Of a stretch of 64,000 nucleotides of DNA, positions 1-64,000 are shown piece after piece; position 1 is the first letter of the stretch, and each line of letters opens with the position of its first letter. This DNA is from a virus (taxonomy: Duplodnaviria; Heunggongvirae; Uroviricota; Caudoviricetes). The stretch lies in the IMG/VR virus record IMGVR_UViG_2693429668_000006. One strand, written 5' to 3'. Both the position numbers and the translations under genes were made by a program. The notes below the pieces were generated by a model. It ran no database searches. It had not been told where the DNA came from and was given only the letters and a program-made list of their open reading frames with translations.

Positions 1-1594
1 CGATGGTATATGCACTTGCAAGAGCTAGTTTTATCGTTTCGCCACTCATTGAACCCGATAAATCAATCACTTGTTGAACACAGGCGTTAACGGCTTTAGA
101 TTCTTCTTTTTTACGAAACACGCGATCATCATTCATTGTTAATCTGTAGATACTTGAACCATGAATGCGCCCCCGACGCTGGCCAGGTATAAACTGAACT
201 CTGTTTCTGCTTGCTATTGCACGTTCCAGGTCTTTTGCCAGCGTCGACGAAACACCTGACGAAAGGTGCTTTTCAATATATTTGTCGAAGAGCTGGTTGC
301 CTTCAGGAACGATGCGATAACGGCTGATTGGATATCCACCTAAATCAATATCGGAGAATGTTTTAATAAGCCGTTTGATATGGGCTTCTGCCTGATCAAT
401 CGAGCCGATGAAGTCGTATGAGCGATTGTATGGCCTGTATTCGCTTTTCGAGCTTTCTGTTAACTCGCTTTTAATCGTTTCGGATAGCGCATCTTCTGTC
501 ATGCCTCCGACTTCATCTTCCATGCTATCCAACTCCTCTAAAGCCTCTTCCAGACTCATTTTTGACGGAGTTGGAATGTCTGAAGAGCCGTCTTCTGTCG
601 ATTTTCTTTTTTCGTGGTCAGTGGTAAATGATTCTGACGCCGCGTTATCAGAAGCACCAGAATCTGATACCTCTTTATCATTTTCTGTATCATCGAATAT
701 TGTTTCTGATGATTCAGAATTATCTGAATCATCACTGTCGTTATTATCATGTTTGTACTTACTGTGTGATTCTGATTTGATAGATTTGTGATTATCTAAC
801 GCTGAGGGTGTCTCATGATCTTCGTTGTCTTCATTGTTTTCTCCAGAGGCATCCGTCTGGTCAGCGTCTGAAGGATCGGAAGTTTTTCCCGGAGCTGACT
901 CCTTACCTTTGCTTTCACTTTCAGTGTCTTTGAGGATCTTAGCTATGGTCGCAGCCACCTTTACACAATCCTCGGTGCAAGACATGTTACGCACGGCCAC
1001 ATCGATACCATGTTCTTTTAATAATGAAATTGGTTTCTCAATGACAGGCCAATATTCATCCATGAAATCTACGAACGGTGCTTGGCCATCCCAGGCTCTT
1101 ACAACCGGACAGAGAAAGAAGTTTAGAAAAAGCGCGCGCTGATCTTTGCCACAATAAGCAATAGCCTCTGAAGCCTTTGTTTTAAAGACTTTTTCGATTA
1201 TAAGGCGCTGAGTTGCCATCAGATTACGTCTTGTTCCGTTAAAGACCTGACCCATTTTTCGCTCGATGAACACGTCTTCTAAGGCATTCCATAGCGACCA
1301 GGAAGGAACGCGTCCTTTTTCTCTCATTTTGTTGGACACACGAATATCGGTAAACAAAATGTGAGCAACCTCATGATCGAGAAATCCGCGCACAGCATTC
1401 ATCAATGCCGGTGTTGCGTTATCCGGGATTGATGGGATGTTTACGAGAATTGGCTCTCCATCATCGTTATAGCGTACATAAGCGTCGTCCCCTCGTTCTG
1501 CAACAGGGATGTTTTTACCTGAAAGGAGAGCGACTACTCGTTTTACACTGTCACGGAAGTCCTGAACCTCTTTGATGGAACGTTTTTTAGACAT
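1..1594 (-). CDS. CobT-like protein with acidic Ser/Asp/Glu-rich linker and C-terminal vWA-type region; partial, 3' end beyond window start
   Basis: Minus-strand ORF open from ATG at 1594..1592 (N-terminus MSKKRSIKEVQDFRDS..., SD AAAGGA upstream) to position 1; not in ORF track because stop lies outside window; family call from memory. Confidence 0.45.
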   Translation of the reverse strand, partial: MSKKRSIKEVQDFRDSVKRVVALLSGKNIPVAERGDDAYVRYNDDGEPILVNIPSIPDNATPALMNAVRGFLDHEVAHILFTDIRVSNKMREKGRVPSWSLWNALEDVFIERKMGQVFNGTRRNLMATQRLIIEKVFKTKASEAIAYCGKDQRALFLNFFLCPVVRAWDGQAPFVDFMDEYWPVIEKPISLLKEHGIDVAVRNMSCTEDCVKVAATIAKILKDTESESKGKESAPGKTSDPSDADQTDASGENNEDNEDHETPSALDNHKSIKSESHSKYKHDNNDSDDSDNSESSETIFDDTENDKEVSDSGASDNAASESFTTDHEKRKSTEDGSSDIPTPSKMSLEEALEELDSMEDEVGGMTEDALSETIKSELTESSKSEYRPYNRSYDFIGSIDQAEAHIKRLIKTFSDIDLGGYPISRYRIVPEGNQLFDKYIEKHLSSGVSSTLAKDLERAIASRNRVQFIPGQRRGRIHGSSIYRLTMNDDRVFRKKEESKAVNACVQQVIDLSGSMSGETIKLALASAYTI

Positions 1595-1692
1595 GGCTAA
1601 TCCTTTGTTATGAAAACAAATTATTTACTAGTGTGTTTAATGTAGCACTGCGCGAACAGGGAACTAAGCCATTCGCGCAGGGAGAAGAGGGG

Positions 1693-1905
1693 TTAACAGA
1701 TTCTGACGGCTAAAGACCCGGAGCCGGTATTGAGAAGCGTGAAGCGTTTGTTGTTAAGTTCGAATATAAAGCCAGTTGTGTCATTCACACCAACCTGAAT
1801 CTGCTCATTCGGTAGATCGGTGAGGATGTCAGCTACACACTCATCAGCTAATTTCTGTACGTGTCCGATCTCAAGAGCGATTAGGCTGGAAATAGTGGTG
1901 TTCAT
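1693..1905 (-). CDS. hypothetical small protein (70 aa)
   Basis: ORF track only; no recognisable motif. Confidence 0.3.
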   Translation of the reverse strand: MNTTISSLIALEIGHVQKLADECVADILTDLPNEQIQVGVNDTTGFIFELNNKRFTLLNTGSGSLAVRIC

Positions 1906-2156
1906 TCAATCAATCCATTCTAACTTATACTATGGTAAGGAATACTACTAAAATCTATATCAATACTGAATACATTCATATCATATGCAAGTTGATTTTC
2001 TTACCTGTTTTGGGCTAATTTTTCTCCGTGCAATGGCCTTTAACCGGTCTTTTAAGTGCCTATCGAAAAAAATGATAATAGCTTTACAACCCTAACCTTT
2101 GATGTAATATCGGTAAGCACTTACCAGAGAGAATTGAACGCGCAAAGGTTGTAACC

Positions 2157-2543
2157 ATGTCTGATAACAAGATTGAATTTATAGAAAGTCGCTACGCTGC
2201 TTTTATCGCAGGGTTGATTGAATCCTCACCTATGAGCCAGGCCCAGATAGCCAAAACAATTGGGTATAAAAACGCCAACAACCTTTCTTTAATTAAAAGC
2301 GGCAAAATTCCTTTGCCTATCGATAAGGTTCGTCCGCTGGCGCTGGCACTGGGCATTGAGCCAAGTCGTCTTATGATGATGGTGCTGGAAGAACGCCAAC
2401 CCGAACTCGCAGCATTTTTATACAAAGAAGGCACTGCTCCTCTTAACGAGGACGAAAAACAGGTTCTTGCTGCATATAACGAGCGATTCGGTAAAGAGAA
2501 AGGCGCATCACAAAAGGTTGTTGAGGCCATAAAGTCTCTATGA
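2157..2543 (+). CDS. HTH XRE-family transcriptional regulator
   Basis: Helix-turn-helix-like segment SQAQIAKTIGYKNANNLSLIKSG; divergent from integrase. Confidence 0.55.
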   Translation: MSDNKIEFIESRYAAFIAGLIESSPMSQAQIAKTIGYKNANNLSLIKSGKIPLPIDKVRPLALALGIEPSRLMMMVLEERQPELAAFLYKEGTAPLNEDEKQVLAAYNERFGKEKGASQKVVEAIKSL

Positions 2544-3641
2544 AAAATTTACACGAATAAGCTCTGTTGATAGACGATCTCCCTTAAATTTGTGGTCAAT
2601 TTCGTCTAAATCCGGTTGCTCTACGATTGATGCGATGTACGTCGAGAAACTTTCTAAGGCGTCTCGCATCTCGTCCATATAATCGTGCCGGTCGTAGACC
2701 CGATCTATCCCCTCAAGACTGTGGTTCATGATTTTACGTGATACCTCCTGGCTTATGCCTAATGCTGGGAAGTAACTACGCGCAGTACGGCGCAAATCTC
2801 GGGGTGTAAATGGCTCAAGCTCCATCAGTTCTGGTCGTTCCAGAATACGACGTAATGCCTGGGCTATTGCCACTTTAGACATAGGAAGGTCTTTCCCGAT
2901 TTTTTTATTCGAAGGCACGAGCCACTGGCTGTCTTTACCATATTCGAACAACTCTTCAATACAAGTGCGCATTAATGAGCTTAAAGGCAGAGAATGCTCA
3001 CGGGCAGATTTGTTCCTCTTGCCTTGATTCCAAACCCCACGCTTAAGATTGAACTCACTTTTTTTAGCCCGCAGTACTTCGTCAGGTCGTCTTGCGGATA
3101 CAAGACATAGCCTGGCCGCCCATTTTGTACCAGCGCACACATTGAAGTAGTCCCATATATTCCAGAACACCCATACCTCTGCGTCGGTCAGCTTCCGCTC
3201 GCGAGGTGTGGGCTTTGCGCCACCGGCAACTTTGTTAAGTGACATATCGTTTAACGGTGACACGTCTATCATCCCCTGGAAGGCGCACCAGCTAAGGAAC
3301 TGCTTCATCAGAGAGAAAACGCGGCGGCCCATAACAATTTTGCCATCCAGTATTAGTGGGTTGACCAGTTGGTTCACCATGAACCTATTAATGTCACTTA
3401 CTTTTACATCGGCAATGTGCGGCAAAACATGTATCAAAATACAATGAACAGCGATCTCTGGCCGACGTCTGGTTATCAGCAGAGATAAGCGAGTGAATAA
3501 CATGAATGCGTCCGAGAATCTCATGTCATTGCTGACCTGGGAGATCATAACGGCCTGCATTTGAGATGCTCTTTCGAGATACTCTATCGCCTCTTTTGAG
3601 GTGTTCTCCGCAGCGCGTGCTCTGTCAAAGCTATTTTTCAT
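2538..3641 (-). CDS. tyrosine recombinase / phage integrase
   Basis: C-terminal region RDLRRTARSY...HSLEGIDRVYDRHDY resembles tyrosine recombinase catalytic region; true start may be an internal Met. Confidence 0.7.
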   Translation of the reverse strand: MKNSFDRARAAENTSKEAIEYLERASQMQAVMISQVSNDMRFSDAFMLFTRLSLLITRRRPEIAVHCILIHVLPHIADVKVSDINRFMVNQLVNPLILDGKIVMGRRVFSLMKQFLSWCAFQGMIDVSPLNDMSLNKVAGGAKPTPRERKLTDAEVWVFWNIWDYFNVCAGTKWAARLCLVSARRPDEVLRAKKSEFNLKRGVWNQGKRNKSAREHSLPLSSLMRTCIEELFEYGKDSQWLVPSNKKIGKDLPMSKVAIAQALRRILERPELMELEPFTPRDLRRTARSYFPALGISQEVSRKIMNHSLEGIDRVYDRHDYMDEMRDALESFSTYIASIVEQPDLDEIDHKFKGDRLSTELIRVNFS

Positions 3642-3851
3642 ATGACAATCACCGAGTTACGCCGATGCACTGTATAAGTAAACAGTATATTAGGCATAGA
3701 TTCTTATAGGATCAAGAGTAAAAGTAACTCATTTTCAGCAATGATTCCATACATAGTAGGTATGGAATCATTTAGCCGTTGTTTTTTGAATTTTAAGGGA
3801 ACCAAGCGTGAGTTTGGTGGGAACAAAAACGGCTCCTGTGAGCCGTTAAAA

Positions 3852-4097
3852 TTAGAGAGTGGTGACGTATGCAGCCAGTTCTGTGTATCCGCCAATCGGT
3901 TGGCCATCGATCAGTACCTGGGGGATAGTCTCTACCGGTTTGCCAACAATTTCGCTAAGTTTTTCCTTATCGATACCGGCAGTGGTGATGTCGATGTACT
4001 CATAATCACCATAGCCGTGTCCCTTTAGTTGTTTCGCCAGCTCGACCGCACGTTTGCAATATGAGCAGTTATCTCGTCCGTAGATAACGATAGTCAT
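3852..4097 (-). CDS. glutaredoxin
   Basis: 81 aa, CSYC active-site motif near N-terminus, overall similarity to Grx1-type sequence; SD GAGGT before ATG. Confidence 0.7.
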   Translation of the reverse strand: MTIVIYGRDNCSYCKRAVELAKQLKGHGYGDYEYIDITTAGIDKEKLSEIVGKPVETIPQVLIDGQPIGGYTELAAYVTTL

Positions 4098-4236
4098 GTT
4101 TACCTCATAATAATTATGTGTTACTTAACCAGAAAATAAATATTACTATAAAAGATAGGTAAGTAAAAACCTATTTAATGTCTGCAATACATCGTAAACT
4201 TGCCTGTTAATCACAACTTAATTTAGTTAATATTTA

Positions 4237-5565
4237 ATGCAACTAACAATGGTAAGTACGAGAGCATACATGCCTGTTTTTATTTCTGTTGCAATTCTAA
4301 TGTTTTCCATAATAATTTTGTTTTTAGGTTTACTACTTGAGCCATTTCAAGATTGGAAGGTTACAGACCAAATTGCTGTATTGAGTAGTTTTATAACGAC
4401 AGCGGCTTTTTGTGCAACAGCGTGGAACGCCTATGAAGCAAGAAAAAGTGCAAAGGCAGCACTGGAGGCCGTTAGGATAACTACCGATTCATTGATTGAG
4501 ATGAGAAAAAATTCTTTCAAAGAATGGTTTGACACTTTATTAAATCAGCATGATGAGTTGTACAATAATGTCATACCAATCATTGAACAGACAAAAAAAC
4601 AATTTAATAAAAATGAAATGCATTCGTTTTTTTATCCATTGGTAAGAAAGCATGAGGTTATTCAGTACATAAAACATATTACCAATATATTAGTCTATGT
4701 AGATAACCGATTTTACATAGATGGAAATTGTTTTGATGAAAAAATGGAATATATTATTCAATTGAGTGGAAAAATACCACCGCAAATGAAGTTGGTTATT
4801 GCAGTTTTTGGATTGGACATCGATTCTCGTGAACCGCTGGATTCAAAAAAACTGTATGCTTTATTAAATAAATATGATTTTTTCAAAGATGAAATATTCT
4901 TTGATGATGCTTATTCAAGCATGCCTGAAGTAGAGCTATTTATAAAGGATAGATTTGATAAAATATTTAAAACCAAGATGTTAAAATACTTTTGGAACGT
5001 GATTAAGGAATATTATTCTCAAGTTGAAGTCAAAGAAATCTGGGTGGTTCGTCGTCCGCAAGTTGCTTCATCGGTATTAATGAACTACCAAACACCATTA
5101 TCTGGTTTAATTGATGATTATTTTAAAAATTTGCCAAATGAGGTAAAGAGCATTTTTGATGAAGCACTAAAAAAAGCTAATGATAGTGTTACGTCTATTG
5201 ATGACTATATTCATCGTTTGATCGGTTGCAGAGTCGCGTCGATTTCAGAGCATGTCCATTTCGAAAGTGAAATACTGAGTAGTGAAAAGGATGTGAAGGA
5301 TATGATTAAAAATTACATAGAGCAAAGAAAAACTGGAAAAAATGCGGTAAATCTTGGGCAGTTATATTTCTCGAGTGAGTCAGATGTAATTACAGGTGAT
5401 CAGTTGAGTGATGCGATCGATGAATATGAGAAAAAGTTGGCACTTATGGCAATAAACGATAATGATGATAGTGATAACCTATTGTGCCATATCTATATTA
5501 AATCATGTGAGATAGTTGATGAATATAAGCGTGAAACATTAAAATTGGGCGAGTACGCACAATAG
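4237..5565 (+). CDS. hypothetical membrane protein (two N-terminal TM helices, about 380 aa cytoplasmic domain), AT-rich
   Basis: Long ORF in strongly AT-rich DNA; hydrophobic segments PVFISVAILMFSIIILFLGLLL and IAVLSSFITTAAFCATAW. Confidence 0.55.
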   Translation: MQLTMVSTRAYMPVFISVAILMFSIIILFLGLLLEPFQDWKVTDQIAVLSSFITTAAFCATAWNAYEARKSAKAALEAVRITTDSLIEMRKNSFKEWFDTLLNQHDELYNNVIPIIEQTKKQFNKNEMHSFFYPLVRKHEVIQYIKHITNILVYVDNRFYIDGNCFDEKMEYIIQLSGKIPPQMKLVIAVFGLDIDSREPLDSKKLYALLNKYDFFKDEIFFDDAYSSMPEVELFIKDRFDKIFKTKMLKYFWNVIKEYYSQVEVKEIWVVRRPQVASSVLMNYQTPLSGLIDDYFKNLPNEVKSIFDEALKKANDSVTSIDDYIHRLIGCRVASISEHVHFESEILSSEKDVKDMIKNYIEQRKTGKNAVNLGQLYFSSESDVITGDQLSDAIDEYEKKLALMAINDNDDSDNLLCHIYIKSCEIVDEYKRETLKLGEYAQ

Positions 5566-5816
5566 GTTGTGCAGATTCGAAGCCTCTTTAAATTTTGCGC
5601 TGAAAATTGTTATTTTACGGTAAGTAACGCTGTTTTCAGCGCATAAATGTCAGTGAATAATTTGATGCTTGCTGTAACGATGGTACGCTACGTAAAATCC
5701 GATATTTATGAGACTGATTGCAGGTAAGGACTTACATAGCGCACAAAAATTGCTGATACCAGATGCAATATATGTTTAATGTCAAATTTTAGATAGGGGC
5801 GTATACGCCCCTGTCA

Positions 5817-6371
5817 TTATTTTATTTTATCTTCTTCTAAACGAGAAAATTTAAATTGTTTATCGGTGATGGTGAGTAGTGTTACACCTTCCTTTTCGTG
5901 TAAAAGACCGGCACCGTTTGACACCATAATCAATCTATCCTTCCCTCGAAAGATTTCATAATATTTACCAGCTCCACAAGTTTTAGTTTCAATACAGTCC
6001 ATGCCAGATACTGCTTCTCTGTTAAAAACACGATCTTTTGTAGCAACGGGTTTTCCGTACTCCTTTGTCAGCATTTCACTTATCTGGATGAATGTATACT
6101 TACCAACATTACTGGTTAATGACATTTCGACTTTTCCGTCGATCAGGTTGCCATTCGTATGCGGTTCTTTTTCAGTCGGACTATTTTTATCTTGAAGAAT
6201 AAACACTTCAACATTTTGTGTTAGCTTCTTGAATTGGGCTTTATAATTTTGTTCAAGTTCACTTTTATCTTTGCCTATTAACGTTAATTCATCTATTTCA
6301 GATTCGTTACACCCTGTTAGTGTTAACGCAATTATTAGAGATGCGAAAATATTGAGATGGCACTTCTTCAT
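5817..6371 (-). CDS. lipoprotein (signal peptide with lipobox LTGC)
   Basis: N-terminus MKKCHLNIFASLIIALTLTGC; AT-rich; hairpin 5795..5812 just past stop. Confidence 0.55.
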   Translation of the reverse strand: MKKCHLNIFASLIIALTLTGCNESEIDELTLIGKDKSELEQNYKAQFKKLTQNVEVFILQDKNSPTEKEPHTNGNLIDGKVEMSLTSNVGKYTFIQISEMLTKEYGKPVATKDRVFNREAVSGMDCIETKTCGAGKYYEIFRGKDRLIMVSNGAGLLHEKEGVTLLTITDKQFKFSRLEEDKIK

Positions 6372-6490
6372 TAATTTGTCTCCATGTTTAACTGCTGCGA
6401 TCTAATCAGGAACATGAAGGCAGTCTAACGCTGCCTCGGATCAAAGCGATAAAACGATACGTGAATATAACTAAGTGTCAACAAATCAAA

Positions 6491-6515
6491 AAAGGGGCCG
6501 AAGCCCCTTTGAATT
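6491..6515 (-). terminator. rho-independent terminator downstream of tRNA cluster
   Basis: Hairpin GGGGCCGAAGCCCC (6494..6507) followed on minus strand by TTTTTTGATTT. Confidence 0.5.
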
Positions 6516-6584
6516 TTGCGCTGAAAAAAGTGTTGCTAGGATGTTAGCAAGCTATGGTTAAGAACGTCTGCCGTAATTGTCTAT

Positions 6585-6662
6585 CACAGCGTTGAGCGGT
6601 CTGGTTTATGTTAGCGGAGTCTTAATCTGGTTGATTAAAAGGCCAAACCGCTCAACGCTGTG
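6585..6662. repeat. long inverted repeat (16 bp perfect arms, 46 nt loop) flanking tRNA cluster
   Basis: Arms CACAGCGTTGAGCGGT (6585..6600) and ACCGCTCAACGCTGTG (6647..6662). Confidence 0.6.
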
Positions 6663-6664
6663 TC

Positions 6665-6751
6665 TGGCGGAGAGTAATGGAATCGAACCATCATCGTTTG
6701 CACAATGGGACGGTTTTCAAGACCGCTTGAGCACCATGCTCCCTACTCTCC
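6665..6751 (-). tRNA. tRNA-Ser-like (anticodon UGA), type II, 87 nt
   Basis: Acceptor GGAGAGT/ACTCTCC, anticodon loop CTTGAAA, T-loop TTCGATT, 3' GCCA; hand-folded, D-arm not fully resolved. Confidence 0.5.
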
Positions 6752-7045
6752 AATTGTGTTGTGTGCTCCGTTTCGTGGAGCTAACGGCGGGTGATCAGAC
6801 CGCACCAGGTTGGACGTATTTCAGCGTTATGCTGTTGCAAGAGAGCCAAATTGTGATGGCCGGTGCTGATCTCCGGCATTGCCTACGTTAGCGGCCTTCA
6901 GGCAGTTCATCCGCTTGCTTCTACGTCGCACATCAGCCTGTGCATTCACCACAATGTTGAGAACACTGGTTGTCACGCTGCAACGCAACATTATATTCAT
7001 AAATTGGGATATGAACCCGTTACGCCAATGTTCTCAATATTATGT

Positions 7046-7121
7046 TGGTGCCGGTTAACGGACTTGAACCGCTGGCCATTTGCTTACAAAGCGACTGCTC
7101 TACCAACTGAGCTAAACCGGC
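7046..7121 (-). tRNA. tRNA-like, possibly tRNA-Thr (UGU), with imperfect anticodon stem (possible pseudo-tRNA)
   Basis: Good acceptor (GCCGGTT/AACCGGC), D-arm and T-arm, 3' ACCA, but anticodon stem GTCGC/GCAAA pairs at only 3 of 5 positions. Confidence 0.4.
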
Positions 7122-7125
7122 AATT

Positions 7126-7212
7126 TGGTGGGGAGTGATGGAGTCGAACCACCCGAGTCGCAATGACAGTAGATTTACAGTCTACACCGCTACCTCTACG
7201 GACTAACTCCCC
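7126..7212 (-). tRNA. tRNA-Tyr (anticodon GUA), type II, 87 nt
   Basis: Acceptor GGGGAGT/ACTCCCC, anticodon stem-loop GTAGA-CTGTAAA-TCTAC, long variable arm, T-loop TTCGACT, 3' ACCA; differs from host tyrT. Confidence 0.6.
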
Positions 7213-7217
7213 TAAAT

Positions 7218-7292
7218 TGGCGATGGTGGGTGGATTCGAACCACCGATCAGTTGGTTAACAGCCAACTGCTCTACCGCTGAGCTACACCATC
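7218..7292 (-). tRNA. tRNA-Asn (anticodon GUU), 75 nt
   Basis: Canonical cloverleaf: acceptor GATGGTG/CACCATC, D-arm GCTC-AGCGGTA-GAGC, anticodon stem-loop GTTGG-CTGTTAA-CCAAC, T-arm GGTGG-TTCGAAT-CCACC, 3' GCCA; sequence differs from host tRNA-Asn. Confidence 0.75.
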
Positions 7293-7556
7293 AATTCAGC
7301 ACTGCCAGTATTTATTACTCAGCAGTGCCAATCGCGGCGGTGTTAGTTTTTGCCAATAAACGCACCGCTACTTGCACTTTTCGTTAGTGCCAGACGTTTT
7401 CGACTTCGCTCAATAGAAGGCAAAATCTTTAAGTAGATGATGTTTCTGAGGACAGCACCTACTTTGTAATTTACATAATGCGGTGTATGGAATCATTTGT
7501 TGTGAAAACAGGCACCAATGGCAACAGTGGTTAAACCTACACAACAATCCTGTCTT

Positions 7557-7678
7557 CACAACGTTGAGGCCACTACCCCGATTGAATGTTTGCCCAACAT
7601 GTTACATATCAACGTTCGCCAGTATCTCTGTGAATAGAACCTTAGAATTGATAAAAATGTAATGGCCTCAACGTTGTG
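7557..7678. repeat. long inverted repeat (15 bp perfect arms, 92 nt loop) on other side of tRNA cluster
   Basis: Arms CACAACGTTGAGGCC (7557..7571) and GGCCTCAACGTTGTG (7664..7678); arm sequence related to element at 6585..6662. Confidence 0.6.
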
Positions 7679-8081
7679 TGCTGGCTAACCATACCAGCCG
7701 GGCTACGTCGCCGCTTTTTAACCCAGTATAAACGACATAATTGAACAAAATGACGTAACAGGATGGGCGGTCAGTGGCTAAGAATCCGGGAGTGATATGG
7801 AGTTGGAAATATACCGACCGCCCATTCTGTTACTTCATCGGAGAGGGCATGGGTGGTGCCGTATCATGCCCTCTCCTGCGTTCTGCAATCACACTCGCTC
7901 AGTGTGTCCCATTTCGGTAACGAGGCTGGAAACTGACCTCGCTGGTGTTTGGCTTATTAGGCTACTGCCAGATAGACTTCTTCGTTTGCACTTGTATTTA
8001 AGTTCAAACAGTCGCGTCTCAACGAAAACAAAGCCATCTTATACATAAAAGATAAGTAAGTAAATACTTATCGTGATGTTT

Positions 8082-8372
8082 TTATTCGGTTGTGACTTTT
8101 TTGATCATGGCCACTCTACGATCAGGTGTTCTTGTGATGGTTGCAGTGAATCGTTTCGCTTGGATAGTAATGGTTTCGTTCTCCTTAAGTTGCCCGTAGC
8201 GAGTTTCCACCAGGGTGCCAAGACGCCACAGGCAATCATCGATACGTTTATGACTGGCAAATTTAATCAGCAGCAGTTTTACGACTAACTGACCTACGTA
8301 AAAGGCGAATCCGACTCCAGTCGCGATGAAATAGTGTACCAACCACCAGTCCCAAGAAGTTAAATTGCTCAT
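8082..8372 (-). CDS. hypothetical membrane protein
   Basis: ORF track; hydrophobic segment WDWWLVHYFIATGVGFAFYVG; start ATG overlaps stop of upstream small ORF (ATGA). Confidence 0.45.
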   Translation of the reverse strand: MSNLTSWDWWLVHYFIATGVGFAFYVGQLVVKLLLIKFASHKRIDDCLWRLGTLVETRYGQLKENETITIQAKRFTATITRTPDRRVAMIKKVTTE

Positions 8373-8521
8373 TTTCTCACCTTTGTTTCATGAATTACCC
8401 GATACACACGCTTTCCGATGCACAGTGTTTTGGTTTTAAGTTCCTGCTTAATTAAGTCACGACAGATGCCGAAGCCGATAAGGAAACCAGCCATAAAAGC
8501 TAATGAGATGTATGGAATCAT
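8369..8521 (-). CDS. small membrane peptide (50 aa), translationally coupled
   Basis: Hand-translated MIPYISLAFMAGFLIGFGICRDLIKQ...; ATGA overlaps with both neighbours; below ORF-track size cutoff. Confidence 0.35.
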   Translation of the reverse strand: MIPYISLAFMAGFLIGFGICRDLIKQELKTKTLCIGKRVYRVIHETKVRK

Positions 8522-8733
8522 TCTAACGCTCCTGATTCTACTAATTGCTGTAGCAATACTTTCCCTTTATCAGTTAACTGGTAGTTGGCCGAGCACCACG
8601 TTTCAGAAACGTTTGCAACCAACCCTAACCGCTCTAACTTAGCCCGCGTTTTAGGCTTCCAGTACTCAGGGAACTCCGGCCACTTACTGATTTCATGAAG
8701 CGTTTCCTTCTCCCGCTTACTTAATACGATCAT
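8518..8733 (-). CDS. hypothetical small protein (71 aa)
   Basis: ORF track; coupled to neighbouring small ORFs. Confidence 0.4.
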   Translation of the reverse strand: MIVLSKREKETLHEISKWPEFPEYWKPKTRAKLERLGLVANVSETWCSANYQLTDKGKVLLQQLVESGALE

Positions 8734-8896
8734 CCTTAATCTCCTTCACTGTGTGGGTTATTTCTACAATGCGATAAATACGACCGCGTCGTTCTATAAC
8801 ACCGCTTTTAATGTAGTCATTGATGCAACTGGACATCACCACAATACCGATTAAAAAACCAACCGCTAAAAATGCAATCATCCAGCCGAGCATCAT
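8717..8896 (-). CDS. small membrane peptide (59 aa), translationally coupled to ligase gene
   Basis: Hand-translated MMLGWMIAFLAVGFLIGIVVMSSCINDY...; start overlaps ligase stop (ATGA); below ORF-track cutoff. Confidence 0.35.
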   Translation of the reverse strand: MMLGWMIAFLAVGFLIGIVVMSSCINDYIKSGVIERRGRIYRIVEITHTVKEIKDDRIK

Positions 8897-10215
8897 TCTT
8901 TATCTCCGATTCGATCTTCTGTATCGCGTAAGCAACGCGGCCATTTCAGTCGTGGGTGGCGTAAGCTGCCGTCCGGTGTTTTCTCGTGACAATGAACCTC
9001 AACAATACGACCACGGTACTTCTCTTTGTTGTTCCAGATCTCGTCCAGATATTTATGCTTAATGCCGCTCGCACGAACAATCACACCGTTTTCAAGGCGA
9101 ATAACAATTTTTCCAAGCGTGTTGGCAAAACCAGAGTCCGGGTCGCCCGACTCAAAGTCGATAATTTCACCATCTTCTGAATCTTCGTCTTTTAACTTCC
9201 ACCAGCTGCGGGTACGTTTAAACTCGTAAACAGAGTTCGGATCTTTGCCCATCTCCCCTTCTTCGTTATCGTCAAGGCGTTTCATGAAGCGTTCGATGAA
9301 GTCTTCGTGGCTATGGATGATATAGAACGGATGCAGGTGAATGTCTTGTGTGTAGCCTTCACTGCGATCGTTTTTGAACAACGCCACGAGAATAGCCAGG
9401 CGCTCTTTCAGCTTCATACCTGTCTTTGCATACTCTTTGGATTTAGCCTGTGCCCGCCATTCCGGTAGGAAGAAGTCGAAAACATGATAAATAGCGCCAA
9501 TTGCCTGCACGTTCTTTTTGCGCAATGCAGATACGGACTGGTTAAATGAACCGGCTGTTCCTTCACCATCGAAGAAGATGTGTTTGTGGCCTGAAAGTTT
9601 GCCTAATTCGAGCATTGCTGGCTTTAGGTGATCGAGAGACGTGATTGGATTACCAGTACGAGAAAGGAAGTTAACCTCTTCCTCGTCAACAATAACCTCG
9701 CAAATTACTCGCAAACCATCGAGCTTAAGACTGCCAATCATCGGCCATTTTGCTTTAGGGTTTGGCTTGAAGGGGTATTTGTCGCCTTTTTCTTTATACG
9801 GTGACGCCAGCTGCACCTCGAATTTCGGAATGGGATTTTCAAAAACCTTGTTGCATAGGCTAATCCCAACACCCGCTTTCGGGTCTTTTAAGAGGAAACG
9901 ACGGAACACGTCCTGCCCATCGGCGCACATTGACGCCACGATAGACTCAACAGCAGCTATTGCTGCGTTCCCCGTCAGCTCGCGAGAGGCCAGCTTATTC
10001 AGTACATCAATGGCTTTTTCGTCACTTGGGACGGACTCACTAAGCGGCTCTGCCACTTTGTATTTCTTTACCCCAAAACGGATGAAAGGGTTGAGCATCA
10101 ATGAAACCATGCTTTGTTCAAAGTCATCCATGTTGGCCAATGCCTCTTTTTTTGCATTGGTTCCCATAGCTTTCATTTCGTCCAGCTTATGCTTAAGTGC
10201 GATCAACTTTTTCAT
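8893..10215 (-). CDS. ATP-dependent DNA ligase
   Basis: Adenylation motif I KLDG in ...GSLKLDGLRVICE...; 440 aa. Confidence 0.75.
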   Translation of the reverse strand: MKKLIALKHKLDEMKAMGTNAKKEALANMDDFEQSMVSLMLNPFIRFGVKKYKVAEPLSESVPSDEKAIDVLNKLASRELTGNAAIAAVESIVASMCADGQDVFRRFLLKDPKAGVGISLCNKVFENPIPKFEVQLASPYKEKGDKYPFKPNPKAKWPMIGSLKLDGLRVICEVIVDEEEVNFLSRTGNPITSLDHLKPAMLELGKLSGHKHIFFDGEGTAGSFNQSVSALRKKNVQAIGAIYHVFDFFLPEWRAQAKSKEYAKTGMKLKERLAILVALFKNDRSEGYTQDIHLHPFYIIHSHEDFIERFMKRLDDNEEGEMGKDPNSVYEFKRTRSWWKLKDEDSEDGEIIDFESGDPDSGFANTLGKIVIRLENGVIVRASGIKHKYLDEIWNNKEKYRGRIVEVHCHEKTPDGSLRHPRLKWPRCLRDTEDRIGDKE

Positions 10216-10682
10216 TGTTGTTTTGCCTCCATATGTTGATCGATTTGCTCATGTGTTTCTTTTGTTGTTTCTTCAATCAACGCCGCATACACGTCAGTGA
10301 TCGCTGTTTGTGATGTGGCGCTCTTCTTAACCATGCTATTAATCATTACACTGTCACGTTTTCGTTTTATAGTTCTGGCTTGTTTATTCCGTTCTTCAAC
10401 CTCCTTAATGAGTGCGGTCATATCTTCGAAATACAGAGATTCTCCTTTACGAATCTCTTCAACCATCATTTTTAACGCCTTGCATTTGCCTGCTTTAATA
10501 GCGGTTGCGCACGACTGGAAAGACGTTCGAGGAAGACGGTTTTCTTTGAAGGCAAGAATGGTGTGCTGGCAAACGGAGTAGCTGCAATATGCCGACTCAC
10601 CGTTTATCTTTACTTCCTCACAACGAAGTGAATAACCGTTATTTCCTGAAATAGAAGGGACTTTTGACAAATCAGCTTTCAC
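10212..10682 (-). CDS. hypothetical protein, Cys-rich N-terminus
   Basis: ORF track; overlaps ligase start by 4 nt. Confidence 0.4.
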   Translation of the reverse strand: MKADLSKVPSISGNNGYSLRCEEVKINGESAYCSYSVCQHTILAFKENRLPRTSFQSCATAIKAGKCKALKMMVEEIRKGESLYFEDMTALIKEVEERNKQARTIKRKRDSVMINSMVKKSATSQTAITDVYAALIEETTKETHEQIDQHMEAKQQ

Positions 10683-10749
10683 AATTACCGCCAGAAATAA
10701 TCTTGTGCTTACCTATCATTATTTGCGTAAAAAACGACACACAGAGAGC

Positions 10750-11532
10750 TTACCAACTTCCCCAGCTAATCATCTTGCGCTGATCGCTTTCTAAGCGATA
10801 GGGGGCAAGAAGCTCTGTGACATGATTGGTGGCGTATGATTTGGCCTCTTGCTCTATCATCGGTAATTCGTTAGCAATCCTGACCATCTTCCCAGCAAAT
10901 TCCGCCATTACGCCATCACACGCCTTACCCGCATCAACAATGATATGCACAAGATCCAACTGGCTTTTGCACATGTCCCAAAGAGTCGAATATTCGCTCT
11001 CCCTGATTAGGTTTACAGCATCATTAGCCCCTTTATTAATCAAAACCTCCAACAGATTTGTCGGGGTGACGAAATCGGCTTTCAGAGACAATGTTGGTTC
11101 AGCTTTTACCGACAGCAAGTAATCTTCAAAGTTTTGCTTGTCTTCCAGCAAAGCTAAACTACGCATAGCTCGAATTGATTCTCGAATAACGGCTTCAATA
11201 TGTTCGTCACCTGGAGGACAGATAATGGTATCTGTATAGATGACTCTGCCATCAAACCACGCCCCAACCTGCACTTTTAGAGTTCGTAAGTTTTCTTTGC
11301 GTACAAAAACAACTAATGCAGAACGTCGTGCATGTGCAGGTTCGCCCCATACGCACAACTTAACCTTCAGATAAGGTAGCCCCGGTAGAGGGATCTCGAC
11401 CAAACGAGTGGCGATATGATCCATTGCCGTATTGACGGCTTTTTCAATGATGTCTAGCCGATTGCTCTCGCTGATTTCTAAACCAGTTTTATCAATGATG
11501 TTGCAGGCTAATCTCTTAATTTCTTCTTTCAT
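10750..11532 (-). CDS. hypothetical protein
   Basis: ORF track, 260 aa, no recognised motif. Confidence 0.45.
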   Translation of the reverse strand: MKEEIKRLACNIIDKTGLEISESNRLDIIEKAVNTAMDHIATRLVEIPLPGLPYLKVKLCVWGEPAHARRSALVVFVRKENLRTLKVQVGAWFDGRVIYTDTIICPPGDEHIEAVIRESIRAMRSLALLEDKQNFEDYLLSVKAEPTLSLKADFVTPTNLLEVLINKGANDAVNLIRESEYSTLWDMCKSQLDLVHIIVDAGKACDGVMAEFAGKMVRIANELPMIEQEAKSYATNHVTELLAPYRLESDQRKMISWGSW

Positions 11533-11657
11533 ACCAACTCCTAGCTAACGGATGAAAGTATTCTTACAAAAACTTAAGTATGTATCTACTTATCATTTTA
11601 GGTGCAATAGTTCTTTATACTAAGATGCCGGGCATATCCTCAGCCCAGCATTCACCT

Positions 11658-12071
11658 TTAATGAGCTACAGCCTCACTGTTGCACATCTTTCTGTAGACC
11701 TGCTTATAACGCTGTAAATCATGAGGATCATTAGGTGCCAACGACTTCGATAGGATTTTGTATACCACCCCTTTTGAAAACATGCCCTTTGGCTTCATTT
11801 CGAGTTCAACAACATATGAGTGATAGCCCACGTATGCACCAAAGCCATTTTTGGCGTTTAATTCACCACACACAAAGCCTGTCACACTCCCATCATCATG
11901 ATCAGTCCTGACAAACTTATCTTTCCTAAACATCACCGACGTGGGATCTTTCATATCATCCGCAATTGCCTGTTGGCCCAGAGTAATAGCCTTCTCGTCT
12001 GTAGGCTTACACCCAACTAATGCAAACAACGACAATAAAGCACCTGTTAAAATCAACTTCTTTTTGCGCAT
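11658..12071 (-). CDS. lipoprotein
   Basis: N-terminus MRKKKLILTGALLSLFALVGC (lipobox LVGC). Confidence 0.55.
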   Translation of the reverse strand: MRKKKLILTGALLSLFALVGCKPTDEKAITLGQQAIADDMKDPTSVMFRKDKFVRTDHDDGSVTGFVCGELNAKNGFGAYVGYHSYVVELEMKPKGMFSKGVVYKILSKSLAPNDPHDLQRYKQVYRKMCNSEAVAH

Positions 12072-12298
12072 TTTGACTTCCCTTTATTTATATTTATCGT
12101 AGGTATTAGTTAACCAAAACACGAGCCGTGTCACAATAATTCCATAGCTCATTATTTCCATCAGTGATTAATATCACATCAACTTTACAGTTCATAAATT
12201 ATCAAAGCTGACAGATTAACTAAATTTAAGTACCCTTTTCGCACACTTGACGCTTGCCGCGTCTAAACTGTTCATCCTATATCAACAGAACATAAAAT

Positions 12299-13552
12299 AT
12301 GAAACTCATAAAACCTTCATCGTTGCTGGCATTAGCTTTGCTTTTCGGCCCTGGATACGTTAACGCAGATAATAAACAAACGCTGATCGACGCCGCCACC
12401 GCAGGAGATACCACAGCACAAAGTGCGTTAGGGACAAATTATTTGGATGGGGCTAATGGCTTTGATGAGGATTTAGTAGAGGCCAAGAAGTGGATCGATC
12501 TCGCCGCAGAAAAGGGAGATAAAGTAGCATATTATGCGCTTGGGGTTATGTACACAATTGGGAAGGGAGTAGATAAAGATCTAAATAAGGCCGTTGAGTA
12601 CTACAAACTAGCAGGAAATGCTCGCAACGGCAGTGCTTACCATAATCTTGCCGTTATATACGAACGAGGTTGGACTGGAAAGGAGGACCCAGAAGCTGCT
12701 TTAAAATATCACAAACTAGCAGTAGAAGCTGGTGATATACCTTCGCTTGCCTATATGGGATATTTATATCAATACGGTAAGGGAGTTCCGAAAGATTACA
12801 AGAAAGCATTTAAATCTTATAAAAAGGCTGCGGATAGTGGAAATGCCGCAGGAATGTATGGGCTAGGCTCTATGTACGACGATGGTGTTGCTGTTAAGCG
12901 CAACAATAAAGAGGCAATTAAGTGGTACTTGAAAGCAGCTGAATTAGGAAATAATAACGCCATGAGCGCGCTTGGATACAAGTTGATGCATGGAGAAGGT
13001 ATAAAAAAAGACTATTCGAAGGCCAGAAGTCTTTTAGAACAAGCAATCAGCTTAGGAAATGATTATGCCATGAACCACCTTGGTTACATGTATCTTAAGG
13101 GATTGGGCGTCAAACAGGATTATCGGAAAGCATCAGAGCTTTACCAAGCTGCTTGCGATAAAGATGACGAAACGGGCTGCGAAAACGTTGCTGCAATGAA
13201 AGCAAAAGGTACGTTCCGTTCGCCTTCAAAACAGCAAAATGCCAAATCTGACACTCAGCGACTTATTGCTAAATCCATTGATAAAGGCGTTAACGCAACA
13301 TTTACCTGGCAGGGTGATGATGCCGTCTTCACCGCTAATGATGGCAAAGTTGACTGCACCTTCTTGAAGGATTTTTCAGAGAAAGGAGGCAATCTGGCTA
13401 CCTCGTTTGTTTGCACCGATAACGTTCAAATCATCCTGAAGCAATTCAGAGATACCAAGAATGCCTACCTCGCGGTAATGACTGACAACTTCAACACAGA
13501 AGTTAAATCATTTTCGGTCAATGTTTACGTGACTAATACTGGTTCAAACTAA
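12299..13552 (+). CDS. secreted Sel1-repeat (TPR-like) protein
   Basis: Signal peptide MKLIKPSSLLALALLFGPGYVNA; repeated A-x-Y-x-L-G-x-M-Y-x-x-G-x-G-V-x-x-D/K units typical of Sel1 repeats; plus-strand island among minus-strand genes. Confidence 0.6.
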   Translation: MKLIKPSSLLALALLFGPGYVNADNKQTLIDAATAGDTTAQSALGTNYLDGANGFDEDLVEAKKWIDLAAEKGDKVAYYALGVMYTIGKGVDKDLNKAVEYYKLAGNARNGSAYHNLAVIYERGWTGKEDPEAALKYHKLAVEAGDIPSLAYMGYLYQYGKGVPKDYKKAFKSYKKAADSGNAAGMYGLGSMYDDGVAVKRNNKEAIKWYLKAAELGNNNAMSALGYKLMHGEGIKKDYSKARSLLEQAISLGNDYAMNHLGYMYLKGLGVKQDYRKASELYQAACDKDDETGCENVAAMKAKGTFRSPSKQQNAKSDTQRLIAKSIDKGVNATFTWQGDDAVFTANDGKVDCTFLKDFSEKGGNLATSFVCTDNVQIILKQFRDTKNAYLAVMTDNFNTEVKSFSVNVYVTNTGSN

Positions 13553-14797
13553 TGCTGCTATACCTTTTACCTTGCTTAAAAGTTCAAGCTGTCGTGAGTA
13601 AGGTTTTGCGCAATAGTAGGCTTTGATAATCTGCCCCGGTGTCGCATCGCCGGGGTCGAGTCCTTCCTCGCCCAAACACGCAACTTTGACATTAAGACCA
13701 ATACTGGTCAGTCGCCTGGCTGCGGCCATCGTGTTTCGTATAGCTTGCTTTTCACTATCCCACATCATGATCACATTACGTAATCCACGCGCCTTGAGCG
13801 TCAGGAACGCGCCCAACTGATCTTCTGCATCCTGAGTGGTGTTGCCAGATAGATGCATCCCGAACGTTCCTATTGGCTCCACGTAATCACGTAATGTTTC
13901 TTCGTCGAAAATAGCTCGTTTGACCCCCATAACATCGAACGCACCCTCACAGACAACTACAGTCTGTTTGCCGACTGCATTATGGCCGTTGTAGAGAAAT
14001 TTACCTGAAGCTGGAAGCTGCATAGGAAAGAGGTAGCGGCGTTCTGCTGTACCGGTAATGTCTCGTCCCTGAAATGTCTTCATTACCCCATCCAGATCGT
14101 AAACCGGTATCAGTATTCGCATATCGAATATCTGCCCTTTTACCTGATCTGTATACGGATCTACATAAGCGTGCTTGCCTTCGACGCAGTATCGTAGGTC
14201 AAAATACTTTGCCATTTCAGGTGATATGTTTCGTTCAACCAGATAGTCTGGAAGACGGCCATCTATAGGAAGCTCGTAATGACGAGGGAGTGCAACTGGC
14301 CCCTCTAACTCGACTGTGCTTGCAAGCACTAGCTCTTCTTTCTTTGGTGTCCACCCCTGGGAAAGAAGAGCGTTCTGCACATATTCCTCGAACTGTCGTC
14401 GTGATTTACCGCTGTAGTGCTTGAGGAAGACCAGCTTATTGAACTGAATCTCTTCGGGATGATCACCAGCGAAGCATTTGCCGACGCCACTGGTCAGATT
14501 GAAATATACCTTCCAGTTGGAGCTGCCGCATACCGGACACTCTTTGATATTCACTTCACGACCGCGAGCACTCACGCCTCCACGTCGATAAACGATACCT
14601 TCAGTATCCAACCATTGTTCAAAATCTAATTCGGCAATTAGCTCTTTCAGCTCGCTCACGATAATTCCACTTTTAACAGGCAATATTGTGACCAACCTAA
14701 ATGTTGATATAACATAAAGGCTCATGTGTTTTTCTTTTGTGGTTTGGCAAAAGAAAAGTTGTTTCACCAATGAATCAAGCGTGGAGGTGTTCTCCAC
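13544..14797 (-). CDS. DnaG-like DNA primase (zinc ribbon + TOPRIM)
   Basis: CPVCGSS...GKCFAG zinc-binding motif and TOPRIM-like VVVCEGAFDVMG; start position uncertain. Confidence 0.6.
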   Translation of the reverse strand: MENTSTLDSLVKQLFFCQTTKEKHMSLYVISTFRLVTILPVKSGIIVSELKELIAELDFEQWLDTEGIVYRRGGVSARGREVNIKECPVCGSSNWKVYFNLTSGVGKCFAGDHPEEIQFNKLVFLKHYSGKSRRQFEEYVQNALLSQGWTPKKEELVLASTVELEGPVALPRHYELPIDGRLPDYLVERNISPEMAKYFDLRYCVEGKHAYVDPYTDQVKGQIFDMRILIPVYDLDGVMKTFQGRDITGTAERRYLFPMQLPASGKFLYNGHNAVGKQTVVVCEGAFDVMGVKRAIFDEETLRDYVEPIGTFGMHLSGNTTQDAEDQLGAFLTLKARGLRNVIMMWDSEKQAIRNTMAAARRLTSIGLNVKVACLGEEGLDPGDATPGQIIKAYYCAKPYSRQLELLSKVKGIAALV

Positions 14798-14806
14798 GCT
14801 TATTTT

Positions 14807-16147
14807 TTAGGTAACGTCTAAGATTCGCTCAATGAAGCGCATTTGTTCGAGGTTTTGTTTAACGCGAATGCTGATCCCTCCCTGCTGGTTACGTGAACCG
14901 GCAAAGTAGAGACGAGCCTCTCCTTTCGCTTCTTCTTCTTCGGTTTTGTTGATCGTTATTACCAGGTCAGCAATACGTACTTTTTCGATGTTGTCGGCAG
15001 CGTGCATCATTGTGGCAACTTCTGACGCGCCACCTTCACGGTTTGTCTGCGATGCCGTGATCCCAGCAACGTTATGCTTGTCATAAAGAGCACGTAAATC
15101 GGTGTAGATACTACGAATGTTGGCGCGATCATCACGAAGGTCATAACTGGCACGCATCAAATCTGCGTAGTCGACAACAACCATGTCAGGCACCATGCCG
15201 TTGGCTTTCATGCTGTTAAGCATACGGTCCAGATCTGCCGGTGACATACTTCCTGACGGACGCTCAACAACCCACAAACTACCAATCCCCTTAGAGGCTC
15301 CCAACTCTGCCAACTTACGATGAACTTCATCGCGCCGTTCCACCAACTTGGACATTTCCGTCTCCGACAATCTTGCATCAAAACGGTCGGACAAAATGTT
15401 GGTGTGAACCTCCAGCGAGAGATACAGAACATTGTAGCCAGCAAGCGTTGCGTTTATGGAAAACTCGCCCATTGCGGTCGATTTACCGGATTTAGCGAAC
15501 CCCATGAAGAGCACCATTTCGCGCTTTGCCCAGCCTTTTTGGTACAGCAACCTATCGAGAAGAGGGAGTCCAGTTGTAATACTGTTTGGTACATACTCCT
15601 CTGAAGCCTCATATTCACGCGCTTTCAATCGCTCACTTGCGGAGGTGTAGTAGTCATAGATTCCGGTCGCTTCGTTCGATCCAATCTGCTGAACCTTGGC
15701 CATGATTGCCATCGCCCCCTGAAAGTCGCCCTTCTCTTTCAGTTCAGCAGCCTTAATCAGAGCATCATCAAACGCTACGCTTTTTGCGAAGGTTGATACC
15801 TGGTCAACCATGTACGAGGTATCGGACAATTTTTCTGCAAGGATGCGCTTAAACGCAACAACAACATCGGCGAATAGTTCCTCACGGATAGTCTTATCGC
15901 GTTTCGCACGCTTAAGCATATCCAGAATTGCAGATGAAGAGGGCGCGCTCTTGTACATACGGTAATAGCCCGAAACCATATTAACCAATATGGCATTGGC
16001 CGCATTGGCAAATTGGCTAGGCACAACCAGATCTCCCGCACGAGTAAGAAACTCGTGATCACGACAAAAATATGCCGTCAGTCTGTTCTGGAAATCTTCA
16101 TCAAACTCTTCGGACAGCCCGCGTCCTGTATGGCAAAGTTCGGTCAT
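14807..16147 (-). CDS. DnaB-family replicative helicase
   Basis: Walker A GFAKSGKST, Walker B VVVDYADLM, RecA-like C-terminal domain. Confidence 0.7.
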   Translation of the reverse strand: MTELCHTGRGLSEEFDEDFQNRLTAYFCRDHEFLTRAGDLVVPSQFANAANAILVNMVSGYYRMYKSAPSSSAILDMLKRAKRDKTIREELFADVVVAFKRILAEKLSDTSYMVDQVSTFAKSVAFDDALIKAAELKEKGDFQGAMAIMAKVQQIGSNEATGIYDYYTSASERLKAREYEASEEYVPNSITTGLPLLDRLLYQKGWAKREMVLFMGFAKSGKSTAMGEFSINATLAGYNVLYLSLEVHTNILSDRFDARLSETEMSKLVERRDEVHRKLAELGASKGIGSLWVVERPSGSMSPADLDRMLNSMKANGMVPDMVVVDYADLMRASYDLRDDRANIRSIYTDLRALYDKHNVAGITASQTNREGGASEVATMMHAADNIEKVRIADLVITINKTEEEEAKGEARLYFAGSRNQQGGISIRVKQNLEQMRFIERILDVT

Positions 16148-16166
16148 GTGCTTTCCTTTGTTTTTT

Positions 16167-16182
16167 AAACAAATTGTTTTCT
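16167..16182. promoter_or_regulatory. operator-like palindrome AAACAAATTGTTTTCT upstream of helicase gene
   Basis: Member of recurring AACAAnTTGTT motif family. Confidence 0.4.
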
Positions 16183-16190
16183 AGTATTAG

Positions 16191-16940
16191 TTAATTAGAT
16201 AGGGGATCAATAAACCGCCGTGCTTCTTCCAGTTCTTCTGGAAAGTGGGCGGAAATAAGGCGCTCTGGAACGATTTCCATTAGCCAGATAGCGGAGAAAA
16301 TTGCGCGTATGCGCTTACTGCGAGGGATGGTGCGCAAACGCTCCAGAATCCACTCAAAATAGCTTTCCTGAATCGGGTTGAACTGCATGTCTCCCATATG
16401 CTTAAAGCTAACCAGAGAGTCATCCAGACGGGTTGTTGCGCGTCTGGCTAATTTCTCTTCAAATATCTCAATCAGTTCTGGCTGCCACAAATGCTGTGGG
16501 CGAGGCAGCTTGTCCCACAGACGTCGTGCAGCTGCGGAAAGAACAGTGGAGATAAAGTAGTCGTATGAGCAGCAATAGCGATCCGCAAACTGGCGTGCTT
16601 TCCATAGCGACGTTTTATTAGCAGTCGACAACTCCTGATAAGGCAAGCGTTTTAACCCGGTGGTGAACGGAGCTGTTTCAAAGTGTTCACGACCGTGCGT
16701 CAGCATGATATTTGAGTACTGACGTTTGTATGCCTCCGTAAACAGACAGGTGGCCATGAGAGGATGCATATCGCGGTAATCAAACCACTTCGTCTCAAAC
16801 AGTTCAGCCTCGTCTTTGCAGCGCGACAAACCAATGTTTTCAGCAACCCACTTGTCCATAACAGCGGTATTCCACTCTGTCATGAAGTCGTACTGGTCGT
16901 TGTCGATGGTATCGAAAAAGATTTGGCTCATGTGGCTCAC
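16191..16940 (-). CDS. hypothetical protein (replication region)
   Basis: ORF track, 249 aa. Confidence 0.45.
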   Translation of the reverse strand: MSHMSQIFFDTIDNDQYDFMTEWNTAVMDKWVAENIGLSRCKDEAELFETKWFDYRDMHPLMATCLFTEAYKRQYSNIMLTHGREHFETAPFTTGLKRLPYQELSTANKTSLWKARQFADRYCCSYDYFISTVLSAAARRLWDKLPRPQHLWQPELIEIFEEKLARRATTRLDDSLVSFKHMGDMQFNPIQESYFEWILERLRTIPRSKRIRAIFSAIWLMEIVPERLISAHFPEELEEARRFIDPLSN

Positions 16941-17045
16941 CTGGTAGGTAGTTACTTACTTATCACAATGAGCGGATGATAGCGACTGGTGGCAGTTTTT
17001 GGAAGTGGAAACGGAAGGGACTTGTTCTGGTGGGTGTCTTTAAAA

Positions 17046-17104
17046 GACCTGCTTCTGTATATACAAATAATAAGTAACTTATTAAATACATACGGAAGCA
17101 GGTC
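17046..17104. repeat. 59 bp imperfect palindrome with AT-rich core TAATAAGTAACTTATTA
   Basis: Arms GACCTGCTTCTGTAT / ATACGGAAGCAGGTC; related copy at 49164..49218. Confidence 0.55.
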
Positions 17105-17112
17105 ATAATCTA

Positions 17113-18819
17113 TTAATGATTGAGTATTTTATTAACACGCAGCTTATTAAGTGTTGATTTTGAAGCAACTTCCTCCAAAGCTTCTATTGCTTTATCAGTG
17201 ATGCTCTTCTGTTCGTCTGTCGGGTGTTGCATACCCTTGAACTTGAGCATAGTCTCTTCTACTAAATTCAAAGCATCCTGATCACAGGATAATATCCAGT
17301 TTACGTAATCATCTTTAGAAAAACTGTTAAGAATATTCACATCACTATGGTTAAATCTTCCACCAGCTATTTTTTTTATAATTTTATCTAAGTTATAGTC
17401 ATCTGGATTTCTATCTTTCAATTTTTTTTCAATTCTGAAACCTAATTCTTCATTTCCGAAGATCTCTACTCGCAAAGAATTAAATGTAGCATACGCATTG
17501 TCTTTATTAACAAAAGCATCTGCATATGCCTCTATAATATTATTACAATCTCTATCCAATTTGATTAGGACATTTATTAAACCTACGAACTGTCCAATTG
17601 GTATACGCAACAGACTATCGTTAATTACGCGCTCAATTTGAAAAATAAACTCTGATTCATTATCTTTAAAAGAGTTTCTAAAAACATCCCAAATTTTATA
17701 AACCTCACATAAAACCCTATTATCTCTATATTGTTCATTTTTTTCTTTTATTATATTTAGAATATTGCTTTCAGAAGACACATAACCGTTCTTAAGGTAA
17801 AAATCTATATCATCATCGAAAGCACTTTCTGCTCGTTCATAAATAATATCAAGGCTATTAACAAATGAATATACAGAGTTAACTTCTTCCTTTTCATCTT
17901 TATCATCTAACATATAGTCGAATGCATGTATATTTTTGATTGACTCCTTAAATGAAGCATAATCAACGCTAGGAACACCAAAATAGTAAACCACTGAAAA
18001 TAAGACCAATCTATTAATAAAACTTTCTCTAACCTTATCCTCTGCTAACTTTAGCACATCTCTAAATATAACTAGAGATGATTTTATTTTATTTAATATT
18101 CTAATGTTTTTGATGTTTAAATCATTTGCTAGGTTTTTTAACAAAAGAAAATCAGGGTCAGTCTCATAAAAAACTTTTCTTAAGTTTTTCTCAGGCGTGG
18201 GATCGTATTTTATTTCCACATCAATTATTTTTTCTCTATACTCTAAAAACTGTTGTTGTGCAGTTTCTTCATGTAAGTTATCTTCATTTAATATTAGAAC
18301 AACCTTGCAATTTTTTCTTCTTGCCAACTCATCAATTACCCCCATAATCTCTTTAATTTCTAGCGCACTACCTTTTCGTTCAATATCATCAATGCAAACC
18401 AAATAATTATTAACAAATTTATACTCAAGAGATGACAGCAGATTATCAGTTTTGAACCCAAAAAAATCGTTCTTTCCAAAATGTATTAAAAATTTTGACA
18501 AGGAGTTGTATTTCAACCATCCCCAAAACCCATTTCTATAACGAATCATAGTTCGATCCGTTTCAGATAAAATCAGTTCTTTATATTTCTTTTCATTAAT
18601 TGGTGTGGCACAATGATAAAGAGCTTTTTTAATGTCTCCAATAGAATTTATTCCAAACAAAGAAACATATGAATATGCATTAAAATCTAATTTTTTAGAA
18701 TGTTTAGTATAAAAGCTATTCCAATAATGCGTTTTACCTACTCCCCAATTTCCTTTTATGACAGCAACCCGATGATCTGAGTCCAAAAAATTTTTTAAAA
18801 ATACTTCTATCGATTCCAT
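17113..18819 (-). CDS. KAP-family P-loop NTPase (candidate defence or abortive-infection protein)
   Basis: N-terminal Walker A KGNWGVGKTHYW matches KAP signature GxWGxGK[ST]; 568 aa; strongly AT-rich relative to neighbours. Confidence 0.55.
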   Translation of the reverse strand: MESIEVFLKNFLDSDHRVAVIKGNWGVGKTHYWNSFYTKHSKKLDFNAYSYVSLFGINSIGDIKKALYHCATPINEKKYKELILSETDRTMIRYRNGFWGWLKYNSLSKFLIHFGKNDFFGFKTDNLLSSLEYKFVNNYLVCIDDIERKGSALEIKEIMGVIDELARRKNCKVVLILNEDNLHEETAQQQFLEYREKIIDVEIKYDPTPEKNLRKVFYETDPDFLLLKNLANDLNIKNIRILNKIKSSLVIFRDVLKLAEDKVRESFINRLVLFSVVYYFGVPSVDYASFKESIKNIHAFDYMLDDKDEKEEVNSVYSFVNSLDIIYERAESAFDDDIDFYLKNGYVSSESNILNIIKEKNEQYRDNRVLCEVYKIWDVFRNSFKDNESEFIFQIERVINDSLLRIPIGQFVGLINVLIKLDRDCNNIIEAYADAFVNKDNAYATFNSLRVEIFGNEELGFRIEKKLKDRNPDDYNLDKIIKKIAGGRFNHSDVNILNSFSKDDYVNWILSCDQDALNLVEETMLKFKGMQHPTDEQKSITDKAIEALEEVASKSTLNKLRVNKILNH

Positions 18820-18870
18820 TGGTGTCTATCCTTCAACTCATATATTGGGCGTAACAAACGCCCAATATAA

Positions 18871-19230
18871 TCACCCTTTCTTCATCAACTCGCGTTTAAT
18901 TTCATCGGTACGCATCGTGACATCGGCAGCTGTGATCGCCTCGTTAAGTTTCACGATGTCCTCGATTTCCTGCGGTGTCTTCTCCGCAAGATGGAAAATA
19001 GCAGCACGAATCACGTCAGAACGAGTGAACTTCTCGAAGCGAGGGATGAACTTCATCATCTCCAGCAGTTCGAAGTATTCGTCCTCCAGTGACATTGTGC
19101 GGCTTTTAATTTTCTCTTTGCCACGAGTCGGGCGTCCCTGTGGTCTGACTGGTTGGCGCAAAGGAGTTGTGTTCTTAGCCGGTGCATCAGGCTCTTTGCG
19201 CTTTGCTAGGTCACCCATTTTCATGGACAT
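18871..19230 (-). CDS. small partition protein (ParG-like ribbon-helix-helix centromere-binding protein)
   Basis: 119 aa, immediately downstream of ParA with overlapping start/stop; RHH-like C-terminal segment. Confidence 0.45.
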   Translation of the reverse strand: MSMKMGDLAKRKEPDAPAKNTTPLRQPVRPQGRPTRGKEKIKSRTMSLEDEYFELLEMMKFIPRFEKFTRSDVIRAAIFHLAEKTPQEIEDIVKLNEAITAADVTMRTDEIKRELMKKG

Positions 19231-19898
19231 TATTCTTCTTCCTCCAGACTCAACAGATAATCTACAAATTCTTCAAACTCGGCTTCCGCCTTTTTGTCGC
19301 GCTCGCTACCGGTCATTTCAAAGATAGAACGACCAGACTCTTCCGCATCATCATAGACGTTGCGGTTATATAGATTGACTGGCGCAGACTCGATGCCAAA
19401 CGTCTCAACAATCTCTTTAGCCGCCAGAATGCGAGACACTTGTGATGGCAAAGCCGGGCACTGGTTCATGACCGCGCGGACCTTCACTTTATCGTTTACA
19501 TTACGAACATTGTCGATAATAGGATCGATGTCACGCAGAGATTTCAAATCACGACGCTTAGGACGAAGCGGGATAATGATAACGTCGGCCATCAGCATCG
19601 CTTGTCGCTGAATTTCGGAGTCAAAGCCACCAGCATCTACCACTACAAACTCAGCTCTACCCTGAAGCGATTTTAGGTGCTTAATGATGTCATCCTGAAC
19701 GTATGCAAAAGGAATCAGCTCAAGGTCTTCGTTCTGTCGACGGTCTTCACACCAGCTTGTTGTCGTGCGCTGAATATCTATATCAGTGATATAAACCTTC
19801 TTCTTCTTTTTGACTTTCAGGCAAACGGCAATTTGCTGGGCAACGGTGGATTTGCCAGGCCCGCCCTTTGTGCCGCCAACCACAAAGATCTTGGTCAT
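19230..19898 (-). CDS. ParA-family partition ATPase
   Basis: Deviant Walker A VVGGTKGGPGKST at N-terminus; 222 aa. Confidence 0.75.
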   Translation of the reverse strand: MTKIFVVGGTKGGPGKSTVAQQIAVCLKVKKKKKVYITDIDIQRTTTSWCEDRRQNEDLELIPFAYVQDDIIKHLKSLQGRAEFVVVDAGGFDSEIQRQAMLMADVIIIPLRPKRRDLKSLRDIDPIIDNVRNVNDKVKVRAVMNQCPALPSQVSRILAAKEIVETFGIESAPVNLYNRNVYDDAEESGRSIFEMTGSERDKKAEAEFEEFVDYLLSLEEEE

Positions 19899-19933
19899 TG
19901 GAGAGTTCCCTTTGCGTCTATTATTATCGTCTG

Positions 19934-19950
19934 AAACAACTTGTTTTCTT
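19934..19950. promoter_or_regulatory. operator-like palindrome AAACAACTTGTTTTCTT upstream of parA
   Basis: Recurring AACAAnTTGTT motif; adjacent palindromes GTACGGTGATATGCCGTAC and GGCTATAGCC in the 19898..20178 intergenic region. Confidence 0.4.
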
Positions 19951-20216
19951 ATATGTGATATAGCCTAAATGCCTACGGCTACGGTGTAAAGGTTAAATGG
20001 TAGGTTGTGGTTAACAATTGGCAATCATAGCTTGTATTTGTCTGTTGAAAAAAGTAACAATGACCTCTATATTACAAGTACGGTGATATGCCGTACACAA
20101 TTTGATAATGCACACGTAATGGGCTATAGCCTTTTAAAGTAATTTTTGAGTCGAAAACTCAGTTTGAACAGAGGAGATTGATGGCCTTCCTACATCACGG
20201 CCATCAGGAGGAATAC

Positions 20217-20486
20217 ATGTCAGCACTAAAAAAGCAGCGCATCGATTTGAGATTAACCGATGACGATAAAAGCATCATCGAGGAAGCTGCCGCAATGTCT
20301 AACCAGAGCATTACTCAGTTTATGGTTAGCAGTGCATCTGAACGTGCCGTGAAAGTTATAGAGCAACACCGTAGACTAGTTCTGAATGAAGAATCCTGGA
20401 ATCTGGTTATGGACGCTATAAGCAATCCTCCGGCACCGAACGACAAGCTGAAACGAGCTGCTGATCGTCTGAAAAGCATGGAGTAG
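20217..20486 (+). CDS. DUF1778 / TacA-like antitoxin
   Basis: 89 aa, MSALKKQRIDLRLTDDDKSIIEEAAAM...NPPAPNDKL; SD AGGAGG before ATG at 20217; immediately upstream of GNAT gene. Confidence 0.65.
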   Translation: MSALKKQRIDLRLTDDDKSIIEEAAAMSNQSITQFMVSSASERAVKVIEQHRRLVLNEESWNLVMDAISNPPAPNDKLKRAADRLKSME

Positions 20487-20493
20487 TTTACTC

Positions 20494-21015
20494 GTGAGCA
20501 ATACAACGATAGAGATTTTCTCTGGAGAGAAAGATTATGATCTAAACGGTTTTGATTGCGGCGAAGAGTCACTAAACGCCTTTTTAGCCAACCACTTAAA
20601 AAGGCAGCATGAGGGAAAAATTCTTCGTGCTTATGTGCTTTGCACTCAAGAAGAAAGGCCAAAAGTGTTAGGATATTACACTTTGTCAGGTAGTTGTTTT
20701 GAAAAGGAGTCCTTACCTTCAAGAAGCAAACAAAAGAAGGTTCCTTATCGGAATGTTCCAAGTGTTACTTTGGGTAGGCTGGCTTTGGACAAGTCCCTTC
20801 AAGGTCAAGGATTTGGCTCAATGCTTGTAACACATGCAATGCGCGTTGTGTACAATGCATCTCTTGCTGTAGGCATTCATGGACTTTTCGTTGAGGCGTT
20901 AAATGACAAAGCCAAGGCGTTTTATAAAAGTTTAGGCTTTATCCAGCTGGTTGGTAACAACGAGCGTTCTTTGTTCTATCCTACAAAATCTATCGAAAAA
21001 TTGTTCGAAGAATAA
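20494..21015 (+). CDS. GNAT-family acetyltransferase toxin (TacT/AtaT-like)
   Basis: 173 aa GNAT fold with ...LQGQGFGSMLV... acetyl-CoA motif; paired with DUF1778 gene; GTG start. Confidence 0.65.
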   Translation: MSNTTIEIFSGEKDYDLNGFDCGEESLNAFLANHLKRQHEGKILRAYVLCTQEERPKVLGYYTLSGSCFEKESLPSRSKQKKVPYRNVPSVTLGRLALDKSLQGQGFGSMLVTHAMRVVYNASLAVGIHGLFVEALNDKAKAFYKSLGFIQLVGNNERSLFYPTKSIEKLFEE

Positions 21016-21047
21016 TGTGTTCCCCTCATTTGAGGGGAACTTCGACA

Positions 21048-21233
21048 TCACCAACCACAAACCCTCTCTCCCATCGTATTGTGAAAAAGGATTTGGCGTT
21101 CGGTTTCTTCAGTCATTACATCATTATTGCTGATATAGATAGGCTCAGCCCCATCGCAGAACAACACGCTGGCTGTTTGTGGTTTAATGACGCACCCACT
21201 TATCATACAACTCACGATGAACGGCAGAAGCAT
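21048..21233 (-). CDS. possible o-spanin (Rz1-like lipoprotein) overlapping 3' end of i-spanin-like gene
   Basis: Lipobox-like CMISGC; out-of-frame overlap with 21184..21435; weak, not proline-rich. Confidence 0.3.
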   Translation of the reverse strand: MLLPFIVSCMISGCVIKPQTASVLFCDGAEPIYISNNDVMTEETERQILFHNTMGERVCGW

Positions 21234-21435
21234 CTTTCTGACGTATTTTACTGCTCGTCTCATTCACCACTTTCACTGTGTTTTGAAGTCGTTTTCTGTC
21301 TTCCTGTTTTGCCTTCTCTTCCATTGCTCGTCGCGCCGCATTCCCGCCCATCGTGTAAGCGCCGACAAGAACGAAAAGAACGGCAGCCAGCGTAATCAAA
21401 GCAACTTTTAGCTTTGTCATCAGGCTGCCTAGCAT
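21184..21435 (-). CDS. possible i-spanin (Rz-like)
   Basis: N-terminal TM anchor LKVALITLAAVLFVLVGAY followed by charged coiled-coil-like region. Confidence 0.35.
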   Translation of the reverse strand: MLGSLMTKLKVALITLAAVLFVLVGAYTMGGNAARRAMEEKAKQEDRKRLQNTVKVVNETSSKIRQKDASAVHRELYDKWVRH

Positions 21436-21436
21436 A

Positions 21437-22156
21437 TTAGACCATCCCTTTCTGGTGTTTTCTTACCTGCGACCAGGCAATGAATCCTGCCACAACAATA
21501 GTGGCAATACCGAAGATGATGCGTACTGTATCCCCGCTAGAGATATGACCTTGTGCTTTATCCATAGCAGCGGAAACCTGCGGCATAACATCGGCCAGCT
21601 GCGCCAGACCAATACCTGCTGTAACAGTTGCGCCTGCGGTTTCTTTAGTTACAGGAACAGCCTTCACGGTTTTCACCGGCTTAACAACGCCAGCTCGACG
21701 CAGACCTTCCTCAATAACTTCTGCCGCATACCAGGTGTTCAGCGTTTTTAGCGGGCCTCGGCCATTCTCGTGGCGAATGATTGCCTCAACCAAAGGTCGA
21801 AGGATGTCGTAATCATGCAGATCGATGATCATGTCTGCGGTTACACCAACGGCTTTAGACACCTCATTAATGTAGGCGTCAGTATTGTTTTCATTCGGCG
21901 GTGCCCAGCGTTCAATAACTTCACGAATGGTATCGATACTTGTGCCGTCTTTTGCGCGACGTTTATCGTGGTAGGTAATTAGAGTCACCGCCAGCGCACG
22001 AATCCCCCAAACAGGGTCTTTAAACGTGCAAAAGCGCGGTTCGTCTGGATTCGCAACCAGACCTTGCCACGGTGATCCTTTATCAAGATTACCGGGGTTA
22101 TTATTACGAATGCCTCTCGGAGTCTTCATCCTTGATCTCCTGTTATTGCAGTCCAT
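21437..22156 (-). CDS. putative peptidoglycan hydrolase / endolysin with C-terminal TM segment
   Basis: Position in lysis-like cassette; conserved-looking GIRNNNPGNL motif; C-terminal hydrophobic stretch; assignment uncertain. Confidence 0.35.
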   Translation of the reverse strand: MDCNNRRSRMKTPRGIRNNNPGNLDKGSPWQGLVANPDEPRFCTFKDPVWGIRALAVTLITYHDKRRAKDGTSIDTIREVIERWAPPNENNTDAYINEVSKAVGVTADMIIDLHDYDILRPLVEAIIRHENGRGPLKTLNTWYAAEVIEEGLRRAGVVKPVKTVKAVPVTKETAGATVTAGIGLAQLADVMPQVSAAMDKAQGHISSGDTVRIIFGIATIVVAGFIAWSQVRKHQKGMV

Positions 22157-22466
22157 TTTTTACGCCATACGCGGCTAACCCCAAAAGCAGTGCAGTAATA
22201 ATGAACGACGTTATTTTAGAAACAATGCCGCCAAAGAACCCACTGGAGATGGAATCTAACCGGTTAAGGAGCTTGTCCAGGTTGGAGTGTTGAATACTAT
22301 GTTGCGCCGGGGTCATATCACCAAAGTAGGTTTTCAGCTGATCATTGACCTCCTGGCCAATTTCTTCACGTAGCTCTTTGCCTAATTTGCCAACAACCTC
22401 CCGAGCAACGATCGCGGCAATACGCTCAACTTGCTCTGTTGTAACGCCCGCCATCTCGTTCGACAT
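22143..22466 (-). CDS. hypothetical membrane-anchored protein (holin candidate)
   Basis: 107 aa with single C-terminal TM; first gene after side-fibre gene. Confidence 0.3.
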   Translation of the reverse strand: MSNEMAGVTTEQVERIAAIVAREVVGKLGKELREEIGQEVNDQLKTYFGDMTPAQHSIQHSNLDKLLNRLDSISSGFFGGIVSKITSFIITALLLGLAAYGVKNGLQ

Positions 22467-22669
22467 GTTTTCCTCCGTGAAAAGTCAAATCGGGATGGCG
22501 GATTTATATCACACTTCTCCTTTTAATTGTAGGTATATACTTACCTACCTATACATATACCGTTTAACGGTTGTTCATATTCGCATCTAGTAACTCACTA
22601 ATATATCCCTATGATTGCGGCTGTGAAATCGCATTTTTAAACCACACAGCCATATAAATAATGTCTAAA

Positions 22670-25600
22670 TCAGTTACTTGTTGCCCCAACAGTACCTGCA
22701 AATTTCAGCCATTGACCTGACGGACTTCTATTACTACGGTAGTGATAAACGAGGATTGCGTTTGTAATCCCACCATAGTCAGCTTTGTGTGACGTCGTTA
22801 AACGAATTGTATAATCACCGTTAGGTAGATTAAAAACTTCGATTATAGATTCTGCTAATTCTACAGCACCAAATCCCGTTATATTGTTGATACTGCCAGC
22901 ATTGAATCCCATAGCATCGCCAAAGCCAATCCAATAACTTTTGCTAAACGCCCCATTTGATTTTAGGTGGCTAATGAATGCGGACAAGCTCATGCCCATA
23001 TCCCCACCTGAAACAGAGGAAGTTCGCACAGTCATACTTGGAAGAGCACTGCTCTTCACATAGGAACTTAGAAGGTTTGTTACCTCTGTTTTCGTGTAAG
23101 CATTAAGGTTAGCCGCAGTCAAAGTTATATCGGCAGAGCCATCAAACGCCACACCAGCAATTTTCCTTGCTGTCTGCAATTTTGTGGCGGTTGCGGCATT
23201 ACCAGTAGTGTTCTGGTTCCCATCTGCATTCACACCTGGAATGCTGTCTTTTTTAGTATATATCTGAGTCCAGTCCTCTTCGAACCCATAGCCATCACGT
23301 GATGAACGGTAATACAATCCACCATTTTTATAATGCGCTCGGATTTGGAGAGTCCGACAACTACCTACGCCTATATAAAAATTTGCAACGATATAAGAAT
23401 CCCCGGAGCGTGTAACATTATACGCACCTGATTCGGCATTCCACGGGACCGCACCACTAGCATCGGCATAAGTTCCAGTAGCGCGTCGAGCAAAAGCAGA
23501 TACATTTGCAGCTGTTAGTGTTATATCAGCAGAACCATCAAAAGACACGCCGCTTATTTTTCTAGCAGTTTGCAACTTCGTAGCTGTTGAAGCATTACCG
23601 TTCAAACTACCATTTACGCCACCAGTAACATTTAGTCCATTACCAATGGACACAGCACCGCTGGTATTATTAATTGTAATAGGTCGCAAACCGTTCCATG
23701 AACCTAATGTGTCTCCTGATGCTGTTAGCATGAAATATGTGTTCGATCCATCATTACGGATAAAGAACCCAAAGCTACCGTAAGCAATGCGGAAACCATT
23801 TGCATATTTTGAAACGATCTCACCAGAAGACGTTAATCCGCCAGTTAACGCTCCTCCAGATAGTGGTAAAGCTCCGACATCAGCCGCAGTAGGCTTGTTT
23901 TTAGTGTTATACGCTCTGCGCCATCCTGGTGAATAGCTCGTCCCGTTAAATACATAGATAAACTCCGCATTAGTGAGAGCACCAGAGACACTCGCCGTTG
24001 TGGCCGTTGTTATACGGATCGTATAATTGTTTGAGCTACTACCGTTATTAAATACCTCTATAACAGCTCCTGCTAATGGAATAACGCCACAACCAGTTTC
24101 ACTATTTGGTATGGTTGCACTATTGGCATAGGCCCACGCACATCGAGCAATCCATGACTTTGTGTTAAATGCTCCATTATTTTGCAATAACGTCACTAAC
24201 TGTGCTGTTGTTATTGCTCCGCCATTACTTCCTGTAGTTAACCAACCAGTAGGAGATGCCGGGCAACCTATATTTGCTGGCGACAAGGAAATATTTGCCG
24301 AGCCGTCAAACGACACCCCATTGATAGTACGCGCAGTCTGCAACTTCGTAGCAGTAGCCGCGTTGCCCGTTGTATTCTGATTACCAGTCGTATTAACACC
24401 TGGCAAATTAATATTCGCAGTACCATCAAAGCTCACGCCGCCGATAGTTCTTGCCGTCTGAAGTTTTGTAGCAGTTGCAGCATTACCAGTGGTGTTCTGA
24501 TTACCCGTAGTGTTTACACCTGGAAGGTTAATATTTGCAGAACCGTCGAAAACAACTCCACCGATAGATCTTGCCGTCTGCAATTTCGTGGCTGTACTTG
24601 CATTACCATTCAATGAACCAGTTAATCCACCTGTAACAGACAACGGACCTGAAACTGTTCCTCCGGTTGTTGGCAGTGCTCCAATATCTGATGGTGTAGG
24701 TTTCTGATGTGAGCTATACATCGTATAAACAACACCATCGGTAACGCTGGAAGGCTTACTCGCTGAATATGTTGGCGAGGTATAAATAGAAACTGTCGCA
24801 TTTGCAGTACAATCCCAATGGATATTTACACGAGTCGCATAATTGCCAATCTCAACGTAAATATCATATGTATCGCCGGATGTGTTGATCCAGGCGAAAT
24901 TCGTTAATCCGACAGCTGTACGCTTCCACAAAGCACCTGTAATCCCTTTGGGGTTTCCATTGCCTGCTCGTAGAACCAGTTCTGAAATGCCTGCCTGATG
25001 TGGGGAGCCGACGTTGTAACCAGCGCCACCAATCAATGCGATGTAAACGATGGAACTCGCTTGTGGCATGGTAACCGTAGCCAGTTTGAACCACCCTGCC
25101 CCGCCAGAGAAAGACATCGTTACTGAATTTAAAGTACCAATATCTTTCGGCGTTAATGTGATATCCGCAGTCAGTGCTTTACCGTTAACTTTTCGGTTAG
25201 ATGGCACCCTGCTATTCGCATTGTCATTGGCTGCTTTAACTGCTTTTGGCGTTGCGGCCAGCGATTCACTGGTGCTGTCGACAGCACTGCTAAGTTTCAC
25301 AACACCTTTAGTTGTAAGGCTTGCGTCTTCCATCGCAACTGCACCGGCAATCTCTTCAGCACGATCAGCAGCAGCTTCCGCACGGGTCGCAGCGGATTCA
25401 GCAGCAGTTTTGCTCTGAGATGCTGCCGTCGCACTGCCTGCCGCCTCTGTTGCTTTCGTGGATGCCGTCGTGGCACTGCCCTTCGCTGCTGACGCCTGTC
25501 TGGTCGCCTCATCTTTTGAAGCAGACGCAGATGATGCCGATGACGCCGCCGAACTGGCGGACGATGCGGCAGCCGTTTTTGAGGATTCTGCGCTGGTTTC

Positions 25601-26695
25601 CGACGCTTTCGCGTTCGTTTCGGATGTCTTCGCTGCGGAAGCAGACCTCGCTGCTGCGCTAGCCTGTTCAGTGGCTTCGCCAGCCTTCGTTGTGGCTGTT
25701 GAAGCAGACGATGCGGCACTTTCTGCCGATTTTCCGGCGGCGGTGGCACTGGCTGAGGCCTGCCCGGCACTTGTTGACGCGGCACTGGCAGACGACGCAG
25801 CCGCTGTTTTTGAGCCTGCCGCAGCTGAGGCACTCTGTGCTGCTGCCGTCTCAGAAGACTTAGCGTTCGTCTCGGACGTTTTTGCCGCCTTCGCGGAATT
25901 GCCTGCCGCTGTTGCCGAGGAGGCTGCACTACTGGCGCTCAAGGATGCGTTCGTTTCTGATGATTTCGCTGCCTCTTTTGAGGCCGCCGCATCCCGGGCT
26001 GAGGTGGCAGCTTCTGACGCTTTCGTGGTCGCGGTGGATGCAGAAGTGGCTGCTGATTGTTGTGACGCTGCGGCATTCGTTTCAGATTTTTTCGCAGCAG
26101 TTGCACTCGCACTTGCGGCACTTTGTGAGGATGCCGCAGCGGATGCACTTTGAGACGCTTGAGAGGCTTTTTCTCCAGCGGTATTGGCGCTTTCTGCTGC
26201 TGCGGCAGCACTGGCCGCTGCCTCACGAGCTTTGTCGCCAGCAGCATCAATCGCGTCAGTGTTATTTTTATACCACTCAACGTTTTCGTTGTGCTCGTTG
26301 ACGATCTGCATTAGCGGCTTAACGGTTACTTCTGTACCGTCTTCACGCTCGATTGTCACCTCATCCAGAGCAGTCAACCAACTGCGCATAGACTTGGAAT
26401 CAGCCGACATACGCGACATTAGTGCTGTAAAGCGCGCGCTAAACTGTGTTAAGTCGCCTTCATAGGTCGTAATGATTCGGCACGGAACCTCAGACTGAGT
26501 TTCGCCGGTATAAGGTTCTGAGAGAACAATATTCGTATCGCTTATTACGCGCTTGATCTCATACAGCTTATTGTCGGGGCCAATGACGATCATCCCCGGC
26601 AACACACCATTAGCTGTTACGTTCCAGGCTGTCCCTGCCCCAACCAGAGTATTGCTACCCTGTGTAAATGTGATAGTACCTTCCCTGTACCACAT
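22670..26695 (-). CDS. side tail fibre protein (lambda Stf-like) with Ala/Ser-rich region and five tail-fibre repeats
   Basis: Ala/Ser-rich segment ...AKKSETNAAASQQSAATSAST...KTSETNAKSSETAA... closely resembles lambda Stf; five copies of GNA(S/A)TATKLQTAR-x-I-x-GV-x-FDG-x-A-x-I-x-L. Confidence 0.8.
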   Translation of the reverse strand: MWYREGTITFTQGSNTLVGAGTAWNVTANGVLPGMIVIGPDNKLYEIKRVISDTNIVLSEPYTGETQSEVPCRIITTYEGDLTQFSARFTALMSRMSADSKSMRSWLTALDEVTIEREDGTEVTVKPLMQIVNEHNENVEWYKNNTDAIDAAGDKAREAAASAAAAAESANTAGEKASQASQSASAAASSQSAASASATAAKKSETNAAASQQSAATSASTATTKASEAATSARDAAASKEAAKSSETNASLSASSAASSATAAGNSAKAAKTSETNAKSSETAAAQSASAAAGSKTAAASSASAASTSAGQASASATAAGKSAESAASSASTATTKAGEATEQASAAARSASAAKTSETNAKASETSAESSKTAAASSASSAASSASSASASKDEATRQASAAKGSATTASTKATEAAGSATAASQSKTAAESAATRAEAAADRAEEIAGAVAMEDASLTTKGVVKLSSAVDSTSESLAATPKAVKAANDNANSRVPSNRKVNGKALTADITLTPKDIGTLNSVTMSFSGGAGWFKLATVTMPQASSIVYIALIGGAGYNVGSPHQAGISELVLRAGNGNPKGITGALWKRTAVGLTNFAWINTSGDTYDIYVEIGNYATRVNIHWDCTANATVSIYTSPTYSASKPSSVTDGVVYTMYSSHQKPTPSDIGALPTTGGTVSGPLSVTGGLTGSLNGNASTATKLQTARSIGGVVFDGSANINLPGVNTTGNQNTTGNAATATKLQTARTIGGVSFDGTANINLPGVNTTGNQNTTGNAATATKLQTARTINGVSFDGSANISLSPANIGCPASPTGWLTTGSNGGAITTAQLVTLLQNNGAFNTKSWIARCAWAYANSATIPNSETGCGVIPLAGAVIEVFNNGSSSNNYTIRITTATTASVSGALTNAEFIYVFNGTSYSPGWRRAYNTKNKPTAADVGALPLSGGALTGGLTSSGEIVSKYANGFRIAYGSFGFFIRNDGSNTYFMLTASGDTLGSWNGLRPITINNTSGAVSIGNGLNVTGGVNGSLNGNASTATKLQTARKISGVSFDGSADITLTAANVSAFARRATGTYADASGAVPWNAESGAYNVTRSGDSYIVANFYIGVGSCRTLQIRAHYKNGGLYYRSSRDGYGFEEDWTQIYTKKDSIPGVNADGNQNTTGNAATATKLQTARKIAGVAFDGSADITLTAANLNAYTKTEVTNLLSSYVKSSALPSMTVRTSSVSGGDMGMSLSAFISHLKSNGAFSKSYWIGFGDAMGFNAGSINNITGFGAVELAESIIEVFNLPNGDYTIRLTTSHKADYGGITNAILVYHYRSNRSPSGQWLKFAGTVGATSN

Positions 26696-26788
26696 GTTGA
26701 ATATGCTCCTTGATTTGGCGGGTTATCCTTGCCCGCCATTAAGTAAATACTTACCTATTTTTACCGATATAAAATTTTTTTTCCACCA

Positions 26789-29700
26789 TCACAGACGGCC
26801 AATTCTTACTCGTAGGACGTTGTTATCGTCATAAACGTCAATCCGCTGACCATTTATAACCAATCTCCCATTGCCGCCGCTATTACCGTTGATCTCAAGC
26901 GTTCCATTTTTGCCGAACCGCCATCCAGATCTACCGCTAACAAAATTGGTAGATTGCAGATCGCCTACTTTTGCATTGGTGATTGTGCCATCCTTGATAT
27001 ACGCTCCATTCATATAGGCGATACTGTTTTCGATAACAAATGGCGTTGTGATCTTCCCGTTAACAGAGTTGACCAAACCAAACCTGTCCGCCTGAACCAA
27101 AAACTGAGATAGCCCAGTGGTGTCAATACCAAGCGCAATACCGGCAACATACTTCTGCCCTCCGCTCGTTGAAGTCTCCATTTTCAACGTCCACGCGGTT
27201 GATACTTTTTTGTTGGTATCAGCAATAGCTGTTGCCTGCTGTTGAATTGTCGCGGTATTTCCATCCACCTCTGCTTTCAGAGTATCGATTCGCCCACTCA
27301 GAGCATTATCTGCCTGCGTTCTCGCTGTCGTTTCAGTTGTGACCGCCGCAGAAATGTTGGCTGCTGTTTGAGACTCTAAGTTTGTGATTTGAGTCGCCAA
27401 TGCAGCATCTTGCTCTGTACGCGTTTTCGTTTCGGTTGCTACAGCCGCTTTAATATCCTCTTTGTATTGAGAGGTCAGCTTGGTGATCTGAGACGACAAC
27501 GCCGAGTCAGCATCAGTTCGAGCCTGCGTTTCAACTGCAACGGCCGCACTAATATCTTTCGCTGTCTGTGCTTTTAAACTTGAAACCTCTTTTGTTAAAG
27601 CGGTATCACCATCTGCACGAGCCGTTGTTTCTCTGGCAAGAGACGCCTCGAGATCATTAGCTTTTGCTGTAAGAGACGTAATCTGGGTAGACAATGCACT
27701 ATCGGCATCAGTCCTTGCTTTTGTCTCTACAGCAACCGCTGCGGCAATATCAGTTCCGGTTTGTGCTCGCAGGCTGTTAATTTCTCGTGAGAGCGCCTGG
27801 TCAGCACTTGCTCTGGCCTCCTGCTCCTGAGTGATGGCCGCGGATATATCACCGTCAACCTTTGACTGAAGCTGGTTTATTTGTTTGGCTAACGCAGAGT
27901 CCCCGCTTGCTCGGGCCTCCTGCTCACTACGTATTGCAGCAGAAATATCATCATCAACCTTTGCCTGAAGTTGGGTGATCTGGCTTGCCAGAGCCGAATC
28001 TTCCGTTGCTCGGGCTTCTTGCTCTTCCTTAATGGCTGCGACGATATCGTTGCTTACTTTCGACTCAAGCTGAGTGATCTGTGTCGTCAGAGCTTCATCG
28101 GCAGATGTACGAGCCTCCTGCTCTGTACTAATCGCCGCGCTGATATCTCCTTCAAACTTAGATTGCAGCTGAGTGACACGCTTTGCCAACGCTTCATCGC
28201 CATCGGCACGAGCGGTGGACTCTTCCAGAATACTGGCCTTAATGTCTTCGCCAATTTCTACGCGAATTTCCTCAACCTTCGTGGCCATTGCAGACATATC
28301 ATCAGCAAAGGTTTTCTGTGTTGTTGCGATCTTCGCGTTATTGACCATCTGCTTGTGCTGGTCTTCATCTTGACGAAGAGCCAGGTCAATATTTGTTTTG
28401 GCTAACGCCTCAATGTTCGTAGTCAGTTCTGCACTGGCACGATCGACCTCTGCAACCGTCTTTTTCATTTCTTCAACGGCAGCGGAGCTTTCCTCTACCG
28501 TTGACTGCAACACTTCCAGTTGTTTAGCGTTTGCAGCATCGCCTTCAACACGAGCCTCGCTTTCCTTAGCAATAAGAGCCGCCGCTTCATCTCTTGCAGC
28601 CTTTATTGCCTCGACTGTATTAGCGAGAGCTTTATCGTGTTCAGATACGGTGTTTTCGATTTCAACAATTGCAGCATCAGTAGCATCAATTTTTTCAAAC
28701 GCTTCATTGACCTTGTCGATCGTTGCCGAAACCTCACCTTTAAGCTCGGTTTGTGCGTTCTCCAAAGCATCGCTACGCTCGTTGAATTTTATTTCAAAAT
28801 CCGCGAGGTTATCGCTGAACTGCTTATCTAATTCAGCTATATCTTCCTTAACGTCGTTTACCGCCCCCTCCAAAGATTCGACGCTCTGGTTGATATGCTC
28901 ATTTAACTCGTCAACTGCTTCTTGAGAGGCTTTGCTGTTGATGTCCTCAAGCAGAGCCTGACCAAGCTCGGAAGATGTAATTTTGCCAGTCAGGAACGAC
29001 AGTACATCGCGAGTTGTCGCCTCTGTACCCAAGTTTGAGTTCGGAGGACTTAACATACCTCGCTTGTTCGATGCTCGAACCCAGTAATACCACGTTTCGC
29101 TATCCCCAAGACCAGCATGTGTAAAGGTGGTGCTTGCAGACTCTGCGATCAGTTTCGCCGTATCCAGATTGTTGGTCTGGGATGCGTAAACATTAATGTG
29201 ATCAAGGTCTACCGAATCTGGATTAACCCAATTCAGTATCACATTACGATAGTCTCCAACGGCCGTTAATGACGTTGGGGCATCCGGCGGTGTCATTGTG
29301 CCCAACACCTGATAAACGGTACTGATAATCTCTGTTTTTTTACCGTTGAATGAAACCGCATACAGCTGGAAGTCGTAGCGTCCATTCTCCGCGACATTAA
29401 CGATTTCGTATTGCTCTTCGGTTACACGCGCCGATTGCCAGTTCGATACATTGTTTTCATCAGAACGTCGCCAACTGATCCAATACTCTGGAGATTTCCC
29501 TTCCCATGTTGCAGTCAGTTTTACTGACAGGTTGCCCGGGCTTGAGAGATAAGTCCCTTCAGTGATTTGCAGATTAGATGGCTTGGAGTAAGTTGGGTCC
29601 AATACCGTCGTATTCTGCGGGATCAGCGTTGCACCATTGTCGATTGCCTCATATTTAGACGGATTGTTCTCAACAGCGGTGATGTCAAAGCTACCCGGCG

Positions 29701-31522
29701 TTTCCCCCTGCGCGATGTTAACGATGCGAACGCGCATAGGTTCGAGGTCTGGTTCTGTAATAGTCCAGACGCCGTTCAAAACAGGCGTTTCAGCCGAAGA
29801 CAGGGCTTTTGAAAACGTAACTTTTGTTATATTTTCGCCAGTTTCAAGAACATCGCGTTCAACGATTTTGCCTTCCTGATTCAGTATTCGAATAAAGCAG
29901 CCGCCTTTGGCTAACGACACAGGCGCATCGAGTGTGACGCTGTTTTTGGTAAACGCCACAATTCGACCTGAGTTACGTTTGCCTGCGCGATATTTGTTCT
30001 GAATCAGAACGGTTTCACCAGGCATCAGAAATGACGCGTCTAAGCCGGCAGTAAATGTAATTACATCCGACTCCATTCTGGCGGTATATAAAAGCCACAA
30101 ACCAACTCGGTGAGCCTGCCCTCGGCTTGTACAGCCAAATGCTACGACTTCTGTTTTACGCTCACCATAACGGCGCATTGCGTCCTGATCTTCGACGTAC
30201 TCGATGTTTTGCTTATAACCGTCCTCCTTGTTGTTGTAGGTTACGAGCGCAACGGATGGGCGATCTTTACGCGCAGAACCTTTATAGGTAAACAATCCAT
30301 CTTTGACGTTAGAGTTGGTAAACATCATTACCGGATCTGATGGGCTATCCTGCATGATGTTAACCATCCCACCAGCCCAAAACACCATGCCGCGGAATGC
30401 TCCGGCAATATCCTGAATTAGCCGGTATGCGTCCTGTCGACTGGTGATCTGCGTATTGATTGCAAAGCGTTTCTCTTTGCCACCAAAGCCATCATCGACC
30501 TCTTCGTCACAATATCGACCAATCTGGTACAACTGGCCAAGGTCAATCATAGATTCCGACACATACTGACCAAGGCCATATCGAGCATTGGTCAGCAAAT
30601 CAAAGAGAATCCACGCGGGGTTCGAAGAAGACAACAGCTTAAAAGTGCCATCCCATACCCCAGCGTAAGTGTTACTGGACTCGTTATAGTTTGAAGGTAC
30701 TCGAATTTTTAGGCCACGCACCAGATAAGAGCGAGATGGCATGGTGCTGCCGAATTGCTCAGAGTTTACCTTCAATCCAACCAAAACAGAGTTTGGATAG
30801 TTCATCGGTGTATCGACAATTTCCCCGATTGAATCCACCCATGTATCGTTATAGAGATACTGGCTACTGTTATCATCGGTAATACGGACCACACGAACCT
30901 TGTATGCTCGTCCAGGCTTAGGCAGCTTCAGCTCATAGCTACGGTAATAAACGCCGGTCTTCTTTGCTGTTAGCTTAATGCCAACGCTTTTTTCACCTTC
31001 AGCGACCACATCTACAAATGTTGAGTCGCCATTTGCTATCTGGAACTTGTACTCAACAGTCGTACCGTTCGTGTCACCAGTTTTTTTATCTATGCTTCGC
31101 AAAGAAGGAAACTTCATGATGACACGAACCCGATCAGCTTCATCGTTATCGATTGAAACCGTTACATAATGTGTTTTTTTTAACTGGATATTGACGGATT
31201 TAGGCGTTTCAACGAAATCAAAGCCAGACATTGGAGTCTGGTCTTGTGAACCGTCGCGAAAATCCCATGTGATTCCGCTGAAGTTGGAGGAACCGTCTTC
31301 ATTTACAATCGGCAGATCGTCGATAAAAATAGATCTTGCGCCATTTACTAAGCCGCCAATTACCCCTTCCCCAAGAAGATCGAGGATAGCGGCCATTGCA
31401 CGAGAATTTACGGTATCGTCGGCTTCAACCGGTGTACGGCTGGAGCTTTTGCTGCTTTTTTTACCACCCGCACCGGCAATAAACAGCGGTAGCTTTTTCT
31501 TCTTGAACTGTTCCATGTTCAA
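26789..31522 (-). CDS. tail tip / host specificity protein (lambda J-like) with expanded coiled-coil stalk
   Basis: N-terminal and C-terminal regions align by eye with lambda J (e.g. VGLKVNSEQFGS..., GQKYVAGIALGID...); about 370 aa of 28-residue-type repeats inserted. Confidence 0.8.
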   Translation of the reverse strand: MNMEQFKKKKLPLFIAGAGGKKSSKSSSRTPVEADDTVNSRAMAAILDLLGEGVIGGLVNGARSIFIDDLPIVNEDGSSNFSGITWDFRDGSQDQTPMSGFDFVETPKSVNIQLKKTHYVTVSIDNDEADRVRVIMKFPSLRSIDKKTGDTNGTTVEYKFQIANGDSTFVDVVAEGEKSVGIKLTAKKTGVYYRSYELKLPKPGRAYKVRVVRITDDNSSQYLYNDTWVDSIGEIVDTPMNYPNSVLVGLKVNSEQFGSTMPSRSYLVRGLKIRVPSNYNESSNTYAGVWDGTFKLLSSSNPAWILFDLLTNARYGLGQYVSESMIDLGQLYQIGRYCDEEVDDGFGGKEKRFAINTQITSRQDAYRLIQDIAGAFRGMVFWAGGMVNIMQDSPSDPVMMFTNSNVKDGLFTYKGSARKDRPSVALVTYNNKEDGYKQNIEYVEDQDAMRRYGERKTEVVAFGCTSRGQAHRVGLWLLYTARMESDVITFTAGLDASFLMPGETVLIQNKYRAGKRNSGRIVAFTKNSVTLDAPVSLAKGGCFIRILNQEGKIVERDVLETGENITKVTFSKALSSAETPVLNGVWTITEPDLEPMRVRIVNIAQGETPGSFDITAVENNPSKYEAIDNGATLIPQNTTVLDPTYSKPSNLQITEGTYLSSPGNLSVKLTATWEGKSPEYWISWRRSDENNVSNWQSARVTEEQYEIVNVAENGRYDFQLYAVSFNGKKTEIISTVYQVLGTMTPPDAPTSLTAVGDYRNVILNWVNPDSVDLDHINVYASQTNNLDTAKLIAESASTTFTHAGLGDSETWYYWVRASNKRGMLSPPNSNLGTEATTRDVLSFLTGKITSSELGQALLEDINSKASQEAVDELNEHINQSVESLEGAVNDVKEDIAELDKQFSDNLADFEIKFNERSDALENAQTELKGEVSATIDKVNEAFEKIDATDAAIVEIENTVSEHDKALANTVEAIKAARDEAAALIAKESEARVEGDAANAKQLEVLQSTVEESSAAVEEMKKTVAEVDRASAELTTNIEALAKTNIDLALRQDEDQHKQMVNNAKIATTQKTFADDMSAMATKVEEIRVEIGEDIKASILEESTARADGDEALAKRVTQLQSKFEGDISAAISTEQEARTSADEALTTQITQLESKVSNDIVAAIKEEQEARATEDSALASQITQLQAKVDDDISAAIRSEQEARASGDSALAKQINQLQSKVDGDISAAITQEQEARASADQALSREINSLRAQTGTDIAAAVAVETKARTDADSALSTQITSLTAKANDLEASLARETTARADGDTALTKEVSSLKAQTAKDISAAVAVETQARTDADSALSSQITKLTSQYKEDIKAAVATETKTRTEQDAALATQITNLESQTAANISAAVTTETTARTQADNALSGRIDTLKAEVDGNTATIQQQATAIADTNKKVSTAWTLKMETSTSGGQKYVAGIALGIDTTGLSQFLVQADRFGLVNSVNGKITTPFVIENSIAYMNGAYIKDGTITNAKVGDLQSTNFVSGRSGWRFGKNGTLEINGNSGGNGRLVINGQRIDVYDDNNVLRVRIGRL

Positions 31523-31533
31523 AAAATCCTTGT

Positions 31534-32127
31534 TTACATTAGCTGGTCAATCGTGATTGAAGAACTCACAACCTGTGAGCCAACCAGAATTTCCTCGCCA
31601 TAGATAAGTTGTACTGGGTTGCCCTGGTTTTCTGTATTTTGAGGGCCGTCGAAATAATAAGAGTTCGAGTTATCTGCCTGTCTCACACTTTCGTTAGTGG
31701 CTTGCGGCGATATGATTTGTGATATGCCGCCCATCATCAGTGACAAACCGAGAGGTGCTAAAGCAGGCATCACTACCGCCGATACAACCAACAAAGCGGC
31801 CCCTACTACCGTCTGAAACCACCCAAAAGCAGATCCACCGCTTCCTCGCGGAACAGGTGTAATGCGGATTTTGGCAATGTTGTCAGACTGCCCCATCATC
31901 TGATATTCACTTTCGTCAACAGACCACTTGTGGCCCTGTTTATTGGTGATCTGGATGTGGTAACGGTCATAGGTTTTGATATTGCGCTTCATCCATGCTT
32001 TAAACCCAGGCTTGTTGGCCTCAATTAAATCCAGAGCCTGTTTTGTATTGCGCACCTTTAGATGCCAGTGGCGGCCAAAATGTTTGGCCATAGGGCCGCC
32101 AAGCTGCACATGAACTAACTCAGACAC
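31534..32127 (-). CDS. tail assembly protein (lambda I-like)
   Basis: Gene order after K; segments VPRGSGGSAFG and LIYGEEILVGSQVVSSSI parallel lambda gpI. Confidence 0.6.
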   Translation of the reverse strand: MSELVHVQLGGPMAKHFGRHWHLKVRNTKQALDLIEANKPGFKAWMKRNIKTYDRYHIQITNKQGHKWSVDESEYQMMGQSDNIAKIRITPVPRGSGGSAFGWFQTVVGAALLVVSAVVMPALAPLGLSLMMGGISQIISPQATNESVRQADNSNSYYFDGPQNTENQGNPVQLIYGEEILVGSQVVSSSITIDQLM

Positions 32128-32939
32128 GTCTCATCTCCCTTGAGCAAGTCTCTGTGACGCAAGTGATGCGTCGTATGTTTCTGATACATTCCGCCGTAAT
32201 AAGCACGACAACTAAGACGGTCGATCTGGTGATGAAGAATCATTCCATCGCCGATATAAACCGCGCAGTGATCTGGCATTTTCCCGTATTGAATAAAGAA
32301 GACGTCCCCACGTTGAGGCTCTGTTCTAGGTGCAAGCCGTACCAATCCCTCGTTTCGGTAGTTCTGGTCGAGAATGTCGTTATCGCCGGTGTACCACGAT
32401 GGAATATGCAGGTGTGCGTTCGGGTTAAGCTCGACGTTAAACTCACGCTTCAAATAGTCCCGACACAACATCCAGCAATCGAATACGCCAAATACATACG
32501 GTCTACCCAGGTATGGCATTTCGAAACCATCAGGTGTGATCACATTCATCTCGCTAAAATGGAAAGGGGCATCTCCCTCAACATTCTTGCGAATAGCCAG
32601 AATCATCCACGGAACTTCCGTCGCTTCACAGCCTGCACGATCGGCATCAGATGCTTCTGCTGATTCATCAGTATGTGAATGCCAGATTGCGATTACGTCA
32701 CCTGCATCCTCTGCCGCCATAATGTCGTCAACGTGCATTACAAAAGTGTTCTGCGGGTTCTCCGAAACATTTCGCGCTTCCATAAAGCGATATTTGTCGC
32801 CATTAGTTCTCACCAGAAAGCCACACGCTTCATTAGGGTAGCGATTTATGGCGCAGAGATAGATTTGCTGCATAACATCAGAGCCAAGCTCAGGGATTGC
32901 TTTATTACCCATATCGCGTAGCTCCAATAAACCCGCCAA
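32115..32939 (-). CDS. tail assembly protein (lambda K-like; MPN/JAMM + NlpC/P60 domains)
   Basis: JAMM-like IWHSHTDESAEASDAD and Cys/His NlpC-P60-like C-terminus (DCWMLCRDY). Confidence 0.65.
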   Translation of the reverse strand: MAGLLELRDMGNKAIPELGSDVMQQIYLCAINRYPNEACGFLVRTNGDKYRFMEARNVSENPQNTFVMHVDDIMAAEDAGDVIAIWHSHTDESAEASDADRAGCEATEVPWMILAIRKNVEGDAPFHFSEMNVITPDGFEMPYLGRPYVFGVFDCWMLCRDYLKREFNVELNPNAHLHIPSWYTGDNDILDQNYRNEGLVRLAPRTEPQRGDVFFIQYGKMPDHCAVYIGDGMILHHQIDRLSCRAYYGGMYQKHTTHHLRHRDLLKGDETCLS

Positions 32940-33603
32940 AATGGATCACTCCGTTGGCAAAATAATTCCGACGCGCATTACAGGCGTCATAACGTTTTGT
33001 GCAGTAATCAGCACCAGACATAGACGTCTGCTGGTTATTTTTGTCGAAATATGGACCGGTATAGCCGCATTCTGGCCCTCGGTATTTCCACGGGCAGGTG
33101 TTTTTAATGATCTGACGATACGGCAGTTGCACCCCCATCAAATCGAACACACTGGACAATTCAAACTCGACAACCTGATGAGTTTCGAGAGTTTTCTGTT
33201 CGATAAACCACATTTCATCCGGGAAATGTTGGTTTGGATCTGCTGTTGGGTTGCCGTCTTTAAAATTAACGGCATCGAGGAAGCGAGCCAGCGTCATCTT
33301 GCGAATAATGCGGCAGCCAACAAGATCGTCGTTCGCCTGAACTTCCGCAGAGACGGTTCCGGCAAAGTTCGATACCTGAATTTTTGGACGTGGCAACGTT
33401 CCCTGGCCAGTTTTGTCAAAGCCTGATGCTTTGATTGGCCACGGCTCGTATGTCACTCCTTGCCAGACGACCGGTTGCATCAGTTCGTTTGTTCCGGCGT
33501 GGAAGAATAACTTCCCCCCTGAAGTTGTGTTCGACATATCCAGTACGAACAACTCAATGAGTGCAGAGGGAGATAAGCTCTGAATATCAGCTTTAATTCC
33601 CAT
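32905..33603 (-). CDS. minor tail protein (lambda L-like)
   Basis: Shared segments with lambda gpL (e.g. RFLDAVNF, CPWKYRGPECGY, GGF); start set at ATG 33603 with SD AAGGATGA. Confidence 0.7.
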   Translation of the reverse strand: MGIKADIQSLSPSALIELFVLDMSNTTSGGKLFFHAGTNELMQPVVWQGVTYEPWPIKASGFDKTGQGTLPRPKIQVSNFAGTVSAEVQANDDLVGCRIIRKMTLARFLDAVNFKDGNPTADPNQHFPDEMWFIEQKTLETHQVVEFELSSVFDLMGVQLPYRQIIKNTCPWKYRGPECGYTGPYFDKNNQQTSMSGADYCTKRYDACNARRNYFANGVIHFGGFIGATRYG

Positions 33604-33685
33604 TGTTTCATCCTTGAAATAAGTAGGCGCTAACATCCTGTCAGCGCCACAATGATAGTAAATTAGTACTTACTTATCCAGATAC

Positions 33686-34021
33686 TTAAGCCTCAAATAC
33701 TTGTCTGAATGTAGCAGTTAAGACACAGTACCCCTGATATCGCTTGACCGTATGACTGTCACATACAACTACAATCCGTTTTCCTCTTGGATTAACCCAA
33801 TAGAACGACTCAACGCCTGCTCGCTCAGTCAGGAAGTCATCGATTGCATTAATTTCGTTGTATGATCTGGTAAAGGTTAACGACCATTCTTCTTTAATAC
33901 GATTAAGACCTTGAGCCTGTCGCTGCTCGTAGTCATCACCAAAATTAAGTACCGTTACATTCGGTTTTACGCTTTTTTCAGATTCGTAATCTGGATACCA
34001 ATTAAACGTTTGTCTTTCCAT
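33686..34021 (-). CDS. minor tail protein (lambda M-like)
   Basis: 111 aa; pattern FGDDYEQRQAQGLN resembles lambda gpM FGDGYSQRAPAGLN; gene order. Confidence 0.6.
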   Translation of the reverse strand: MERQTFNWYPDYESEKSVKPNVTVLNFGDDYEQRQAQGLNRIKEEWSLTFTRSYNEINAIDDFLTERAGVESFYWVNPRGKRIVVVCDSHTVKRYQGYCVLTATFRQVFEA

Positions 34022-34063
34022 CTCACATCCTTGTGAGACTGCCCCGGTCGGGGCAGTCGATAG

Positions 34064-37000
34064 TTAGTTACGTTGAGTGTTTGGGTTGAGTGATCCGCCA
34101 GGGCGTTTCTCTTGAGCGATAGTCTCAAGCGCGATTGCTTTCATCCGTTGAGCGGCATTGTTCCATATGCTTTCTGTATCGCCGGATTCAGTTGTGCTAC
34201 CGTCACTATGGACGTTGATCTCAATTGATACAGGAGAAAGAACATTTCCTCCTCCACTCATACCATCGGTACTGAGCGTTACAGGGATTGTTCGACCATC
34301 AGGCAATGGAACATACGCCTCATTCATAGAACCTTCCCCAAACAACGCTAATTGAGGTGAGTTAGCAATACCGCCTTTCTGGTATGCCCGGAGCGGGATC
34401 ACGCCGTCTTTTCCGAATATTCCGCCATTTGCAAACTTCGGGATTGCAGGAATGCCTTTAGTTCCGTCAGCCACACTGCTGGTTGCGGTTTTAGCAGAGC
34501 TTGATGTCACGCTGTCGAAACCACCGCCAGCCCATACTGAAACCAAACCAGATGCAACTGTCGCGCCGAAATTCAACCACTTATTACCAGAGCCGGAAGC
34601 ATTAGCTCCAAGCATTGCAAACGCGGCAGACAGAGCGCCGGTAACAGAGCTGAGGTTCTGCATCGAGAAGATGGAGTCCTTCACTGCTTTTGTCTCAGCA
34701 TCTTTGGCTTCGGTGCTATTAAATAGCCCTGATACCCAGCTACCAATCGCATTTGTTGCTGTGCCAATTGCGCTGGTGGTCTGCTGTGTCGTTTGCCCCA
34801 ATCCAGTTACCGAACTGGACGTCTCCTTCGTGGCTTCTCCTACCGACTTGTCGCCATTAACAGTGTTGCTTATGCGCACACCTTGATTGGCAACTGCGGA
34901 AGCAACCCCGGTGAGCAAATTACCACTCTGTGAACTACCAGCTGCGGTGGTTCCCATTCCCAACATGTTCATTAGAGGCAGCGTGATCTGCGACTTCACG
35001 ACCATATTGGTGATATCTTTCAAAATGGACTGAGATAGGCTGGAGAAGCTCATCTTCCCGTTAATAACGAAATCAGTCAGGACATCAGTTAAGCCACTAA
35101 ACAAATCAGTCCAGGTGCTTTCGATCTGCTCTGCCAGATTTTCGTATTCCAGTGCCAACTTCTGCGTCGCAGTCCCCGTCTCTTTAATAAGCGCGGTATT
35201 GCCAGCAGCAATCAGTTGATTGATTTTCTTTGTATAAAGCGCCACAACTTTAGGATCAGACGCCTTATCACGAAGTTCTATCAACGCTTTGAGATTGCGG
35301 TTGTAGGTGTCTTCGAAATCAGCAACTTTCTCTTCGCGAGACGGCGTATAGCCAGCACTAATAATGGAATCCGCCTCCGGTGCCCAAGTGGAGATCATCT
35401 GCTCAACATTGCGGCGATTAAACATCTCACGATATTCAGGTGTCGCATTTTTGAGGTCTTCAAGACGTTTTTTCGCCTTGTCGATCATCTCTTGAGTGAT
35501 GAACTCGTTAGGAACCGCATTAGCCAAATCTGTCAGCGATTTCGTTGTATCGCGAAGAGACTGATCAAACGATACCGTAGCCTTAGAGCTTTCACCCATT
35601 TGCCCCATAAGCTGATCGGCTTTGTCCAGAGCCTTCTGGTATCCGGCTGCCAGTTTCTGTTGCGCTGCCTGTTCCTTCTTGGCCGCACGCTGCGAGGCGT
35701 TAGCTGATCGTTGGGCTGCTTTCTCGGCAGCTGCTGCATCCTGTTCACGAGCTTTAGTAAGTGCGGCAATGGCTGCGGCACGCTCTTCATCGCTCATTTT
35801 CTCCAGAGAGCTGGCACTGGATGCTTTCTGCAAATTAAGCTGCGTCTTGAGTTGTTTAGGCCCAATAATCGGCTTACCTTCGAAGTCCATCATCGGAGTG
35901 CCGTCAGGCAAAGTACGCTGATAAGTCGCAGAATCCATCTGGTTTCGCATATATTGCGCCAACGCCTTCTGAGCAGCTTTATCAGTTGTACCTAACCCAA
36001 GAACAGTCCCCTGGTTTGACATTACGCCCTTACCAGTTTTGGCCGCGTTATCTCTCTCGAACTCTGCCTGAGTAAGTTCCTGAGCAACGGCTTCCAAATG
36101 CTCCTGATAACCACGAATACTGCCTTGCAGTTTCTGGATTTGCTCGGTATTGCCATCCTTTTTGGCTTTTTCAAGCTGATCATTAAGAGTCGCGATTTGC
36201 TTCTCGGTCGCATTCTTACGAGAAGAAAGTGAATCAACCAGTTTTTGCGCAGGCTCCAGATAGCTTTTGTTTACCGTTTCACGTAACGGTGCCAATAGCT
36301 TGTTCTTTTCGTCATCTGAAAGTGAACCGTCATCATTGATTTTCTGGATCTTATCCAGAGCCTCCTGCCGGGCTTTCACGAATGTTGCCGCGAAAATCTG
36401 GTTTTCCGCTCGAATTTTCTCAATCTGAGATTCGGCAGCCTCTTTAGCCAAACGCTTTGCTACAGCGCCGTCACCAAGAGCTATCGTGCCGGTTATCTTT
36501 TGATACTCTTCCTGATTTTTTTTCAGGCGTGCTTCGATGTCAGCCTTCGACTCTTTGTGAGTAATAACACCGGCAGAGTTAGATACGTAATTAACACCCT
36601 CACCAGTTTTTAATGCTCGTTGATCAGCAAGAATCTGCTTTTCGAGCTTTTCTGCGCGGTCGGCCATTTGTGCACGTTTGGCCGCCGTCATCGCCTCTGG
36701 TATTTTCCTAATCTCGTCAACGACCTTTGAAGTTTCGCTGCGGAGCATGGTCATGTACGTGATTAGGCCAGCAACAGCTACAGTGGCAACTGTAAATGCT
36801 GCCCCTATAGGGTTTGCTGCAATGAACGCCGTTAATCCAGCAAAAGCGCCTTTAAGCCCCGTAATCGCCCCACGGATGGCGAAAATAAGAGAGGGGATCG
36901 GAGCCAGCCCCATACGTGCCGCACGATTGAATCGGGTTACTGCTGTAGCGCCGAGGTTAAATGGAGTCTGTATGGCGGTCGCCATCGTGGCAAAGGTGCT

Positions 37001-38638
37001 AACCATCTGGCTGCCTGCGCCAACTACCCCCATGATCCCTGCTCGCATCAGTTTGAACGCAACCATCGCGGCCACGACCTTACCGAGATTAATTACCAGC
37101 TCTTGGTTCTTTGCTAACCATTGAGCAAGCTGACGCAACCCATCGATTGCCGTCGTTAACCCCGAGCCTAAAGAATTGGCAAACGAAATCCCTTCGGCGC
37201 TATTCATGATTGAAGCCAGTTCTTTCATCCCCTTCGATAGAGAATCCAGATATCCGGCCTGACCAACCCGATCAGCAAATAACGTGAATGACGTCTGAAG
37301 TTGCGCCAGCGCACCTGTGTAGGTTTGCATCATGTCTTTCGCTGCGTTCTCATTCTCCGCACGCAGACCAACAAACATCAGAGACAACGCCTGTTTTGCC
37401 TCAACCGTACCGCTGGCAACGGCTTTAGTCAGTTCCCCCATAGTGATGCCTGCGGCGTCTGCCATTGCCTGCATCGCGTTAGGAACGGCTTCACCTAATT
37501 GCTGACGTAGCTCTTCCATTGACACAACGCCCTTACCGGACATCTGCTGAACGGCCACAGCCGCACGTTTCAACAGCTCACTATCACCACCAAAACGAGC
37601 AACGGAGTCCACCAGCGCCTTCAGAGAACCATCGGTTGGATCTAAGCCAGCAGAACGAAACTTCACGAAGGAATCTGTTAACGCCTGCATCGCGAACGGC
37701 GCATTTTGCGCCATGTCTACGATGTACTTCATATCATCAGCGGCAGCCTGGCCCGGGTTGGACTTCTCCTTATTCAACCCTCGAAGCATCACCCGCATAC
37801 GTTCCATTTCGGCCGCAGCTTCAACAATAGGCTTCTGCCACCCAAACATGATGTCAGTAACCGTTCTGGCTGCATCTCCGATCTCGCCAAGCAGGAAAAT
37901 GTTGCCACGAAGGCCAGAGAATATACCTCCTTCGTTACTTTTACCGCTATGGCCAGAAGCGCCGCTACGCCGCCCGCTACCACCATCGCCACTTCCAGAT
38001 GTACGAACGCGTACCGGCTTGCTAATCAGTTGCTGACGTCCGATAACTTCGTCCATCTGCTCACGAACCTTTTTCAGTCCCTCGGCAGCCTGACTCGTTG
38101 TGACACCCCAATTACTGAGTCGCTTCGTCGTGGTATTAAGGCGCGTATTCATGCCACTCACGGACGCAGAGGCTTCTTTGGCCTCCGTACCAAAGCGGCT
38201 TGCGCTTTTGCTTGCATAGGTCGCCCAATCAGAGAAATCATTTAGCTCTGATTGCACTTTACGTAATGACGCGGTGAGTTTATCTACTGAAGAAGTTGTC
38301 GTATCGACGCGCTCAATCAGGGCTTTAAGACCAGAATTGAGGCTGGTGATGTTGCCACGCATTTTACGCGTAGCATCTGAAGCAAGCTCAAAACCGGCAG
38401 CTACATCCTGTAGTTTATCTGCCGTAGAATCGAGCTTGCTTTCCAGAACGCCAATGATACGGGCGACCGAACCCAAAGAGCGTTCAAAGGTTTGGATTTT
38501 TTGAGCAGGCTTTGTTACCTGCTCACCAAATCGAGTAAGCAGTTTCCCCGCACGATCGATTGACGCTGTAAACTGTTTGTCTTCCAGCGACAGGATAAAC
38601 TCTACGTTTTGTGACATTCCCTTGTCATCCTCTGCCAA
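34064..38638 (-). CDS. tail tape measure protein
   Basis: 1524 aa, coiled-coil and Gly/Ala-rich hydrophobic segments, position between G-T chaperones and M. Confidence 0.75.
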   Translation of the reverse strand: MAEDDKGMSQNVEFILSLEDKQFTASIDRAGKLLTRFGEQVTKPAQKIQTFERSLGSVARIIGVLESKLDSTADKLQDVAAGFELASDATRKMRGNITSLNSGLKALIERVDTTTSSVDKLTASLRKVQSELNDFSDWATYASKSASRFGTEAKEASASVSGMNTRLNTTTKRLSNWGVTTSQAAEGLKKVREQMDEVIGRQQLISKPVRVRTSGSGDGGSGRRSGASGHSGKSNEGGIFSGLRGNIFLLGEIGDAARTVTDIMFGWQKPIVEAAAEMERMRVMLRGLNKEKSNPGQAAADDMKYIVDMAQNAPFAMQALTDSFVKFRSAGLDPTDGSLKALVDSVARFGGDSELLKRAAVAVQQMSGKGVVSMEELRQQLGEAVPNAMQAMADAAGITMGELTKAVASGTVEAKQALSLMFVGLRAENENAAKDMMQTYTGALAQLQTSFTLFADRVGQAGYLDSLSKGMKELASIMNSAEGISFANSLGSGLTTAIDGLRQLAQWLAKNQELVINLGKVVAAMVAFKLMRAGIMGVVGAGSQMVSTFATMATAIQTPFNLGATAVTRFNRAARMGLAPIPSLIFAIRGAITGLKGAFAGLTAFIAANPIGAAFTVATVAVAGLITYMTMLRSETSKVVDEIRKIPEAMTAAKRAQMADRAEKLEKQILADQRALKTGEGVNYVSNSAGVITHKESKADIEARLKKNQEEYQKITGTIALGDGAVAKRLAKEAAESQIEKIRAENQIFAATFVKARQEALDKIQKINDDGSLSDDEKNKLLAPLRETVNKSYLEPAQKLVDSLSSRKNATEKQIATLNDQLEKAKKDGNTEQIQKLQGSIRGYQEHLEAVAQELTQAEFERDNAAKTGKGVMSNQGTVLGLGTTDKAAQKALAQYMRNQMDSATYQRTLPDGTPMMDFEGKPIIGPKQLKTQLNLQKASSASSLEKMSDEERAAAIAALTKAREQDAAAAEKAAQRSANASQRAAKKEQAAQQKLAAGYQKALDKADQLMGQMGESSKATVSFDQSLRDTTKSLTDLANAVPNEFITQEMIDKAKKRLEDLKNATPEYREMFNRRNVEQMISTWAPEADSIISAGYTPSREEKVADFEDTYNRNLKALIELRDKASDPKVVALYTKKINQLIAAGNTALIKETGTATQKLALEYENLAEQIESTWTDLFSGLTDVLTDFVINGKMSFSSLSQSILKDITNMVVKSQITLPLMNMLGMGTTAAGSSQSGNLLTGVASAVANQGVRISNTVNGDKSVGEATKETSSSVTGLGQTTQQTTSAIGTATNAIGSWVSGLFNSTEAKDAETKAVKDSIFSMQNLSSVTGALSAAFAMLGANASGSGNKWLNFGATVASGLVSVWAGGGFDSVTSSSAKTATSSVADGTKGIPAIPKFANGGIFGKDGVIPLRAYQKGGIANSPQLALFGEGSMNEAYVPLPDGRTIPVTLSTDGMSGGGNVLSPVSIEINVHSDGSTTESGDTESIWNNAAQRMKAIALETIAQEKRPGGSLNPNTQRN

Positions 38639-39292
38639 ATATTTGCATCAGTTGCTCTTTGGCGTCAGGGTCTGCCTTATCCTGGCTTGGATCGTAGACT
38701 TTATCTGTTACGACTGGTCTTCCAATCCTGAGTTGCAAACCCTCCATGAACGCCTTCACAGCCTCGCCATCCGCCTGGGACGCACGAGCGACTTGTAAGT
38801 TGCGGACATCCTCTTCCGCACGCAGACGGTCTATATTGCGACTGAGCATCCAGAACATCGTGAGAGGAACGTTCAGTAGCTCTAATGGCGACACGGCGTA
38901 GTGAGCAACTACACGACTGAAATAGAATCCGAGATCTATTGAGACGGTCCTTGTCCCGGATTCATCGCGGGAAATTACTTTGCCCCTTCGCCAGCCGCTT
39001 TTTCGTTTTCTTCATCAATCACTTCCATAGCGAAGGTGAAGATCTGCTGGAGTTGCGGAACAGTCAGTTTTTCAAGAACTTCGTCAGGTACTGAAGGGAT
39101 AACCTTACGAACCAGATCTGCATAAGCTGTCACTTGCTCAACAGGAGACATATTCATGAGATCTTTGCCTTCCATCTGCTTGATGGAAACGAACAGACCT
39201 ACCGTCATTTCAACGATGGGATATTCCTGACCGCCAAATTTGATGCTTTTCTTCGGAGGCAGAATGGAATCTAGATCGAGTAATTTGGTCAT
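38625..39292 (-). CDS. tail assembly chaperone G-T fusion produced by programmed -1 frameshift
   Basis: -1 frame stays open across the G stop into ORF 38625..38894; candidate slip site GCA-AAG-TAA at 38975..38983. Confidence 0.5.
38975..39292 (-). CDS. tail assembly chaperone (lambda G-like)
   Basis: 105 aa ending ...EENEKAAGEGAK; upstream of tape measure. Confidence 0.6.
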   Translation of the reverse strand: MTKLLDLDSILPPKKSIKFGGQEYPIVEMTVGLFVSIKQMEGKDLMNMSPVEQVTAYADLVRKVIPSVPDEVLEKLTVPQLQQIFTFAMEVIDEENEKAAGEGAK

Positions 39293-39347
39293 TGGTTAAA
39301 ATCCTTTTAAAAGAGAGGCCCATCCTGAGCCTCTGCTTAATTACTGA

Positions 39348-40094
39348 TTAATCTGCGGGGTTAATCGTTACTGACTTAGTTGCCTTCTTACCACCGCTAT
39401 TGCTGGTGAAGGAGATATTTGTAGAACCCTGCGCCACACCACGTACCAGACCCGTTTGATCTACCGTGGCCTTTTCCTGGTCTTCGGATTCCCAAACACC
39501 GGTTTTGTCTGCGGCATCAGCTGGAGTGATTTCGGCTGTCAGTTGCACAGTTTCTCCAGCTTTTACGGTTGGAGATTCCGGTGAGATCGACACAGTTTTT
39601 ACCGGTTTAGGACCGCTCATTTTGCCCAGAACGCCTTCATCATCCGGGTATGCGCTGAACTGAACAGAGAACACACGAACATCATCAGACTGGTAGGTCA
39701 TAGTGAAGTTGCCCGCGGTTGCCGCTTTCGGGATGGTCAACACATAGTCGGTGGTGTCCTGCGGAGTCAGAACCAGCTCCTTCGCCACATCAATCAGGTT
39801 AACGCCCTGTGCAGATGTGATCGTGACAGAGTTGTCATCTTCGCTCAGAGTAGAACCAGGCATCAGGTCAACCATGTTTTGGAGTACAGACTCAGCCAGA
39901 GGCGCGGTGATGGTAATGTTGCGCCCCTGAACTAATTCGGAAATTACGGTCTGCCCCAACTGATCGACGGTGACTTTCAGCGTTTCAGTGGCTACTTCAA
40001 CCTGAACACCACCTTTGGTGTAACCCAAATCCACACCACCAAACGACACCTTACAGGCACCAAGTTTGATGTTTTTTACATGGGTATTAGACAT
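39348..40094 (-). CDS. major tail protein (lambda V-like) with C-terminal Ig-like (Big_2-type) domain
   Basis: Position before G/T; C-terminal Ig-like segment; start set at ATG 40094 with SD AAGGAG. Confidence 0.6.
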   Translation of the reverse strand: MSNTHVKNIKLGACKVSFGGVDLGYTKGGVQVEVATETLKVTVDQLGQTVISELVQGRNITITAPLAESVLQNMVDLMPGSTLSEDDNSVTITSAQGVNLIDVAKELVLTPQDTTDYVLTIPKAATAGNFTMTYQSDDVRVFSVQFSAYPDDEGVLGKMSGPKPVKTVSISPESPTVKAGETVQLTAEITPADAADKTGVWESEDQEKATVDQTGLVRGVAQGSTNISFTSNSGGKKATKSVTINPAD

Positions 40095-40168
40095 TGATGG
40101 AAAACTCCTTTTTCCGTTAATTCTACGCATTCATTGCGCTAATAGTAAGTATATACTTACCAATTGAG

Positions 40169-40675
40169 TTAATTCAATAAATAGCCAGCAAATTCAACAG
40201 GAATGCCTGCTTCTATTAATGCCCCATCATTTTTGGGATAAATGATTGGCATCGCCATCGGTCGTACAAGTCGAAAATAAACACCACCAGATTCCGTTTC
40301 CTCTACTGGAAACATCTCAATGATTTTATTGGCTTTCTCAACCGTCGTAGTAATTGACGAACCACGCACAATGATTGTGAATGATTCGTGATAAAAGCCC
40401 TGTAGCTCATGATCGATGCTGATACCGGTATTTGGGTTAATAAGCAGGACGCCAGATTTCACATTGGCAGGCAAGTAGTGACAGAAAATATCAGTCCCGA
40501 CCGTGCCAATCTTTGCCTTCTGCATCAAACTTGCAAACGCTTCAATAAACACATTAACCTCTCGTAAAACCGGCTTTTCTGGCAGCCTCCAGAATCGCTT
40601 CTGAGAACTGCTTCTCGCTAATTTCCACCGCTCTTTCCAGAAAGTGTGGCCCAACACGAGGTTTAACACCGGCAA
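40169..40675 (-). CDS. tail terminator-like protein (lambda U position); start uncertain
   Basis: Gene order; ORF track start overlaps upstream gene by about 120 nt, internal ATG at 40525 possible. Confidence 0.4.
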   Translation of the reverse strand: MPVLNLVLGHTFWKERWKLARSSSQKRFWRLPEKPVLREVNVFIEAFASLMQKAKIGTVGTDIFCHYLPANVKSGVLLINPNTGISIDHELQGFYHESFTIIVRGSSITTTVEKANKIIEMFPVEETESGGVYFRLVRPMAMPIIYPKNDGALIEAGIPVEFAGYLLN

Positions 40676-41027
40676 TTGGTGGGTTTGTCACGTTCTTCAT
40701 TCGAGAAAGATAACCGAGTCGGTATTTACCCAGCTCCATGTACTTAGCATAGTCACCTACTTCTACGCCCGGATGCCCCTGACGTGGTTTTGCTCCAGAC
40801 ACAGAAAGCTCAATGCGCAGCCCTGAATAACCTTCTTTAATCACCCTGGCAAAGATAGCTGTCTCCAGAGATCCGGTTTCCAGCGGAGCCATTGCACGGC
40901 TGAGACGCTCAACCAAACGCGCCAGCTTTTCCATGTCCCGGATAAGATATCGCTTAAATGCTTTCTGGCTGTTGTTGAGTCGATTCCCCGCACGTTTGAA
41001 CTGATGCGCATCGTATTTCAGACCCAT
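40554..41027 (-). CDS. tail completion / HK97 gp10-like protein
   Basis: Gene order in head-tail joining block; tentative. Confidence 0.4.
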   Translation of the reverse strand: MGLKYDAHQFKRAGNRLNNSQKAFKRYLIRDMEKLARLVERLSRAMAPLETGSLETAIFARVIKEGYSGLRIELSVSGAKPRQGHPGVEVGDYAKYMELGKYRLGYLSRMKNVTNPPIAGVKPRVGPHFLERAVEISEKQFSEAILEAARKAGFTRG

Positions 41028-41458
41028 ATATTCGCCCCTACTTCAAGATGCCCAGGTCTTCCTCGTAGCCCCCAGCGGCGATGAACACTGGACACCTTTA
41101 ATTTTTGACCTTCAAGGATCAGCACATCATCAAGTTGTACAGCCGCTTCTAAAGGGACAACTAACACAGCATCAAACAGCTCCAGACTCGCCTTACCACG
41201 ACTACCAGAGCTATCAGCACGAACTGACGATTTCTCATTACTCTGTTCGAACTTAACCACGCCGACATTCGTCTTCCTGACGAATTGTAATTGCGCCTCG
41301 CCGTAAACGTTCTTTGCGCCAAAGCGGTAGATCGCAATTTCTGTTTGCCACGAAATATTCATGCTCTCTCTCTGTTGTTGTCGGTCGCTCTCATTACTGG
41401 CCAAAAACCCTTTCGACCAAAAGTAAATAATGCGACTGGCGTTACGCACGGCGAACAA
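41018..41458 (-). CDS. head-tail adaptor-like protein
   Basis: Gene order; start probably at internal Met. Confidence 0.35.
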   Translation of the reverse strand: MFAVRNASRIIYFWSKGFLASNESDRQQQRESMNISWQTEIAIYRFGAKNVYGEAQLQFVRKTNVGVVKFEQSNEKSSVRADSSGSRGKASLELFDAVLVVPLEAAVQLDDVLILEGQKLKVSSVHRRWGLRGRPGHLEVGANIWV

Positions 41459-42275
41459 TCATACGGTTGTTGATGTAACTGACCAGCAAGCGCCAGGTAC
41501 TGCGAGCCACATGAACGTTTGCAGCTTTACCGGTACGGTACATGTTGGTTGTTTCACCGATTGACTCTGACAAAATGCCATCCTCTCGTGCTGCGGCAAC
41601 ATCATTGCCATTTGCGATCTCACACGCTTCGTTGACAACGGCAAGCATCAACGCTTCTTTGAAGTAGTCAGGGAACTCTTCAAACTGCTCCTGCGTCATC
41701 TTTTCCCAATCGACTAAATCATGCCGGTACGCTCCATCTGCTCCCCACGGAATGTCATACACATTCAGCATATTTTGAGGGCGATCGTATCGGTCAAAGT
41801 CGATACGTAGAATTTTGCGGATTGAGAACGGTAAAGTTTTAATTCGTCTGGTAGCCTCAATGAGACGCTTGCGCATTAAGCCTTCACCATCCGACAGCAA
41901 AGTGTCCCCATTCAGCATATCGATCGCCTGCATTTGAGCATCAGCGACAGTTGCAAACGACTGTTCTGGTATCGACAGTTCAAAACTATTCAGCAGAACA
42001 TACATTTGCCGCTCTTCATGCGTCAGACCCGATGCAACAGCCTTCACAATGACGTACCGCAGATCGCGTTCTTTCTCAGAGAGCTGGTTATATTCAGCCG
42101 ACACGACAACCGGAATCGACATTTGACCGCTGGTAATTTCTAGCGGCTCGCCATCAACGAGAATAGCCCCGGTGCTGTCCTTTACTGTGTAGGTAGCAGA
42201 TTCGATATCCAGCACGTTGAAGGCAAATGAAAGGGAAACAGCTTCACCGCTACGATACGAGTCGATCTGCGCCAT
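41442..42275 (-). CDS. hypothetical head-tail region protein
   Basis: ORF track, 277 aa. Confidence 0.4.
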   Translation of the reverse strand: MAQIDSYRSGEAVSLSFAFNVLDIESATYTVKDSTGAILVDGEPLEITSGQMSIPVVVSAEYNQLSEKERDLRYVIVKAVASGLTHEERQMYVLLNSFELSIPEQSFATVADAQMQAIDMLNGDTLLSDGEGLMRKRLIEATRRIKTLPFSIRKILRIDFDRYDRPQNMLNVYDIPWGADGAYRHDLVDWEKMTQEQFEEFPDYFKEALMLAVVNEACEIANGNDVAAAREDGILSESIGETTNMYRTGKAANVHVARSTWRLLVSYINNRMIVRRA

Positions 42276-42709
42276 TACTCACCGCCTTGTGCTTTCAGGA
42301 TGCCTTCAATCATCTCGACAATTCCTTTCGCTTTGACACCAACCTGATTACCAATCACACGTAGACCGGCAATGCCTTCATTGTCTGCAATTGACTCCAA
42401 CTCTTCTCGTGTGAAAGTCTGGATCTGTTTGGCCGGTTCATCTGGTGTCCCACGTTTCATTGGCACAATGTCAGGTGCTGCTGGCTCGGTAATCAGGTCT
42501 GCGGTCAACTCGCCACGATCACTGTATGCGGCAGACGGAGAAACATTTTTGCCCTCGACTGTTGATGCTCGCATTGAGGCACAAATCCTTTGCTGATCGA
42601 TAAAAGGCAACTCCGCTACGGACACCCCGTTCTCGAACTGAACGCCGCACAACATTCCCGAATAACCGGAAAATTGCGGTTCTAATAAAACAATTTTTGC
42701 TGGTTTCAT
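42275..42709 (-). CDS. hypothetical structural-region protein
   Basis: ORF track, 144 aa. Confidence 0.4.
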   Translation of the reverse strand: MKPAKIVLLEPQFSGYSGMLCGVQFENGVSVAELPFIDQQRICASMRASTVEGKNVSPSAAYSDRGELTADLITEPAAPDIVPMKRGTPDEPAKQIQTFTREELESIADNEGIAGLRVIGNQVGVKAKGIVEMIEGILKAQGGE

Positions 42710-42753
42710 AACGCATTCTCTCTACTTGGGCGGCTTTCGCCGCCCAATATTGA

Positions 42754-43674
42754 TTATTCCTGTGCAGCAGTGACTTCTACGGTCGCTGTCGCTTTGTGGC
42801 TACCATCTTGGGTAGTAACCTCGATTGTGGCAGTACCAGCCGCAACGCCAGTTACAACACCGGTTTCGCTATCCACCGTTGCAAACTCGGTATTTTTGGA
42901 TTCCCAAGTAACGGTTTTATTTGTTGCTCCTGCCGGCTCGACATTTGCGGTCAGCTGAACAGTTTTGTTTGCCTCAACGGTTGTGCTATTTGGGTCGATT
43001 TCGACGCCGGTAACAGCCACAACAGGCGCAGTTACTTCCACCGTTGCAGTTCCCTTTTTGCTGCCATCTTGGGAAACGATCTCAATCGTCGCAGTGCCAA
43101 CTTCTACACCAGTAACGTTCCCGCTCTGGTCTACCGTTGCCTTGTCTTCATTTTTGGAAGACCAAGTAACTGCCTTATTCGTCGCATTTGACGGCTGAAC
43201 ATTCGCTTTCAGACTGACTGATTTCCCTTTCTCAACAGAGGTTGAGTCTGGCGTTACCGTTACGGATTGAACGGCTACCGGATTTACGGTGACTTCCACT
43301 GACGCGGAAAGCTGGGTTTCCTGATCAGTTGCGGTAATTTTCACTTTGCCTGGTGCTACGCCAGTTACTAATCCAGTGCCGTTGACGGTTGCAATTTGAT
43401 CATTGGCTGACTTCCAGGTGAATGAACTGGCACTCTTACCCATAGTAATACCTGCACTAAGTTGAACAGTTTTCCCAACCAAAACTGACGGTGAAGCCGG
43501 GGTTATGTTTACGGATTGGGAGAAGGGAACCGCCTGCAAACAAGCAGATAGCTGACTTTGTTGTCGCTCGGTTAAAGGTTCATCGGAGATAGAATTGGTA
43601 AATCCGGCACGGCACATATGCCCCGTAAAATCCGAAAATGCCTCTTCCGTAATCTTCATCTTTTGTTCTGGCAT
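42754..43674 (-). CDS. Ig-like (Big_2-type) triple-repeat protein, probable capsid decoration protein
   Basis: Three repeats of about 90 aa with pattern VT..V.V.P...TV..G.T.QL.A.V.P..AT.K.VTW.S.N...ATVD..G.VTGV..G.ATI; immediately after major capsid gene. Confidence 0.55.
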   Translation of the reverse strand: MPEQKMKITEEAFSDFTGHMCRAGFTNSISDEPLTERQQSQLSACLQAVPFSQSVNITPASPSVLVGKTVQLSAGITMGKSASSFTWKSANDQIATVNGTGLVTGVAPGKVKITATDQETQLSASVEVTVNPVAVQSVTVTPDSTSVEKGKSVSLKANVQPSNATNKAVTWSSKNEDKATVDQSGNVTGVEVGTATIEIVSQDGSKKGTATVEVTAPVVAVTGVEIDPNSTTVEANKTVQLTANVEPAGATNKTVTWESKNTEFATVDSETGVVTGVAAGTATIEVTTQDGSHKATATVEVTAAQE

Positions 43675-43685
43675 TTCTCGCTCCT

Positions 43686-43711
43686 ACAAAAAGGGTGGGC
43701 GTATAGCCCAC
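43686..43711 (-). terminator. rho-independent terminator after major capsid gene
   Basis: Hairpin GGGTGGGC-GTATA-GCCCACCC followed on minus strand by TTTTTGT. Confidence 0.5.
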
Positions 43712-43747
43712 CCTTTAACATAGATAATTACTTATCTACTTCACTGA

Positions 43748-44623
43748 TTAAATTTTTACATTGGTCAGTGCAGCGATAGCCTTATCGTGCTTATTCGCCA
43801 GAGAGCAGTACCACTTCACACGGGTACGTACTGCGTCTTTGTTCTGTACAGTACCAATGTTTTCAACAACGATACCTGCGTTGTCGCCGCCATACAGACC
43901 AGTAACGCCGTTCTCTTCTGACAGATGCAGGCAGTAGATGCTTGCTTTGCCAGAATCGGTCGGGATGAAGTCGTTGATGATGAACGGAACGCCGTTATGA
44001 CACAGCATCGGACGACCGAAGTTCTCCATCATGATTTCAGACGGACCTACGTTTACTGTACGCAGCAGCGCACGGTAAGCACGCAGGTGCTCTGAACGCA
44101 TCATGATGCAGTCAGCACCAAGATCTTTCACCGCATCGACCAGTTCGTCGAACATAGAGAAAGTCATAGATGCACCGGCGATATCGATCTTCTGATCTGC
44201 GTGCATCAGGCGTGGAATGCCGTCAAACGCCTTGTTGTTGGAGCTGGAGTCACCCAAAATCAGGTTGCGACGGAACGCACGAGCCAGACCTTTAACTTTC
44301 TGACGAACCTGAATAGCCAACTGGTTGTTGGTGTCGGCCATAGTGGTCGCCAGGAATTTATCAACGTCTACGTCACCAGCCAGAATACGCAGTTTCGCAA
44401 CGCATTCTTCGAAGGTTGCTGCACCTTCAGGGATGGTGTCGTTAACGTCGATGAAGGTAGCTTCACTCAGCGTTTTTTCACGGTTGTACAGATATGCCTT
44501 TGAATTAATTTTCATAAAAGGCAGGATGGCAAACAGGTCATCGCGATCGATGATAGTTTCGATCACACCCTGTTCAAGTTCGTTGTTAGACAGCTTTTCA
44601 GCTTCTTCACGCAGTAATGGCAT
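43748..44623 (-). CDS. major capsid protein (putative)
   Basis: 291 aa; position after scaffold and portal genes; followed by strong terminator. Confidence 0.55.
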   Translation of the reverse strand: MPLLREEAEKLSNNELEQGVIETIIDRDDLFAILPFMKINSKAYLYNREKTLSEATFIDVNDTIPEGAATFEECVAKLRILAGDVDVDKFLATTMADTNNQLAIQVRQKVKGLARAFRRNLILGDSSSNNKAFDGIPRLMHADQKIDIAGASMTFSMFDELVDAVKDLGADCIMMRSEHLRAYRALLRTVNVGPSEIMMENFGRPMLCHNGVPFIINDFIPTDSGKASIYCLHLSEENGVTGLYGGDNAGIVVENIGTVQNKDAVRTRVKWYCSLANKHDKAIAALTNVKI

Positions 44624-44648
44624 CTATCAATTCCCTTTGATTTAGATG

Positions 44649-45536
44649 TTACTTAAGTCCAATTTTCCCCAGACCGGAGGCCAACTTATCCATAGTCGAC
44701 TTGTTCTTCGGTTGGGATATTGTGTAGGTCGATTTGGAATGTGAGCCTACACCCTGCTTGGCTTCGCTACGCATCAATGCGTCAGCTTCCGGATCTGCCC
44801 GCACAATGCGTTCAATCGCGGATTCAAACGGCAACGGCTTACCTTCACCGTCAACCAGAACAGCTCGTTCTTTGTGACCTGCCGGTTTGTCATAACCCAC
44901 TACGCTACCGTCTTCACCCACTTCAAAATGAGAACCGTAGATCACGCGGGCTTTTGCCGGGGTCATCAGAACTTTGTCACGTAGGAAGAGAGAGTTACTG
45001 AAGGAAGCGCCCACGGTCATCTCGACTAATTGAGATTTCAGTGATGCGTTTTCACTTTCCAGTGCTGCATAACGTTCGTCACGCTGTGCCAGCTCTGCCT
45101 GGTGTGCTTCGATCATCTGTTTTTTAACAGCATCGAACTCACCACGACGCTCCAGTTCAGCTTGCTCCGCCTCACGACGTGCGTTTTCTGCGGCCTGTTC
45201 AGCTTCTAAAAGCTGGCGAGCACGAGCCGGATCGATATCACCGTACTGAGCAAGCTGATCGGCCAATGTGCGCTCTTTCTCTTTGCGCTTCATGTTCTCC
45301 TTCAGCAGTTCAGCACCAGCTTTCTTGGTTTTACGAAGTTCGGCCAGTAACTCTTCCTGAGTCATGCCAGCGTATTCGTCATCGCCCTTCGGCTGCTCTT
45401 TTTGTTCACCCTGTTTGTCAGGATCTTGTGTACTCTGCTCATTATCAGCAGCTACACCGCCAGCGCCTCCACGCTCATGCGCTTCAGCGACATCCATCAG
45501 ACCACGACGGGCCAAAAGCATTTGCCACAGATTCAT
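44649..45536 (-). CDS. head scaffolding protein (putative)
   Basis: Glu/Ala/Arg-rich predicted coiled coil; between portal and capsid genes. Confidence 0.5.
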   Translation of the reverse strand: MNLWQMLLARRGLMDVAEAHERGGAGGVAADNEQSTQDPDKQGEQKEQPKGDDEYAGMTQEELLAELRKTKKAGAELLKENMKRKEKERTLADQLAQYGDIDPARARQLLEAEQAAENARREAEQAELERRGEFDAVKKQMIEAHQAELAQRDERYAALESENASLKSQLVEMTVGASFSNSLFLRDKVLMTPAKARVIYGSHFEVGEDGSVVGYDKPAGHKERAVLVDGEGKPLPFESAIERIVRADPEADALMRSEAKQGVGSHSKSTYTISQPKNKSTMDKLASGLGKIGLK

Positions 45537-45557
45537 AAAAATTCCTTTTGTTACTTA

Positions 45558-47132
45558 TCACTCGTTCTCTTGAGTAGATGAGTCCCCATTCCCTCGGGGT
45601 TGATCTTGCCCGCTTTCTTGGGCTGCACCACGATCATAGGTAAGTACTGACTTATTTTCAAGGGTATTTAGATCATTTTTTGGAGGAAAATTCAAGAGAT
45701 CTTTATCAAATTCCTTTTTCATCGCCTCAGTAATGTTCGGGAAAATCTTCTCAATAAGCATTTCCATCTGGTGACGACGTACAGAGTCCGGTGCCTGAAG
45801 TAATGACAGTTTCTCGGCAACAGAAAATTCATCAGTAAGGCCACGAATATCGAAACTTTCTGGATATGCAATTAAAGAGTGGTCTTCGTCCAGATCTACC
45901 CCCATCCATTTCGCAACCAGTAGCATGATTTGGCGTTCAGCCCTTTCCAGACGCTCTGCTTTTGTGACAAGCAAGCTATTTACACGCTGGAAGTCATACA
46001 TTTTTGCGGCACCAGATGAATTATCGATTCCCTGTGCGTTGTCCTGCTTCGTTCGCTCACCAGCTACACCAACTGAATGGTAGATTTCGTTAATCACCGT
46101 CTTAATCGTAGTGATGATCATCTGAGCTTGTTTCGGGTCTGGTGACAGATAAAACGGCTGGTTTCCACCTTCAGAATCGTAGGTGAAGACTCGCTTTGTG
46201 CCCATTTCAAGCACTTTAGTGTGGTTTTCATCACCAGGTAAAAGCGACTGTACCGGTATAGCCAACTGGCTAAATGTCTGATCCTGAATAATGGCATCAA
46301 GGTTTGACAGATAGTTTGCAACCGCACGATCAAGATAAGCGATATCATCGATCAACGATGGGCTGAAATACGGTGATTCACTTTCTCCAATACAATCAAC
46401 AGGAAACACAGGAACTACGCCGAGATTATGCTCACCGCTATCCTCTAAAATAACTTTTGCCTGACGGCGACCTGCTCCACCAGCGCCCTTCTTCACTTCC
46501 TCACGGAACAGATACCACTCGTTTTGTGTCCACAGACGATAACGTTGGTATTCCTGACCTGTAGAAGTAAAAGGATCTGCGTCATCACGAGCGACTTCCA
46601 CAATTAACGCCCACAACATATTCCCGTCGTCGTCCCATGCCACATCCAGCATTTGCTGAGGTGAAATCCAGTAGGCGTAGGCGCGAGCATCTTTCTTTTT
46701 CTCGTCAGCTACTGACTCAACATCACCACTCATCGTGCTATCGACAACAACCCATATGCGACCGTAAATAGACGACTGCAAATCAATAGCGGCCATAAAT
46801 GAGTCAATAGAGGCATTCTGGCGAGTCGCACGTTTCCAGAAATTGCGGATCTGCTCTGGTGCCTCTTCGATATTTCTATGAATGTCTTCTTTAAAGAGAT
46901 ATTTGTTGATGAGGTTTACCACCTCACGAGTGTGGTTGAAGCGATAAGCACGTTCAACTCGCTCCTTAAACTCCTGATCTCCCTCTTTAAAGTAACGAAA
47001 GATATTGTCTGTAAACCAACCACGCCCGCCAGCGTAAGTGCTGGCGAGGAAGTCCCAATGTTCTTTTTTCTTTTCGTATTCCGGGTGGCGTCGCGCCACC
47101 AGATCCTTAATTTGTTTGTCGTTCAATTCCAT
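45558..47132 (-). CDS. portal protein (putative)
   Basis: 524 aa, immediately downstream of large terminase. Confidence 0.55.
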   Translation of the reverse strand: MELNDKQIKDLVARRHPEYEKKKEHWDFLASTYAGGRGWFTDNIFRYFKEGDQEFKERVERAYRFNHTREVVNLINKYLFKEDIHRNIEEAPEQIRNFWKRATRQNASIDSFMAAIDLQSSIYGRIWVVVDSTMSGDVESVADEKKKDARAYAYWISPQQMLDVAWDDDGNMLWALIVEVARDDADPFTSTGQEYQRYRLWTQNEWYLFREEVKKGAGGAGRRQAKVILEDSGEHNLGVVPVFPVDCIGESESPYFSPSLIDDIAYLDRAVANYLSNLDAIIQDQTFSQLAIPVQSLLPGDENHTKVLEMGTKRVFTYDSEGGNQPFYLSPDPKQAQMIITTIKTVINEIYHSVGVAGERTKQDNAQGIDNSSGAAKMYDFQRVNSLLVTKAERLERAERQIMLLVAKWMGVDLDEDHSLIAYPESFDIRGLTDEFSVAEKLSLLQAPDSVRRHQMEMLIEKIFPNITEAMKKEFDKDLLNFPPKNDLNTLENKSVLTYDRGAAQESGQDQPRGNGDSSTQENE

Positions 47133-47158
47133 TTGAATAACCTTAGATAATTACTTAC

Positions 47159-48415
47159 CTATCGAGAACCACCAAGAATAACACGGTTTTTGACTGGATA
47201 CCTACGATGTACTGGATAGCCCAATGCGTCTGCACTATGCTCAATGCCACCTGTCTTATCCATATCTCGTGTTCCAGGCTTGTAGATGACTTTTTCCAGT
47301 GAATCAATCAAATGCTTGCACTTCGGATCGATATACAGCCGGATATCTCCAGATGCGGTCATCAGCATTCGGTTAACAGCATTAACACGATCCGCAATTG
47401 GCGGGTGCTTTTTCGAATAATCGACACGTAAGAATCCCTTCTCTTTGAATATGTCGACGTCAGACTCCCCGCGAGCATGTTGGCGATAAGCACCTGCCGG
47501 ATCTGGAAATACCGTTATCTGTGATTTCCAGCGCCAGAAGCGTCTCTCAAGCTCATCACAAACCTCTGCCGTGTTAGAGGAAAAGAGCACCAATTCATCA
47601 ATTGCCCATAGCTCACCATTTGGCTGAGGTTGCAAAATTACTGAAGACATCGGGTCAATGTTGAAGTCCTGCCCTACCCATATAGGCAACCGAGGGTTGA
47701 ACTGAAGCGGTTTTACATGCACGTTACGATCGAACGGGTAGTAAACGCGCCCGGACATGTTCTCAAAGCTCGCCAGGTACTCCTGAGCGAACGATTTCGG
47801 GTCCATATCGTTCTTAGCAGCTTCAATTTCCGCCGTAGGTACAAACGGAGAATCGGCAGTTACAAACTGCCAGCTCTTCCACTGTCCCTTTCTTTGCAGC
47901 TCTACGTTCTGGCCTATAGTCCACAGTTTGTGAAATTCCGAGAAGCCTTTTGGCGTACCAATGATCAGTGCACCGCCGCGTGTCGATGAAAGAGTAGGTC
48001 GTAACACCTTGTACCAGGTGTCAGCCTTCATATCCTGAAATTCATCAAGCACTACAAAATGCAACGCTACGCCGCGCAGAGTGTCAGGCTTATCAGCACC
48101 TTTGAGGGCGATCTCCGAACCGTTCTTCAACACGATTGTCATCGTGGTGTCGTTCTTTTTCCTAACCCACTTACGAGGCAGAACTTCCTGTAGATCGTCC
48201 CACAAAATCTGGCGAGCCATCTGGTAAGTAGGAGCGACATACCAGACTCTTTGCTTTTTTTCCTTTGCCGCCGCACGAATAATAGTGGAGATCGACAACC
48301 GGGATTTTCCCCAGCGTCGACCAGCACAAACAACTTTAAATCGATGCGGAGACTGGAAGACTTTCATCTGTCCAGAATGCAGTTGCACAAGACTGAGCGA
48401 GGACGGGATTGCCAT
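47159..48415 (-). CDS. terminase large subunit
   Basis: Walker A VVCAGRRWGKS, Walker B-like HFVVLDEF, C-terminal nuclease-like region. Confidence 0.75.
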   Translation of the reverse strand: MAIPSSLSLVQLHSGQMKVFQSPHRFKVVCAGRRWGKSRLSISTIIRAAAKEKKQRVWYVAPTYQMARQILWDDLQEVLPRKWVRKKNDTTMTIVLKNGSEIALKGADKPDTLRGVALHFVVLDEFQDMKADTWYKVLRPTLSSTRGGALIIGTPKGFSEFHKLWTIGQNVELQRKGQWKSWQFVTADSPFVPTAEIEAAKNDMDPKSFAQEYLASFENMSGRVYYPFDRNVHVKPLQFNPRLPIWVGQDFNIDPMSSVILQPQPNGELWAIDELVLFSSNTAEVCDELERRFWRWKSQITVFPDPAGAYRQHARGESDVDIFKEKGFLRVDYSKKHPPIADRVNAVNRMLMTASGDIRLYIDPKCKHLIDSLEKVIYKPGTRDMDKTGGIEHSADALGYPVHRRYPVKNRVILGGSR

Positions 48416-49047
48416 TATTCGTCCTCCCCTTCACTTCCATCATCTGTCGCATCAAATTCGCTTAGAGCTTCTTCTTCCAACGTCTCAAGCAATTCGTCAT
48501 CGATGATTTCAGGCTCGTCGTCTTCCTGACGTAATTTCGCCACCTGGGAAGGCGTAAGCTCACCAAATACCAGGTTCGGAATTTCTTCCTCGTCATTTTC
48601 CGCATGATCCATGCCCAATGCTTTGGACGAAACTTCAAAGCATTTTGCAAGGGTATTACTGGCTCTCTGTAAGCTCTTGAGAGAATCCTCAATCGCCCCT
48701 AAAGGCTTACCCTCACGTTTGGCCGTAGTGACTTCGACCATCACCATCTGCCCCAACGCATACGCCCAGCCGTCATAACGTGTACGACGTTCTTCTATCT
48801 TTTCCGCACGGGCTTTAGCGCGAAGCTCTGCGTCAGATTTAAGAGACTCACGAACCATCTTCCCAACAGAGTCCGCGCCTTTCTCTAATCCTCGCTTTTT
48901 GAAATGTCTGGAGAGTGTTTCACGACGAATGCCGTACTCTTCCTCCAGCTTTGAGAGTGTATATTCGCCTGACGTCCATTTGGCTTCAGCTTCGGCCCAC
49001 TCCGCTGGTGTCAGGCGAGTTTTTACCTCGTCTTTTTCGACCGTCAT
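48415..49047 (-). CDS. terminase small subunit (putative)
   Basis: 210 aa, N-terminal HTH-like region, acidic C-terminus; start/stop overlap with large terminase. Confidence 0.5.
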   Translation of the reverse strand: MTVEKDEVKTRLTPAEWAEAEAKWTSGEYTLSKLEEEYGIRRETLSRHFKKRGLEKGADSVGKMVRESLKSDAELRAKARAEKIEERRTRYDGWAYALGQMVMVEVTTAKREGKPLGAIEDSLKSLQRASNTLAKCFEVSSKALGMDHAENDEEEIPNLVFGELTPSQVAKLRQEDDEPEIIDDELLETLEEEALSEFDATDDGSEGEDE

Positions 49048-49086
49048 AGATCCCTCTAAAACACACAGAGCGCGTCCATGCGCTCT

Positions 49087-49127
49087 AAAACAACTTGTTT
49101 ACTGCATCTGCTAACCAACTTGTTTTC
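49087..49127. promoter_or_regulatory. two operator-like palindromes (AAAACAACTTGTTT and AACCAACTTGTTTT) upstream of terminase genes
   Basis: Recurring AACAAnTTGTT motif. Confidence 0.4.
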
Positions 49128-49163
49128 TGGGGTGTTTAATTAGGTCTGGCATGTCTTACGAAG

Positions 49164-49218
49164 CCTGCTTCCGTATATATTTAATAAGTTACTTATTATT
49201 TATATATACAGATGCAGG
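49164..49218. repeat. 55 bp imperfect palindrome, related to 17046..17104 element
   Basis: Arms CCTGCTTCCGTATATAT / ATATATACAGATGCAGG around core TAATAAGTTACTTATTA. Confidence 0.5.
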
Positions 49219-49242
49219 TCTTTAAATAAGCTCCCAGACCGA

Positions 49243-49509
49243 TTACATCACCAGTAACTTCGCTTTGGCTCGACCTAAAGTGGTTAACCCAAGAGTCCGG
49301 CGGTGATAGCGATTGTCACTGCGTTGGCGCGTATGCCCTTTCTCCACCAGCCCCTTTTTTATCAGAGCGCGAATTGAGAACTGGATACTTTGCTTGGTTG
49401 TCTTGTACGGCAAAACTTCAAGCAATTCGTCCAGGTCAAGTAGATGACCTCGCTCATAACCGAGATTGAGCGTTTTGATGATGTCCTTTTGTTTGTCGGT
49501 TAACGTCAT
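49243..49509 (-). CDS. small winged-helix-like DNA-binding protein (putative)
   Basis: 88 aa, basic; tentative. Confidence 0.35.
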   Translation of the reverse strand: MTLTDKQKDIIKTLNLGYERGHLLDLDELLEVLPYKTTKQSIQFSIRALIKKGLVEKGHTRQRSDNRYHRRTLGLTTLGRAKAKLLVM

Positions 49510-49518
49510 GGCAAATCC

Positions 49519-50409
49519 TTATGCCGGTAAAGCAATTTCTAACGGTTTATCCAAAGGTTGTTTGTCGAATGCCAGCAGTGGCAGCGTGTCAGGCAGTCGA
49601 CGGCCAAAGTCAGGGTTTCGGTACACACCATACAACGGAGACGTAAAGCTCAGGTTGTGAATGTCCTTGAGCAGCTTCACAATGCTGGCCTCGTCCACCA
49701 GACTGTCGGCAATGTCCTGAATCGTCGTGCCACGATTCCGCCCAGCTTTTGCCAGGGAACTGTTCTTATGGTAGTCCGCCACCAAATCGCGCAGCGCACG
49801 GCGACGACGAGACTCGCTCATAGCGAACAACTCTTTGACGATCGCCTCGTTATCACCCGGGTCGGAGCGGAAATGGCGCTGGAACACACGCAGTGCACTT
49901 TCATAGCTCTTCGGTCGCTCAGGGCGGATGAACTTAAACCCTGCTTTCATGGCGAAGGGATTGTATTTGCTCATCGAGGACTGGATCTCAATGATTGGCC
50001 GGTCATGCATCCTGCTAACCAGGTTAATCATTCTATAAGAGACGCCTACGCCACGATACTGAGTATCCACAACTGAGCGACTGATCACCGCAAAGTTGTT
50101 ATTCACGTACCGACCCCAGTACTGGTTAGCCACGGTGGTATTAGTGGTTGGTTTCAACTTAGGAAACATGCGGTGGCGAGGTGCCAACAGTAGTTTCGGG
50201 TAAGCCATAACCACGACGCCCACCAGACGGTCATCAAGTTCGCAGCGATAGTAAGTTGGCGCGAAAGGTTTGCCGTCTGTTTTGTAGTGAAGCGACTTAA
50301 GAGCGTGCCAGTCCTCTACAGTTCCCTTTGTAACAGTCATTCGCTCCAGAAAGTCCAGATGACGCGGAAACTCTTCAGGGCGGTAGCGTTTAATGATGAT
50401 GTCCGTCAT
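49519..50409 (-). CDS. GNAT-fold acetyltransferase-like protein
   Basis: Motif A-like VVDTQYRGVGVSYRMINL (Q-x-x-G-x-G); 296 aa; start overlaps stop of ABC ATPase gene. Confidence 0.5.
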   Translation of the reverse strand: MTDIIIKRYRPEEFPRHLDFLERMTVTKGTVEDWHALKSLHYKTDGKPFAPTYYRCELDDRLVGVVVMAYPKLLLAPRHRMFPKLKPTTNTTVANQYWGRYVNNNFAVISRSVVDTQYRGVGVSYRMINLVSRMHDRPIIEIQSSMSKYNPFAMKAGFKFIRPERPKSYESALRVFQRHFRSDPGDNEAIVKELFAMSESRRRRALRDLVADYHKNSSLAKAGRNRGTTIQDIADSLVDEASIVKLLKDIHNLSFTSPLYGVYRNPDFGRRLPDTLPLLAFDKQPLDKPLEIALPA

Positions 50410-51071
50410 GAATGGACCTCATCATGACTACCATTGTGATATTCCACCTTCACGCGTTCTTTGTAGTGCTTGGTGATCTGCATATCAGGGCGCAGCGCGT
50501 TCTTCAGGTCTTCGTGAGTCGTCGCCACCATTACCGTCGCACCAACCTTTCGAGCGGCACGCTGGAGGTTAGACGCCACAACCTGAGCGGTTACACGGTC
50601 GAGAACAGCGCCGAACTCGTCAGCAGCCCATACTTTAGCGCCTGACTCAATCAGTTTGGCAATCTTGAGACGATATTTCTGGCCGTCTGACATTTCAGAA
50701 GGCTTGCGAACAAACAGATATGCATCGTTCAGACCAGCCATAGATAACAACCCAAGCGCATCACTGGTCGTTTTGCCCAACTGATCGATGACGTTAACCT
50801 CATTATCGAAGGTAAAATCATCGATGGAGGCTACAGACAGCCCTTCATCCTTCATCTGTCGTTGCAACTCGCGCAGCACAACGGATTTGCCGGAACCGGA
50901 TTGGCCGGTGATGTACACCACATCGCCCTGCTTCACTTCCAGCTCCAGATTGTCGTAAAGCGTCCACTCTTTTTCGTCCAGGCCAAGCCCGAACGACTCA
51001 GCGATTTCCAACGTGCGCGTGGTTTTATTTACGCGTGTCTGAAACGATACGTTGATGATGTATTTGCTCAT
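50406..51071 (-). CDS. ABC-type ATPase (soluble, single nucleotide-binding domain)
   Basis: Walker A GQSGSGKS, signature MSDGQKYRL, Walker B KVWAADEF, H-loop VATTHE. Confidence 0.65.
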   Translation of the reverse strand: MSKYIINVSFQTRVNKTTRTLEIAESFGLGLDEKEWTLYDNLELEVKQGDVVYITGQSGSGKSVVLRELQRQMKDEGLSVASIDDFTFDNEVNVIDQLGKTTSDALGLLSMAGLNDAYLFVRKPSEMSDGQKYRLKIAKLIESGAKVWAADEFGAVLDRVTAQVVASNLQRAARKVGATVMVATTHEDLKNALRPDMQITKHYKERVKVEYHNGSHDEVHS

Positions 51072-51736
51072 GCAGCCATCTCCCCGGAAGAGATCTTCTC
51101 CGCATATGCCACAAATGCGTCTACCCCGCTTTCTCCCGTCATTTCTTCCATATGGGCAAGCAAATCACCAACAACAATGGCAGAGCCAGCAGGGAGCGTT
51201 TTAAAGCCCAATACGTCGACAACACGTACTTCTTCCGCTGCAACTTCACGACTGATCTCGGTGTGTTCATCCTTCTGTCGTTTAGTTTCTTCGCCAAGAT
51301 CGATAACTAGCGAGTCGGTGTCCATTTCTTCTGTCATACTGCCAACGAGAACATTCAACTCACGCTCTTCAAAGCCGAAAACCTCGATATCGTCCAGAAC
51401 AAGCGACTCAAGCTCTTTCTGTAGCTTAATTGCATCGTAATCAATGCTGGCAAGTCGGTTATCTTCAAGGCGCTTCGCACGAACCTCGTCATCACTGAGA
51501 TCATCGCGAACAATAACCGGTACGCGCTCAAGTCCAGCAAAAATTGCAGCCTCACGGCGGCCGTGGCCAGTAATAATTACGTCGTTCTTATCGACCGTAA
51601 TTGGCTGGTCAAATCCGCGCTTTTTAATGGCTGCGGCTAGATCTCGGATCTGCTGTTCATCATGCTTTTTGGCATTCATCTCATAGGGAATAAGATCTGC
51701 CGGGTCGCGATATACGATTTCAAACTTTTTGGTCAT
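51068..51736 (-). CDS. ParB-like nuclease domain protein
   Basis: ParB/Srx motif ITGHGRREAA; acidic C-terminus; start set at ATG 51736 overlapping upstream stop. Confidence 0.55.
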   Translation of the reverse strand: MTKKFEIVYRDPADLIPYEMNAKKHDEQQIRDLAAAIKKRGFDQPITVDKNDVIITGHGRREAAIFAGLERVPVIVRDDLSDDEVRAKRLEDNRLASIDYDAIKLQKELESLVLDDIEVFGFEERELNVLVGSMTEEMDTDSLVIDLGEETKRQKDEHTEISREVAAEEVRVVDVLGFKTLPAGSAIVVGDLLAHMEEMTGESGVDAFVAYAEKISSGEMAA

Positions 51737-52434
51737 TACATACGCTCCTTGTAGTAGTCGACCAGCCACACCAGAGCCTCACCAGCGTTCTCCATTTCAT
51801 TACCGGTGTTAATAGCCTGCTCTTTGATGATGTTTTTTATGGTTTCTGCAACACGATCTGACGCATCGAAAGTTACTTTGAAGCGCATGGTCTGATGTTC
51901 CGCACCCACACGTTCGGTTTTCTCTCGTTTGTCGGTATCGACAGGCTCATCACTACCACGAGACAACGCCTCCAGTGCTTCAAGGTCGATTGCCGCCTCT
52001 TTTGCTAAAACCATCGAGATTTCGTCGTCATACGGAGCGATTTCAGACAGTTGATAGTCAAGTTCTGACTGAATTTCTTCAATGAAGCGTTGCAATGCGA
52101 TTTGGTCGTCTTCACCGTATCGCTCGTTGTCCACCAGTGACATCTGTTTAGCTACGACATCGCTAATTTTGCCCACAGAAAGCACCGGAACCGTTGAAAT
52201 TCCTTGCTCAATAGCAGCACGCCAGCGATGTTCGCCGCCGAGGATTTCAAAAAATCCATCTTCAAGTTCACGAGCCAAAATTGGCTTAAAAAAGCCCAAT
52301 TTTTCGATAGAACCTTTCAGTTTTTCAAAATTCTGCGCACCAACCGAATTGGTGTTCCAGGTATTCGGGCGAAGGTTGGCAACATCAACCTGCAAAATCG
52401 TGATTTTTACATCCATTTTATTGCTACAATCCAC
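51736..52434 (-). CDS. ParB-like nuclease domain protein (second copy)
   Basis: ParB/Srx motif ILGGEHRWRAA. Confidence 0.55.
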   Translation of the reverse strand: MDCSNKMDVKITILQVDVANLRPNTWNTNSVGAQNFEKLKGSIEKLGFFKPILARELEDGFFEILGGEHRWRAAIEQGISTVPVLSVGKISDVVAKQMSLVDNERYGEDDQIALQRFIEEIQSELDYQLSEIAPYDDEISMVLAKEAAIDLEALEALSRGSDEPVDTDKREKTERVGAEHQTMRFKVTFDASDRVAETIKNIIKEQAINTGNEMENAGEALVWLVDYYKERM

Positions 52435-52498
52435 TAAGTAATCACTTACTTATTATAATAGCCAAATAACATACAAAAGGCACTAAGGAAAGAGGTTT

Positions 52499-54058
52499 AT
52501 GACTGTTCGGATTGTATCTAACGCAGTAAATGCGCTTATTTCTGGCGCAGATGACAAGGTAAAGCAACTGGTGCAGCAAATGTTGAGCTACGAAGTCGAG
52601 ACTGGCGACTGGAAGGGCACAAGCACGATGTTCAACTGGAGTAAAAACTCGTTCCCTGCTGGCTTTGCCAAGCCTGTAGCGGCGAACTTGAACAAGGCGG
52701 GCATCAAATGTGTTCATATCCGCAAAGACAAAGCCCCGGCGCTTGGTAAACCAAATCCTGCGGTTAACCCATTCCCATACAATCCTGATTATGCGTATCA
52801 GGATCAGACTGTGGAAACACTGGTTCGAGAGGGAATGATGATTGCGCAGATCGCTACTGGTGGCGGGAAATCTAACGTTGCCTGCAAAGCAGCTGCACGT
52901 ATCGGTCGAATGACATTATTTTTAACAACCCGCTCTGTTCTGATGTTTCAAATGGCCGAAAACTTCCAGAGATCCATCGACTACCGCGCCGAAAATGGCG
53001 AACCGTGGTTAAAAGACCAAAAGGTTGGAGTCATTGGCTCGGGTGAGTTCCAGGTATCACGACATATCAACGTCGCTACAGTTCAAACTCTTGCAAGTTT
53101 CCTCGAAGAACCACCACGCGATGCAACACCAGATAAGAAAAGCTACCACCTCAAACGTCGGGAGTTGGTGAAACGCTTCCTTTCAAGTGTCTCTCTTCTT
53201 ATTCTGGAAGAGGCGCATGAGTCTTCAGGCTCAAATTTCTATGACATCGCCAGATTATGTGTGAACGCAGACTATCGTCTGGCGCTTACAGCCACGCCGT
53301 TCATGAAGGATTCGACGGAAGCCAACATGCGCCTGATGGCGGTGGCCGGGCGAATTGAAATTAAAGTCACAGAAAAGTACCTGATTGATCGAGGCATTCT
53401 GGCAAAGCCGTACTTCCTTTATCATAAAGTTGCCTACAAGCCAGACGAGGCCAGAATCAAGGCCGAACTTGCCAACAAACACCTCAATTTTAGAGTTGGT
53501 ATGAGCACCGCCTACCAAAAGGCTTATCAGTTGGGGATCGTGTATAATTTGGGACGTAACGAGGCCATAGTGCGCGAGGCATTGCTTTATAAGCAACATT
53601 CACTCAACTGCATGACTCTGGTTCGTCTTAAACGCCACGGGCAAATCCTGATGGAGATGATGAAGGAGTCAGGTCTTAAAGTTGATTTCATCTATGGGGA
53701 ATCTAACCAGACGACAAGGCAAGCAAAGCTGAATAGTTTAGCGTCTGGTGAAATAGATGTTTTAATAGGCTCGACTATTCTGGATGTTGGTGTTGATGTG
53801 CCAAGCGTTGGTGCGGTCATTCTTGCTGGTGGTGGGAAAGCAGAAGTTGAAATGAGACAGCGTGTCGGTCGTGGCTTACGAGCCAAAAAAAATCAGGCAA
53901 ACGTGTGTTTTATCACCGATTTCATTGACATTAGCAACAAATACCTGTTGTCTCACTCTTATGAGCGAAAACACATCATCGACACCACACCTGGCTTTGC
54001 AGAAGGTGTATTGCCTATTGATGGAGCATTCGATTTTGGAGTTCTGAAACGAGATTAG
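52499..54058 (+). CDS. SF2 (DEAH-type) DNA/RNA helicase
   Basis: Walker A ATGGGKS, DEAH-like LILEEAHE, motif III TATPF, motif VI QRVGRGLR. Confidence 0.7.
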   Translation: MTVRIVSNAVNALISGADDKVKQLVQQMLSYEVETGDWKGTSTMFNWSKNSFPAGFAKPVAANLNKAGIKCVHIRKDKAPALGKPNPAVNPFPYNPDYAYQDQTVETLVREGMMIAQIATGGGKSNVACKAAARIGRMTLFLTTRSVLMFQMAENFQRSIDYRAENGEPWLKDQKVGVIGSGEFQVSRHINVATVQTLASFLEEPPRDATPDKKSYHLKRRELVKRFLSSVSLLILEEAHESSGSNFYDIARLCVNADYRLALTATPFMKDSTEANMRLMAVAGRIEIKVTEKYLIDRGILAKPYFLYHKVAYKPDEARIKAELANKHLNFRVGMSTAYQKAYQLGIVYNLGRNEAIVREALLYKQHSLNCMTLVRLKRHGQILMEMMKESGLKVDFIYGESNQTTRQAKLNSLASGEIDVLIGSTILDVGVDVPSVGAVILAGGGKAEVEMRQRVGRGLRAKKNQANVCFITDFIDISNKYLLSHSYERKHIIDTTPGFAEGVLPIDGAFDFGVLKRD

Positions 54059-54060
54059 TT

Positions 54061-54339
54061 ATGAGTGAAAAGAAAACAACTTACTGTCAGGTAGCATTGT
54101 CTGATAAGGCCAATGACAAACTTGGAAAGTTTCAAGTGAAACTAAAAGAAAAAAATATCAAAATGTCTAAGGCTGAAGTCATAAATACCATTCTGGAACA
54201 ATTGACAATGGCCGACTTTGACAAGGTTATATCTTCTGTCGGGGCTTCCGCTAAGACTCGTGAGAAAATCATGCGTATCTATGAGAACTCTAATATGACA
54301 AAGGAAGATCTCGAAACGCTATTAAGCAGATTAAAATAA
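54061..54339 (+). CDS. hypothetical small protein
   Basis: ORF track, 92 aa. Confidence 0.4.
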   Translation: MSEKKTTYCQVALSDKANDKLGKFQVKLKEKNIKMSKAEVINTILEQLTMADFDKVISSVGASAKTREKIMRIYENSNMTKEDLETLLSRLK

Positions 54340-54365
54340 TCACGCTATCAATTAGGGAGACAAAG

Positions 54366-54830
54366 ATGAAGTCTCCCATACTGTTCACTTTCTGTTCTAA
54401 AACTATCATGAAATACTCGCTTCTCCCTCTACTAACGTTACCAGTGTTGATGCTTGCCGCGTGCCAATCACACCCAATATCAATCCATGACGCCAAACCA
54501 GCACCGCAGGCCAAAGTGTTAAAGTATCAAAGCGCAGCGCCAGCTACGTTGGTGGTAATGAGAGACACAGGTTTTGTAGGAGCTGGATGTGATGCTTCCA
54601 TTTTCATCAACGGCGAAACTGTCGCAAAACTGGCTACAGGCGAAAAAGCGACTTTCCATTTAAATGCCGGAGAATTAATTGTGGGTGCATCTCTTGAAGG
54701 TGCAGGTTTATGTGCTCTAAACCCCGCTCGTCAAGAGCGAGAAACGACTCTGAAGAATGGAGACACAAAAGCGTTCAGGGTGTTTACCAGCAATTCTGGT
54801 GACATCGACATTCTGCCAACAACTCTGTGA
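54366..54830 (+). CDS. lipoprotein
   Basis: Signal peptide with lipobox LMLAAC. Confidence 0.5.
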   Translation: MKSPILFTFCSKTIMKYSLLPLLTLPVLMLAACQSHPISIHDAKPAPQAKVLKYQSAAPATLVVMRDTGFVGAGCDASIFINGETVAKLATGEKATFHLNAGELIVGASLEGAGLCALNPARQERETTLKNGDTKAFRVFTSNSGDIDILPTTL

Positions 54831-54834
54831 TGAC

Positions 54835-55359
54835 ATGACAACCAAAGATATTACCTACGGTATCCAAGCTGAACTCTGGCCGCGAGATTACACTAACGTT
54901 GAAAAACTACTGATGTTCTGGCGCAGAGAACAAATTCCTGTAAGGGTCACTCTCGAAGATGGCCAGGCGTTTTGCATGTACGTTTATGGCCTCATGCCAT
55001 CTCGTAACAAAGTTGACCTTTGCCCAGCCCCTTTTGACAAAGAAAATCGTATAAGGCTCCCACTTGAACGCATTAGTACAATTGAATCAGGTGTGGTTGA
55101 CAGTATCGCTCACGATTTCAAAGGTCGACTAACAGTTCACCCTGATTATGTCGATAATCGGCCATCACGCCGCGATTTTTTTGCAATTTGCAACCAAGCC
55201 TACAAAGCAAACAAATCTATAAGGGTGTACATGGCGGATGGCCGTGAAATTGAGGGGGTGTCAGCAGGCGCAGATGCTTGTCAGGTTACACTACGTGTCG
55301 AGAACGGTAGAAAAATAGTTGTTTTGTTCGATTGGGTTGAACGAATTTTGCCTTTTTGA
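54835..55359 (+). CDS. hypothetical protein; start uncertain
   Basis: ORF track (54757 start overlaps previous gene); internal ATG at 54835. Confidence 0.4.
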   Translation: MTTKDITYGIQAELWPRDYTNVEKLLMFWRREQIPVRVTLEDGQAFCMYVYGLMPSRNKVDLCPAPFDKENRIRLPLERISTIESGVVDSIAHDFKGRLTVHPDYVDNRPSRRDFFAICNQAYKANKSIRVYMADGREIEGVSAGADACQVTLRVENGRKIVVLFDWVERILPF

Positions 55360-55362
55360 GTT

Positions 55363-55671
55363 ATGAAATCGATATTGTTACCACCATTATTTTTACTTTG
55401 CTCAGTTGCGGCAAATGCAATGGACTATAAGCCTGTCATTCAGTCGCTGATGAATGACGTGTGCTCAACGTCTCAGAATGTATCAGTTTGCATGTATCAA
55501 TTTTCGGCAGCCGTAAAAGCAGGAAAAGCGATAGGCGAGAATGTGGAACTGTGTAAGAAAGTGGCAAATGAAGAACGGGCAATGTTGGATTGCGAATCTA
55601 GCGAGTCATCGGCACAGTTCGTTGATGCGCTATTTGACACCAATCGTAAGGCTGTAGAGTCTGTTCAATAA
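55363..55671 (+). CDS. small secreted protein
   Basis: N-terminal signal peptide MKSILLPPLFLLCSVAANA. Confidence 0.45.
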   Translation: MKSILLPPLFLLCSVAANAMDYKPVIQSLMNDVCSTSQNVSVCMYQFSAAVKAGKAIGENVELCKKVANEERAMLDCESSESSAQFVDALFDTNRKAVESVQ

Positions 55672-55954
55672 ATCTATAAGGTTAATAACCGGCTAAGTCC
55701 GGTTATTATTTTTCACATCACTTCTTTATATCTACAAATCAAATAACCTAAATATATATAAGGTCTAAAGCCGCAATCAATTATTTATTTAGGGAACACC
55801 TTCGACGATCTCGCTTTTATTTCTAGGACTTTCATCCCTGCAAAAAATTTAAAAAAAACACTTGCAATCTTTTTTCGCATATCGATAATTGAACTCGTCG
55901 AAAGCGAAGACGCTAACGACAATAAATTTTAAATTTACATAAGGAAAAATTATC

Positions 55955-56605
55955 ATGGCTAACATTATCATTTCTAAAAAATCCATCATTGAAGCTGCTT
56001 CCATTGTATCCGATGAACTGCGCGAAAAAGCAGATCTGGCAACTCAAACATATAACGAACATTATAAAAATGGTACGCACACTAAAGCAGACAAAGCAAA
56101 TATGCAAGCTGCGACCACTAAACTTGCTTACTTCATCAACAACGTCGTAAACGCAGTAGAAGACGAAAAATTATGCTCTGTTTTCTACTATGCGATTAAA
56201 GCAAGCAAACAAGCGCCAGAAGTATTTTTCCGTGATGCAATGACTAATAGTTATTCTCTGGAAAAACTGGTTTATCTGGTTAAATCAATTAAATCTGGTA
56301 AATGCGTTTATTCCATCGCTGATATGTCTGGATCTCGTGTATTCGCTTTAATCGATATGATTAACGACGAGATCGACACGTTCACTAATGGCGCTGTTTT
56401 CGATTTAATGAATGAAGCTAAAAAAGCGTGTGAAATTAAATTGGACGCTGGTTATACTCAAGCCAACCAGTTGATCAATCTTTGCGAACGTCTTGGACTT
56501 GTTGAAAAAGTCAAAGGAGCTGGGAGCGCGAAAGCTGGTACTCAGCAATATCGCTTCATTAAAAATGATTTCTACAATTATTTAGCTGATGCTTTCAAAG
56601 CGTAA
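55955..56605 (+). CDS. hypothetical protein (AT-rich early-type gene)
   Basis: ORF track, 216 aa; AT-rich upstream region; hairpin 56618..56636 downstream. Confidence 0.5.
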   Translation: MANIIISKKSIIEAASIVSDELREKADLATQTYNEHYKNGTHTKADKANMQAATTKLAYFINNVVNAVEDEKLCSVFYYAIKASKQAPEVFFRDAMTNSYSLEKLVYLVKSIKSGKCVYSIADMSGSRVFALIDMINDEIDTFTNGAVFDLMNEAKKACEIKLDAGYTQANQLINLCERLGLVEKVKGAGSAKAGTQQYRFIKNDFYNYLADAFKA

Positions 56606-56653
56606 TTAATGGAATCAAGCGCCCACTATGGGCGCTTTAAAGGAGCTTTGAAA

Positions 56654-56857
56654 ATGGTCAGCTATGACAAGATCCGCGCGGAATATCGCGCAAAGTATCG
56701 CGCTTATAAACTAGAATTAATCGATGATTTAATCGCGCAACGCGACCAATTAAATTTTACGTTTTCTGATTTGCTTAACAGCAAGCGAGATTGCAAGCGC
56801 AAACGTGAATACTTACGTTTAAGCGCATTAATCGGAAAACTTCAAAATTCTATTTAA
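56654..56857 (+). CDS. hypothetical small protein
   Basis: ATG at 56654 preceded by SD AAAGGAG; the ORF-track start at 56609 would include the hairpin. Confidence 0.4.
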   Translation: MVSYDKIRAEYRAKYRAYKLELIDDLIAQRDQLNFTFSDLLNSKRDCKRKREYLRLSALIGKLQNSI

Positions 56858-56877
56858 TTTTTTTAAGGAGCTTAATC

Positions 56878-57108
56878 ATGTTTGTTCTTATCGCTGGCGT
56901 TAACGTCCATAACGAATATTATGTTAATCGCATCGCTGGGATCGCTGGTTACGCTGGGCGCGCAGTCGAGTTTATCGATGAAACAACGCGTAAAATTGAT
57001 TTATTGAGCGACCAGGAGCGAAAAAAAGCAGACGTGAACGACGCTGATATATTTTTAATGTTAAAAGCGTTTGTAGAAATGGGATTTAAAATCAGTTTAC
57101 ACAAATAA
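56878..57108 (+). CDS. hypothetical small protein
   Basis: ORF track, 76 aa; followed by two terminators. Confidence 0.4.
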   Translation: MFVLIAGVNVHNEYYVNRIAGIAGYAGRAVEFIDETTRKIDLLSDQERKKADVNDADIFLMLKAFVEMGFKISLHK

Positions 57109-57113
57109 AATCG

Positions 57114-57139
57114 AGCGCCCACTATGGGCGCTTTTTTCG
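57114..57139 (+). terminator. rho-independent terminator
   Basis: Hairpin AGCGCCCACTATGGGCGCT followed by TTTTTCG; identical hairpin at 56618..56636. Confidence 0.55.
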
Positions 57140-57159
57140 TTTCCAATACTTCCACAATA

Positions 57160-57186
57160 ACGCGCCATTGATGGCGCGTTTTTTAT
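57160..57186 (+). terminator. rho-independent terminator (second, tandem)
   Basis: Hairpin ACGCGCCATTGATGGCGCGT followed by TTTTTTA. Confidence 0.5.
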
Positions 57187-57600
57187 TGTCTTTAACTCAC
57201 TCCAACAACATAAAAATAAGCGCCAAAATAACGCCATAAACGCGCTTTTATATCCTTACCAGTACATACCCATTACTTAACACATTAACGCGCTTAAAAC
57301 GCGTTATATTGCGCTATAGCGTATGGTTAATCATTGGCTTTTAGTCTTGCTATGTGATCCGCGTTTATTTGTCGGCGCGGATCGGCATTTTGTTTTGTTC
57401 CGTATCCGCTCGCGTATTATGTGCGCGTGATTTTTCACATAATCACACCACTTAATCACGTATGTGATTATGCTACGAAAGAAATCTGGATGTCTCAGGC
57501 GACGAAAGTCATCATAATTTTCCCCGCTCGCCTGTCCGACAACCGCTGGTTGGATTCCACCAGCTTCCCGATGTTTTTTTCTACATAAAGGCGAATGCAG

Positions 57601-57710
57601 CCGTTTCCCGAAAAAATCCTGGCCGTTTCCCGTCGGCTCATGAATACGTTCCTCGCCGTTTCTGAAAATTTCCCTGCGGCAGCTGGTGGCTATAGAGAAA
57701 GGGCCGTTTC
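57601..57710. repeat. iteron cluster 1 (four GCCGTTTC(C/T) repeats)
   Basis: CCGTTTC at 57601, 57623, 57656, 57704. Confidence 0.55.
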
Positions 57711-57722
57711 TGGCCCTCTTCT
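57697..57722 (-). terminator. rho-independent terminator after gene 57726..58208
   Basis: Minus-strand hairpin GGGCCAGAAACGGCCC followed by TTTCTCT. Confidence 0.45.
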
Positions 57723-57725
57723 CAG

Positions 57726-58208
57726 TTACACGCCATCAAGGATGTGGATGCGGTTGCTTGCGTATACATTCAGCATAAAGTTAGCGCAAAACAGTTTCCA
57801 TGTATCAACGCCAGCGGTATACGTAATGTTTTTGCATTTAATCGCATTGTTGGCGATCCGCATCCCCTGCGATACTGCTTCATCGTCGGAAAATTTGAAC
57901 GACGATTGAGTTTTAATCCAGACAGAAATCTGCGTAGCGAACTCAATCAGCTTGGACTGGCAGAATCGCCCGGAGCGCACCGGAAAGACGAACGTTCCGA
58001 ATCCAGAATTTACCACATATGCTTTCTCAAATACCCGCGAGTAACGACGATTGCCAATGATGTCGCGTGCAATAATGCATTTTTCTTGTGCTGACAGTTC
58101 TACCGTCTCATTGTCGCGCCATGCACCAAGTACTCGTTTTTCAATGTCAGAGAACGTTACAGCGATATTGCCATGTGCGGGTGCGTTTACAGTAGCGATA
58201 AAATTCAT
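57726..58208 (-). CDS. hypothetical protein (accessory array)
   Basis: ORF track, 160 aa; own promoter/operator motif at 58227..58260. Confidence 0.5.
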   Translation of the reverse strand: MNFIATVNAPAHGNIAVTFSDIEKRVLGAWRDNETVELSAQEKCIIARDIIGNRRYSRVFEKAYVVNSGFGTFVFPVRSGRFCQSKLIEFATQISVWIKTQSSFKFSDDEAVSQGMRIANNAIKCKNITYTAGVDTWKLFCANFMLNVYASNRIHILDGV

Positions 58209-58226
58209 GATTAATTCCTTATCGTA

Positions 58227-58260
58227 AATAACAAATTGTTTTCTTGTTGGTGTTAATTAT
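58227..58260 (-). promoter_or_regulatory. conserved promoter-operator element (extended -10 TGCGATAAT plus AACAAATTGTT palindrome)
   Basis: Near-identical element repeated at 58714..58750 and 60851..60890. Confidence 0.5.
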
Positions 58261-58412
58261 CGTTGTACGAATAAGGCGTCAAAGTGGAAAGTTGCGGTAG
58301 CCGGACGGGAACAGGTGGGTTTGTCGGTTGCCTGGAGGTAAGAGGTTGGTGTTTTTAGCCTGCGGGAAACAGGATGGTCATTTAAGGCCACCAGCATTGG
58401 TGGCCTTAATCT

Positions 58413-58700
58413 TTAGTGGAGCAGACCGATGTCGATGGTATCCCCTGAATCATCCACACGGATCATCAGCATGGCAAAGGCGTTTAGTGGATAGCTTGCG
58501 TGCCATTCAGGGAAGCGGTCATCTCGCATGAAGTCGGCAATGTCGTAAACGCATCCCTCAAAGTGGAAGAATCGCGTGCTTACCTGCTCGTCATAATCCA
58601 CATGATCCATTTCTTGCTGTTCTGTTTCCGGCAAGTCCAGCCATGATTCAAGAAATACATTTTGTGCTTTAGGGGTAATGGTGAAATCAGTCATGAGCAT
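58413..58700 (-). CDS. hypothetical small acidic protein (accessory array)
   Basis: ATG at 58700 with SD GAGG; ORF track start at 58826 would overlap the promoter element. Confidence 0.4.
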   Translation of the reverse strand: MLMTDFTITPKAQNVFLESWLDLPETEQQEMDHVDYDEQVSTRFFHFEGCVYDIADFMRDDRFPEWHASYPLNAFAMLMIRVDDSGDTIDIGLLH

Positions 58701-58883
58701 ATCCTCACTGCGTAAACATGTTGTTTTCTTGTTGGTGTAATTATCGCAGTGTAGATAAGGCATAAAAGAAGTTAATACAGGCTGAATACACAAGAAAGGT
58801 TCTGGAAGTTGATAGCCAGGTTTCAAACTAACCTTCGGTTATTAAAAGTCATTTAAGACCACCAATGCTGGTGGCCTTAATAA

Positions 58884-59027
58884 TTATCGCCCGATTACGC
58901 TAAGGATCTTTTCCTCAACTGATTTGTTGTTGCGACTAAACTGCCTTGCGTATCTGATGACAGAAGAGGCGTTTTGCTTTCTGACCATCTCGGCTCTTTC
59001 CTTCAGGCGTTTCTTGAAATCGCCCAT
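58884..59027 (-). CDS. possible small basic protein (47 aa)
   Basis: Hand-translated MGDFKKRLKERAEMVRKQNASS...; below ORF-track cutoff; hairpin 58855..58878 downstream. Confidence 0.25.
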   Translation of the reverse strand: MGDFKKRLKERAEMVRKQNASSVIRYARQFSRNNKSVEEKILSVIGR

Positions 59028-59029
59028 AT

Positions 59030-59404
59030 TTACCACCAGGCGCAGAAGGTCAGTCTGTTATTGTGAAAGTCGTGGTTCTTAATCAGATCTTCCACAAGCT
59101 CTTTCAACTCCCCCACATCATGCCAGTAACCTTCATCGTACTCCTGACTGCCGAAGAAAAAACCTTCCCGGGTAGGCAAGTACTCTTCGCAATTACTTTC
59201 GTTTATGTGCATCAAATGAGCCTTCAGAAAACAAATGTCATTCATCGTTAATTCTAAAAGCTCACAATTTTCGACTTCACCTACGTTGCGCTCCATCCAC
59301 CCAACGAGCGCATTGAACTTACGGAAGTAAGCAACCTGCTTTCTGGATGCCTCGTTATTCAGATCGTTTTTAGGCTGTGTCTCGATATAGATATCAAGTC
59401 CCAT
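59030..59404 (-). CDS. hypothetical protein (accessory array)
   Basis: ATG at 59404 with SD AAGGAA. Confidence 0.4.
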   Translation of the reverse strand: MGLDIYIETQPKNDLNNEASRKQVAYFRKFNALVGWMERNVGEVENCELLELTMNDICFLKAHLMHINESNCEEYLPTREGFFFGSQEYDEGYWHDVGELKELVEDLIKNHDFHNNRLTFCAWW

Positions 59405-59490
59405 GATGGTTTCCTTATTAAGTTGCTTCAGTGAAATCATTTTCACAAATCAGATAAGGCAGAAAACAAATTGTTATCGGGCTTAATAAA

Positions 59491-59517
59491 ATGGCGCGGT
59501 TTACGCGCCATTTAAAG
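59491..59517 (-). terminator. rho-independent terminator after gene 59522..59917
   Basis: Hairpin ATGGCGCG-GTTTA-CGCGCCAT followed on minus strand by TTTATT. Confidence 0.5.
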
Positions 59518-59521
59518 AGGA

Positions 59522-59917
59522 TTAAGCGAATACGCTTTCAGGGATTAAGGTGTCGGCAGGAATGCCAGAGGTAATGCGCAGGCCGTACTGACCAATCCAG
59601 GTAGTGTTGGTATTCAGGTTGGAGGCGAATACGGTGTTAACCATATTCATCATGGTTTCAAACACCTCTTCATCAACCTGGCGGAAGTAGCTCTCGATTT
59701 TCAGCAGCAGCGGGTCAGTTGCATCGAGAATGGACTGGTATTGAGTCGCGTACTCGCCGTCGGAGTCATCACCTTTACGCACGATCGTACTGGCCTGTAC
59801 TTCGGCGCCAGTTTCGGTGTTGTACGTAACAACGGTGATTTTTGCCACATTCTTACCTTCGGCGGTTTCAGAGGCATAGTAAACATCAACTGTCAGTTTT
59901 TCGCGTTTAATGGTCAT
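59522..59917 (-). CDS. hypothetical protein (accessory array)
   Basis: ATG at 59917 with SD GGAGAG. Confidence 0.45.
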   Translation of the reverse strand: MTIKREKLTVDVYYASETAEGKNVAKITVVTYNTETGAEVQASTIVRKGDDSDGEYATQYQSILDATDPLLLKIESYFRQVDEEVFETMMNMVNTVFASNLNTNTTWIGQYGLRITSGIPADTLIPESVFA

Positions 59918-60043
59918 TTCACTCTCCGTAGTGTATTGGTTATTTTTATATTCTATGATCGTAAGTATGTACTTACAATACAAAAAAGCCCCGTAAGGAT
60001 GGCGGGGCTGTCGTACTGTCGACTAATTACCACTTGCACATTA

Positions 60044-60355
60044 TCAGGCTATTGCCATCACTGATGCTCTCTGAATCTCTTGCTGGGCCACGCGGTTAAC
60101 TTCCATCAAGGCCAGTTCGAGCTGATGTTCCGGCCACATTCTTTGAAATGCCACCCAGCCTTTTCCACGCTGGCGACGAACATTCATTACATAACGAGTA
60201 AAGGTGTTTTTATCGAAAGACACCGCTGTTTCACGGAACAGACGAATAGAGGTTCCATTGGCAACGATGTCCAGCAAAGTTAATTGAGCAACCAGCGCAG
60301 GCTTCTCTTTTCTCTTCTGGTCTTTGTCCAGACCAAGAACCAATGATTTTTTCAT
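60044..60355 (-). CDS. hypothetical basic protein, possible DNA-binding (accessory array)
   Basis: ATG at 60355 with SD GGAG; 103 aa. Confidence 0.4.
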   Translation of the reverse strand: MKKSLVLGLDKDQKRKEKPALVAQLTLLDIVANGTSIRLFRETAVSFDKNTFTRYVMNVRRQRGKGWVAFQRMWPEHQLELALMEVNRVAQQEIQRASVMAIA

Positions 60356-60508
60356 CACAACTCCGTAAACAACTTGTTTTCTCAATGGCGTAAATAATAC
60401 CAGTAAGAAAACGGCTACAAAGCATAATGATCAGGTGCATGATCGATATGCAGGTTCTTCCCTGCGGCTATAGAGAAATTAAGCCAGCAATGCTGGCTTT
60501 GGTTGGGA

Positions 60509-60838
60509 TTACGCGAATACCTCAAGAAACTCCTGAACGTCCCAATGCTGGACGAGGTGAAGATAGACCTTAGAAATCACGTCATTTTCGCTATCGCATG
60601 TGAAGTAGTACTTCTGGCTGCGGTTGTATGTGTCCACACAAAATTCGCTCATATCCATAAAGTCAGCATCTTCACCCATGTCGCAAATCATCAAAGCAGG
60701 TGCATCATCACGAGTCATCAGCTCAAGCACCCACCGCGAATTGATCAGAGTGGAAGACCAACCTTCCAGCTCATAGAACTGGTCAAACTCTTTTTGAGTC
60801 AATTTCTTGATTTGGTTGATGTCGATATGTGCAAACAT
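60509..60838 (-). CDS. hypothetical acidic protein (accessory array)
   Basis: ATG at 60838 with SD AAGGA; the first ATG in the ORF lies inside the conserved operator motif. Confidence 0.4.
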   Translation of the reverse strand: MFAHIDINQIKKLTQKEFDQFYELEGWSSTLINSRWVLELMTRDDAPALMICDMGEDADFMDMSEFCVDTYNRSQKYYFTCDSENDVISKVYLHLVQHWDVQEFLEVFA

Positions 60839-61202
60839 AAAGCAATCCTTAAACAACATGTTTTCTTGATGGTGTTATTATCGCAATAACGCACAGGCGA
60901 AAAAGGATTTTATTCCGGTGAATGTGGTTTTGGCAGTGAGTTTTCAGGTTCAGTACCGAGAACACTTTTTACATTATTCTGATTTAGTGGCCGAAGGTGG
61001 CTGGTGGGCAGAATAATCATCTCCCCGAAAACCTACTGAAATCGATTGTGACCCGTTGGCTGTCTGGCACAATTACGCTGTAGCTGGGCATTCAGAGGGA
61101 ATCCAGCGGTAAGTAAGTTCGCCTGCACGTGAGCGCCTCTCTTCTTCCCGCACATTACAGGTGGGTAGCCGCAACTCTCCCTCACGCTATACCGGTACGC
61201 CG

Positions 61203-61337
61203 CCGTTCCTGAACCGGCATCGAGCCTTTTCCCGAAACCCACACAGGCAACTCGACCGTTTCCCTGAAAACCTCCAGCCGTTCCCCGAAGGCAACCCAGC
61301 CGTTTCTGTAGCGGGATGCAACCTTTTCCCTGTATGG
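61203..61337. repeat. iteron cluster 2 (six CCGTTTCCC-type repeats phased about 21-22 bp)
   Basis: Repeats start at 61203, 61225, 61257, 61278, 61299, 61322. Confidence 0.6.
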
Positions 61338-62400
61338 ACCGAAGGCTGACCGTAGGGGTGTTACGGGGGATAAAATCAGGAGTTGAATAAATACGAAAAA
61401 GGAGGCGACACCCCTCCTTCCCTCCCCACTTATACATACCTGGCTTCTTCGCTATACATGTTGTGTTTTATCTGTCTCAACCTCTCTATAGGCGTTAATG
61501 CTCACTCCTTCCAGAATGTTCTATACGGCGACTATTTCTGTTGGTGAATTGGGCGTGTTGTTCTCTCTGTCGGTGTAAATGGTTTCGTTCGTTTTGCGGT
61601 GGTTCTTCTATGGGGTGTTCTCGTCGTTTTGGTGATTGTTCTTCTCCGTGTATGGAGTAATGGCAGGTGGGCGATTGCTTTCGTTATTGTGTTTGAGTTG
61701 TTTGTCTGGAGTGTGTGAAAGGCTTTTGTAGTTATTCGTGTATTGGGTAATGGCGTTTCCCGTGATTGTTATGTTTCGTGTCTTTTGGGATTGAGAGAAA
61801 CCTTGCGGTTACAGGCTTCGTTGGGGTTTCAGCGGTTCAGGTGTTTCTTCGCTGTTTGGGTAATGGCGTGTCGTGGGTATCGCGCGTATGAATGTTTTCG
61901 GATTGCCTGTGAAAGTTAGGTTGGTTGTCCGGTAGCCTGGGGAGAAGAGGTGGGTCTTTTCGGTAGCCTGCCATAAAGAGGTTGGTTGTTTTGGGGAATG
62001 GCATGTGTGTTATTTAGTTGTTTTGTTATGCCTGAAAATAAGTTGTTTATATGGTTGTGTAACGCAACGGGAACGATTTTGAGCGTGTGTTTTTGTTGGT
62101 AGTGTGTTGGGTCGTCTGTGGTGAAAATTGGACGCTGTGGCGCTGTCTGCTGCGTAGAATTACGGGTATAAGCAGTGATGTGTGAAAACGTCAATTTTTT
62201 AGACCAAATCGGATGAAAGCGTTGATGTTTCGTTGATCTGTTATTCAGTTGTTTTCTTGATTGTATAAACAACTATAACTTATTGATATTTAAGGATGTG
62301 ATTGCGGGTATGGAAGGGGAGTAGTGGCGATCAACGGATTCTTATAGAAAAGAATCAAATTGTGACCGCCATTATCAACGGTTTGAATCTGTTTGCAGAT

Positions 62401-62700
62401 TTACCAGTTCCAGCACTCAAGCCCTTCAACGACCGGCGCACCACAATCAAAATGTACAGAGTCAAAGCCTACATCAAGTACTTTCTGAATGTTAGCAATC
62501 GCGCCTTCGGATATACCATATCGACGCAAGTCGTCTTTCCAGACATCATCCTGTAACCCGGCGTGGACAATACAACCGCCGTCAATTTGCGAAACCCAAT
62601 CCAGCTCATTGCTTGCGATCATGAATCGGCGAGCATCTTCCTCTGATGTATGAGATGAGCTGATCAATGCCACCTGGTAGGCTTGGGTAATGTTCAACAT
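62401..62700 (-). CDS. hypothetical protein (last gene of element before host junction)
   Basis: ATG at 62700 with SD GGAG; operator-type motifs at 62713..62779 upstream. Confidence 0.4.
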   Translation of the reverse strand: MLNITQAYQVALISSSHTSEEDARRFMIASNELDWVSQIDGGCIVHAGLQDDVWKDDLRRYGISEGAIANIQKVLDVGFDSVHFDCGAPVVEGLECWNW

Positions 62701-62815
62701 TTCAACCACTCCAAAACAAGTTGTTTTCTTATGTGGTTTATTATCTCCATCAACAAAAGGCAGAAAACAAATTGTTTTAGGTACTGTGTAAATCAGAAGG
62801 GATTGTGTCTATATG

Positions 62816-62848
62816 AAAATGCCCGGCGTGTTGCCGGGCATTGCGAAG
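62816..62848 (-). terminator. metG transcription terminator
   Basis: Hairpin GCCCGGCAACACGCCGGGC directly after metG stop on minus strand. Confidence 0.5.
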
Positions 62849-62861
62849 AGAGGTTGTTTAA

Positions 62862-64000
62862 TTACTTAACCTGGTGGCCAGGTTTAGCACCAGCATCCGG
62901 GCTTAACAGGAAGATATCTTTCCCACCGGGGCCAGCAGCCATCACCATACCTTCGGAGATACCGAAGCGCATTTTACGCGGAGCCAGGTTAGCCACCATA
63001 ATGGTGTGACGACCAATCAGTGCCTGTGGGTCTGGATAAGCAGAACGGATGCCTGAGAAGACATTGCGTTTTTCACCACCTAGATCCAGCGTCAGACGCA
63101 GCAGTTTGTCAGAGCCTTCAACAAACTCCGCGTTTTCAATCAGCGCCACGCGCAGGTCAACTTTGGCGAAGTCATCAAAGGTGATGGTTTCCTGAATCGG
63201 ATCGTCTGCCAGCGGGCCAGTAACTGGCGCGGCAGTGGCTTTCACTTCTTCTTTAGAGGCTTCCACCAGTGCTTCAACCTGCTTCATGTCGATGCGGTTA
63301 TACAGTGCTTTGAACGGATTAACTTTGTGCGCCAGCAGCGGTTGCTGGATACCATCCCAGGTCAGTTCTGTATTCAGGAATGCTTCTGCACGTTCAGTCA
63401 GTTTCGGCAGTACCGGCTTCAGGTACGTCATCAGCACGCGGAACAGGTTAATGCCCATAGAGCAAATCGCCTGCAGATCGGCATCGCGTCCTTCCTGCTT
63501 CGCCACCACCCACGGAGCCTGTTCATCGACATAGCGGTTAGCCAGGTCAGCCAATGCCATGATTTCACGGATAGCTTTACCAAATTCGCGGCTTTCCCAT
63601 GCTTCGCCAATCACTTCAGCGGCATCAGTAAAGGTTTTGTACAGTTGCGGGTCAGCCAGTTCGCTTGCCAGCACGCCGTCAAAACGCTTGTTGATAAAGC
63701 CTGCATTACGGGAGGCCAGGTTAACCACTTTGTTCACGATATCGGCATTCACGCGCTGAACGAAATCCTCCAGGTTGAGATCGATATCATCAATGCGCGA
63801 AGAGAGTTTCGCAGTGTAGTAGTAACGCAGGCTGTCAGCGTCAAAATGATTCAGCCAGGTGCTGGCTTTAATAAAGGTGCCGCGAGACTTGGACATCTTT
63901 GCGCCGTTCACCGTCACATAGCCATGAACAAACAGGTTGGTCGGCTTGCGGAAGTTGCTGCCTTCCAGCATGGCAGGCCAGAACAGGCTGTGGAAGTAAA
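62862..64000 (-). CDS. metG: methionyl-tRNA synthetase, C-terminal part (5' end beyond window)
   Basis: Translation ends ...[23 protein letters not shown] and matches the enterobacterial MetG anticodon-binding and C-terminal tRNA-binding domains. Confidence 0.9.

What the first reader, a model, noticed from the sequence alone, without database searches (positions are those of the whole stretch)
57595..57715. Second cluster of the same iteron motif about 3.5 kb away
GCCGTTTCCCGAAAAAA (57601), GCCGTTTCCCGTCGG (57623), GCCGTTTCTGAAAATTTCCC (57656) and GCCGTTTCTGGCCC (57704) repeat the motif of the 61203..61337 cluster. They lie just past the terminator of gene 57726..58208 and next to an AT-rich region with several palindromes (57240..57480). 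Two iteron clusters bracketing the accessory gene array would fit origin plus incompatibility/handcuffing sites.
Basis: seen in the sequence. Interest (0 to 1): 0.5.

Follow-up and report, generated by a model that had tools for sequence, protein, structure and literature searches.

The report
Conserved phased repeat arrays, phage-plasmid
Two clusters of the short DNA repeat GCCGTTTCCC are a real, undescribed and strongly conserved protein-docking element of the SSU5/pHCM2 family of phage-plasmids; they are not the plasmid's replication iterons and are most likely plasmid-segregation (centromere-like) sites, which remains unproven.

Summary
Four same-strand copies of GCCGTTTC lie at 57600-57710 and six related copies at 61202-61345, and the motif does not cluster anywhere else in the window or in a complete 110.7-kb relative.

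The window is an E. coli SSU5/pHCM2-like phage-plasmid. Its plasmid replicon (RepA) lies about 35 kb away, outside the window. RepA has different iterons (aTCCACTaTAGaGAG) on both sides, so the "origin plus handcuffing" reading of the plasmid replicon fails.

Both clusters sit in non-coding DNA at the same syntenic positions in Escherichia, Klebsiella, Salmonella, Enterobacter and Cronobacter elements, and in Moellerella (Morganellaceae). The core is unchanged there although neighbouring proteins fall to 30-50% identity or are absent.

T[TC]C[CT] tracts recur every 10-11, 21-23 and 32-33 bp, which places them on one face of the DNA helix. RNA folding is no better than shuffled sequence.

The element carries a type Ib ParA plus a 119-aa ribbon-helix-helix-like partner with no repeat array beside it. 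Two virion-less derivatives of 52 and 62 kb keep RepA, the par genes and both clusters.

Best guess (about 0.35): centromere-like arrays for that par system. Rivals: a lytic origin, operator or insulator arrays, or RNA hairpins. Interest is moderate.

The parts
57600..57723 (+). Cluster 1: strong units start at 57600, 57622, 57655 and 57703 (spacing 22, 33, 48). Weaker T[TC]C[CT] tracts lie between them, about 10-11 bp from their neighbours. Copy 4 lies in the hairpin 57695-57723.
   Evidence: conserved in 27 distinct relatives
61202..61345 (+). Cluster 2: six units with CC starts at 61203, 61225, 61256, 61278, 61300 and 61322 (spacing 22, 31, 22, 22, 22).
61347..61358 (+). Block CTGACCGTAGGG immediately right of cluster 2. 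GACCG[T/C/A]AGGG is kept in the Enterobacteriaceae lineages and AACCGTAGGG in Moellerella.
57109..57599 (.). Conserved non-coding region left of cluster 1. It holds two + strand terminators (57113-57133, 57159-57180), AACGCGC-type palindromes, the invariant block GTACATACCCATTAC, and the inverted repeat TCACATAATCACA/GTGATTATG.
57682..57689 (+). Chi site GCTGGTGG between unit 3 and the terminator hairpin.
61396..61422 (-). Terminator-like hairpin on the minus strand. It ends the upstream minus-strand transcription unit just before cluster 2.
61430..62400 (.). About 1 kb of conserved non-coding DNA next to cluster 2. It is GT-rich on the + strand and carries GGGTAATGGCR repeats.
57726..60859 (-). 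Array of small genes of unknown function bracketed by the two clusters. Several have a repeated promoter/leader module of their own.
19230..19898 (-). Type Ib ParA/MipZ-like ATPase, the candidate partition motor.
18871..19230 (-). 119-aa ParA partner, ribbon-helix-helix-like, with segments (V/K)IKSRT(M/V)S.EDE and (T/S)RSDV(I/F)RAA kept in all lineages examined. It is the candidate binder, by inference only.

Best explanation
SHOWN: the two clusters are one family of same-orientation direct repeats in non-coding DNA with the core (G)CCGTTTCC(C). Strong copies alternate with weaker TT(T)CCY or AACCYCC copies, so pyrimidine tracts recur about every 11 bp, on one face of the helix. The family belongs to the conserved backbone of SSU5/pHCM2-type phage-plasmids and is unrelated to the RepA iterons. 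INFERRED: each array is coated by an oligomer of one conserved DNA-binding protein encoded by the element. The most likely reading is that the arrays are centromere-like partition sites. The 119-aa ribbon-helix-helix-like partner of the type Ib ParA (18871..19898) would bind the phased repeats as tandem dimers. ParA-ATP on the nucleoid would then pull the two partition complexes, and with them the low-copy plasmid prophage, into both daughter cells. As with other small centromere-binding proteins, the bound arrays may also insulate or silence the adjacent leftward promoters. The stated confidence applies to the centromere mechanism. Confidence that these are DNA-level protein-binding arrays, and not RepA iterons, is about 0.8.
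For: (1) Clustering, orientation and absence elsewhere. (2) Pairs of T[TC]C[CT] tracts pile up at lags 10-11, 21-23 and 32-33 bp, with none at 14-17 or 26-29, against 0.4-0.9 per lag in shuffles. (3) Both clusters are kept at syntenic positions with an unchanged core in E. coli, Klebsiella, Salmonella SSU5, Enterobacter and Cronobacter, in the distant lineage OW968253.1 and in Moellerella. Kluyvera and Buttiauxella contigs also carry the motif pair. Spacers, copy number and spacing vary between lineages. (4) A k-mer scan of a whole 110.7-kb relative finds only two families of tight direct-repeat arrays outside coding chance hits: the RepA iterons and this motif. (5) The element has a ParA/MipZ-like ATPase and an overlapping 119-aa gene. 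No tandem repeats lie upstream or downstream of them. (6) The partner has a strand-helix-helix pattern. Its putative DNA-reading segment IKSRT(M/V)S is kept even in Moellerella, where overall identity is 28%. This parallels the unchanged DNA core. Distant homologues are labelled Arc/MetJ-type RHH by their source. (7) Two independent virion-less derivatives, p3RM15113 (62 kb) and pRHB27-C04_3 (52 kb), keep RepA, ParA plus partner, both clusters and the adjacent non-coding DNA. The second has also lost helicase and primase and has IS100 inserted between cluster 2 and the array promoter. (8) From memory, not tested here: centromeres far from the par operon are known in the phage-plasmid N15, and phased 11- or 20-bp repeat centromeres in R1 parC and pSK41 parC.
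Confidence: 0.35

Rival explanations
1. Phage-mode (lytic) replication origin or origins. The arrays would be iterons for an unidentified phage initiator that recruits the element's own DnaB-like helicase, primase and Pol III alpha. Two iteron sites would be used as in Bacillus phage SPP1 oriL/oriR (recalled from memory). The adjacent conserved non-coding DNA would supply the unwinding or priming region.
For: The element encodes a full replisome but no lytic origin is known. The repeats are iteron-like and phased. Both clusters sit in unusually large conserved non-coding regions of 0.6 and 1.5 kb. The region next to cluster 2 has a strong GC skew and further repeats. pMT1, which lost helicase and primase, also lost cluster 2.
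Against: There is no AT-rich unwinding element directly beside either array (GC 0.48-0.61 at the arrays). No DnaA or IHF sites are present. No initiator gene lies adjacent, and the neighbouring 160-aa and FljA-like proteins are absent from Moellerella, where the motif persists. The 52-kb derivative without helicase or primase keeps both arrays. Cumulative GC skew shows no turning point here.
Confidence: 0.2
2. Operator or insulator arrays for a transcription factor, either another conserved protein of the element or a host protein common to Enterobacterales. Bound arrays placed just after minus-strand terminators would set the boundaries of, or regulate, the leftward units that follow: the small-gene array and whatever is transcribed leftward from cluster 1.
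For: On the minus strand both arrays follow a terminator and precede promoter-like sites at 60936-60907 and at 57538-57511 / 57496-57467. The bracketed genes share a repeated promoter/leader module and look co-regulated. An unchanged core across host families would fit a host factor.
Against: The promoter-like sites next to cluster 1 are not conserved in relatives. Cluster 2 is 270-400 bp from its promoter and is separated from it by IS100 in pRHB27-C04_3. I could recall no known Enterobacterales regulator site that matches GCCGTTTCCC (memory only). The nearby FljA-like regulator is 32% identical in OW968253.1 and absent from Moellerella.
Confidence: 0.2
3. RNA-level element: each unit is a small hairpin (GCCG - UUUCCC.. 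- CGGC) in a transcript, read by an RNA-binding protein. One version is a CsrA-type sponge on the minus strand, where the loops read GGGAAA or CAGGGA.
For: Most units can close a 3-5 bp stem around the core. The outer pair covaries: hairpin 2 has G-C in 5, G-T in 14 and A-T in 4 sequences; hairpin 3 has G-C in 14 and C-G in 5. Partner sequences differ between lineages but stay complementary (read by eye).
Against: Folding energies are ordinary, with z from -0.45 to -1.5 on either strand. Wobble evidence contradicts itself between strands. The ~11-bp phasing is a property of duplex DNA. Three of ten copies lack GGA, and the invariant part is GAAACGG, not GGA. Terminators lie upstream of both arrays on the minus strand, and no + strand promoter was found. 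Rfam gives nothing.
Confidence: 0.07
4. One reading: extra RepA iterons acting as incompatibility or handcuffing sites for the plasmid origin.
For: Iteron-like size and spacing, and two clusters.
Against: The RepA iterons have a different sequence and already flank repA on both sides. The motif is constant across different replicon types.
Confidence: 0.02
5. Packaging recognition (pac) sites for the terminase and ParB-like proteins of the late operon.
For: The packaging module is the best conserved part of the element: TerL is 91% and the ABC-type ATPase 86% identical to OW968253.1. That would fit an unchanged recognition site.
Against: The arrays are 9-13 kb from the terminase genes. They are kept in derivatives that have lost the terminase and all virion genes. 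Two arrays 3.6 kb apart in direct orientation are not a known pac layout.
Confidence: 0.04

Closest known systems
Type Ib / type II plasmid centromeres made of phased direct repeats bound by ribbon-helix-helix proteins (TP228 parH-ParG, pSM19035 omega sites, R1 parC-ParR, pSK41 parC); recalled from memory
   Same: Short direct repeats in one orientation, phased at about one or two helical turns, in more than one cluster. A Walker-type ParA plus a small RHH-like partner are encoded by the same element.
   Different: The arrays lie 38-42 kb from the par operon and do not overlap its promoter. Binding is untested and the RHH fold is not confirmed. The 10-bp core is long for one RHH dimer.
Dispersed centromeres of the phage-plasmid N15 (sop system); recalled from memory, and the Ravin, Rech and Lane 2008 title is listed in PMC11652158
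   Same: A phage-plasmid whose centromere sites lie far from the partition genes, inside phage gene regions.
   Different: N15 uses single palindromes bound by a large SopB/ParB (type Ia), not arrays of direct repeats.
Iteron origins with inc/handcuffing arrays (P1 oriR/incA, RepFIB), present in this same element family around repA
   Same: Direct repeats of about 20 bp periodicity in two sets.
   Different: Different sequence, no adjacent rep gene, no DnaA boxes, and a core that stays constant across replicon types.
Phage origins with initiator-binding repeats (lambda ori iterons; SPP1 oriL/oriR); recalled from memory
   Same: Four to six repeats with partial internal dyads spaced about 22 bp apart. 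Two copies per genome in SPP1.
   Different: The arrays are neither inside nor beside an initiator gene, and no flanking AT-rich unwinding element is present.

Membership tests
RepA iteron / incompatibility (handcuffing) array | Repeat sequence matches the iterons next to the rep gene | tested here: not met
   The RepA iterons read aTCCACTaTAGaGAG. CCACTRTAG occurs 13 times around repA in pGD31-F25 and once elsewhere there, and only once in the window.
RepA iteron / incompatibility (handcuffing) array | Repeats co-vary with replicon type | tested here: not met
   The same core is found in elements typed IncFIB and rep_cluster_763, 2469 and 488, and in an untyped one.
Iteron-type origin (plasmid or phage) | Direct repeats of 17-22 bp in phase | tested here: met
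   Spacings are 22/33/48 and 22/31/22/22/22, with an ~11-bp sub-period.
Iteron-type origin (plasmid or phage) | Adjacent AT-rich unwinding element and host-factor sites (DnaA, IHF) | tested here: not met
   GC is 0.48-0.61 at and beside the arrays. No DnaA box (up to 1 mismatch) or IHF consensus lies next to them.
Iteron-type origin (plasmid or phage) | Initiator gene containing or adjoining the repeats | tested here: inconclusive
   The neighbours have no family or fold match. The 160-aa and FljA-like genes are absent from Moellerella although the motif is kept.
Type Ib partition centromere | Cognate Walker-type ParA plus small centromere-binding protein in the element | tested here: met
   ParA/MipZ-like gene at 19230..19898 and an overlapping 119-aa gene.
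Type Ib partition centromere | Centromere-binding protein has a ribbon-helix-helix fold | tested here: inconclusive
   [not shown]
Type Ib partition centromere | Repeats lie next to or overlap the par promoter | tested here: not met
   No arrays flank the par genes, and the clusters are 38-42 kb away.
Type Ib partition centromere | The protein binds the repeats, and the repeats stabilise a plasmid in cis | not testable with these tools
   This needs EMSA or ChIP and stability assays.
Structured RNA / CsrA-type sponge | Fold more stable than shuffled sequence, with GGA in every loop | tested here: not met
   z scores run from -0.45 to -1.5. Three of ten units lack GGA. Rfam has no match.
pac site | Within or beside the terminase genes, and dispensable once packaging genes are lost | tested here: not met
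   The arrays are 9-13 kb from the terminase genes and are kept in derivatives that lack the terminase.

The most novel reading that the evidence does not exclude
The two arrays, together with the about 1 kb conserved GT-rich non-coding stretch beside cluster 2, form a so-far unrecognised backbone cis-module of SSU5-type phage-plasmids. It would be either the missing phage-mode origin or a pair of loading sites from which a conserved protein (the RHH partner or the ParB-like proteins) encloses and silences the variable small-gene array during plasmid life. In either case one DNA word would have been kept unchanged across at least three bacterial families while replicons and neighbouring genes were exchanged.
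Probability: 0.2. Interest if true: 0.65.

Novelty: new member of a known kind. Interest (0 to 1): 0.45.

Why it matters
SSU5/pHCM2-like phage-plasmids are common in clinical Enterobacterales: about 800 PLSDB records, and 239 of 5,426 complete E. coli genomes carry this very region. They carry resistance genes and include Y. pestis pMT1. How they segregate, where phage-mode replication starts and how their accessory-gene array is controlled are all unknown. The papers searched mention no iterons or centromere for this group. A 10-bp word that stays constant from Escherichia to Moellerella marks a binding site under strong constraint. That gives a concrete handle for finding its protein, for building stable or curable derivatives, and for typing this family.

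Tried and rejected
1. FljA-like regulator (54757..55359) as binder: rejected. It is 32% identical in OW968253.1 and absent from Moellerella, where the motif is kept.

3. CsrA sponge or structured RNA: rejected.

4. Small ORF 57490-57588 and ORFs 61033..61437 and 61916..62272: not coding. They show no codon periodicity, have frame-breaking indels, and the 22-nt repeat unit is not a multiple of three.

5. GC-skew mapping of an origin: uninformative, because the skew falls monotonically with gene orientation.

6. Host-factor sites: no DnaA, IHF or GATC signal. Matching the core to known regulator sites from memory gave nothing.

7. Motif pair outside the family: IMG/VR and GTDB scans returned only SSU5-like elements plus chance hits.

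8. pMT1 as a natural experiment: confounded, because it lost ParA plus partner, helicase, primase and cluster 2 together.

9. Distant homologues of the ParA partner in other contexts: Xenorhabdus is again SSU5-like, and the Pantoea and IncF copies are fragments.

10. Literature: nothing on these repeats. One preprint on phage-plasmid copy number could not be opened.

Full report
WHAT THE WINDOW IS. Window 56500-62500 is 100% identical to the plasmid record MF554642.1 and 97-99% identical to many 105-115 kb E. coli plasmids. It is 97.7% identical to phage Cyrano (pLF82) and more distantly related to Klebsiella phages and Salmonella phage SSU5. The element is therefore an SSU5/pHCM2-type phage-plasmid. 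The complete, well-annotated relative pGD31-F25 (NZ_CP031294.1, 110,686 bp) was used as a map.

THE OBSERVATION.
- The degenerate pattern CCKTTYCY has 13 + strand hits in the window. Ten of them fall in the two clusters, all in one orientation.
- The overall count is at chance level (16 observed, 14.8 simulated). Clusters of 6 and 4 hits within 150 bp are not: 300 Markov simulations never exceeded 3.
- In pGD31-F25 the motif again clusters only at the two homologous places.
- Copy 4 is part of the hairpin 57695-57723 that ends the minus-strand gene 57726..58208.

NOT THE PLASMID REPLICON.
- In pGD31-F25, repA lies at 1-1056. The two clusters lie at 72.4 and 76.0 kb.
- repA is flanked on both sides by its own iterons, aTCCACTaTAGaGAG, with DnaA-box-like sequences nearby.
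- CCACTRTAG occurs 13 times around repA and once elsewhere in that plasmid, and only once in the window, which does not contain the replicon.
- The origin-plus-handcuffing architecture therefore already exists elsewhere, with another sequence.

CONSERVATION.
- Both clusters occur at the same syntenic places in Klebsiella, Salmonella SSU5, Enterobacter and Cronobacter elements.
- Those places are just past the 3' end of the 483-nt gene, and at the left end of a 1.5-kb gene-free stretch upstream of the small-gene array.
- Kluyvera and Buttiauxella contigs carry the cluster 1 motif pair, and the Kluyvera sp. contig also shows a six-copy array.
- Forty-one distinct cluster 1 sequences and 42 distinct cluster 2 sequences were collected. 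The core is invariant or nearly so, while spacers, copy number (2-6) and spacing (22, 23, 24, 31, 33, 37) vary.
- In K. pneumoniae plasmid OW968253.1 the flanking proteins are only 30-50% identical to those of the window, yet AGCCGTTTCCCGAAA is kept.
- In Moellerella wisconsensis pW18-2-b (Morganellaceae) the 160-aa and FljA-like genes are absent, yet both clusters are present as CCCGTTTCCCGAAACC.. and GCCGTTTCCCGAAACC...
- Scans of IMG/VR and of one genome per GTDB species found the motif pair only in SSU5-like elements, apart from chance hits.
- Y. pestis pMT1 keeps cluster 1. It has no cluster 2 and no GT-rich region in the 97% of the record that was scanned.

DNA OR RNA.
- Both regions are non-coding. 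There is no codon periodicity (76/71/75 mismatches by phase, against 71/16/30 in a control gene), and indels are frequent and often break the reading frame.
- Each unit can form a short hairpin, GCCG-TTTCCC..-CGGC, and the outer pair covaries.
- Folding energies are nevertheless ordinary on both strands (z from -0.45 to -1.5), and wobble pairs favour opposite strands in different units.
- Rfam finds nothing.
- Pairs of T[TC]C[CT] tracts pile up at lags 10-11, 21-23 and 32-33 bp and are absent at 14-17 and 26-29 bp. Strong GCCGTTTCCC copies alternate with weak TT(T)CCY or AACCYCC copies.
- This is the helical repeat of duplex DNA and points to a protein oligomer bound along one face.

WHO BINDS.
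- The FljA-like regulator and the 160-aa neighbour are excluded by their absence from Moellerella. The 160-aa protein also has no fold match.
- A k-mer scan of the whole relative shows only two families of tight direct-repeat arrays: the RepA iterons and this motif.
- The element encodes a type Ib ParA/MipZ-like ATPase (19230..19898) whose stop overlaps the start of a 119-aa gene.
- That protein has a conserved N-terminal peptide (MGDLAKR), a basic arm (RPQGRPTRGK) and a strand-helix-helix pattern, IKSRTMSLEDE...FTRSDVIRAAI.
- The strand IKSRT(M/V)S is kept even in Moellerella, at 28% overall identity.
- No tandem repeats flank the par genes.
- ParA and its partner occur in the same roughly 800 plasmids as the clusters, but not in Yersinia.
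- Two independent derivatives that have lost all virion and packaging genes keep RepA, ParA plus partner, both clusters and the adjacent non-coding DNA. They are p3RM15113 (62 kb) and pRHB27-C04_3 (52 kb), and the second has also lost helicase and primase.

VERDICT ON MECHANISM.
- The best-supported reading is that the arrays are centromere-like sites for the ParA-partner system, possibly doubling as insulators or silencers.
- The support is circumstantial. The arrays are 38-42 kb from the par genes. The parA promoter has no copy of the motif but carries the palindrome AAACAAGTTGTTT, which recurs at nine or more promoters and could be the partner's real target. The pMT1 correlation is confounded.
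- I put the centromere reading at 0.35.
- A phage-mode origin gets 0.2. Large conserved non-coding context and an unknown lytic origin speak for it. The lack of an unwinding element, of DnaA or IHF sites and of an adjacent initiator speaks against it.
- Operator or insulator arrays for another factor get 0.2. Both arrays follow minus-strand terminators and precede promoter-like sites, but those sites are poorly conserved.
- RNA hairpins get 0.07, pac sites 0.04 and RepA handcuffing 0.02.

NOVELTY. Full-text searches found no description of these repeats, nor of a centromere or lytic origin, for the SSU5 group. The feature is a new family of a known kind of element, a phased array of direct-repeat binding sites. 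Its unusual traits are its distance from any candidate partner gene, its pairing around a variable gene array, and a core that stays constant across bacterial families while replicons change.

Noticed in passing
window 16182, 19949, 49099-49128, 58244, 58729, 59475, 60382, 60866, 62257, 62729, 62778 (minus strand): The 13-bp palindrome AAACAAnTTGTTT, within AAGAAAACAAnTTGTTT, lies just after a -10-like GATAAT/TAATTA box and 25-35 nt before start codons. It precedes the helicase, ParA, terS-like and small array genes. It looks like a phage-wide promoter/operator module for a global regulator.
   Followed up: partly
window 61430-62400: About 1 kb of conserved non-coding DNA, roughly 75% identical to the Salmonella and Enterobacter lineages and without codon periodicity. 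It is GT-rich on the + strand (GC skew up to +0.67) and carries GGGTAATGGCR repeats. It is kept in a 52-kb derivative and has a comparable GT-rich, gene-free counterpart in Moellerella. It could be a long RNA or a cis-acting DNA region.
   Followed up: partly
window 58230-58289, 58714-58773, 59439-59472, 60368-60422, 60852-60910: Repeated 34-55-nt promoter/leader modules (for example TTGACG-N17-TAATTA) in front of several small minus-strand genes of the bracketed array. Several genes therefore seem to have their own copy of one promoter.
   Followed up: no
window 58292-58383 and 61918-61991: A family of 30-nt direct repeats (TTGCGGTAGCCGGACGGGAACAGGTGGGTT and relatives), two copies at each of two places 3.6 kb apart (families D2 and D4).
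   Followed up: no
window 57682, 57557(-), 58388(-), 58867, 61000 and nine more: There are 14 Chi sites (GCTGGTGG) in 64 kb, five of them between 57.5 and 61.0 kb. One lies inside cluster 1 and is conserved in the E. coli and Klebsiella lineages. A 28-nt hairpin at 58382 and 58853 carries Chi.
   Followed up: partly
window 57150-57480: AACGCGC-type palindromes, an invariant block GTACATACCCATTAC (57262-57276), and the inverted repeat TCACATAATCACA/GTGATTATG. All are conserved across five lineages and their function is unknown.
   Followed up: no
[not shown]
   Followed up: yes
window 54757..55359 (+): A homologue of FljA, the repressor of phase-1 flagellin (PF03614, E 2.5e-84), carried by the phage-plasmid. 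It might silence host flagellin.
   Followed up: no
window 50406..52434 (minus strand): Two ParB N-terminal-domain proteins and an ABC-type ATPase head the operon that runs into the terminase genes. The ATPase (86%) and TerL (91%) are the best conserved proteins between distant lineages.
   Followed up: partly
L137 (CP057434.1, pRHB27-C04_3) and L134 (CP043251.1, p3RM15113): Natural 52- and 62-kb derivatives have lost all virion genes but keep RepA, ParA plus partner and the region studied here. They would be useful minimal plasmids for experiments.
   Followed up: partly

Follow-up and report, generated by a model that had tools for sequence, protein, structure and literature searches.

Between positions 57726 and 62700 of the 64,000-nucleotide stretch of viral DNA analysed here (the window) lie seven small genes, all on the minus strand, and a 50-codon open reading frame that had earlier been overlooked. 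The seven are P1 (57726..58208; 160 aa, basic, pI 9.2; PHROG 1641, of unknown function), P2 (58413..58694; 93 aa, very acidic, pI ~4.1; PHROG 1845), P3 (59030..59404; 124 aa, acidic; PHROG 7971), P4 (59522..59917; 131 aa, acidic), P5 (60044..60355; 103 aa, basic, pI 10.5; PHROG 5125), P6 (60509..60838; 109 aa, acidic) and P7 (62401..62700; 99 aa, acidic). The additional frame, P2b (58884..59036, minus strand; 50 aa, basic, pI 11), overlaps the stop codon of P3 and is the counterpart of CYRAN_109. The original prediction had placed the seven frames correctly on the minus strand, but it missed P2b, and the start that it gave to 58413..58700 should probably be moved to the ATG at 58694, which has a good spacing to the Shine–Dalgarno (SD) sequence and at which the homologues also begin. 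The dN/dS values of P1 (0.12-0.19, against SSU5 and Klebsiella) and P2 (0.08-0.12), which lie between 0.08 and 0.19, speak for the coding status of both.

Judged by its similarity to other replicons, the window is part of an SSU5/pLF82-type phage-plasmid of the pLF82/Cyrano lineage. The region shares 98-100% identity with ~110-kb plasmids, which are typed as non-mobilizable; 246 of 5426 complete E. coli genomes carry such a plasmid, with no chromosomal copy; it matches phage Cyrano/pLF82 and has ~70% identity with Salmonella phage SSU5. The SSU5 / pHCM2 / pLF82-Cyrano / pMT1 group is defined by phage structural and plasmid maintenance genes united on one non-integrated replicon of ~100-115 kb; the window is co-linear with its reference members, resembles them in both nucleotide and protein sequence, and also holds phage tail, capsid and terminase genes.

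The small genes had been considered as accessory cargo, a description that is incorrect for five of them: P1, P2, P4, P5 and P7 are core genes of the SSU5-like family, conserved in SSU5, pHCM2 and the Enterobacter and Klebsiella elements; Yersinia pMT1 also has P1 and P2. Only P3, which is limited to E. coli and some Klebsiella lineages, and P6, which is confined to the E. coli lineage, are lineage-specific fillers of conserved promoter slots; the P6 slot is occupied by another reading frame in SSU5, pHCM2 and Klebsiella. As far as sequence comparison can tell, all seven proteins are family-restricted and their function is unassigned, and five of them are acidic, with a pI of 4.1-4.7. A search of Pfam, NCBIfam, the PHROG functional categories, PADLOC and the PDB sequences matched none of the seven to an anti-defence, replication or structural family; homology to the last two kinds of function had been named as the result that would speak against the original prediction. 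The statement that the proteins have no recognisable domains holds for six of them, which have no Pfam or NCBIfam match, but not for P7, which carries a DUF5983 C-terminal domain (PF19419; E 6.9e-11, 42.8 bits against a gathering cut-off of 27). The sole usable structure model, that of P4, consists of a beta-sheet plus two helices and matched no known fold; a role of P4 as a CARF or ring-nuclease-like binder of cyclic oligonucleotides was rejected, since the model lacks the Rossmann-like CARF fold. The RefSeq name of P2, “ABC transporter”, is a misnomer.

In five of the array genes an inverted repeat, AGAAAACA-N3-TGTTT, lies ~10 nt past the -10 box; its dyad symmetry spans 19 bp, and the full putative operator can be written AGAAAACA-N3-TGTTTTCT. 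The motif ACACCAACAAGAAAACAA occurs four times at no more than three mismatches, against 0.08 expected, and GAAAACAANTTGTT has 25 matches against 3.75 expected, a number reached in none of 100 shuffles. The arms of the repeat are fixed, while the three central bases are free to vary among sites. Two positions can be distinguished: class A sites lie between the -10 box and the SD (~+3 to +22 from the predicted start), class B sites over the -35 box, directly past the preceding terminator. The class A sites, all on the minus strand, precede P1 (58226..58244; AGAAAACAATTTGTTATTT), P2 (58711..58729), P5 (60364..60382), P6 (60848..60866) and P7 (62711..62729), 10-11 nt after -10 boxes of the GATAAT or CTAATT type and 18-47 nt before the start codons. 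In P3 the repeat stands over the -35 box instead, directly after the P4 terminator (59461..59479, minus strand; CGATAACAATTTGTTTTCT), and P7 has a second, class B copy (62762..62780, minus strand) whose centre is 51 bp upstream of that of its class A site. The near-identical element said to precede most of the genes is thus present, five times between -10 box and SD and at P3 over the -35 box. This spacing of exactly 51 bp between paired sites on either side of a promoter recurs in at least two independent promoter families and in all genera, and it argues for a DNA-binding, cooperatively acting repressor. Across six genomes the -10 box, the operator and the SD hardly change while the flanking intergenic DNA diverges, and the operator is invariant in the relatives from E. 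coli, Salmonella, Klebsiella, Enterobacter and Yersinia.

The predicted -10 boxes, likewise on the minus strand, are GATAAT for P1 (58256..58261; invariant in six genomes) and P7 (62739..62744) and extended boxes for P2 (TGCGATAAT, 58740..58748), P3 (TGTGAAAAT, 59439..59447), P5 (TGGTATTAT, 60394..60402) and P6 (TGCGATAAT, 60877..60885). Relative to these and to the -35 boxes, the positions of the repeats fit an overlap with the core promoter or the start site. A consensus promoter scan did not call the array promoters because their -35 boxes are weak. The claim that every gene has its own conserved promoter-operator stands for the six that share the operator but fails for P4, whose predicted promoter (TTGTAA-17-TAGAAT, 59950..59978, minus strand), with the palindrome GTAAGTACATACTTAC in its spacer, apparently belongs to a different regulon, marked by a GTAAGT box.

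Six units end, as had been predicted for most of the genes, in a GC-rich hairpin, which stands right behind the stop codon and has a folding energy of -15 to -21 kcal/mol. The z-scores of the six run from -2.1 to -5.1; the hairpins of the P1, P5 and P6 units (-2.1 to -2.3) barely surpass shuffled sequence, and P7 has no strong hairpin. On the minus strand they follow P1 (57695..57723; -21 kcal/mol in a 63-nt fold, z -2.3; then UUUCUCUAUAG), P2 (58382..58409; -20 kcal/mol, z -5.1), the P3/P2b unit (58853..58880; -17 kcal/mol, z -4.9), P4 (59489..59513; -15 kcal/mol, z -4.0; then UUUUAUU), P5 (59982..60009; a GC hairpin plus U6, z -2.3 in an 87-nt fold) and P6 (60481..60499; -16.7 kcal/mol in a 57-nt fold, z -2.1; then UUAAUUUCUCUAUAG). 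A canonical U-tract is found only after some of them, clear at P5 and P4 and partial at P1 and P6; the tail after the P2 and P2b hairpins is UUAAAUGAC. The view of the locus as a set of small monocistronic genes is in this respect supported, each cassette having a predicted sigma-70-type promoter of its own, an operator and, in most cases, a terminator-like hairpin.

The operator, however, is not a private feature of each gene, as the term “individually regulated” had implied. It is common to ~15 promoters of the element, and 12 promoter-associated sites lie in the window. In Cyrano the operator-bearing promoters are those of terS (two sites), parA, the helicase, cobT, CYRAN_58, nrdB and tciA, and further those of CYRAN_87, 93, 101, 105, 106, 108, 110 and 111. 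Within the window, putative minus-strand operators precede terS (48415-49047), with which the structural operon begins, in tandem (49085..49128, centres 49094 and 49119), and stand singly before the genes for a ParA-like ATPase (19230-19898; operator 19931..19949) and a DnaB-like helicase (14807-16147; operator 16164..16182) and before a CobT-like gene (start 1594; operator 1611..1629). Six of the seven array genes would be wired into a plasmid-wide regulon defined by the 19-bp repeat.

According to published RNA-seq of an LF82 lysogen the array is silent in the plasmid (lysogen) state: its genes have values of 5-25, terS 7, the helicase 21 and cobT 8, with a median of 9.8, and the sole operator-bearing unit that is clearly expressed is the parA operon (ParA 50, C29 89; PMC9928086 table S1). 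P2b reaches ~6 times background in the lysogen. Because the majority of prophage genes are off in lysogens, the array's silence is weak evidence for this particular operator.

We consider it probable, if by no means certain, that the array consists of operator-controlled early-gene cassettes of an SSU5-type phage-plasmid under one repressor-type switch. It would constitute an accessory early-gene block in which each cassette comprises, in this order, a sigma-70 promoter with a weak -35 box and often an extended -10 box, the operator, the SD, a small reading frame and a hairpin. As long as the element persists as a plasmid, in lysogeny, a dimeric DNA-binding repressor of its own would sit on the sites and occlude RNA polymerase, and the class A and class B pair, 51 bp or five helical turns apart, may permit cooperative binding or DNA looping. 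Upon loss of the repressor at infection or induction, the small genes would fire together with the helicase-primase, nrdB, cobT and terS, and their products would most probably target processes of the host or of incoming DNA while the element establishes itself or grows lytically.

The best candidate for the repressor is a 119-aa ParG-like protein encoded directly after ParA, which 736 of 797 plasmids encode with at least 90% identity and whose operon has a class A site. The expression of this operon in the lysogen is what would be expected of autoregulation. Neither Pfam, PHROG function nor the PDB supports a DNA-binding fold for the ParG-like protein, and it is absent from Yersinia pMT1, though pMT1 keeps the operators. 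That the parA operon is expressed in spite of its operator was counted against the repressor model.

A close parallel is bacteriophage P1, in which the C1 operator is reportedly scattered over the ~100-kb phage-plasmid and overlaps many promoters. The C1 regulon includes the replicative helicase ban together with many small genes that have no assigned function and stay off while P1 is a plasmid, and its operator is an asymmetric 17-mer, ATTGCTCTAATAAATTT. As in such a dispersed-operator lysogeny regulon, many promoters here bear the same operator, those of the helicase and of small genes among them, and the genes are off in the lysogen, the parA operon excepted. The present operator differs in being a symmetric 19-mer of unrelated sequence, in occurring also at terS and parA and in forming pairs that flank promoters at a distance of 51 bp; no homologue of C1 was identified here. 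KorB/KorA of the IncP plasmid RK2 and omega of pSM19035 regulate their plasmids globally and also serve as partition proteins. With them the system shares palindromic or repeated operators at many dispersed promoters, a partition operon within the regulon and, as candidate binder, a small protein encoded after ParA; theirs, however, are plasmids and not phages, there is no sequence similarity, and binding by a Par protein is here only presumed. Should the ParG-like protein be the repressor, regulation here would be global in the manner of KorB or omega. In the phage-plasmid N15, the SopB centromere sites are reportedly dispersed in phage promoter regions, so that there too partition-protein sites are scattered among phage regulatory regions, but N15 has four sites and a type Ia ParB, against ~15 sites and a putative partition role here.

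The proposal that the small genes encode anti-defence or host-takeover effectors (DNA mimics, or inhibitors of restriction, CRISPR or abortive infection) is possible, though we are doubtful of it. Phage anti-defence islands and plasmid leading regions contain runs of small, often acidic reading frames that are expressed on entry. The array is likewise a run of small, often acidic reading frames without assigned function: five of the seven proteins are small and acidic, the cassettes are monocistronic and silent in the lysogen, the P3 and P6 slots swap reading frames between lineages behind a conserved promoter, and P7 has its DUF5983 domain. Unlike those regions, it consists mostly of conserved core genes, lies on a non-conjugative element and has no homology to known anti-defence families; neither sequence nor, for P4, the modelled fold related the proteins to Ocr, ArdA/B/C, Acr, Tad, Gad, Rad or other anti-defence families. 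In a published survey of the SSU5 group with AntiDefenseFinder, Rad was the only hit, and the Salmonella elements yielded none.

The binder might also be the Xre-type putative lysogeny repressor, the CYRAN_45 homologue (2157-2543, plus strand), which would make this an ordinary CI regulon. Its gene is expressed in the lysogen at ~10 times background and is present in all lineages, and SSU5, called virulent in its genome announcement (PMC5427195), is without the Xre protein. We nevertheless regard this as unlikely: the gene's own promoter has another palindrome, GGTAAG(C/T)ACTTACC, at +1, kept in E. coli, Klebsiella and Enterobacter; the divergent immunity region is without an AAACA-N3-TGTTT site; and between genera the protein shares only 56-66% identity, in contrast to the invariant AAACA operator.

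Regulation could also act on RNA, the 5'-UTR motif being bound by an FljA-like protein that blocks the translation of ~15 mRNAs, much as Salmonella FljA blocks that of fliC mRNA. A clear FljA homologue (54757-55359, plus strand; PF03614, E 1e-80), with weak Hfq/LSM similarity and conserved in all lineages, pMT1 included, is encoded 2.4 kb from the array; the class A sites fall in the predicted 5' UTR, immediately ahead of the SD; and the fliC 5' UTR of Salmonella and Citrobacter has just upstream of its SD the 8-mer CAAGTTGT, which several operators also contain. Here, however, sites also lie upstream of promoters and are phased on the DNA, a fixed 51-bp phasing that is meaningless for RNA. 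The class B sites, upstream of the -10 and -35 boxes, are absent from the mRNA that they would regulate, and the motif is thus not confined to leaders. Moreover, the three central bases, with part of that 8-mer, differ freely from site to site, and the repeat, whose dyad symmetry reaches 19 bp, can form no stable hairpin because its loop would be 1-3 nt. We consider this reading very unlikely.

Equally improbable is an activator or promoter-specificity site through which an element-encoded factor, like MotA or Lpa, switches the promoters on, for although the -35 boxes are poor and the class B sites lie where a class II activator would bind, the class A sites span the start site, past the -10 box, a typical position for a repressor, promoters bracketed on both sides fit occlusion, the extended -10 box (TGn) makes a -35 box or an activator dispensable, and the parA operon, with a class A site only, is expressed in the lysogen.

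One further unit of the array region (61396..62051, minus strand) is gene-free, C+A-rich on the minus strand and not protein-coding; it has an operator-like site (62033-62051), a terminator-like hairpin (61396-61422), four GCCATTACCCAA repeats and two AGGCTACCG..CCNACCT repeats.

The region that contains the array (57000-62860) is 100% identical to the corresponding part of plasmid pTIC (MF554642.1), and ~190 E. coli plasmids with sizes of 105-115 kb match it at 98% identity. Of the 5426 complete E. coli genomes searched, 246 (4.5%) have it, on a plasmid every time, and these plasmids are typed as non-mobilizable. The phage records that match the region are those of Escherichia phage Cyrano (= pLF82; 98%) and Salmonella phage SSU5 (~70%). 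Elsewhere in the window, the RefSeq and Cyrano annotations recognize tail, capsid, portal and terminase genes, together with genes for a DnaB-like helicase, a primase, a ligase, a small ParA, ParB-like proteins and a UvsW helicase. Taken together, these plasmid and phage matches and this gene content identify the window as a piece of an SSU5-type phage-plasmid, a common group to which S. Typhi pHCM2 and Y. pestis pMT1 belong and whose members carry resistance genes.

The anatomy of the array is real, and more regular than had originally been described. All seven of the small minus-strand ORFs claimed for it were found: P1 (57726..58208), P2 (58413..58700 as first delimited, its start being most likely at 58694), P3 (59030..59404), P4 (59522..59917), P5 (60044..60355), P6 (60509..60838) and P7 (62401..62700). 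An extra 50-aa basic ORF (58884-59036), absent from the earlier gene list, overlaps the end of P3. The near-identical element said to precede most of the genes occurs in copies far above chance, and five genes have a common layout (class A) that reads, on the gene strand, as a -10 box (GATAAT or TATTAT, often with TG just before it), 10-11 nt, AGAAAACA-N3-TGTTTa, 10-20 nt, the SD and ATG. The predicted operator is a 19-bp inverted repeat of AAACA-N3-TGTTT type, situated here between the -10 box and the SD. P3 has a mirror version (class B), aAAACA-N3-TGTTTTCT, which lies immediately after the preceding terminator and over the -35 of a predicted TGTGAAAAT promoter; P7 has both class A and class B sites. 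The predicted promoter of P4 differs (TTGTAA-17-TAGAAT) and has the palindrome GTAAGTACATACTTAC in its spacer. The hairpins expected after most genes were found for six units, with folding energies between -15 and -21 kcal/mol and z-scores between -2.1 and -5.1 (only about -2 in half of these units); a canonical U-tract is present in only some of them. The motif TCTCTATAG(CC), which may be part of a terminator tail or a processing site, is found directly past the hairpins of P1 (57690-57700) and P6 (60465-60480) and once in a non-coding region (61478-61490).

The original prediction considered the seven products to be candidate anti-defence or host-takeover cargo with no recognisable domains. 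P7 contains DUF5983, and all seven match PHROG families of unknown function. The term cargo fails for P1, P2, P4, P5 and P7, since these are conserved family-wide (82-37% amino-acid identity), with P1 and P2 under purifying selection (dN/dS 0.08-0.19). P6 is confined to E. coli, and P3 to E. coli and some Klebsiella. Five of the proteins are acidic (pI 4.1-4.7) and two, P1 and P5, are basic. Homology searches with P2, P4 and P7 gave matches solely to SSU5-like phage-plasmid proteins, and an exhaustive P4 profile search returned 36 small, unannotated proteins. NCBIfam and PADLOC screens of P1-P7 yielded only noise, PDB sequence searches with the array proteins gave nothing credible, and the structure model of P2 (pLDDT 52) was too poor for a fold search. 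A PDB sequence match of P6 to multicystatin had an E value of 1e-4, yet no single aligned stretch passes alone, and we rejected it. The source annotation calls every product "hypothetical" save P2 (93 aa, acidic), whose RefSeq name, "ABC transporter", lacks sequence support and looks like a propagated annotation error. In the family and sequence searches no homology to replication or structural proteins was found for any of P1-P7, nor was any link to anti-defence. An independent published AntiDefenseFinder screen of 1227 SSU5-group contigs detected Rad only, and nothing in the Salmonella elements with the core array.

The promoter-operator element had been thought to be individual to the array genes, and this view cannot be maintained. 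The same palindrome stands before genes throughout the element, at ~15 promoters in Cyrano, and hence it appears to be a regulon-wide operator and not a feature of the array. In the window it precedes the genes for a CobT-like protein (centre 1620), the DnaB-like helicase (16173) and the ParA-like ATPase (19940), and it occurs twice before terS (49094 and 49119); in the full Cyrano sequence (OV696614.1) the promoters that bear it include those of nrdB, tciA, an Eae-like gene, CYRAN_58 and CYRAN_87, with the start codon 18-47 nt downstream of class A sites. Five relatives with only ~70-77% nucleotide identity to the region were compared (SSU5, S. Typhi pHCM2, an Enterobacter plasmid, a Klebsiella phage-plasmid and Y. 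pestis pMT1). In all of them the neighbouring intergenic DNA has diverged around an almost unchanged -10 box, operator and SD. Near-identical promoter-operator modules are even found before non-orthologous ORFs, as with E. coli P6 and SSU5_112, which encode unlike proteins behind a common module, so that some positions behave as exchangeable slots. An operator scan of viral contigs gave many matches on contigs of ~100-110 kb, and the papers searched contain no description of the operator. On balance, it seems reasonably probable that the array is an accessory early block of a phage-plasmid and that a genome-wide palindromic operator joins it to helicase, nucleotide, partition and packaging genes in one switch. 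The principle of a dispersed operator is already familiar from phage P1 C1, from N15 and from the Kor proteins of RK2.

Three findings favour a symmetric dimer that would recognize the predicted operator as double-stranded DNA. The regulated mRNA cannot include the class B sites, which precede the -10 box. The operator arms are fixed and the three central bases are free (AGT, ATT, ACA, AGA, ACG, TGT). Finally, every promoter that has a class A site on one side and a class B site on the other shows a centre-to-centre distance of exactly 51 bp, a spacing seen in E. coli, SSU5, Enterobacter, pHCM2, pMT1 and Klebsiella and in at least two unrelated promoter families; it amounts to five helical turns and suggests that binding is cooperative across the core promoter. 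Alternatively, the motif could be recognized in the 5' UTR by a FljA-like protein. Salmonella FljA represses fliC via the fliC 5' UTR, a neighbouring gene (54757-55359, +) encodes a clear homologue of it (PF03614, E 1e-80), and the fliC leader and some operators have in common the 8-mer CAAGTTGT. However, this 8-mer covers the operator's variable centre, and RNA recognition leaves the class B sites and the 51-bp phasing without explanation; we regard it as very improbable. In an informal comparison, the sites of host factors (Fis, FNR, NrdR, MntR and the LacI family) did not fit in spacing or sequence. The FljA homologue is full-length, and its gene belongs to the conserved core of these phage-plasmids, pMT1 and pHCM2 among them; possible targets of the protein are host flagellin, which it might silence, and mRNAs of the element itself.

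If the operator is bound as DNA by a dimer, one candidate binder would be the Xre-type putative lysogeny repressor (2157-2543; CYRAN_45 homologue). The start site of its own gene has a different palindrome, GGTAAG(C/T)ACTTACC, which E. coli, Klebsiella and Enterobacter have all retained; identity of the protein between genera is only 56-66%, and SSU5 has no Xre protein and retains the AAACA sites. The Xre protein more likely serves the GGTAAG boxes than the AAACA operator. Related GTAAGT boxes are present in the P4 promoter, which would probably place P4 in a second circuit, and before the holin, tail-fibre, nrdA and dam genes. Full palindromes number three against 0.68 expected, and the boxes may represent a CI-type operator or a late-promoter box. 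Within this (G)GTAAGT..ACTTAC(C) family, one copy is at +1 of the Xre promoter (2110-2125 region) and another in the P4 spacer (59950-59978); the Cyrano positions are 2023, 9022, 22451, 26660, 35610, 67886, 77447 and 79650, and half or imperfect copies precede portal, tail, tail-fibre, holin, nrdA and dam genes. Between the tRNA genes and cobT, Cyrano-type elements have an integrase, the Xre repressor, a small divergent ORF and a CYRAN_43 homologue with very high expression; all four are missing from SSU5 (NC_018843.1, ~42600-42760), and their absence may be the reason why that phage was described as virulent (genome announcement, PMC5427195).

The other candidate is the 119-aa product encoded after ParA (CYRAN_29), which 736 of 797 plasmids encode at an identity of 90% or more and which is expressed in the lysogen. 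Its operon bears the operator, so that the protein, if it is the binder, would be autoregulated. That it is of ParG type, strand-helix-helix coming after a basic tail, is something we only infer, as the databases searched gave no support for this reading. It is a speculative and rather unlikely proposal that such a ParA partner would be the master silencer acting on the ~15 dispersed 19-bp palindromes, some arranged as 51-bp brackets, and would so couple partition to the repression of replication, packaging and accessory-early genes. If true, a tailed phage would have global control in the style of KorB/omega, and pHCM2 as well as phage-plasmids of clinical E. coli and Klebsiella would have conserved it.

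In the transcriptome of the LF82 lysogen after overnight growth in LB, the median score of Cyrano genes is 9.8, the array genes score 5-25, terS 7, the helicase 21 and cobT 8; of the units with an operator, only the parA operon is clearly on (ParA 50, the next gene 89, the third 55) (PMC9928086 table S1). The array is thus silent in the plasmid state, which fits with repression, although most prophage genes are silent anyway. Ciprofloxacin increases Cyrano virions 39-fold. The choice between the plasmid state and the lytic cycle in SSU5-like elements is essentially undescribed in the literature searched, and an invariant, readily spotted operator at ~15 promoters offers a direct handle on it, by binder pull-down, site mutation and readout of the switch, and also delimits the presumed set of early genes under common control. 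For screens of host takeover or anti-defence, the candidates are narrowed to seven family-restricted ORFs, and PhiR41_1, a relative that infects E. coli K-12, is an available test system.

Between P6 and P7 lies a gene-free stretch of ~650-800 bp with extreme strand asymmetry (61396-62051; skew strongest at 61450-62250), whose + strand has a GC skew of +0.4 to +0.5 and an AT skew of -0.4 to -0.58. It is bounded upstream by an operator-like site and downstream by a terminator-like hairpin, and it includes four GCCATTACCCAA repeats and two AGGCTACCG..CCNACCT repeats; the latter recur upstream of P1 (58321-58384) and are conserved in six genomes. A skewed, gene-free gap occupies the same position in the SSU5, pHCM2, Enterobacter and Klebsiella elements. 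The stretch may function as a lytic origin, as an array of protein-binding sites or as a non-coding RNA. An Hfq sponge was rejected for this C+A-rich stretch, A-R-N runs not being enriched (2 vs 4.3 expected), and Rfam gave only sub-threshold matches over 56500-63000, to terminator-like sRNAs (57110-57194). The ORFs annotated in the stretch, CYRAN_103 and 104, look spurious and have background expression. Short CCGTTTCCC repeats, three exact copies and variants, occur in both non-coding flanks of the array (57601-57637 and 61256-61314). Between P7 and the skewed region most E. coli relatives have CYRAN_102, a ~770-bp gene for a coiled-coil protein (Cyrano 93536-94270; ~6x background in the lysogen), which is missing from the window and pTIC, the insertion point being between 62401 and about 62300. 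Beyond P7 lies metG, a complete methionyl-tRNA synthetase gene (62862-64000 and beyond, -), followed by apbC/mrp; both are plasmid-borne and common to the Cyrano/pLF82 lineage, with lysogen scores of 16 for metG and 92 for apbC against the same median (PMC9928086 table S1).

What the first reader, a model, noticed from the sequence alone, without database searches (positions are those of the whole stretch)
61195..61340. Six phased iterons (CCGTTTCCC-type, 21-22 bp spacing): candidate replication origin or centromere
Repeats CCGTTCCTGAACC, CCTTTTCCCGAAACC, CCGTTTCCCTGAAAACC, CCGTTCCCCGAAGG, CCGTTTCTGTAGC and CCTTTTCCCTGTATGG start at 61203, 61225, 61257, 61278, 61299 and 61322. Spacing is about two helical turns, as in iteron-type plasmid origins and some phage origins. 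The ORF-track ORF 61033..61437 covering them looks spurious. No adjacent Rep-like gene was recognised, so the cognate binding protein is unknown.
Basis: seen in the sequence. Interest (0 to 1): 0.6.

Follow-up and report, generated by a model that had tools for sequence, protein, structure and literature searches.

The report
Phased protein-binding repeats in a phage-plasmid
Six short DNA repeats spaced exactly two helical turns apart are real, non-coding and conserved across the SSU5/pHCM2 family of phage-plasmids, so they are almost certainly docking sites for an unidentified DNA-binding protein, but they are not the plasmid's known replication origin.

Summary
The window is an E. coli SSU5/pHCM2-type phage-plasmid. 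The six repeats exist, with core CC(G/T)TT(T/C)C(C/T) and starts at 61203, 61225, 61256, 61278, 61300 and 61322. Spacing is 22, 31, 22, 22, 22 bp, and all copies lie on the + strand.

They sit in a conserved, unannotated 1.5 kb gap (60860-62400). Across eight lineages the cores are better conserved than the spacers (84% vs 61% pairwise identity). The 22-bp spacing is strict, and copy number changes by whole units, which frameshifts the overlapping ORF.

A second conserved array of 3-4 copies lies at 57601-57712. The two arrays bracket a block of small genes in every relative sampled with enough flank.

The plasmid's real origin lies 34 kb away and uses unrelated RepFIB iterons (GTATGCTGTCAGCGGT). 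The gap has no DnaA box and no AT-rich unwinding element. It is silent in lysogen RNA-seq and shows no RNA structure.

Verdict: an iteron-like array of protein-binding sites belonging to the phage backbone, binder unknown. My ranking of its role:
- phage-mode replication origin or replication control, about 0.3
- looping regulator of the bracketed genes, about 0.2
- centromere, about 0.2

I found no paper describing it in the library searched. Interest is moderate.

The parts
61203..61211 (+). repeat 1, CCGTTCCTG (unit CCGTTCCTGAACC contains the palindrome GTTC-CT-GAAC)
   Evidence: sequence; matrix score 13.9; conserved position in relatives
61225..61233 (+). repeat 2, CCTTTTCCC (unit CCTTTTCCCGAAACC)
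   Evidence: invariant GCC(G/T)TTTCCCG block in 13 aligned relatives
61256..61264 (+). repeat 3, CCGTTTCCC (unit CCGTTTCCCTGAAAACC); lies 31 bp after repeat 2, or 22 bp in the Klebsiella lineage
61278..61286 (+). repeat 4, CCGTTCCCC
61300..61308 (+). repeat 5, CCGTTTCTG
61322..61330 (+). repeat 6, CCTTTTCCC
57601..57712 (+). second array of the same motif: CCGTTTCCC at 57601 and 57623, CCGTTTCTG at 57656 and 57704. The last copy lies inside the terminator hairpin of the 160-aa gene. Spacing is 22, 33, 48 bp.
   Evidence: present at the syntenic place in every relative with enough flank; retained in pMT1
61020..61034 (+). conserved half-unit TCTCCCCGAAAACCT, matching the right half of the repeat unit
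   Evidence: D9; conserved block
61000..61007 (+). intergenic Chi site GCTGGTGG, conserved in most lineages. A second + strand Chi at 57682 follows the second array and a - strand Chi at 57557 precedes it.
61396..61422 (-). terminator-like hairpin followed by a T run on the - strand, separating the GT-skewed part of the gap from the array
   Evidence: By my reading of the alignment, relatives keep the hairpin through G-T pairs that are valid only on the - strand.
60850..60893 (-). promoter/operator cassette TAAACAnnnTGTTTTCTTGnTGGTGTTATTATCGCAATAA, directly upstream of the first gene of the bracketed block. The palindrome AAACA-N3-TGTTT recurs at 8 places in the window.
61440..62300 (.). GT-skewed, multi-repeat non-coding part of the same conserved gap: GTATGGAGTAATGGC-type repeats, 2 x GTAGCCTG..AGAGGTGGGT, and TTGTTTTCTT
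61033..61437 (-). spurious ORF of 134 aa overlapping the array, annotated as CYRAN_104 in phage Cyrano
57726..60838 (-). block of small - strand genes of unknown function bracketed by the two arrays. Only the 160-aa gene (57726..58208) and the 103-aa gene (60044..60355) remain in the shortest version.

Best explanation
The six repeats are a phased array of binding sites, all on one face of the double helix, for a sequence-specific DNA-binding protein of the SSU5-type phage backbone. Bound copies would build a cooperative nucleoprotein complex. That complex can pair or loop with the smaller array of the same motif 3.6 kb to the left.

My committed reading of its role is that this is the recognition part of the element's phage-mode (lytic) replication origin or replication-control locus. 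The second array would act like P4 crr or P1 incA. This role is separate from the RepFIB origin used for plasmid maintenance.

Shown here: the array is real, phased, non-coding, under selection at the core positions, restricted to two loci on one strand, and not part of the RepFIB origin.

Inferred: that a protein binds it (about 0.8), and that the role is replication (about 0.3).
For: - Enrichment and clustering of the motif.
- The 22-bp spacing is strict: 181 adjacent pairs in 56 distinct arrays are exactly 22 bp apart, 32 pairs are 31 bp apart, and the rest are multiples.
- Core positions are 84% pairwise identical across 8 lineages against 61% for spacers, permutation p < 1e-4.
- Indels of 9, 22 and 44 bp keep the helical phase and change copy number by whole units.
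- Both arrays are present, on the + strand only, in every relative with enough flank. There are almost no other matches in more than 10 kb of flanks.
- The element encodes its own DnaB-like helicase, primase, Pol III alpha, ligase, RNase H and UvsW-like helicase. No repeat array lies next to those genes.
- The gap is not transcribed above background in a lysogen.
- pMT1 has lost the main array together with the phage helicase and primase genes.
- From my own knowledge, two-turn spacing with a second distant array matches iteron origins: P1 oriR/incA, F incB/incC, P4 ori/crr. The RepFIB locus of this same plasmid shows 21-bp spacing.
Against: - No initiator gene was recognised. The two conserved proteins between the arrays give confident models with no winged-helix or other Rep-like fold.
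- There is no DnaA box, only 2 GATC sites in 1.65 kb, and no strongly AT-rich stretch next to the array.
- Cumulative GC skew shows no extremum here.
- Phages such as N15 use one initiator for both lifestyles (my own knowledge), so a separate lytic origin is not required.
- pMT1 lost the type Ib par genes and the 103-aa gene in the same rearrangements, so that loss does not discriminate between roles.
- Nothing here tests replication directly.
Confidence: 0.3

Rival explanations
1. The arrays form a regulatory boundary by looping. A backbone-encoded regulator, possibly the 103-aa or the 160-aa protein encoded between them, binds both arrays and loops out the 1.5-4.3 kb block of small genes. 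This would control or insulate the block's expression, much as lambda CI bridges OL and OR.
For: - The arrays bracket the block in every relative, while the distance between them and the gene content vary.
- The main array lies between a - strand terminator and the block's promoter cassette.
- The second array starts right at the terminator of the last gene.
- Block genes are partly expressed and change with condition in LF82.
Against: - The nearest repeat is about 300 bp from the promoter cassette.
- Six plus four asymmetric direct repeats is more than typical operators have.
- No sigma-70 promoter overlaps either array.
Confidence: 0.2
2. The arrays are the partition centromere for the element's orphan type Ib ParA (19230..19898) and its 119-aa partner (18871..19230). 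They would be placed far from the par operon, as the centromeres of phage N15 are.
For: - The ParA (PF09140, PF13614) and its small partner have no repeat array upstream or downstream, either here or in pCAV1099-111.
- The partner shows a weak ribbon-helix-helix-like match.
- The partner is at least 89% identical in most plasmids of the family searched, paralleling the conserved motif.
- pMT1 lacks both this par system and the main array, and uses a P7-type ParAB instead.
- The region is transcriptionally silent in lysogens.
Against: - From my own knowledge, type Ib centromeres normally sit at the par promoter and autoregulate it. The only conserved element upstream of parA is the global AAACA-N3-TGTTT cassette.
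- Known ribbon-helix-helix centromeres use contiguous repeats of 4-11 bp, not a 22-bp spacing.
- In pCAV1099-111 the partner is only 50% identical, yet the motif is unchanged and merely degenerate in number.
- pMT1 keeps the second array without this par system.
Confidence: 0.2
3. The repeats act at the RNA level, as a repeated motif in a non-coding RNA or UTR. Examples would be a protein sponge with GGGAAA(A/C)GG motifs on the - strand, a target of the FljA-like RNA-binding protein encoded at 54757..55359, or a C-rich Rho loading zone.
For: - An FljA-family protein (PF03614, E 2.5e-84) is encoded 6 kb away.
- The + strand of the array is C-rich (GC skew -0.29).
- In SSU5 and pHCM2 a small + strand gene lies just upstream of the array.
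Against: - Both strands fold worse than shuffled controls (z +1.8 and +1.3).
- The consensus folding energy over 8 lineages is only about -9 kcal/mol.
- There is no Rfam match.
- The ORF covering the array (CYRAN_104) is at background in ten LF82 RNA-seq samples.
- Strict 22-bp spacing and phase-preserving indels fit a DNA helix, not an RNA.
Confidence: 0.05
4. The repeats are extra iterons of the plasmid's RepFIB replicon, either part of the maintenance origin or a copy-control locus.
For: Only the two-turn spacing and the fact that this plasmid family does use iterons.
Against: - The RepFIB iterons are GTATGCTGTCAGCGGT, with no similarity to the repeats, and lie 34 kb away.
- The gap is conserved in relatives with other replicon types.
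- pMT1 and IS-disrupted plasmids exist as complete plasmid records without an intact gap.
Confidence: 0.02
5. The region is protein-coding (ORF 61033..61437 on the - strand, or 61161..61349 on the + strand), or the repeats are functionless duplication remnants.
For: A 134-aa ORF exists and is annotated in phage Cyrano as CYRAN_104.
Against: - The reading frame is not preserved in relatives.
- Indels of 9, 22 and 44 bp occur within it.
- Expression is at background.
- Against mere remnants: cores are selectively conserved over spacers, and both arrays are kept in SSU5/pHCM2-, Klebsiella- and E. coli-type lineages at 65-72% overall identity.
Confidence: 0.05

Closest known systems
Iteron arrays of theta-replicating plasmids (RepFIB, P1 oriR/incA, F incB/incC, RK2, R6K)
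   Same: There are five to six direct repeats at two-helical-turn spacing, with a conserved core, variable spacers and a single orientation. A second array lies a few kb away, with genes in between. Copy number varies by whole units.
   Different: No Rep-family initiator lies between or beside the arrays. There is no DnaA box and no AT-rich unwinding element. The motif is unrelated to the element's own RepFIB iterons. The array is dispensable for plasmid maintenance in pMT1.
Bipartite origin of satellite phage P4 (ori plus crr, TGTTCACC repeats bound by the alpha protein)
   Same: Two clusters of a short asymmetric repeat lie kilobases apart on a phage-plasmid-like element. The larger cluster has six copies.
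   Different: P4 uses one primase-helicase-initiator protein, whereas here primase and helicase are separate genes 45 kb away. The repeat sequence is different. Function was not tested here. This comparison rests on my own knowledge of P4.
Phage lambda origin (four 19-bp iterons, an AT-rich region and a palindrome)
   Same: Spacing is about 22 bp. The unit TTTCCCTGAAAAC resembles the lambda half-site TCCCTCAAAAC. A moderately AT-rich 40 bp stretch and a hairpin follow the array (61365-61422).
   Different: Lambda iterons are full palindromes inside the O gene. Here the units are mostly asymmetric and intergenic, and no O-like gene was found. The sequence resemblance is recalled from memory and may be chance.
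Plasmid centromeres made of direct repeats (pB171 parC1/parC2, R1 parC, pSM19035 parS, N15 dispersed centromeres)
   Same: Arrays of direct repeats occur in two clusters that flank genes. A ParA-type ATPase with a small partner is encoded on the element, and its centromere is unidentified.
   Different: The arrays lie 41 kb from the par operon. The 22-bp spacing is much longer than that of known ribbon-helix-helix centromeres. No autoregulatory position is apparent.
Long-range operator pairs of temperate phages (lambda OL/OR bridged by CI)
   Same: Clusters of sites about two turns apart, separated by a few kb, bracket a gene block that is partly expressed in the lysogen.
   Different: Lambda operators are palindromes that overlap promoters. 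Here the sites are direct repeats 300 bp or more from the nearest promoter-like cassette.

Membership tests
Iteron-type plasmid replication origin | Three or more direct repeats of about 17-22 bp at roughly two-helical-turn spacing | tested here: met
   Six copies at 22/31/22/22/22 bp. The spacing is 22 bp for 181 adjacent pairs in 56 distinct arrays from relatives.
Iteron-type plasmid replication origin | A cognate Rep initiator gene adjacent to or flanked by the iterons | tested here: not met
   No Rep family was found in the neighbouring proteins by Pfam, PHROGs or NCBIfam. The RepB gene lies 34 kb away with different iterons. Models of the 103-aa and 160-aa proteins show no Rep-like fold.
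Iteron-type plasmid replication origin | An AT-rich DNA-unwinding element and DnaA box(es) next to the iterons | tested here: not met
   No TTWTNCACA match in 60800-62450, only 2 GATC sites, and GC of 47-59% in 200-bp windows around the array.
Iteron-type plasmid replication origin | Supports autonomous replication and exerts incompatibility | not testable with these tools
   Needs cloning into a conditional vector. Indirect evidence: pMT1 and IS-disrupted relatives exist as complete plasmid records without an intact gap.
Phage lytic origin (lambda or P4 type) | Repeats bound by a phage-encoded initiator, with a replication start mapped there after induction | not testable with these tools
   Phage replisome genes are present on the element. 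No array lies next to them. No induction sequencing data are available.
Partition centromere (type Ib ParA with a small centromere-binding protein) | An array of repeats bound by the centromere-binding protein | tested here: inconclusive
   An array and a ParA/partner pair both exist. No binding data are available. In pCAV1099-111 the motif is unchanged although the partner is only 50% identical.
Partition centromere (type Ib ParA with a small centromere-binding protein) | The centromere lies at or next to the par operon and autoregulates it | tested here: not met
   The arrays are 38-41 kb from parA. The region upstream of parA holds only the global cassette.
Structured or sponge non-coding RNA | A stable or conserved secondary structure, an abundant transcript, and a match to a described RNA family | tested here: not met
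   Folding z-scores are +1.8 and +1.3. Consensus folding energy is about -9 kcal/mol. No relevant Rfam match. CYRAN_104 is at background in RNA-seq.
Protein-coding gene (ORF 61033..61437) | The reading frame is conserved among relatives | tested here: not met
   Indels of 9, 22 and 44 bp occur. The tblastn similarity is split over frames -1, -2 and -3 in relatives.

The most novel reading that the evidence does not exclude
The two CCGTTTCCC arrays, together with the adjoining silent, GT-skewed, multi-repeat 1 kb, form the so far unmapped phage-mode replication origin of the SSU5/pHCM2/pKpn phage-plasmids. It would be bipartite, like P4 ori/crr. It would be recognised by an initiator with no similarity to known Rep families, for example one of the family-restricted 103-aa or 160-aa proteins encoded between the arrays.
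Probability: 0.2. Interest if true: 0.6.

Novelty: new member of a known kind. Interest (0 to 1): 0.45.

Why it matters
SSU5-type phage-plasmids are common in clinical E. coli, Klebsiella, Salmonella and Enterobacter. The gap matches 839 plasmid records in PLSDB and 243 of 5426 complete E. coli genomes. These elements also carry cargo such as dfrA51 and restriction-modification systems.

How they switch from plasmid maintenance to phage replication is not known, and no cis-acting site other than the RepFIB origin has been pointed out. This pair of phased arrays and the 1.5 kb repeat-rich gap around the larger one are clear candidates for such a site. They give concrete DNA baits for finding the protein that controls replication, segregation or the bracketed gene block. 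A defined binder and site would also provide a handle for curing or tracking these plasmids.

Tried and rejected
- **Plasmid origin.** Rejected, because the RepFIB iterons are different and distant.
- **Known RNA family or structured RNA.** No Rfam hit, folding no better than shuffles, and negligible consensus structure.
- **Single-strand promoter or primosome-site hairpins in the GT-skewed part.** Single-stranded DNA folding z is about 0 on both strands.
- **Coding.** Rejected.
- **Origin signals.** No DnaA boxes, IHF sites only at the edges of the gap, few GATC sites, and GC skew dominated by gene orientation.
- **Intrinsic curvature.** Local values are average. The 146-bp end-to-end ratio of 0.899 is only the 5.5th percentile, so the bend is modest and not diagnostic. 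The wedge parameters were recalled from memory.
- **Finding the binder by fold.** The 103-aa and 160-aa models are confident (pLDDT 81.5 and 84.8) but have no diagnostic match. The afdb50 library was unavailable. Sequence searches against PDB, Pfam, NCBIfam and PHROGs gave nothing useful.
- **Finding the arrays outside the family to exploit co-occurrence.** A pattern scan of IMG/VR returned only SSU5-like elements plus chance or coding hits.
- **Co-variation of motif and candidate binders.** In pCAV1099-111 all candidates diverge together. In pMT1 several candidates are lost together. Neither case discriminates.
- **Fragments of the gap in large Klebsiella plasmids.** These are IS-borne pieces carrying phage-plasmid cargo and are uninformative.
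- **Literature.** No paper in the library describes the region. One 2026 preprint on phage-plasmid heteroresistance could not be opened.

Full report
**What the window is.** The region 60900-62300 is 100% identical to the E. coli plasmid p19KM1803_1 (NZ_CP151018.1, 112.6 kb). It is at least 95% identical to more than 170 other E. coli plasmids of about 110 kb, and never matches a chromosome. The plasmid's annotation shows a siphovirus structural module, a phage replisome (DnaB-like helicase, primase, Pol III alpha, ligase, RNase H), nucleotide-metabolism genes, captured host metG and apbC, and a RepB-family plasmid initiator. Phage SSU5, S. Typhi pHCM2 and E. coli phage Cyrano all match the same stretch. 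The window is therefore an SSU5-supercommunity phage-plasmid as defined in PMC7969092.

**The observation.** The six repeats are there. Their true starts are 61203, 61225, 61256, 61278, 61300 and 61322, giving spacings of 22, 31, 22, 22 and 22 bp. CCKTTYCCC occurs 6 times in the window against 1.38 expected, and none of 100 shuffles reached 6. Four of these matches lie in the array and the other two are 22 bp apart at 57601/57623. All are on the + strand. A matrix built from the six units finds no comparable site elsewhere in the 112 kb plasmid. Only a 9-12 bp core is shared between units, which is why Tandem Repeats Finder misses the array.

**Context.** The array lies in an unannotated 1.5 kb gap (60860-62400) between small - strand genes. 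The gap is conserved at 65-72% identity in Klebsiella, Salmonella (SSU5, pHCM2), Enterobacter, Citrobacter and Cronobacter elements. It matches 839 plasmid records and 12 phage records.

From left to right, the alignment of 13 relatives shows:
- a near-invariant cassette, TAAACAnnnTGTTTTCTTGnTGGTGTTATTATCGCAATAA, directly upstream of the first gene on the left;
- a conserved block with a Chi site at 61000;
- the repeat array;
- a moderately AT-rich 40 bp stretch and a hairpin that reads as an intrinsic terminator on the - strand;
- about 850 bp with extreme strand skew (GC skew up to +0.55, AT skew down to -0.57), carrying further repeat families.

**Evidence that the repeats are selected as DNA sites.**
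- Across eight lineages the nine core columns of each unit are 84% pairwise identical and the spacers 61% (permutation p < 1e-4).
- In 56 distinct arrays collected from plasmids and IMG/VR contigs, 181 adjacent pairs are exactly 22 bp apart and 32 pairs are 31 bp apart. The rest are multiples of these. The modal copy number is six, with a range of 3-7.
- Natural variants differ by deletions of 22, 22 and 44 bp and by a 9-bp indel. These are whole units or nearly one helical turn.
- Such indels frameshift the overlapping ORF 61033..61437. Its similarity in relatives is spread over different reading frames.

**A second array.** The same motif forms a smaller array at 57601-57712, with spacings of 22, 33 and 48 bp. 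Its last copy lies inside the terminator hairpin of the 160-aa gene. In every relative with enough flank both arrays are present, on the + strand only. There are essentially no other matches in more than 10 kb of flanks. The second array and its surroundings, including Chi sites on either side, are highly conserved.

The distance between the arrays varies from 1.5 to 4.3 kb, because the bracketed block of small - strand genes varies in content. Only the 160-aa (phrog_1641) and 103-aa (phrog_5125) genes remain in the shortest version. A pattern scan of IMG/VR found such arrays only in SSU5-like elements.

**Not the plasmid origin.**
- The RepB gene lies about 34 kb away, outside the window. It is flanked by 5 + 11 copies of GTATGCTGTCAGCGGT at 21-bp spacing.
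- The gap is conserved in relatives typed as IncFIB, rep_cluster_488 and rep_cluster_763, and in degenerate form in rep_cluster_711.
- Y. pestis pMT1 keeps the second array but has lost the main array and the whole gap next to an IS1541.
- IS1, IS3 and IS21 elements interrupt or abut the gap in natural plasmids.
- The gap has no DnaA box, only two GATC sites and no strongly AT-rich stretch.
- Cumulative GC skew follows gene orientation and shows nothing here.

**Not RNA.**
- Both strands of the array fold worse than dinucleotide shuffles (z +1.8 and +1.3).
- The consensus structure over eight lineages has an energy of only about -9 kcal/mol.
- Rfam gives nothing relevant.
- In the LF82 RNA-seq table of PMC9928086, the ORF covering the array (CYRAN_104) is at background. 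The ORF covering the GT-skewed part (CYRAN_103) is at the detection floor in most of ten samples, although the upstream gene CYRAN_102 is expressed.
- The GT-skewed part also has no unusual single-stranded DNA folding.

**Search for the binder.**
- Neighbouring proteins have no informative family matches.
- The 103-aa and 160-aa proteins occur only in SSU5-like elements.
- The element has a type Ib ParA with a 119-aa partner that is weakly ribbon-helix-helix-like and very conserved. No repeat array lies next to that operon, here or in pCAV1099-111.
- pCAV1099-111 and pMT1 do not discriminate between candidates, because the candidates diverge or disappear together.

**Interpretation.** The data show a phased, one-strand, two-locus array of conserved short sites in transcriptionally silent DNA. 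Its indels preserve the helical face. I put the chance that these are protein-binding sites forming a cooperative complex at about 0.8. Their role is inferred, and I rank the options as follows.

- **Phage-mode origin or replication-control locus, about 0.3.** The geometry is classical for iterons. A second distant array recalls P1 incA or P4 crr. The element has its own replisome with no other array nearby. The surrounding gap is unusually repeat-rich. Against this, there is no initiator, no unwinding element and no direct test.
- **Looping regulator or insulator of the bracketed block, about 0.2.**
- **Centromere for the orphan ParA system, about 0.2.** This is weakened because the only conserved element at the par promoter is the global AAACA-N3-TGTTT cassette. 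It is also weakened because pMT1 keeps the second array without that par system.
- **RNA-level, RepFIB-related, coding and neutral readings are each 0.05 or less.**

**Novelty and interest.** No paper in the library describes this region. It is an undescribed instance of a familiar kind of element, a phased repeat array for a DNA-binding protein. It sits in a clinically widespread family whose cis-acting sites are otherwise unmapped. The finding is solid and the function is open. Interest is moderate, 0.45.

Noticed in passing
window 57601-57712: A second conserved array of the same CCGTTTCCC/CCGTTTCTG motif (3-4 copies). It sits in the convergent intergenic region at the other end of the small-gene block. 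It is present in all relatives sampled and is retained in Y. pestis pMT1.
   Followed up: yes
window, whole; for example 61000-61007 (+), 57682-57689 (+), 57557-57564 (-): Chi (GCTGGTGG) is about 10-fold over-represented: 14 sites against 1.4 expected. Sites are mostly on the - strand below 50 kb and mostly on the + strand above 53 kb. Several intergenic Chi sites next to the two arrays are conserved across lineages. This suggests the element relies on Chi, rather than on a RecBCD inhibitor, to protect linear DNA.
   Followed up: partly
window 16167, 19934, 49088, 58714, 60367, 60851, 62714, 62765: The palindrome AAACA-N3-TGTTT recurs at 8 places in the window. It is usually followed by TCTTG and a GTTATTATCGCAATAA-like element. 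At several of them (helicase gene, parA, putative small terminase gene, small-gene block) it lies just upstream of a - strand gene start. It looks like a shared operator or 5'-UTR cassette, possibly the master repressor's site.
   Followed up: partly
window 61440-62300: An 850-bp non-coding stretch with extreme strand skew (G+T-rich on the + strand). It carries conserved repeats such as TTCTTCTCCGTGTATGGAGTAATGGC and 2 x GTAGCCTG..AGAGGTGGGT. It is not transcribed in a lysogen, has no structure signal and no conserved reading frame. Its function is unknown.
   Followed up: partly
window 54757-55359 (+): A gene of the FljA family (PF03614, repressor of phase-1 flagellin, E 2.5e-84). FljA is an mRNA-binding translational repressor in Salmonella. 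Here the gene is part of the conserved backbone and is also present in pMT1 and pCAV1099-111.
   Followed up: no
window 62862-64000 and beyond (record NZ_CP151018.1 80827-84118): Full-length copies of the host genes metG (methionyl-tRNA synthetase) and apbC are carried on the phage-plasmid, next to the non-coding gap. The same arrangement occurs in phage Cyrano.
   Followed up: no
window 18871-19898 (-): A type Ib ParA (222 aa) with a 119-aa partner that is weakly ribbon-helix-helix-like and at least 89% identical in most plasmids of the family searched. No recognisable centromere repeats lie beside the operon.
   Followed up: partly
window 51068-52434 (-) and 49519-51071 (-): Two tandem ParB_N-domain proteins are followed by two ABC/SMC-like ATPase genes, just upstream of the putative small terminase gene. 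The cluster is conserved in pMT1 and pCAV1099-111 and its role is unknown.
   Followed up: no
window 57110-57194: Two strong terminator hairpins end the + strand operon (GCGCCCACTATGGGCGC followed by T6, and GCGCCATTGATGGCGCG followed by T6). They account for the weak sub-threshold Rfam sRNA hits there.
   Followed up: no
L018 (IMG/VR 2606217110_000013), about window 61360; plasmids NZ_CP083480.1 and NZ_CP019002.1: IS21-, IS1- and IS3-family elements are inserted in or directly abut the 1.5 kb gap in natural relatives. An intact gap is therefore not needed for these elements to persist as plasmids.
   Followed up: partly

Follow-up and report, generated by a model that had tools for sequence, protein, structure and literature searches.

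The window examined in this study is a 64-kb stretch of viral DNA that carries a non-coding tract between a repressor-controlled cluster of small early genes on the left and a block of variable cargo genes on the right. The DNA around the tract is 100% identical to the E. coli plasmid NZ_CP151018.1 (112,650 bp), and all 250 matches in E. coli are on plasmids of ~110 kb (243 plasmids), none of them on a chromosome. The plasmid encodes a siphovirus structural module, terminase, dnaE, a DnaB-like helicase, primase, ligase, nrdAB, thyA, rnhA, and tRNAs, and a RepB-family plasmid initiator is also annotated on it. The tract is matched as well in phage SSU5, in phage Cyrano (pLF82), in pHCM2-size Salmonella plasmids, and in plasmids of Klebsiella, Enterobacter, and Citrobacter. 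Judged by its sequence, the window belongs to an SSU5-family phage-plasmid and a chromosomal location is excluded. Phage-plasmids of this family, which include pHCM2 of Salmonella Typhi, are common in E. coli, Klebsiella, Salmonella, and Enterobacter, and they carry defense, metabolic, and resistance genes as cargo. Because only plasmids are matched and metG and apbC, the genes that follow on the right, are plasmid-borne cargo, there is no element-host junction at the tract, contrary to what had been proposed when the sequence was read without database searches (the sequence-only reading). The tract instead marks the boundary between core and cargo inside the plasmid.

The cargo beside the tract differs by lineage and includes a GIY-YIG nuclease, DUF262, type I restriction-modification (R-M), DUF4942, DUF5983, a coiled-coil protein, and LprI, whereas the position of the tract remains constant. 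Apart from DUF5983, the small proteins beside the tract gave only "unknown function" in sequence searches of Pfam, PHROGs, NCBIfam, and the PDB. No second copy of the junction sequence was found at the far side of the cargo in the complete plasmid. The parts of the tract and its surroundings, in the coordinates of the window, are as follows.

58292–58409, minus strand: second, smaller locus with the same layout as the tract (stop codon, hairpin, C-rich units, next promoter).
61203–61335, plus strand: six GCCGTT(T/C)CC units with 22-bp spacing, directly left of the terminator, where the plus strand is C-rich.
61395–61422, minus strand: intrinsic terminator, a hairpin plus U-run, at the end of the tract in the minus sense, from a terminator scan.
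61440–62330, minus strand: the whole tract, G+T-rich on the plus and A+C-rich on the minus strand, non-coding, conserved in SSU5-family phage-plasmids.
61522–62242, minus strand: zone of C-rich, G-poor, nearly unfoldable (rut-like) minus-sense RNA, from composition and folding.
61636–61664, 61732–61759, and 61845–61872, with a variant at 61985–62003, no strand assigned: GTAATGGC-type units (TTCTYCGYRTATKRRGTAATGGCR), from a repeat search.
61901–61992, no strand assigned: three tandem ~31-nt units, GGTAGCCTG-N7-GAGGTnGGT on the plus strand, invariant across families.
62018–62050, no strand assigned: operator-like inverted repeat TTGTTTTC-N8-GAAAACAAnTTGTTTA, conserved in all lineages, showing no covariation.
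62164–62262, no strand assigned: block R, the best conserved block, nearly invariant in about nine lineages and present once on the plasmid.
62290–62324, minus strand: stretch that is very C-rich in the minus sense, just downstream of the junction hairpin, from alignments.
62325–62371, minus strand: junction hairpin directly after the cargo gene, lacking a U-run, its outer stem formed by GGCGGUCA/UGAUCGCC.

The plus strand from 61440 to 62290 contains 0.170 A, 0.139 C, 0.296 G, and 0.395 T, giving G+T = 0.691. In 850-bp windows over the 64 kb, G+T has a mean of 0.502 (SD 0.028) and the runner-up window reaches 0.587; GC skew (+0.48) and AT skew (−0.53) are also extreme in the tract, and the strand bias noticed in the letters is thus confirmed as a massive departure from the average. 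The top-scoring G+T segment spans 61535–62327. In 400-bp windows over the complete 112.6-kb plasmid the tract reaches 0.748 G+T as compared with 0.50 ± 0.034 (+7.3 SD) and is the sole strong G+T outlier, other non-coding DNA included. The corresponding minus-sense RNA is composed of 0.39 A, 0.30 C, 0.14 G, and 0.18 U.

The longest ORF on the plus strand is 58 aa, in agreement with the earlier observation that this strand is nearly free of long ORFs, and the longest on the minus strand, with a TTG start, has 118 aa and is not conserved. Stop-free stretches shift in frame and length even among close relatives, insertions and deletions between lineages are often not multiples of three, and a comparison of relatives revealed no 3-base periodicity of substitutions in the tract. 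The tract thus has neither the conserved frame nor the third-position substitutions of a coding sequence, and a protein-coding gene on either strand was rejected, as neither a conserved ORF nor codon periodicity was found. We find it scarcely credible that the plus strand codes for small hydrophobic peptides, made up of residues with G+T-rich codons (Val, Phe, Leu, Cys, Trp, and Gly). The element GGAGTAATGGC does look like a Shine-Dalgarno sequence followed by an overlapping stop/start, short ORFs do start at TAATGGC motifs (for example MAGALFSSFT, MAVGRFSCSPHMK, and MAFPAIQEF...), and one 50-aa and one 80-aa ORF have been annotated in relatives. However, in several lineages these small ORFs are cut short, frameshifted, or absent, their frame differs by clade even in the best conserved block, the substitutions and indels do not follow codons, and there is no plus-strand promoter.

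The comparison with related elements showed that the tract is kept and that the skew is present in every lineage. It is present in 839 plasmid and 12 phage records, always within a gap of 1–1.9 kb that is either unannotated or has scattered short ORF calls that vary by record. G+T is 0.67–0.71 in all homologues, although the three main families are only 60–73% identical to one another. Since this divergence equals that of the neighboring protein genes (67–68%), the tract is constrained. The constraint is uneven: near-invariant blocks, namely GTTCTTCTCCGTGTATGGAGTAATGGC, the tandem 31-nt units, TTGTTTTC-N8-GAAAACAAnTTGTTTA, and the 100-bp block R, are shared by about nine lineages, and the stretches between them vary yet stay G+T-rich. 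Conservation across lineages ends directly past the junction hairpin, beyond which there are different genes. The result is ~0.9 kb of constrained sequence that is unannotated in every record examined, except for a few unconserved short ORF calls, and no mention of it was found in the literature searched. Two groups of records were uninformative: large Klebsiella plasmids with a partial copy, in which the tract is truncated by an IS3-family element, and Y. pestis pMT1, in which homology stops at window position 58767 and the tract region is therefore absent.

The substitution spectrum in the tract is about that predicted from composition alone, so the excess of G↔T substitutions is not decisive for selection. 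This agreement, together with a right end that consists of a degenerate gene-start module lacking a start codon, might be expected of a functionless relic, either a decayed gene or degenerate intergenic modules that owe their skew to strand-biased mutation. We nevertheless regard such a relic as very improbable: skew and alignability persist at 60–73% identity with a divergence no greater than that of the coding neighbors, about nine lineages share invariant blocks, the bounding hairpins are kept, and no other non-coding DNA of the plasmid shows the bias.

The tract borders a hypervariable region, and a role in recombination was therefore considered. The G+T-rich homology could favor exchange by RecA or a phage recombinase and so swap cargo between families; RecA prefers G+T-rich DNA. 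Two mosaic lineages switch parent precisely at invariant blocks of the tract, one (L071) at ~61604–61664 and ~61950–61990 and the other (L138) at ~61950–61980, and a Chi site is found on the plus strand at 61000. The suggestion of a recombination hotspot next to an element-host junction is accordingly retained in so far as breakpoints do fall inside the tract in these two mosaics, and set aside as regards the junction. As an explanation of the tract itself, a recombination linker seems improbable. Any homologous exchange is expected to break at the most identical stretches, the breakpoints were mapped within the tract in only two mosaics, Chi is absent inside the tract, the site at 61000 would act leftward and away from it, and the terminators and the missing transcription (see below) are not accounted for. 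The module linkers of mosaic lambdoid phages are similar in being conserved non-coding border sequences with recombination breakpoints but, unlike the tract, they are short and unbiased in strand composition.

Several repeats are found within the tract. The motif GGGTAATGGCG, thought to occur three times, is present in exact form only twice (61745 and 61858), with two variants at 61654 (GGAGTAATGGCA) and 61993 (GGGGAATGGCA); when one mismatch is allowed, the window contains five matches as compared with 0.66 expected. The GTAATGGC-type units number about six in SSU5-type relatives. The tandem units, GGTAGCCTG-N7-GAGGTnGGT, are exact at 61931 and 61962, as had been noted, and degenerate at 61901, and there are two variant copies near 58.3 kb (58296 and 58326) where one had been claimed; the five matches compare with 0.10 expected. 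In the minus sense the unit reads ACCnACCUC-N7-CAGGCUACC, and tandem copies together with one distant copy are the rule in viral contigs of 100–111 kb. The operator-like repeat is akin to the palindrome AACAAnTTGTT, which occurs eight times in the 64-kb window. Block R has the layout GGTATAAG-N11-AAAACGTCAAC-TTTTTAGACCAAATC-N7-GCGTTGAC-N4-CGTTGAT-TGTTATTTATTTGTTTTCTT and contains a degenerate copy of a gene-start promoter/operator module. To the left of the tract, C/G on the plus strand is at least 2 over 61132–61313, around the GCCGTT(T/C)CC units; three further units of this type are located at 57601–57656, and none are near RepB.

These repeats would be compatible with a cis-acting DNA site that binds several proteins, such as a lytic replication origin or an architectural locus, whose side hairpins shield it from transcription. 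Because the element supplies replication proteins of its own (dnaE, DnaB-like helicase, primase, ligase, and rnhA), a lytic origin must exist somewhere. The possible binding sites include the GTAATGGC units (4–6 copies), the 31-bp units (3), CGTTGAY (4), and operator-like sites; six iteron-like units with 22-bp spacing adjoin the tract, another group of iteron-like and 31-bp units is found at a distance of 3.6 kb, IHF consensus sites are present at 62373 and 62288, the right end is AT-rich, and the tract is silent in a lysogen. In spite of these features we consider a DNA site quite unlikely, though still a serious rival. There are no DnaA boxes and no G-quadruplex motifs, the phasing of T-tracts is marginal, and the repeats of the tract are irregularly spaced. 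Along the plasmid, cumulative skew runs monotonically between extremes at RepB, without a turning point, and the genes for helicase, primase, and loader are ~45 kb away and RepB is ~30 kb away, so that the origin association put forward in the sequence-only reading finds no support. The same applies to packaging, because the terminase is 12 kb away and the linear phage records place the tract internally, at positions that do not agree. Moreover, a DNA site does not account for the one-strand G+T bias over the whole 850 bp or for a left hairpin that is specific to RNA. R-loop origins (ColE1 RNA II and T4 oriF/oriG) and G-skewed R-loop zones resemble the tract in having a strong G>C skew over hundreds of bases, and the element encodes RNase HI, a further likeness to R-loop-primed origins. 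An R-loop, however, needs plus-sense transcription, whereas the tract has no plus-strand promoter, the start of a plus-sense transcript would not be G-rich, and the terminator is in the minus sense. Searches of the literature for the SSU5 lytic origin, virion termini, and induced transcriptome found nothing.

The left edge of the tract has the properties of an intrinsic terminator, a G+C-rich hairpin, a U-run, and evolutionary upkeep. The terminator scan was positive for the window and the Klebsiella clade and negative for the SSU5-type locus L006; SSU5-type sequences have a weaker U-run. Among 24 distinct sequences, 86.7% of the cells in the alignment of the hairpin are paired as compared with 60–79% in slid controls, two pairs are changed on both sides, and only 3 of 500 shuffles match the covariation score. 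About 29% of the cells are G·U pairs, which would be A·C mismatches if the plus strand were transcribed. The G·U pairs and the covariation fit the minus sense only, indicating that the hairpin is maintained as minus-sense RNA and that transcription across the tract in the minus sense is to be expected and is stopped at this edge. The minus strand, mentioned earlier as a possible source of a CA-rich RNA, is thus the relevant one, since the terminator works solely as minus-sense RNA.

At the right edge, the 91-nt stretch 62310–62400 that holds the junction hairpin has a folding energy of −22.3 kcal/mol (z = −4.3). All 32 distinct sequences have the same outer stem and covariation is therefore uninformative, as it is for the tandem units and the operator-like repeat, in which the pairs are also invariant. 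The C-rich stretch that follows the hairpin varies in sequence by clade and keeps its composition: it reads ACUACUCCCCUUCCAUACCC in the window, CUUUCCCCACCCCUCCAACCUACCCC in the SSU5 type, and CCCUCUUCCCUACUCUCC in the Klebsiella type.

Between the two hairpins the minus-sense RNA is extraordinarily poor in structure. Rut-like zones were defined with 78-nt windows having C/G ≥ 2 and C ≥ 25%, with gaps of up to 78 nt merged; by this definition the zone in the tract is 721 nt long after merging and the next longest on the minus strand is 269 nt. Strictly contiguous runs are 170–319 nt in all 13 lineages compared. The minimum folding energy per nucleotide in the minus sense is −0.07 to −0.15, as compared with −0.25 ± 0.05 elsewhere (GC-adjusted z = +3.5 to +4.8), and foldability in the plus sense is ordinary. 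The fold of the whole minus-sense tract amounts to only −137 kcal/mol over 866 nt. The RNA thus has three features expected of a Rho-dependent terminator: it is C-rich and G-poor over at least ~80 nt, has little structure, and is untranslated. The structured non-coding RNA that had been envisaged is contradicted by these data, because folding of the whole tract did not differ from shuffled sequences on either strand (z = −0.68 and +0.29), consensus folding of the core in the minus sense yields an energy of ~0, and a search of Rfam at E ≤ 5 gave no match inside the tract. Sliding consensus folds with column shuffles identified three conserved local hairpins and nothing else, and no covariation was detected outside the terminator. 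A type III toxin-antitoxin RNA (ToxI-like) was also considered and rejected, in view of the empty Rfam search, the lack of any Pfam or NCBIfam family other than DUF5983 among the neighbors, and a reversed order of hairpin and repeats. No sigma-70-like promoter was found in the tract on either strand in three clades, and no outward plus-strand promoter for the Klebsiella cargo was found in block R.

A smaller version of this arrangement lies between two co-directional genes at 58.3 kb. The stop of the first gene is followed by a hairpin without a U-run (58382–58409; −20 kcal/mol), by three 30-nt units (58384–58292) that are C-rich in the minus sense, and by the next promoter/operator; C exceeds G in the minus sense over 58223–58411. 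This layout is conserved in a Y. pestis contig of pMT1 size, and shorter zones with C>G in the minus sense fill the other intergenic gaps of the early cluster.

Transcription of the region in a lysogen can be followed in the Cyrano phage-plasmid of E. coli LF82, which is 96% identical at the tract and for which strand-resolved RNA-seq of ten samples has been published, with gene-level values given as log2(fpkm+5). CYRAN_102 is the cargo gene whose end lies a few bases short of the junction hairpin, and CYRAN_103 is a minus-sense ORF call over window positions 61916–62272 that covers the right half of the tract. The values for CYRAN_102 are 5.6–9.2 (~45–590 fpkm), with a peak of 9.21, whereas CYRAN_103 is at 2.85 (~2 fpkm) in the peak samples of CYRAN_102, at 2.32 (0 fpkm) in LB, and has a maximum of 4.27 (~14 fpkm) elsewhere (PMC9928086, S1 Table). 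At gene level the RNA signal therefore collapses at the junction between cargo and tract. On the left side, the early gene CYRAN_105 is separately induced, up to 7.8 (same table), and the tract is not co-induced with these neighbors.

Our preferred interpretation, which we put forward tentatively, is that the tract is an oversized buffer for Rho loading and termination that separates the cargo from the early genes. A polymerase leaving a minus-strand cargo gene would first transcribe the stable junction hairpin and then hundreds of nucleotides of untranslated, C-rich, G-poor, unfoldable RNA. Host Rho could load on this RNA, release the transcript early, and leave it to be trimmed back to the hairpin, and any polymerase that escaped would meet the hairpin-plus-U terminator at the left edge as a fail-safe. 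The involvement of Rho and selection for insulation are both inferred. Rho-dependent terminators with rut sites, such as lambda tR1 and trp t', similarly have untranslated, C-rich, G-poor, unstructured RNA after a gene, an upstream hairpin that could become the trimmed 3' end, and a loss of transcript signal across the site, which for the tract is seen at gene level. The tract differs from these in being ~10 times the necessary length, in its invariant blocks and repeats, in the depletion of U, and in having its own intrinsic terminator. The terminators of phage morons and other cargo are also comparable, as they border accessory genes that the lysogen expresses and set these apart from repressed phage genes. 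They are, however, single short hairpins that belong to the moron, whereas the tract is a conserved part of the backbone that stays fixed while the cargo changes.

Several observations are not readily explained by a Rho buffer. The drop in RNA could be due to the junction hairpin alone or to rapid decay. Loading of Rho needs only ~80–100 nt, so that a length of 850 nt is unaccounted for. Blocks of 20–100 nt are invariant across families that are 60–73% identical, which a signal based only on composition does not need, and U is depleted besides G, which Rho loading does not demand. In the Klebsiella clade the adjacent cargo (DUF262 and R-M) is directed away from the tract, and little minus-sense transcription is therefore expected to enter from it. 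Finally, the left-edge terminator escaped the scan in the SSU5-type L006, and the density of YC dimers is only modestly raised (0.131 as compared with 0.095).

The tract may instead be a gene for an RNA made only in the lytic phase. In this alternative, which we judge unlikely but a serious one, a phage-dependent promoter in block R directs the synthesis of a ~770-nt A+C-rich, structure-free decoy or sponge RNA, whose targets may be Rho itself, Hfq, or G/U-rich small RNAs such as GcvB. The minus strand of block R contains TTGACG-N17-TTATAY, in which the spacer varies in sequence and is constant in length in three clades, and the block is related to the promoter modules of neighboring genes. 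The conserved minus-sense terminator would close the unit, constraint matches that of the coding neighbors, the invariant repeated blocks are possible binding sites, and the scarcity of G as well as U suggests that base pairing is selected against. GcvB targets C/A-rich elements, and prophage anti-sRNAs exist. On the other hand, the block R sequence fails the sigma-70 scan, its candidate −10 element lacks the key A and T positions, and promoter scans were empty; expression was 0–14 fpkm in all ten LF82 samples, including those in which neighboring early genes were induced; and an untranslated C-rich transcript would itself be shortened by Rho. Prophage anti-sRNA sponges (AgvB, directed against GcvB) are, like the putative tract RNA, C/A-rich and suited to the G/U-rich seeds of sRNAs, but they are 60–80 nt long and expressed in the lysogen, whereas the tract RNA would be ~800 nt long and silent in the lysogen, and its promoter was not found. 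More specifically, a structure-free A+C lytic RNA of ~0.8 kb might titrate Rho, resulting in genome-wide antitermination, or Hfq and G/U-rich sRNAs, with the repeat blocks as sites; this we hold to be decidedly doubtful. We know of no phage precedent for a long "anti-structured" regulatory RNA.

If the Rho buffer is the correct interpretation, the tract is an unusually large, sequence-constrained version of a known type of signal; a lytic RNA, if correct, would be more novel. As a buffer, it would allow the backbone to accept strongly expressed cargo without transcription leaking into the lytic genes, would account for the tolerance of SSU5 elements for a highly variable accessory region, and would represent a portable insulator that is encoded by composition. 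If the tract instead specifies a lytic-phase RNA or a lytic origin, it would be a missing piece in the biology of mobile elements that are common in the clinic.

Two similar repeat sets, composed of GCCGTT(T/C)CC units together with the 31-nt repeat units of the non-coding tract and of the second locus at 58.3 kb, are situated about 3.6 kb apart. The GCCGTT(T/C)CC units are arranged as follows:

61203-61335, six copies with 22-bp spacing
57601-57670, three copies with 22-bp spacing

On the plus strand these units are rich in C, and they resemble iterons. No GCCGTT(T/C)CC unit is near the RepB gene.

The segment 58230-58900 contains a duplication of about 471-484 bp that comprises a promoter module and a hairpin and is absent from the otherwise identical E. 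coli plasmid NZ_CP151018.1. The stems of the two gene-end hairpins, which are near-identical, include the Chi octamer GCTGGTGG in opposite orientations.

58230-58284 and 58714-58768, duplicated promoter module
58382-58409 and 58853-58880, duplicated hairpin
61000, plus strand, further Chi octamer

Four copies of the heptamer CGTTGAY are clustered within 170 bp at the right end of the tract, around the junction hairpin and the best-conserved part of the tract (block R). The last copy coincides exactly with the end of between-lineage conservation.

62220 and 62231, plus strand, CGTTGAY
62336 and 62380, minus strand, CGTTGAY

Two viral contigs, L071 and L138, represent mosaic lineages that combine E. 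coli-type and SSU5-type parentage, and the switches from one type to the other coincide exactly with the tract's invariant blocks.

61604-61664 and 61950-61990 (aligned positions), parentage switches

In the Klebsiella plasmid NZ_CP092407.1 (L014, 3600-3720), a truncated copy of the tract adjoins the end of an IS3-family transposase; this copy moves into large IncFIB/IncHI1B plasmids along with the DUF262 and type I R-M cargo. To the right of the tract (62862-64000 in the window and 13863-24327 in locus L001), the phage-plasmid has as cargo a full methionyl-tRNA synthetase (metG), apbC, a DNA polymerase III theta subunit, an S24 peptidase, and a type I R-M system. Elsewhere, the phage-plasmid carries dfrA51, nrdAB, thyA, dnaE, rnhA, cspG, and four tRNAs.

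The window contains eight occurrences of the palindrome AACAAnTTGTT, against an expectation of about 0.1, and the complete plasmid contains 12.

16168, 19935, 49089, 58230, 59465, 60368, 62715, and 62766, AACAAnTTGTT

In the promoters of small minus-strand genes (-10 sequence, GATAAT), the palindrome overlaps the -35 and +1 regions; it is also present upstream of the gene for the ParA-like ATPase. The palindrome is probably the operator for a putative global repressor.
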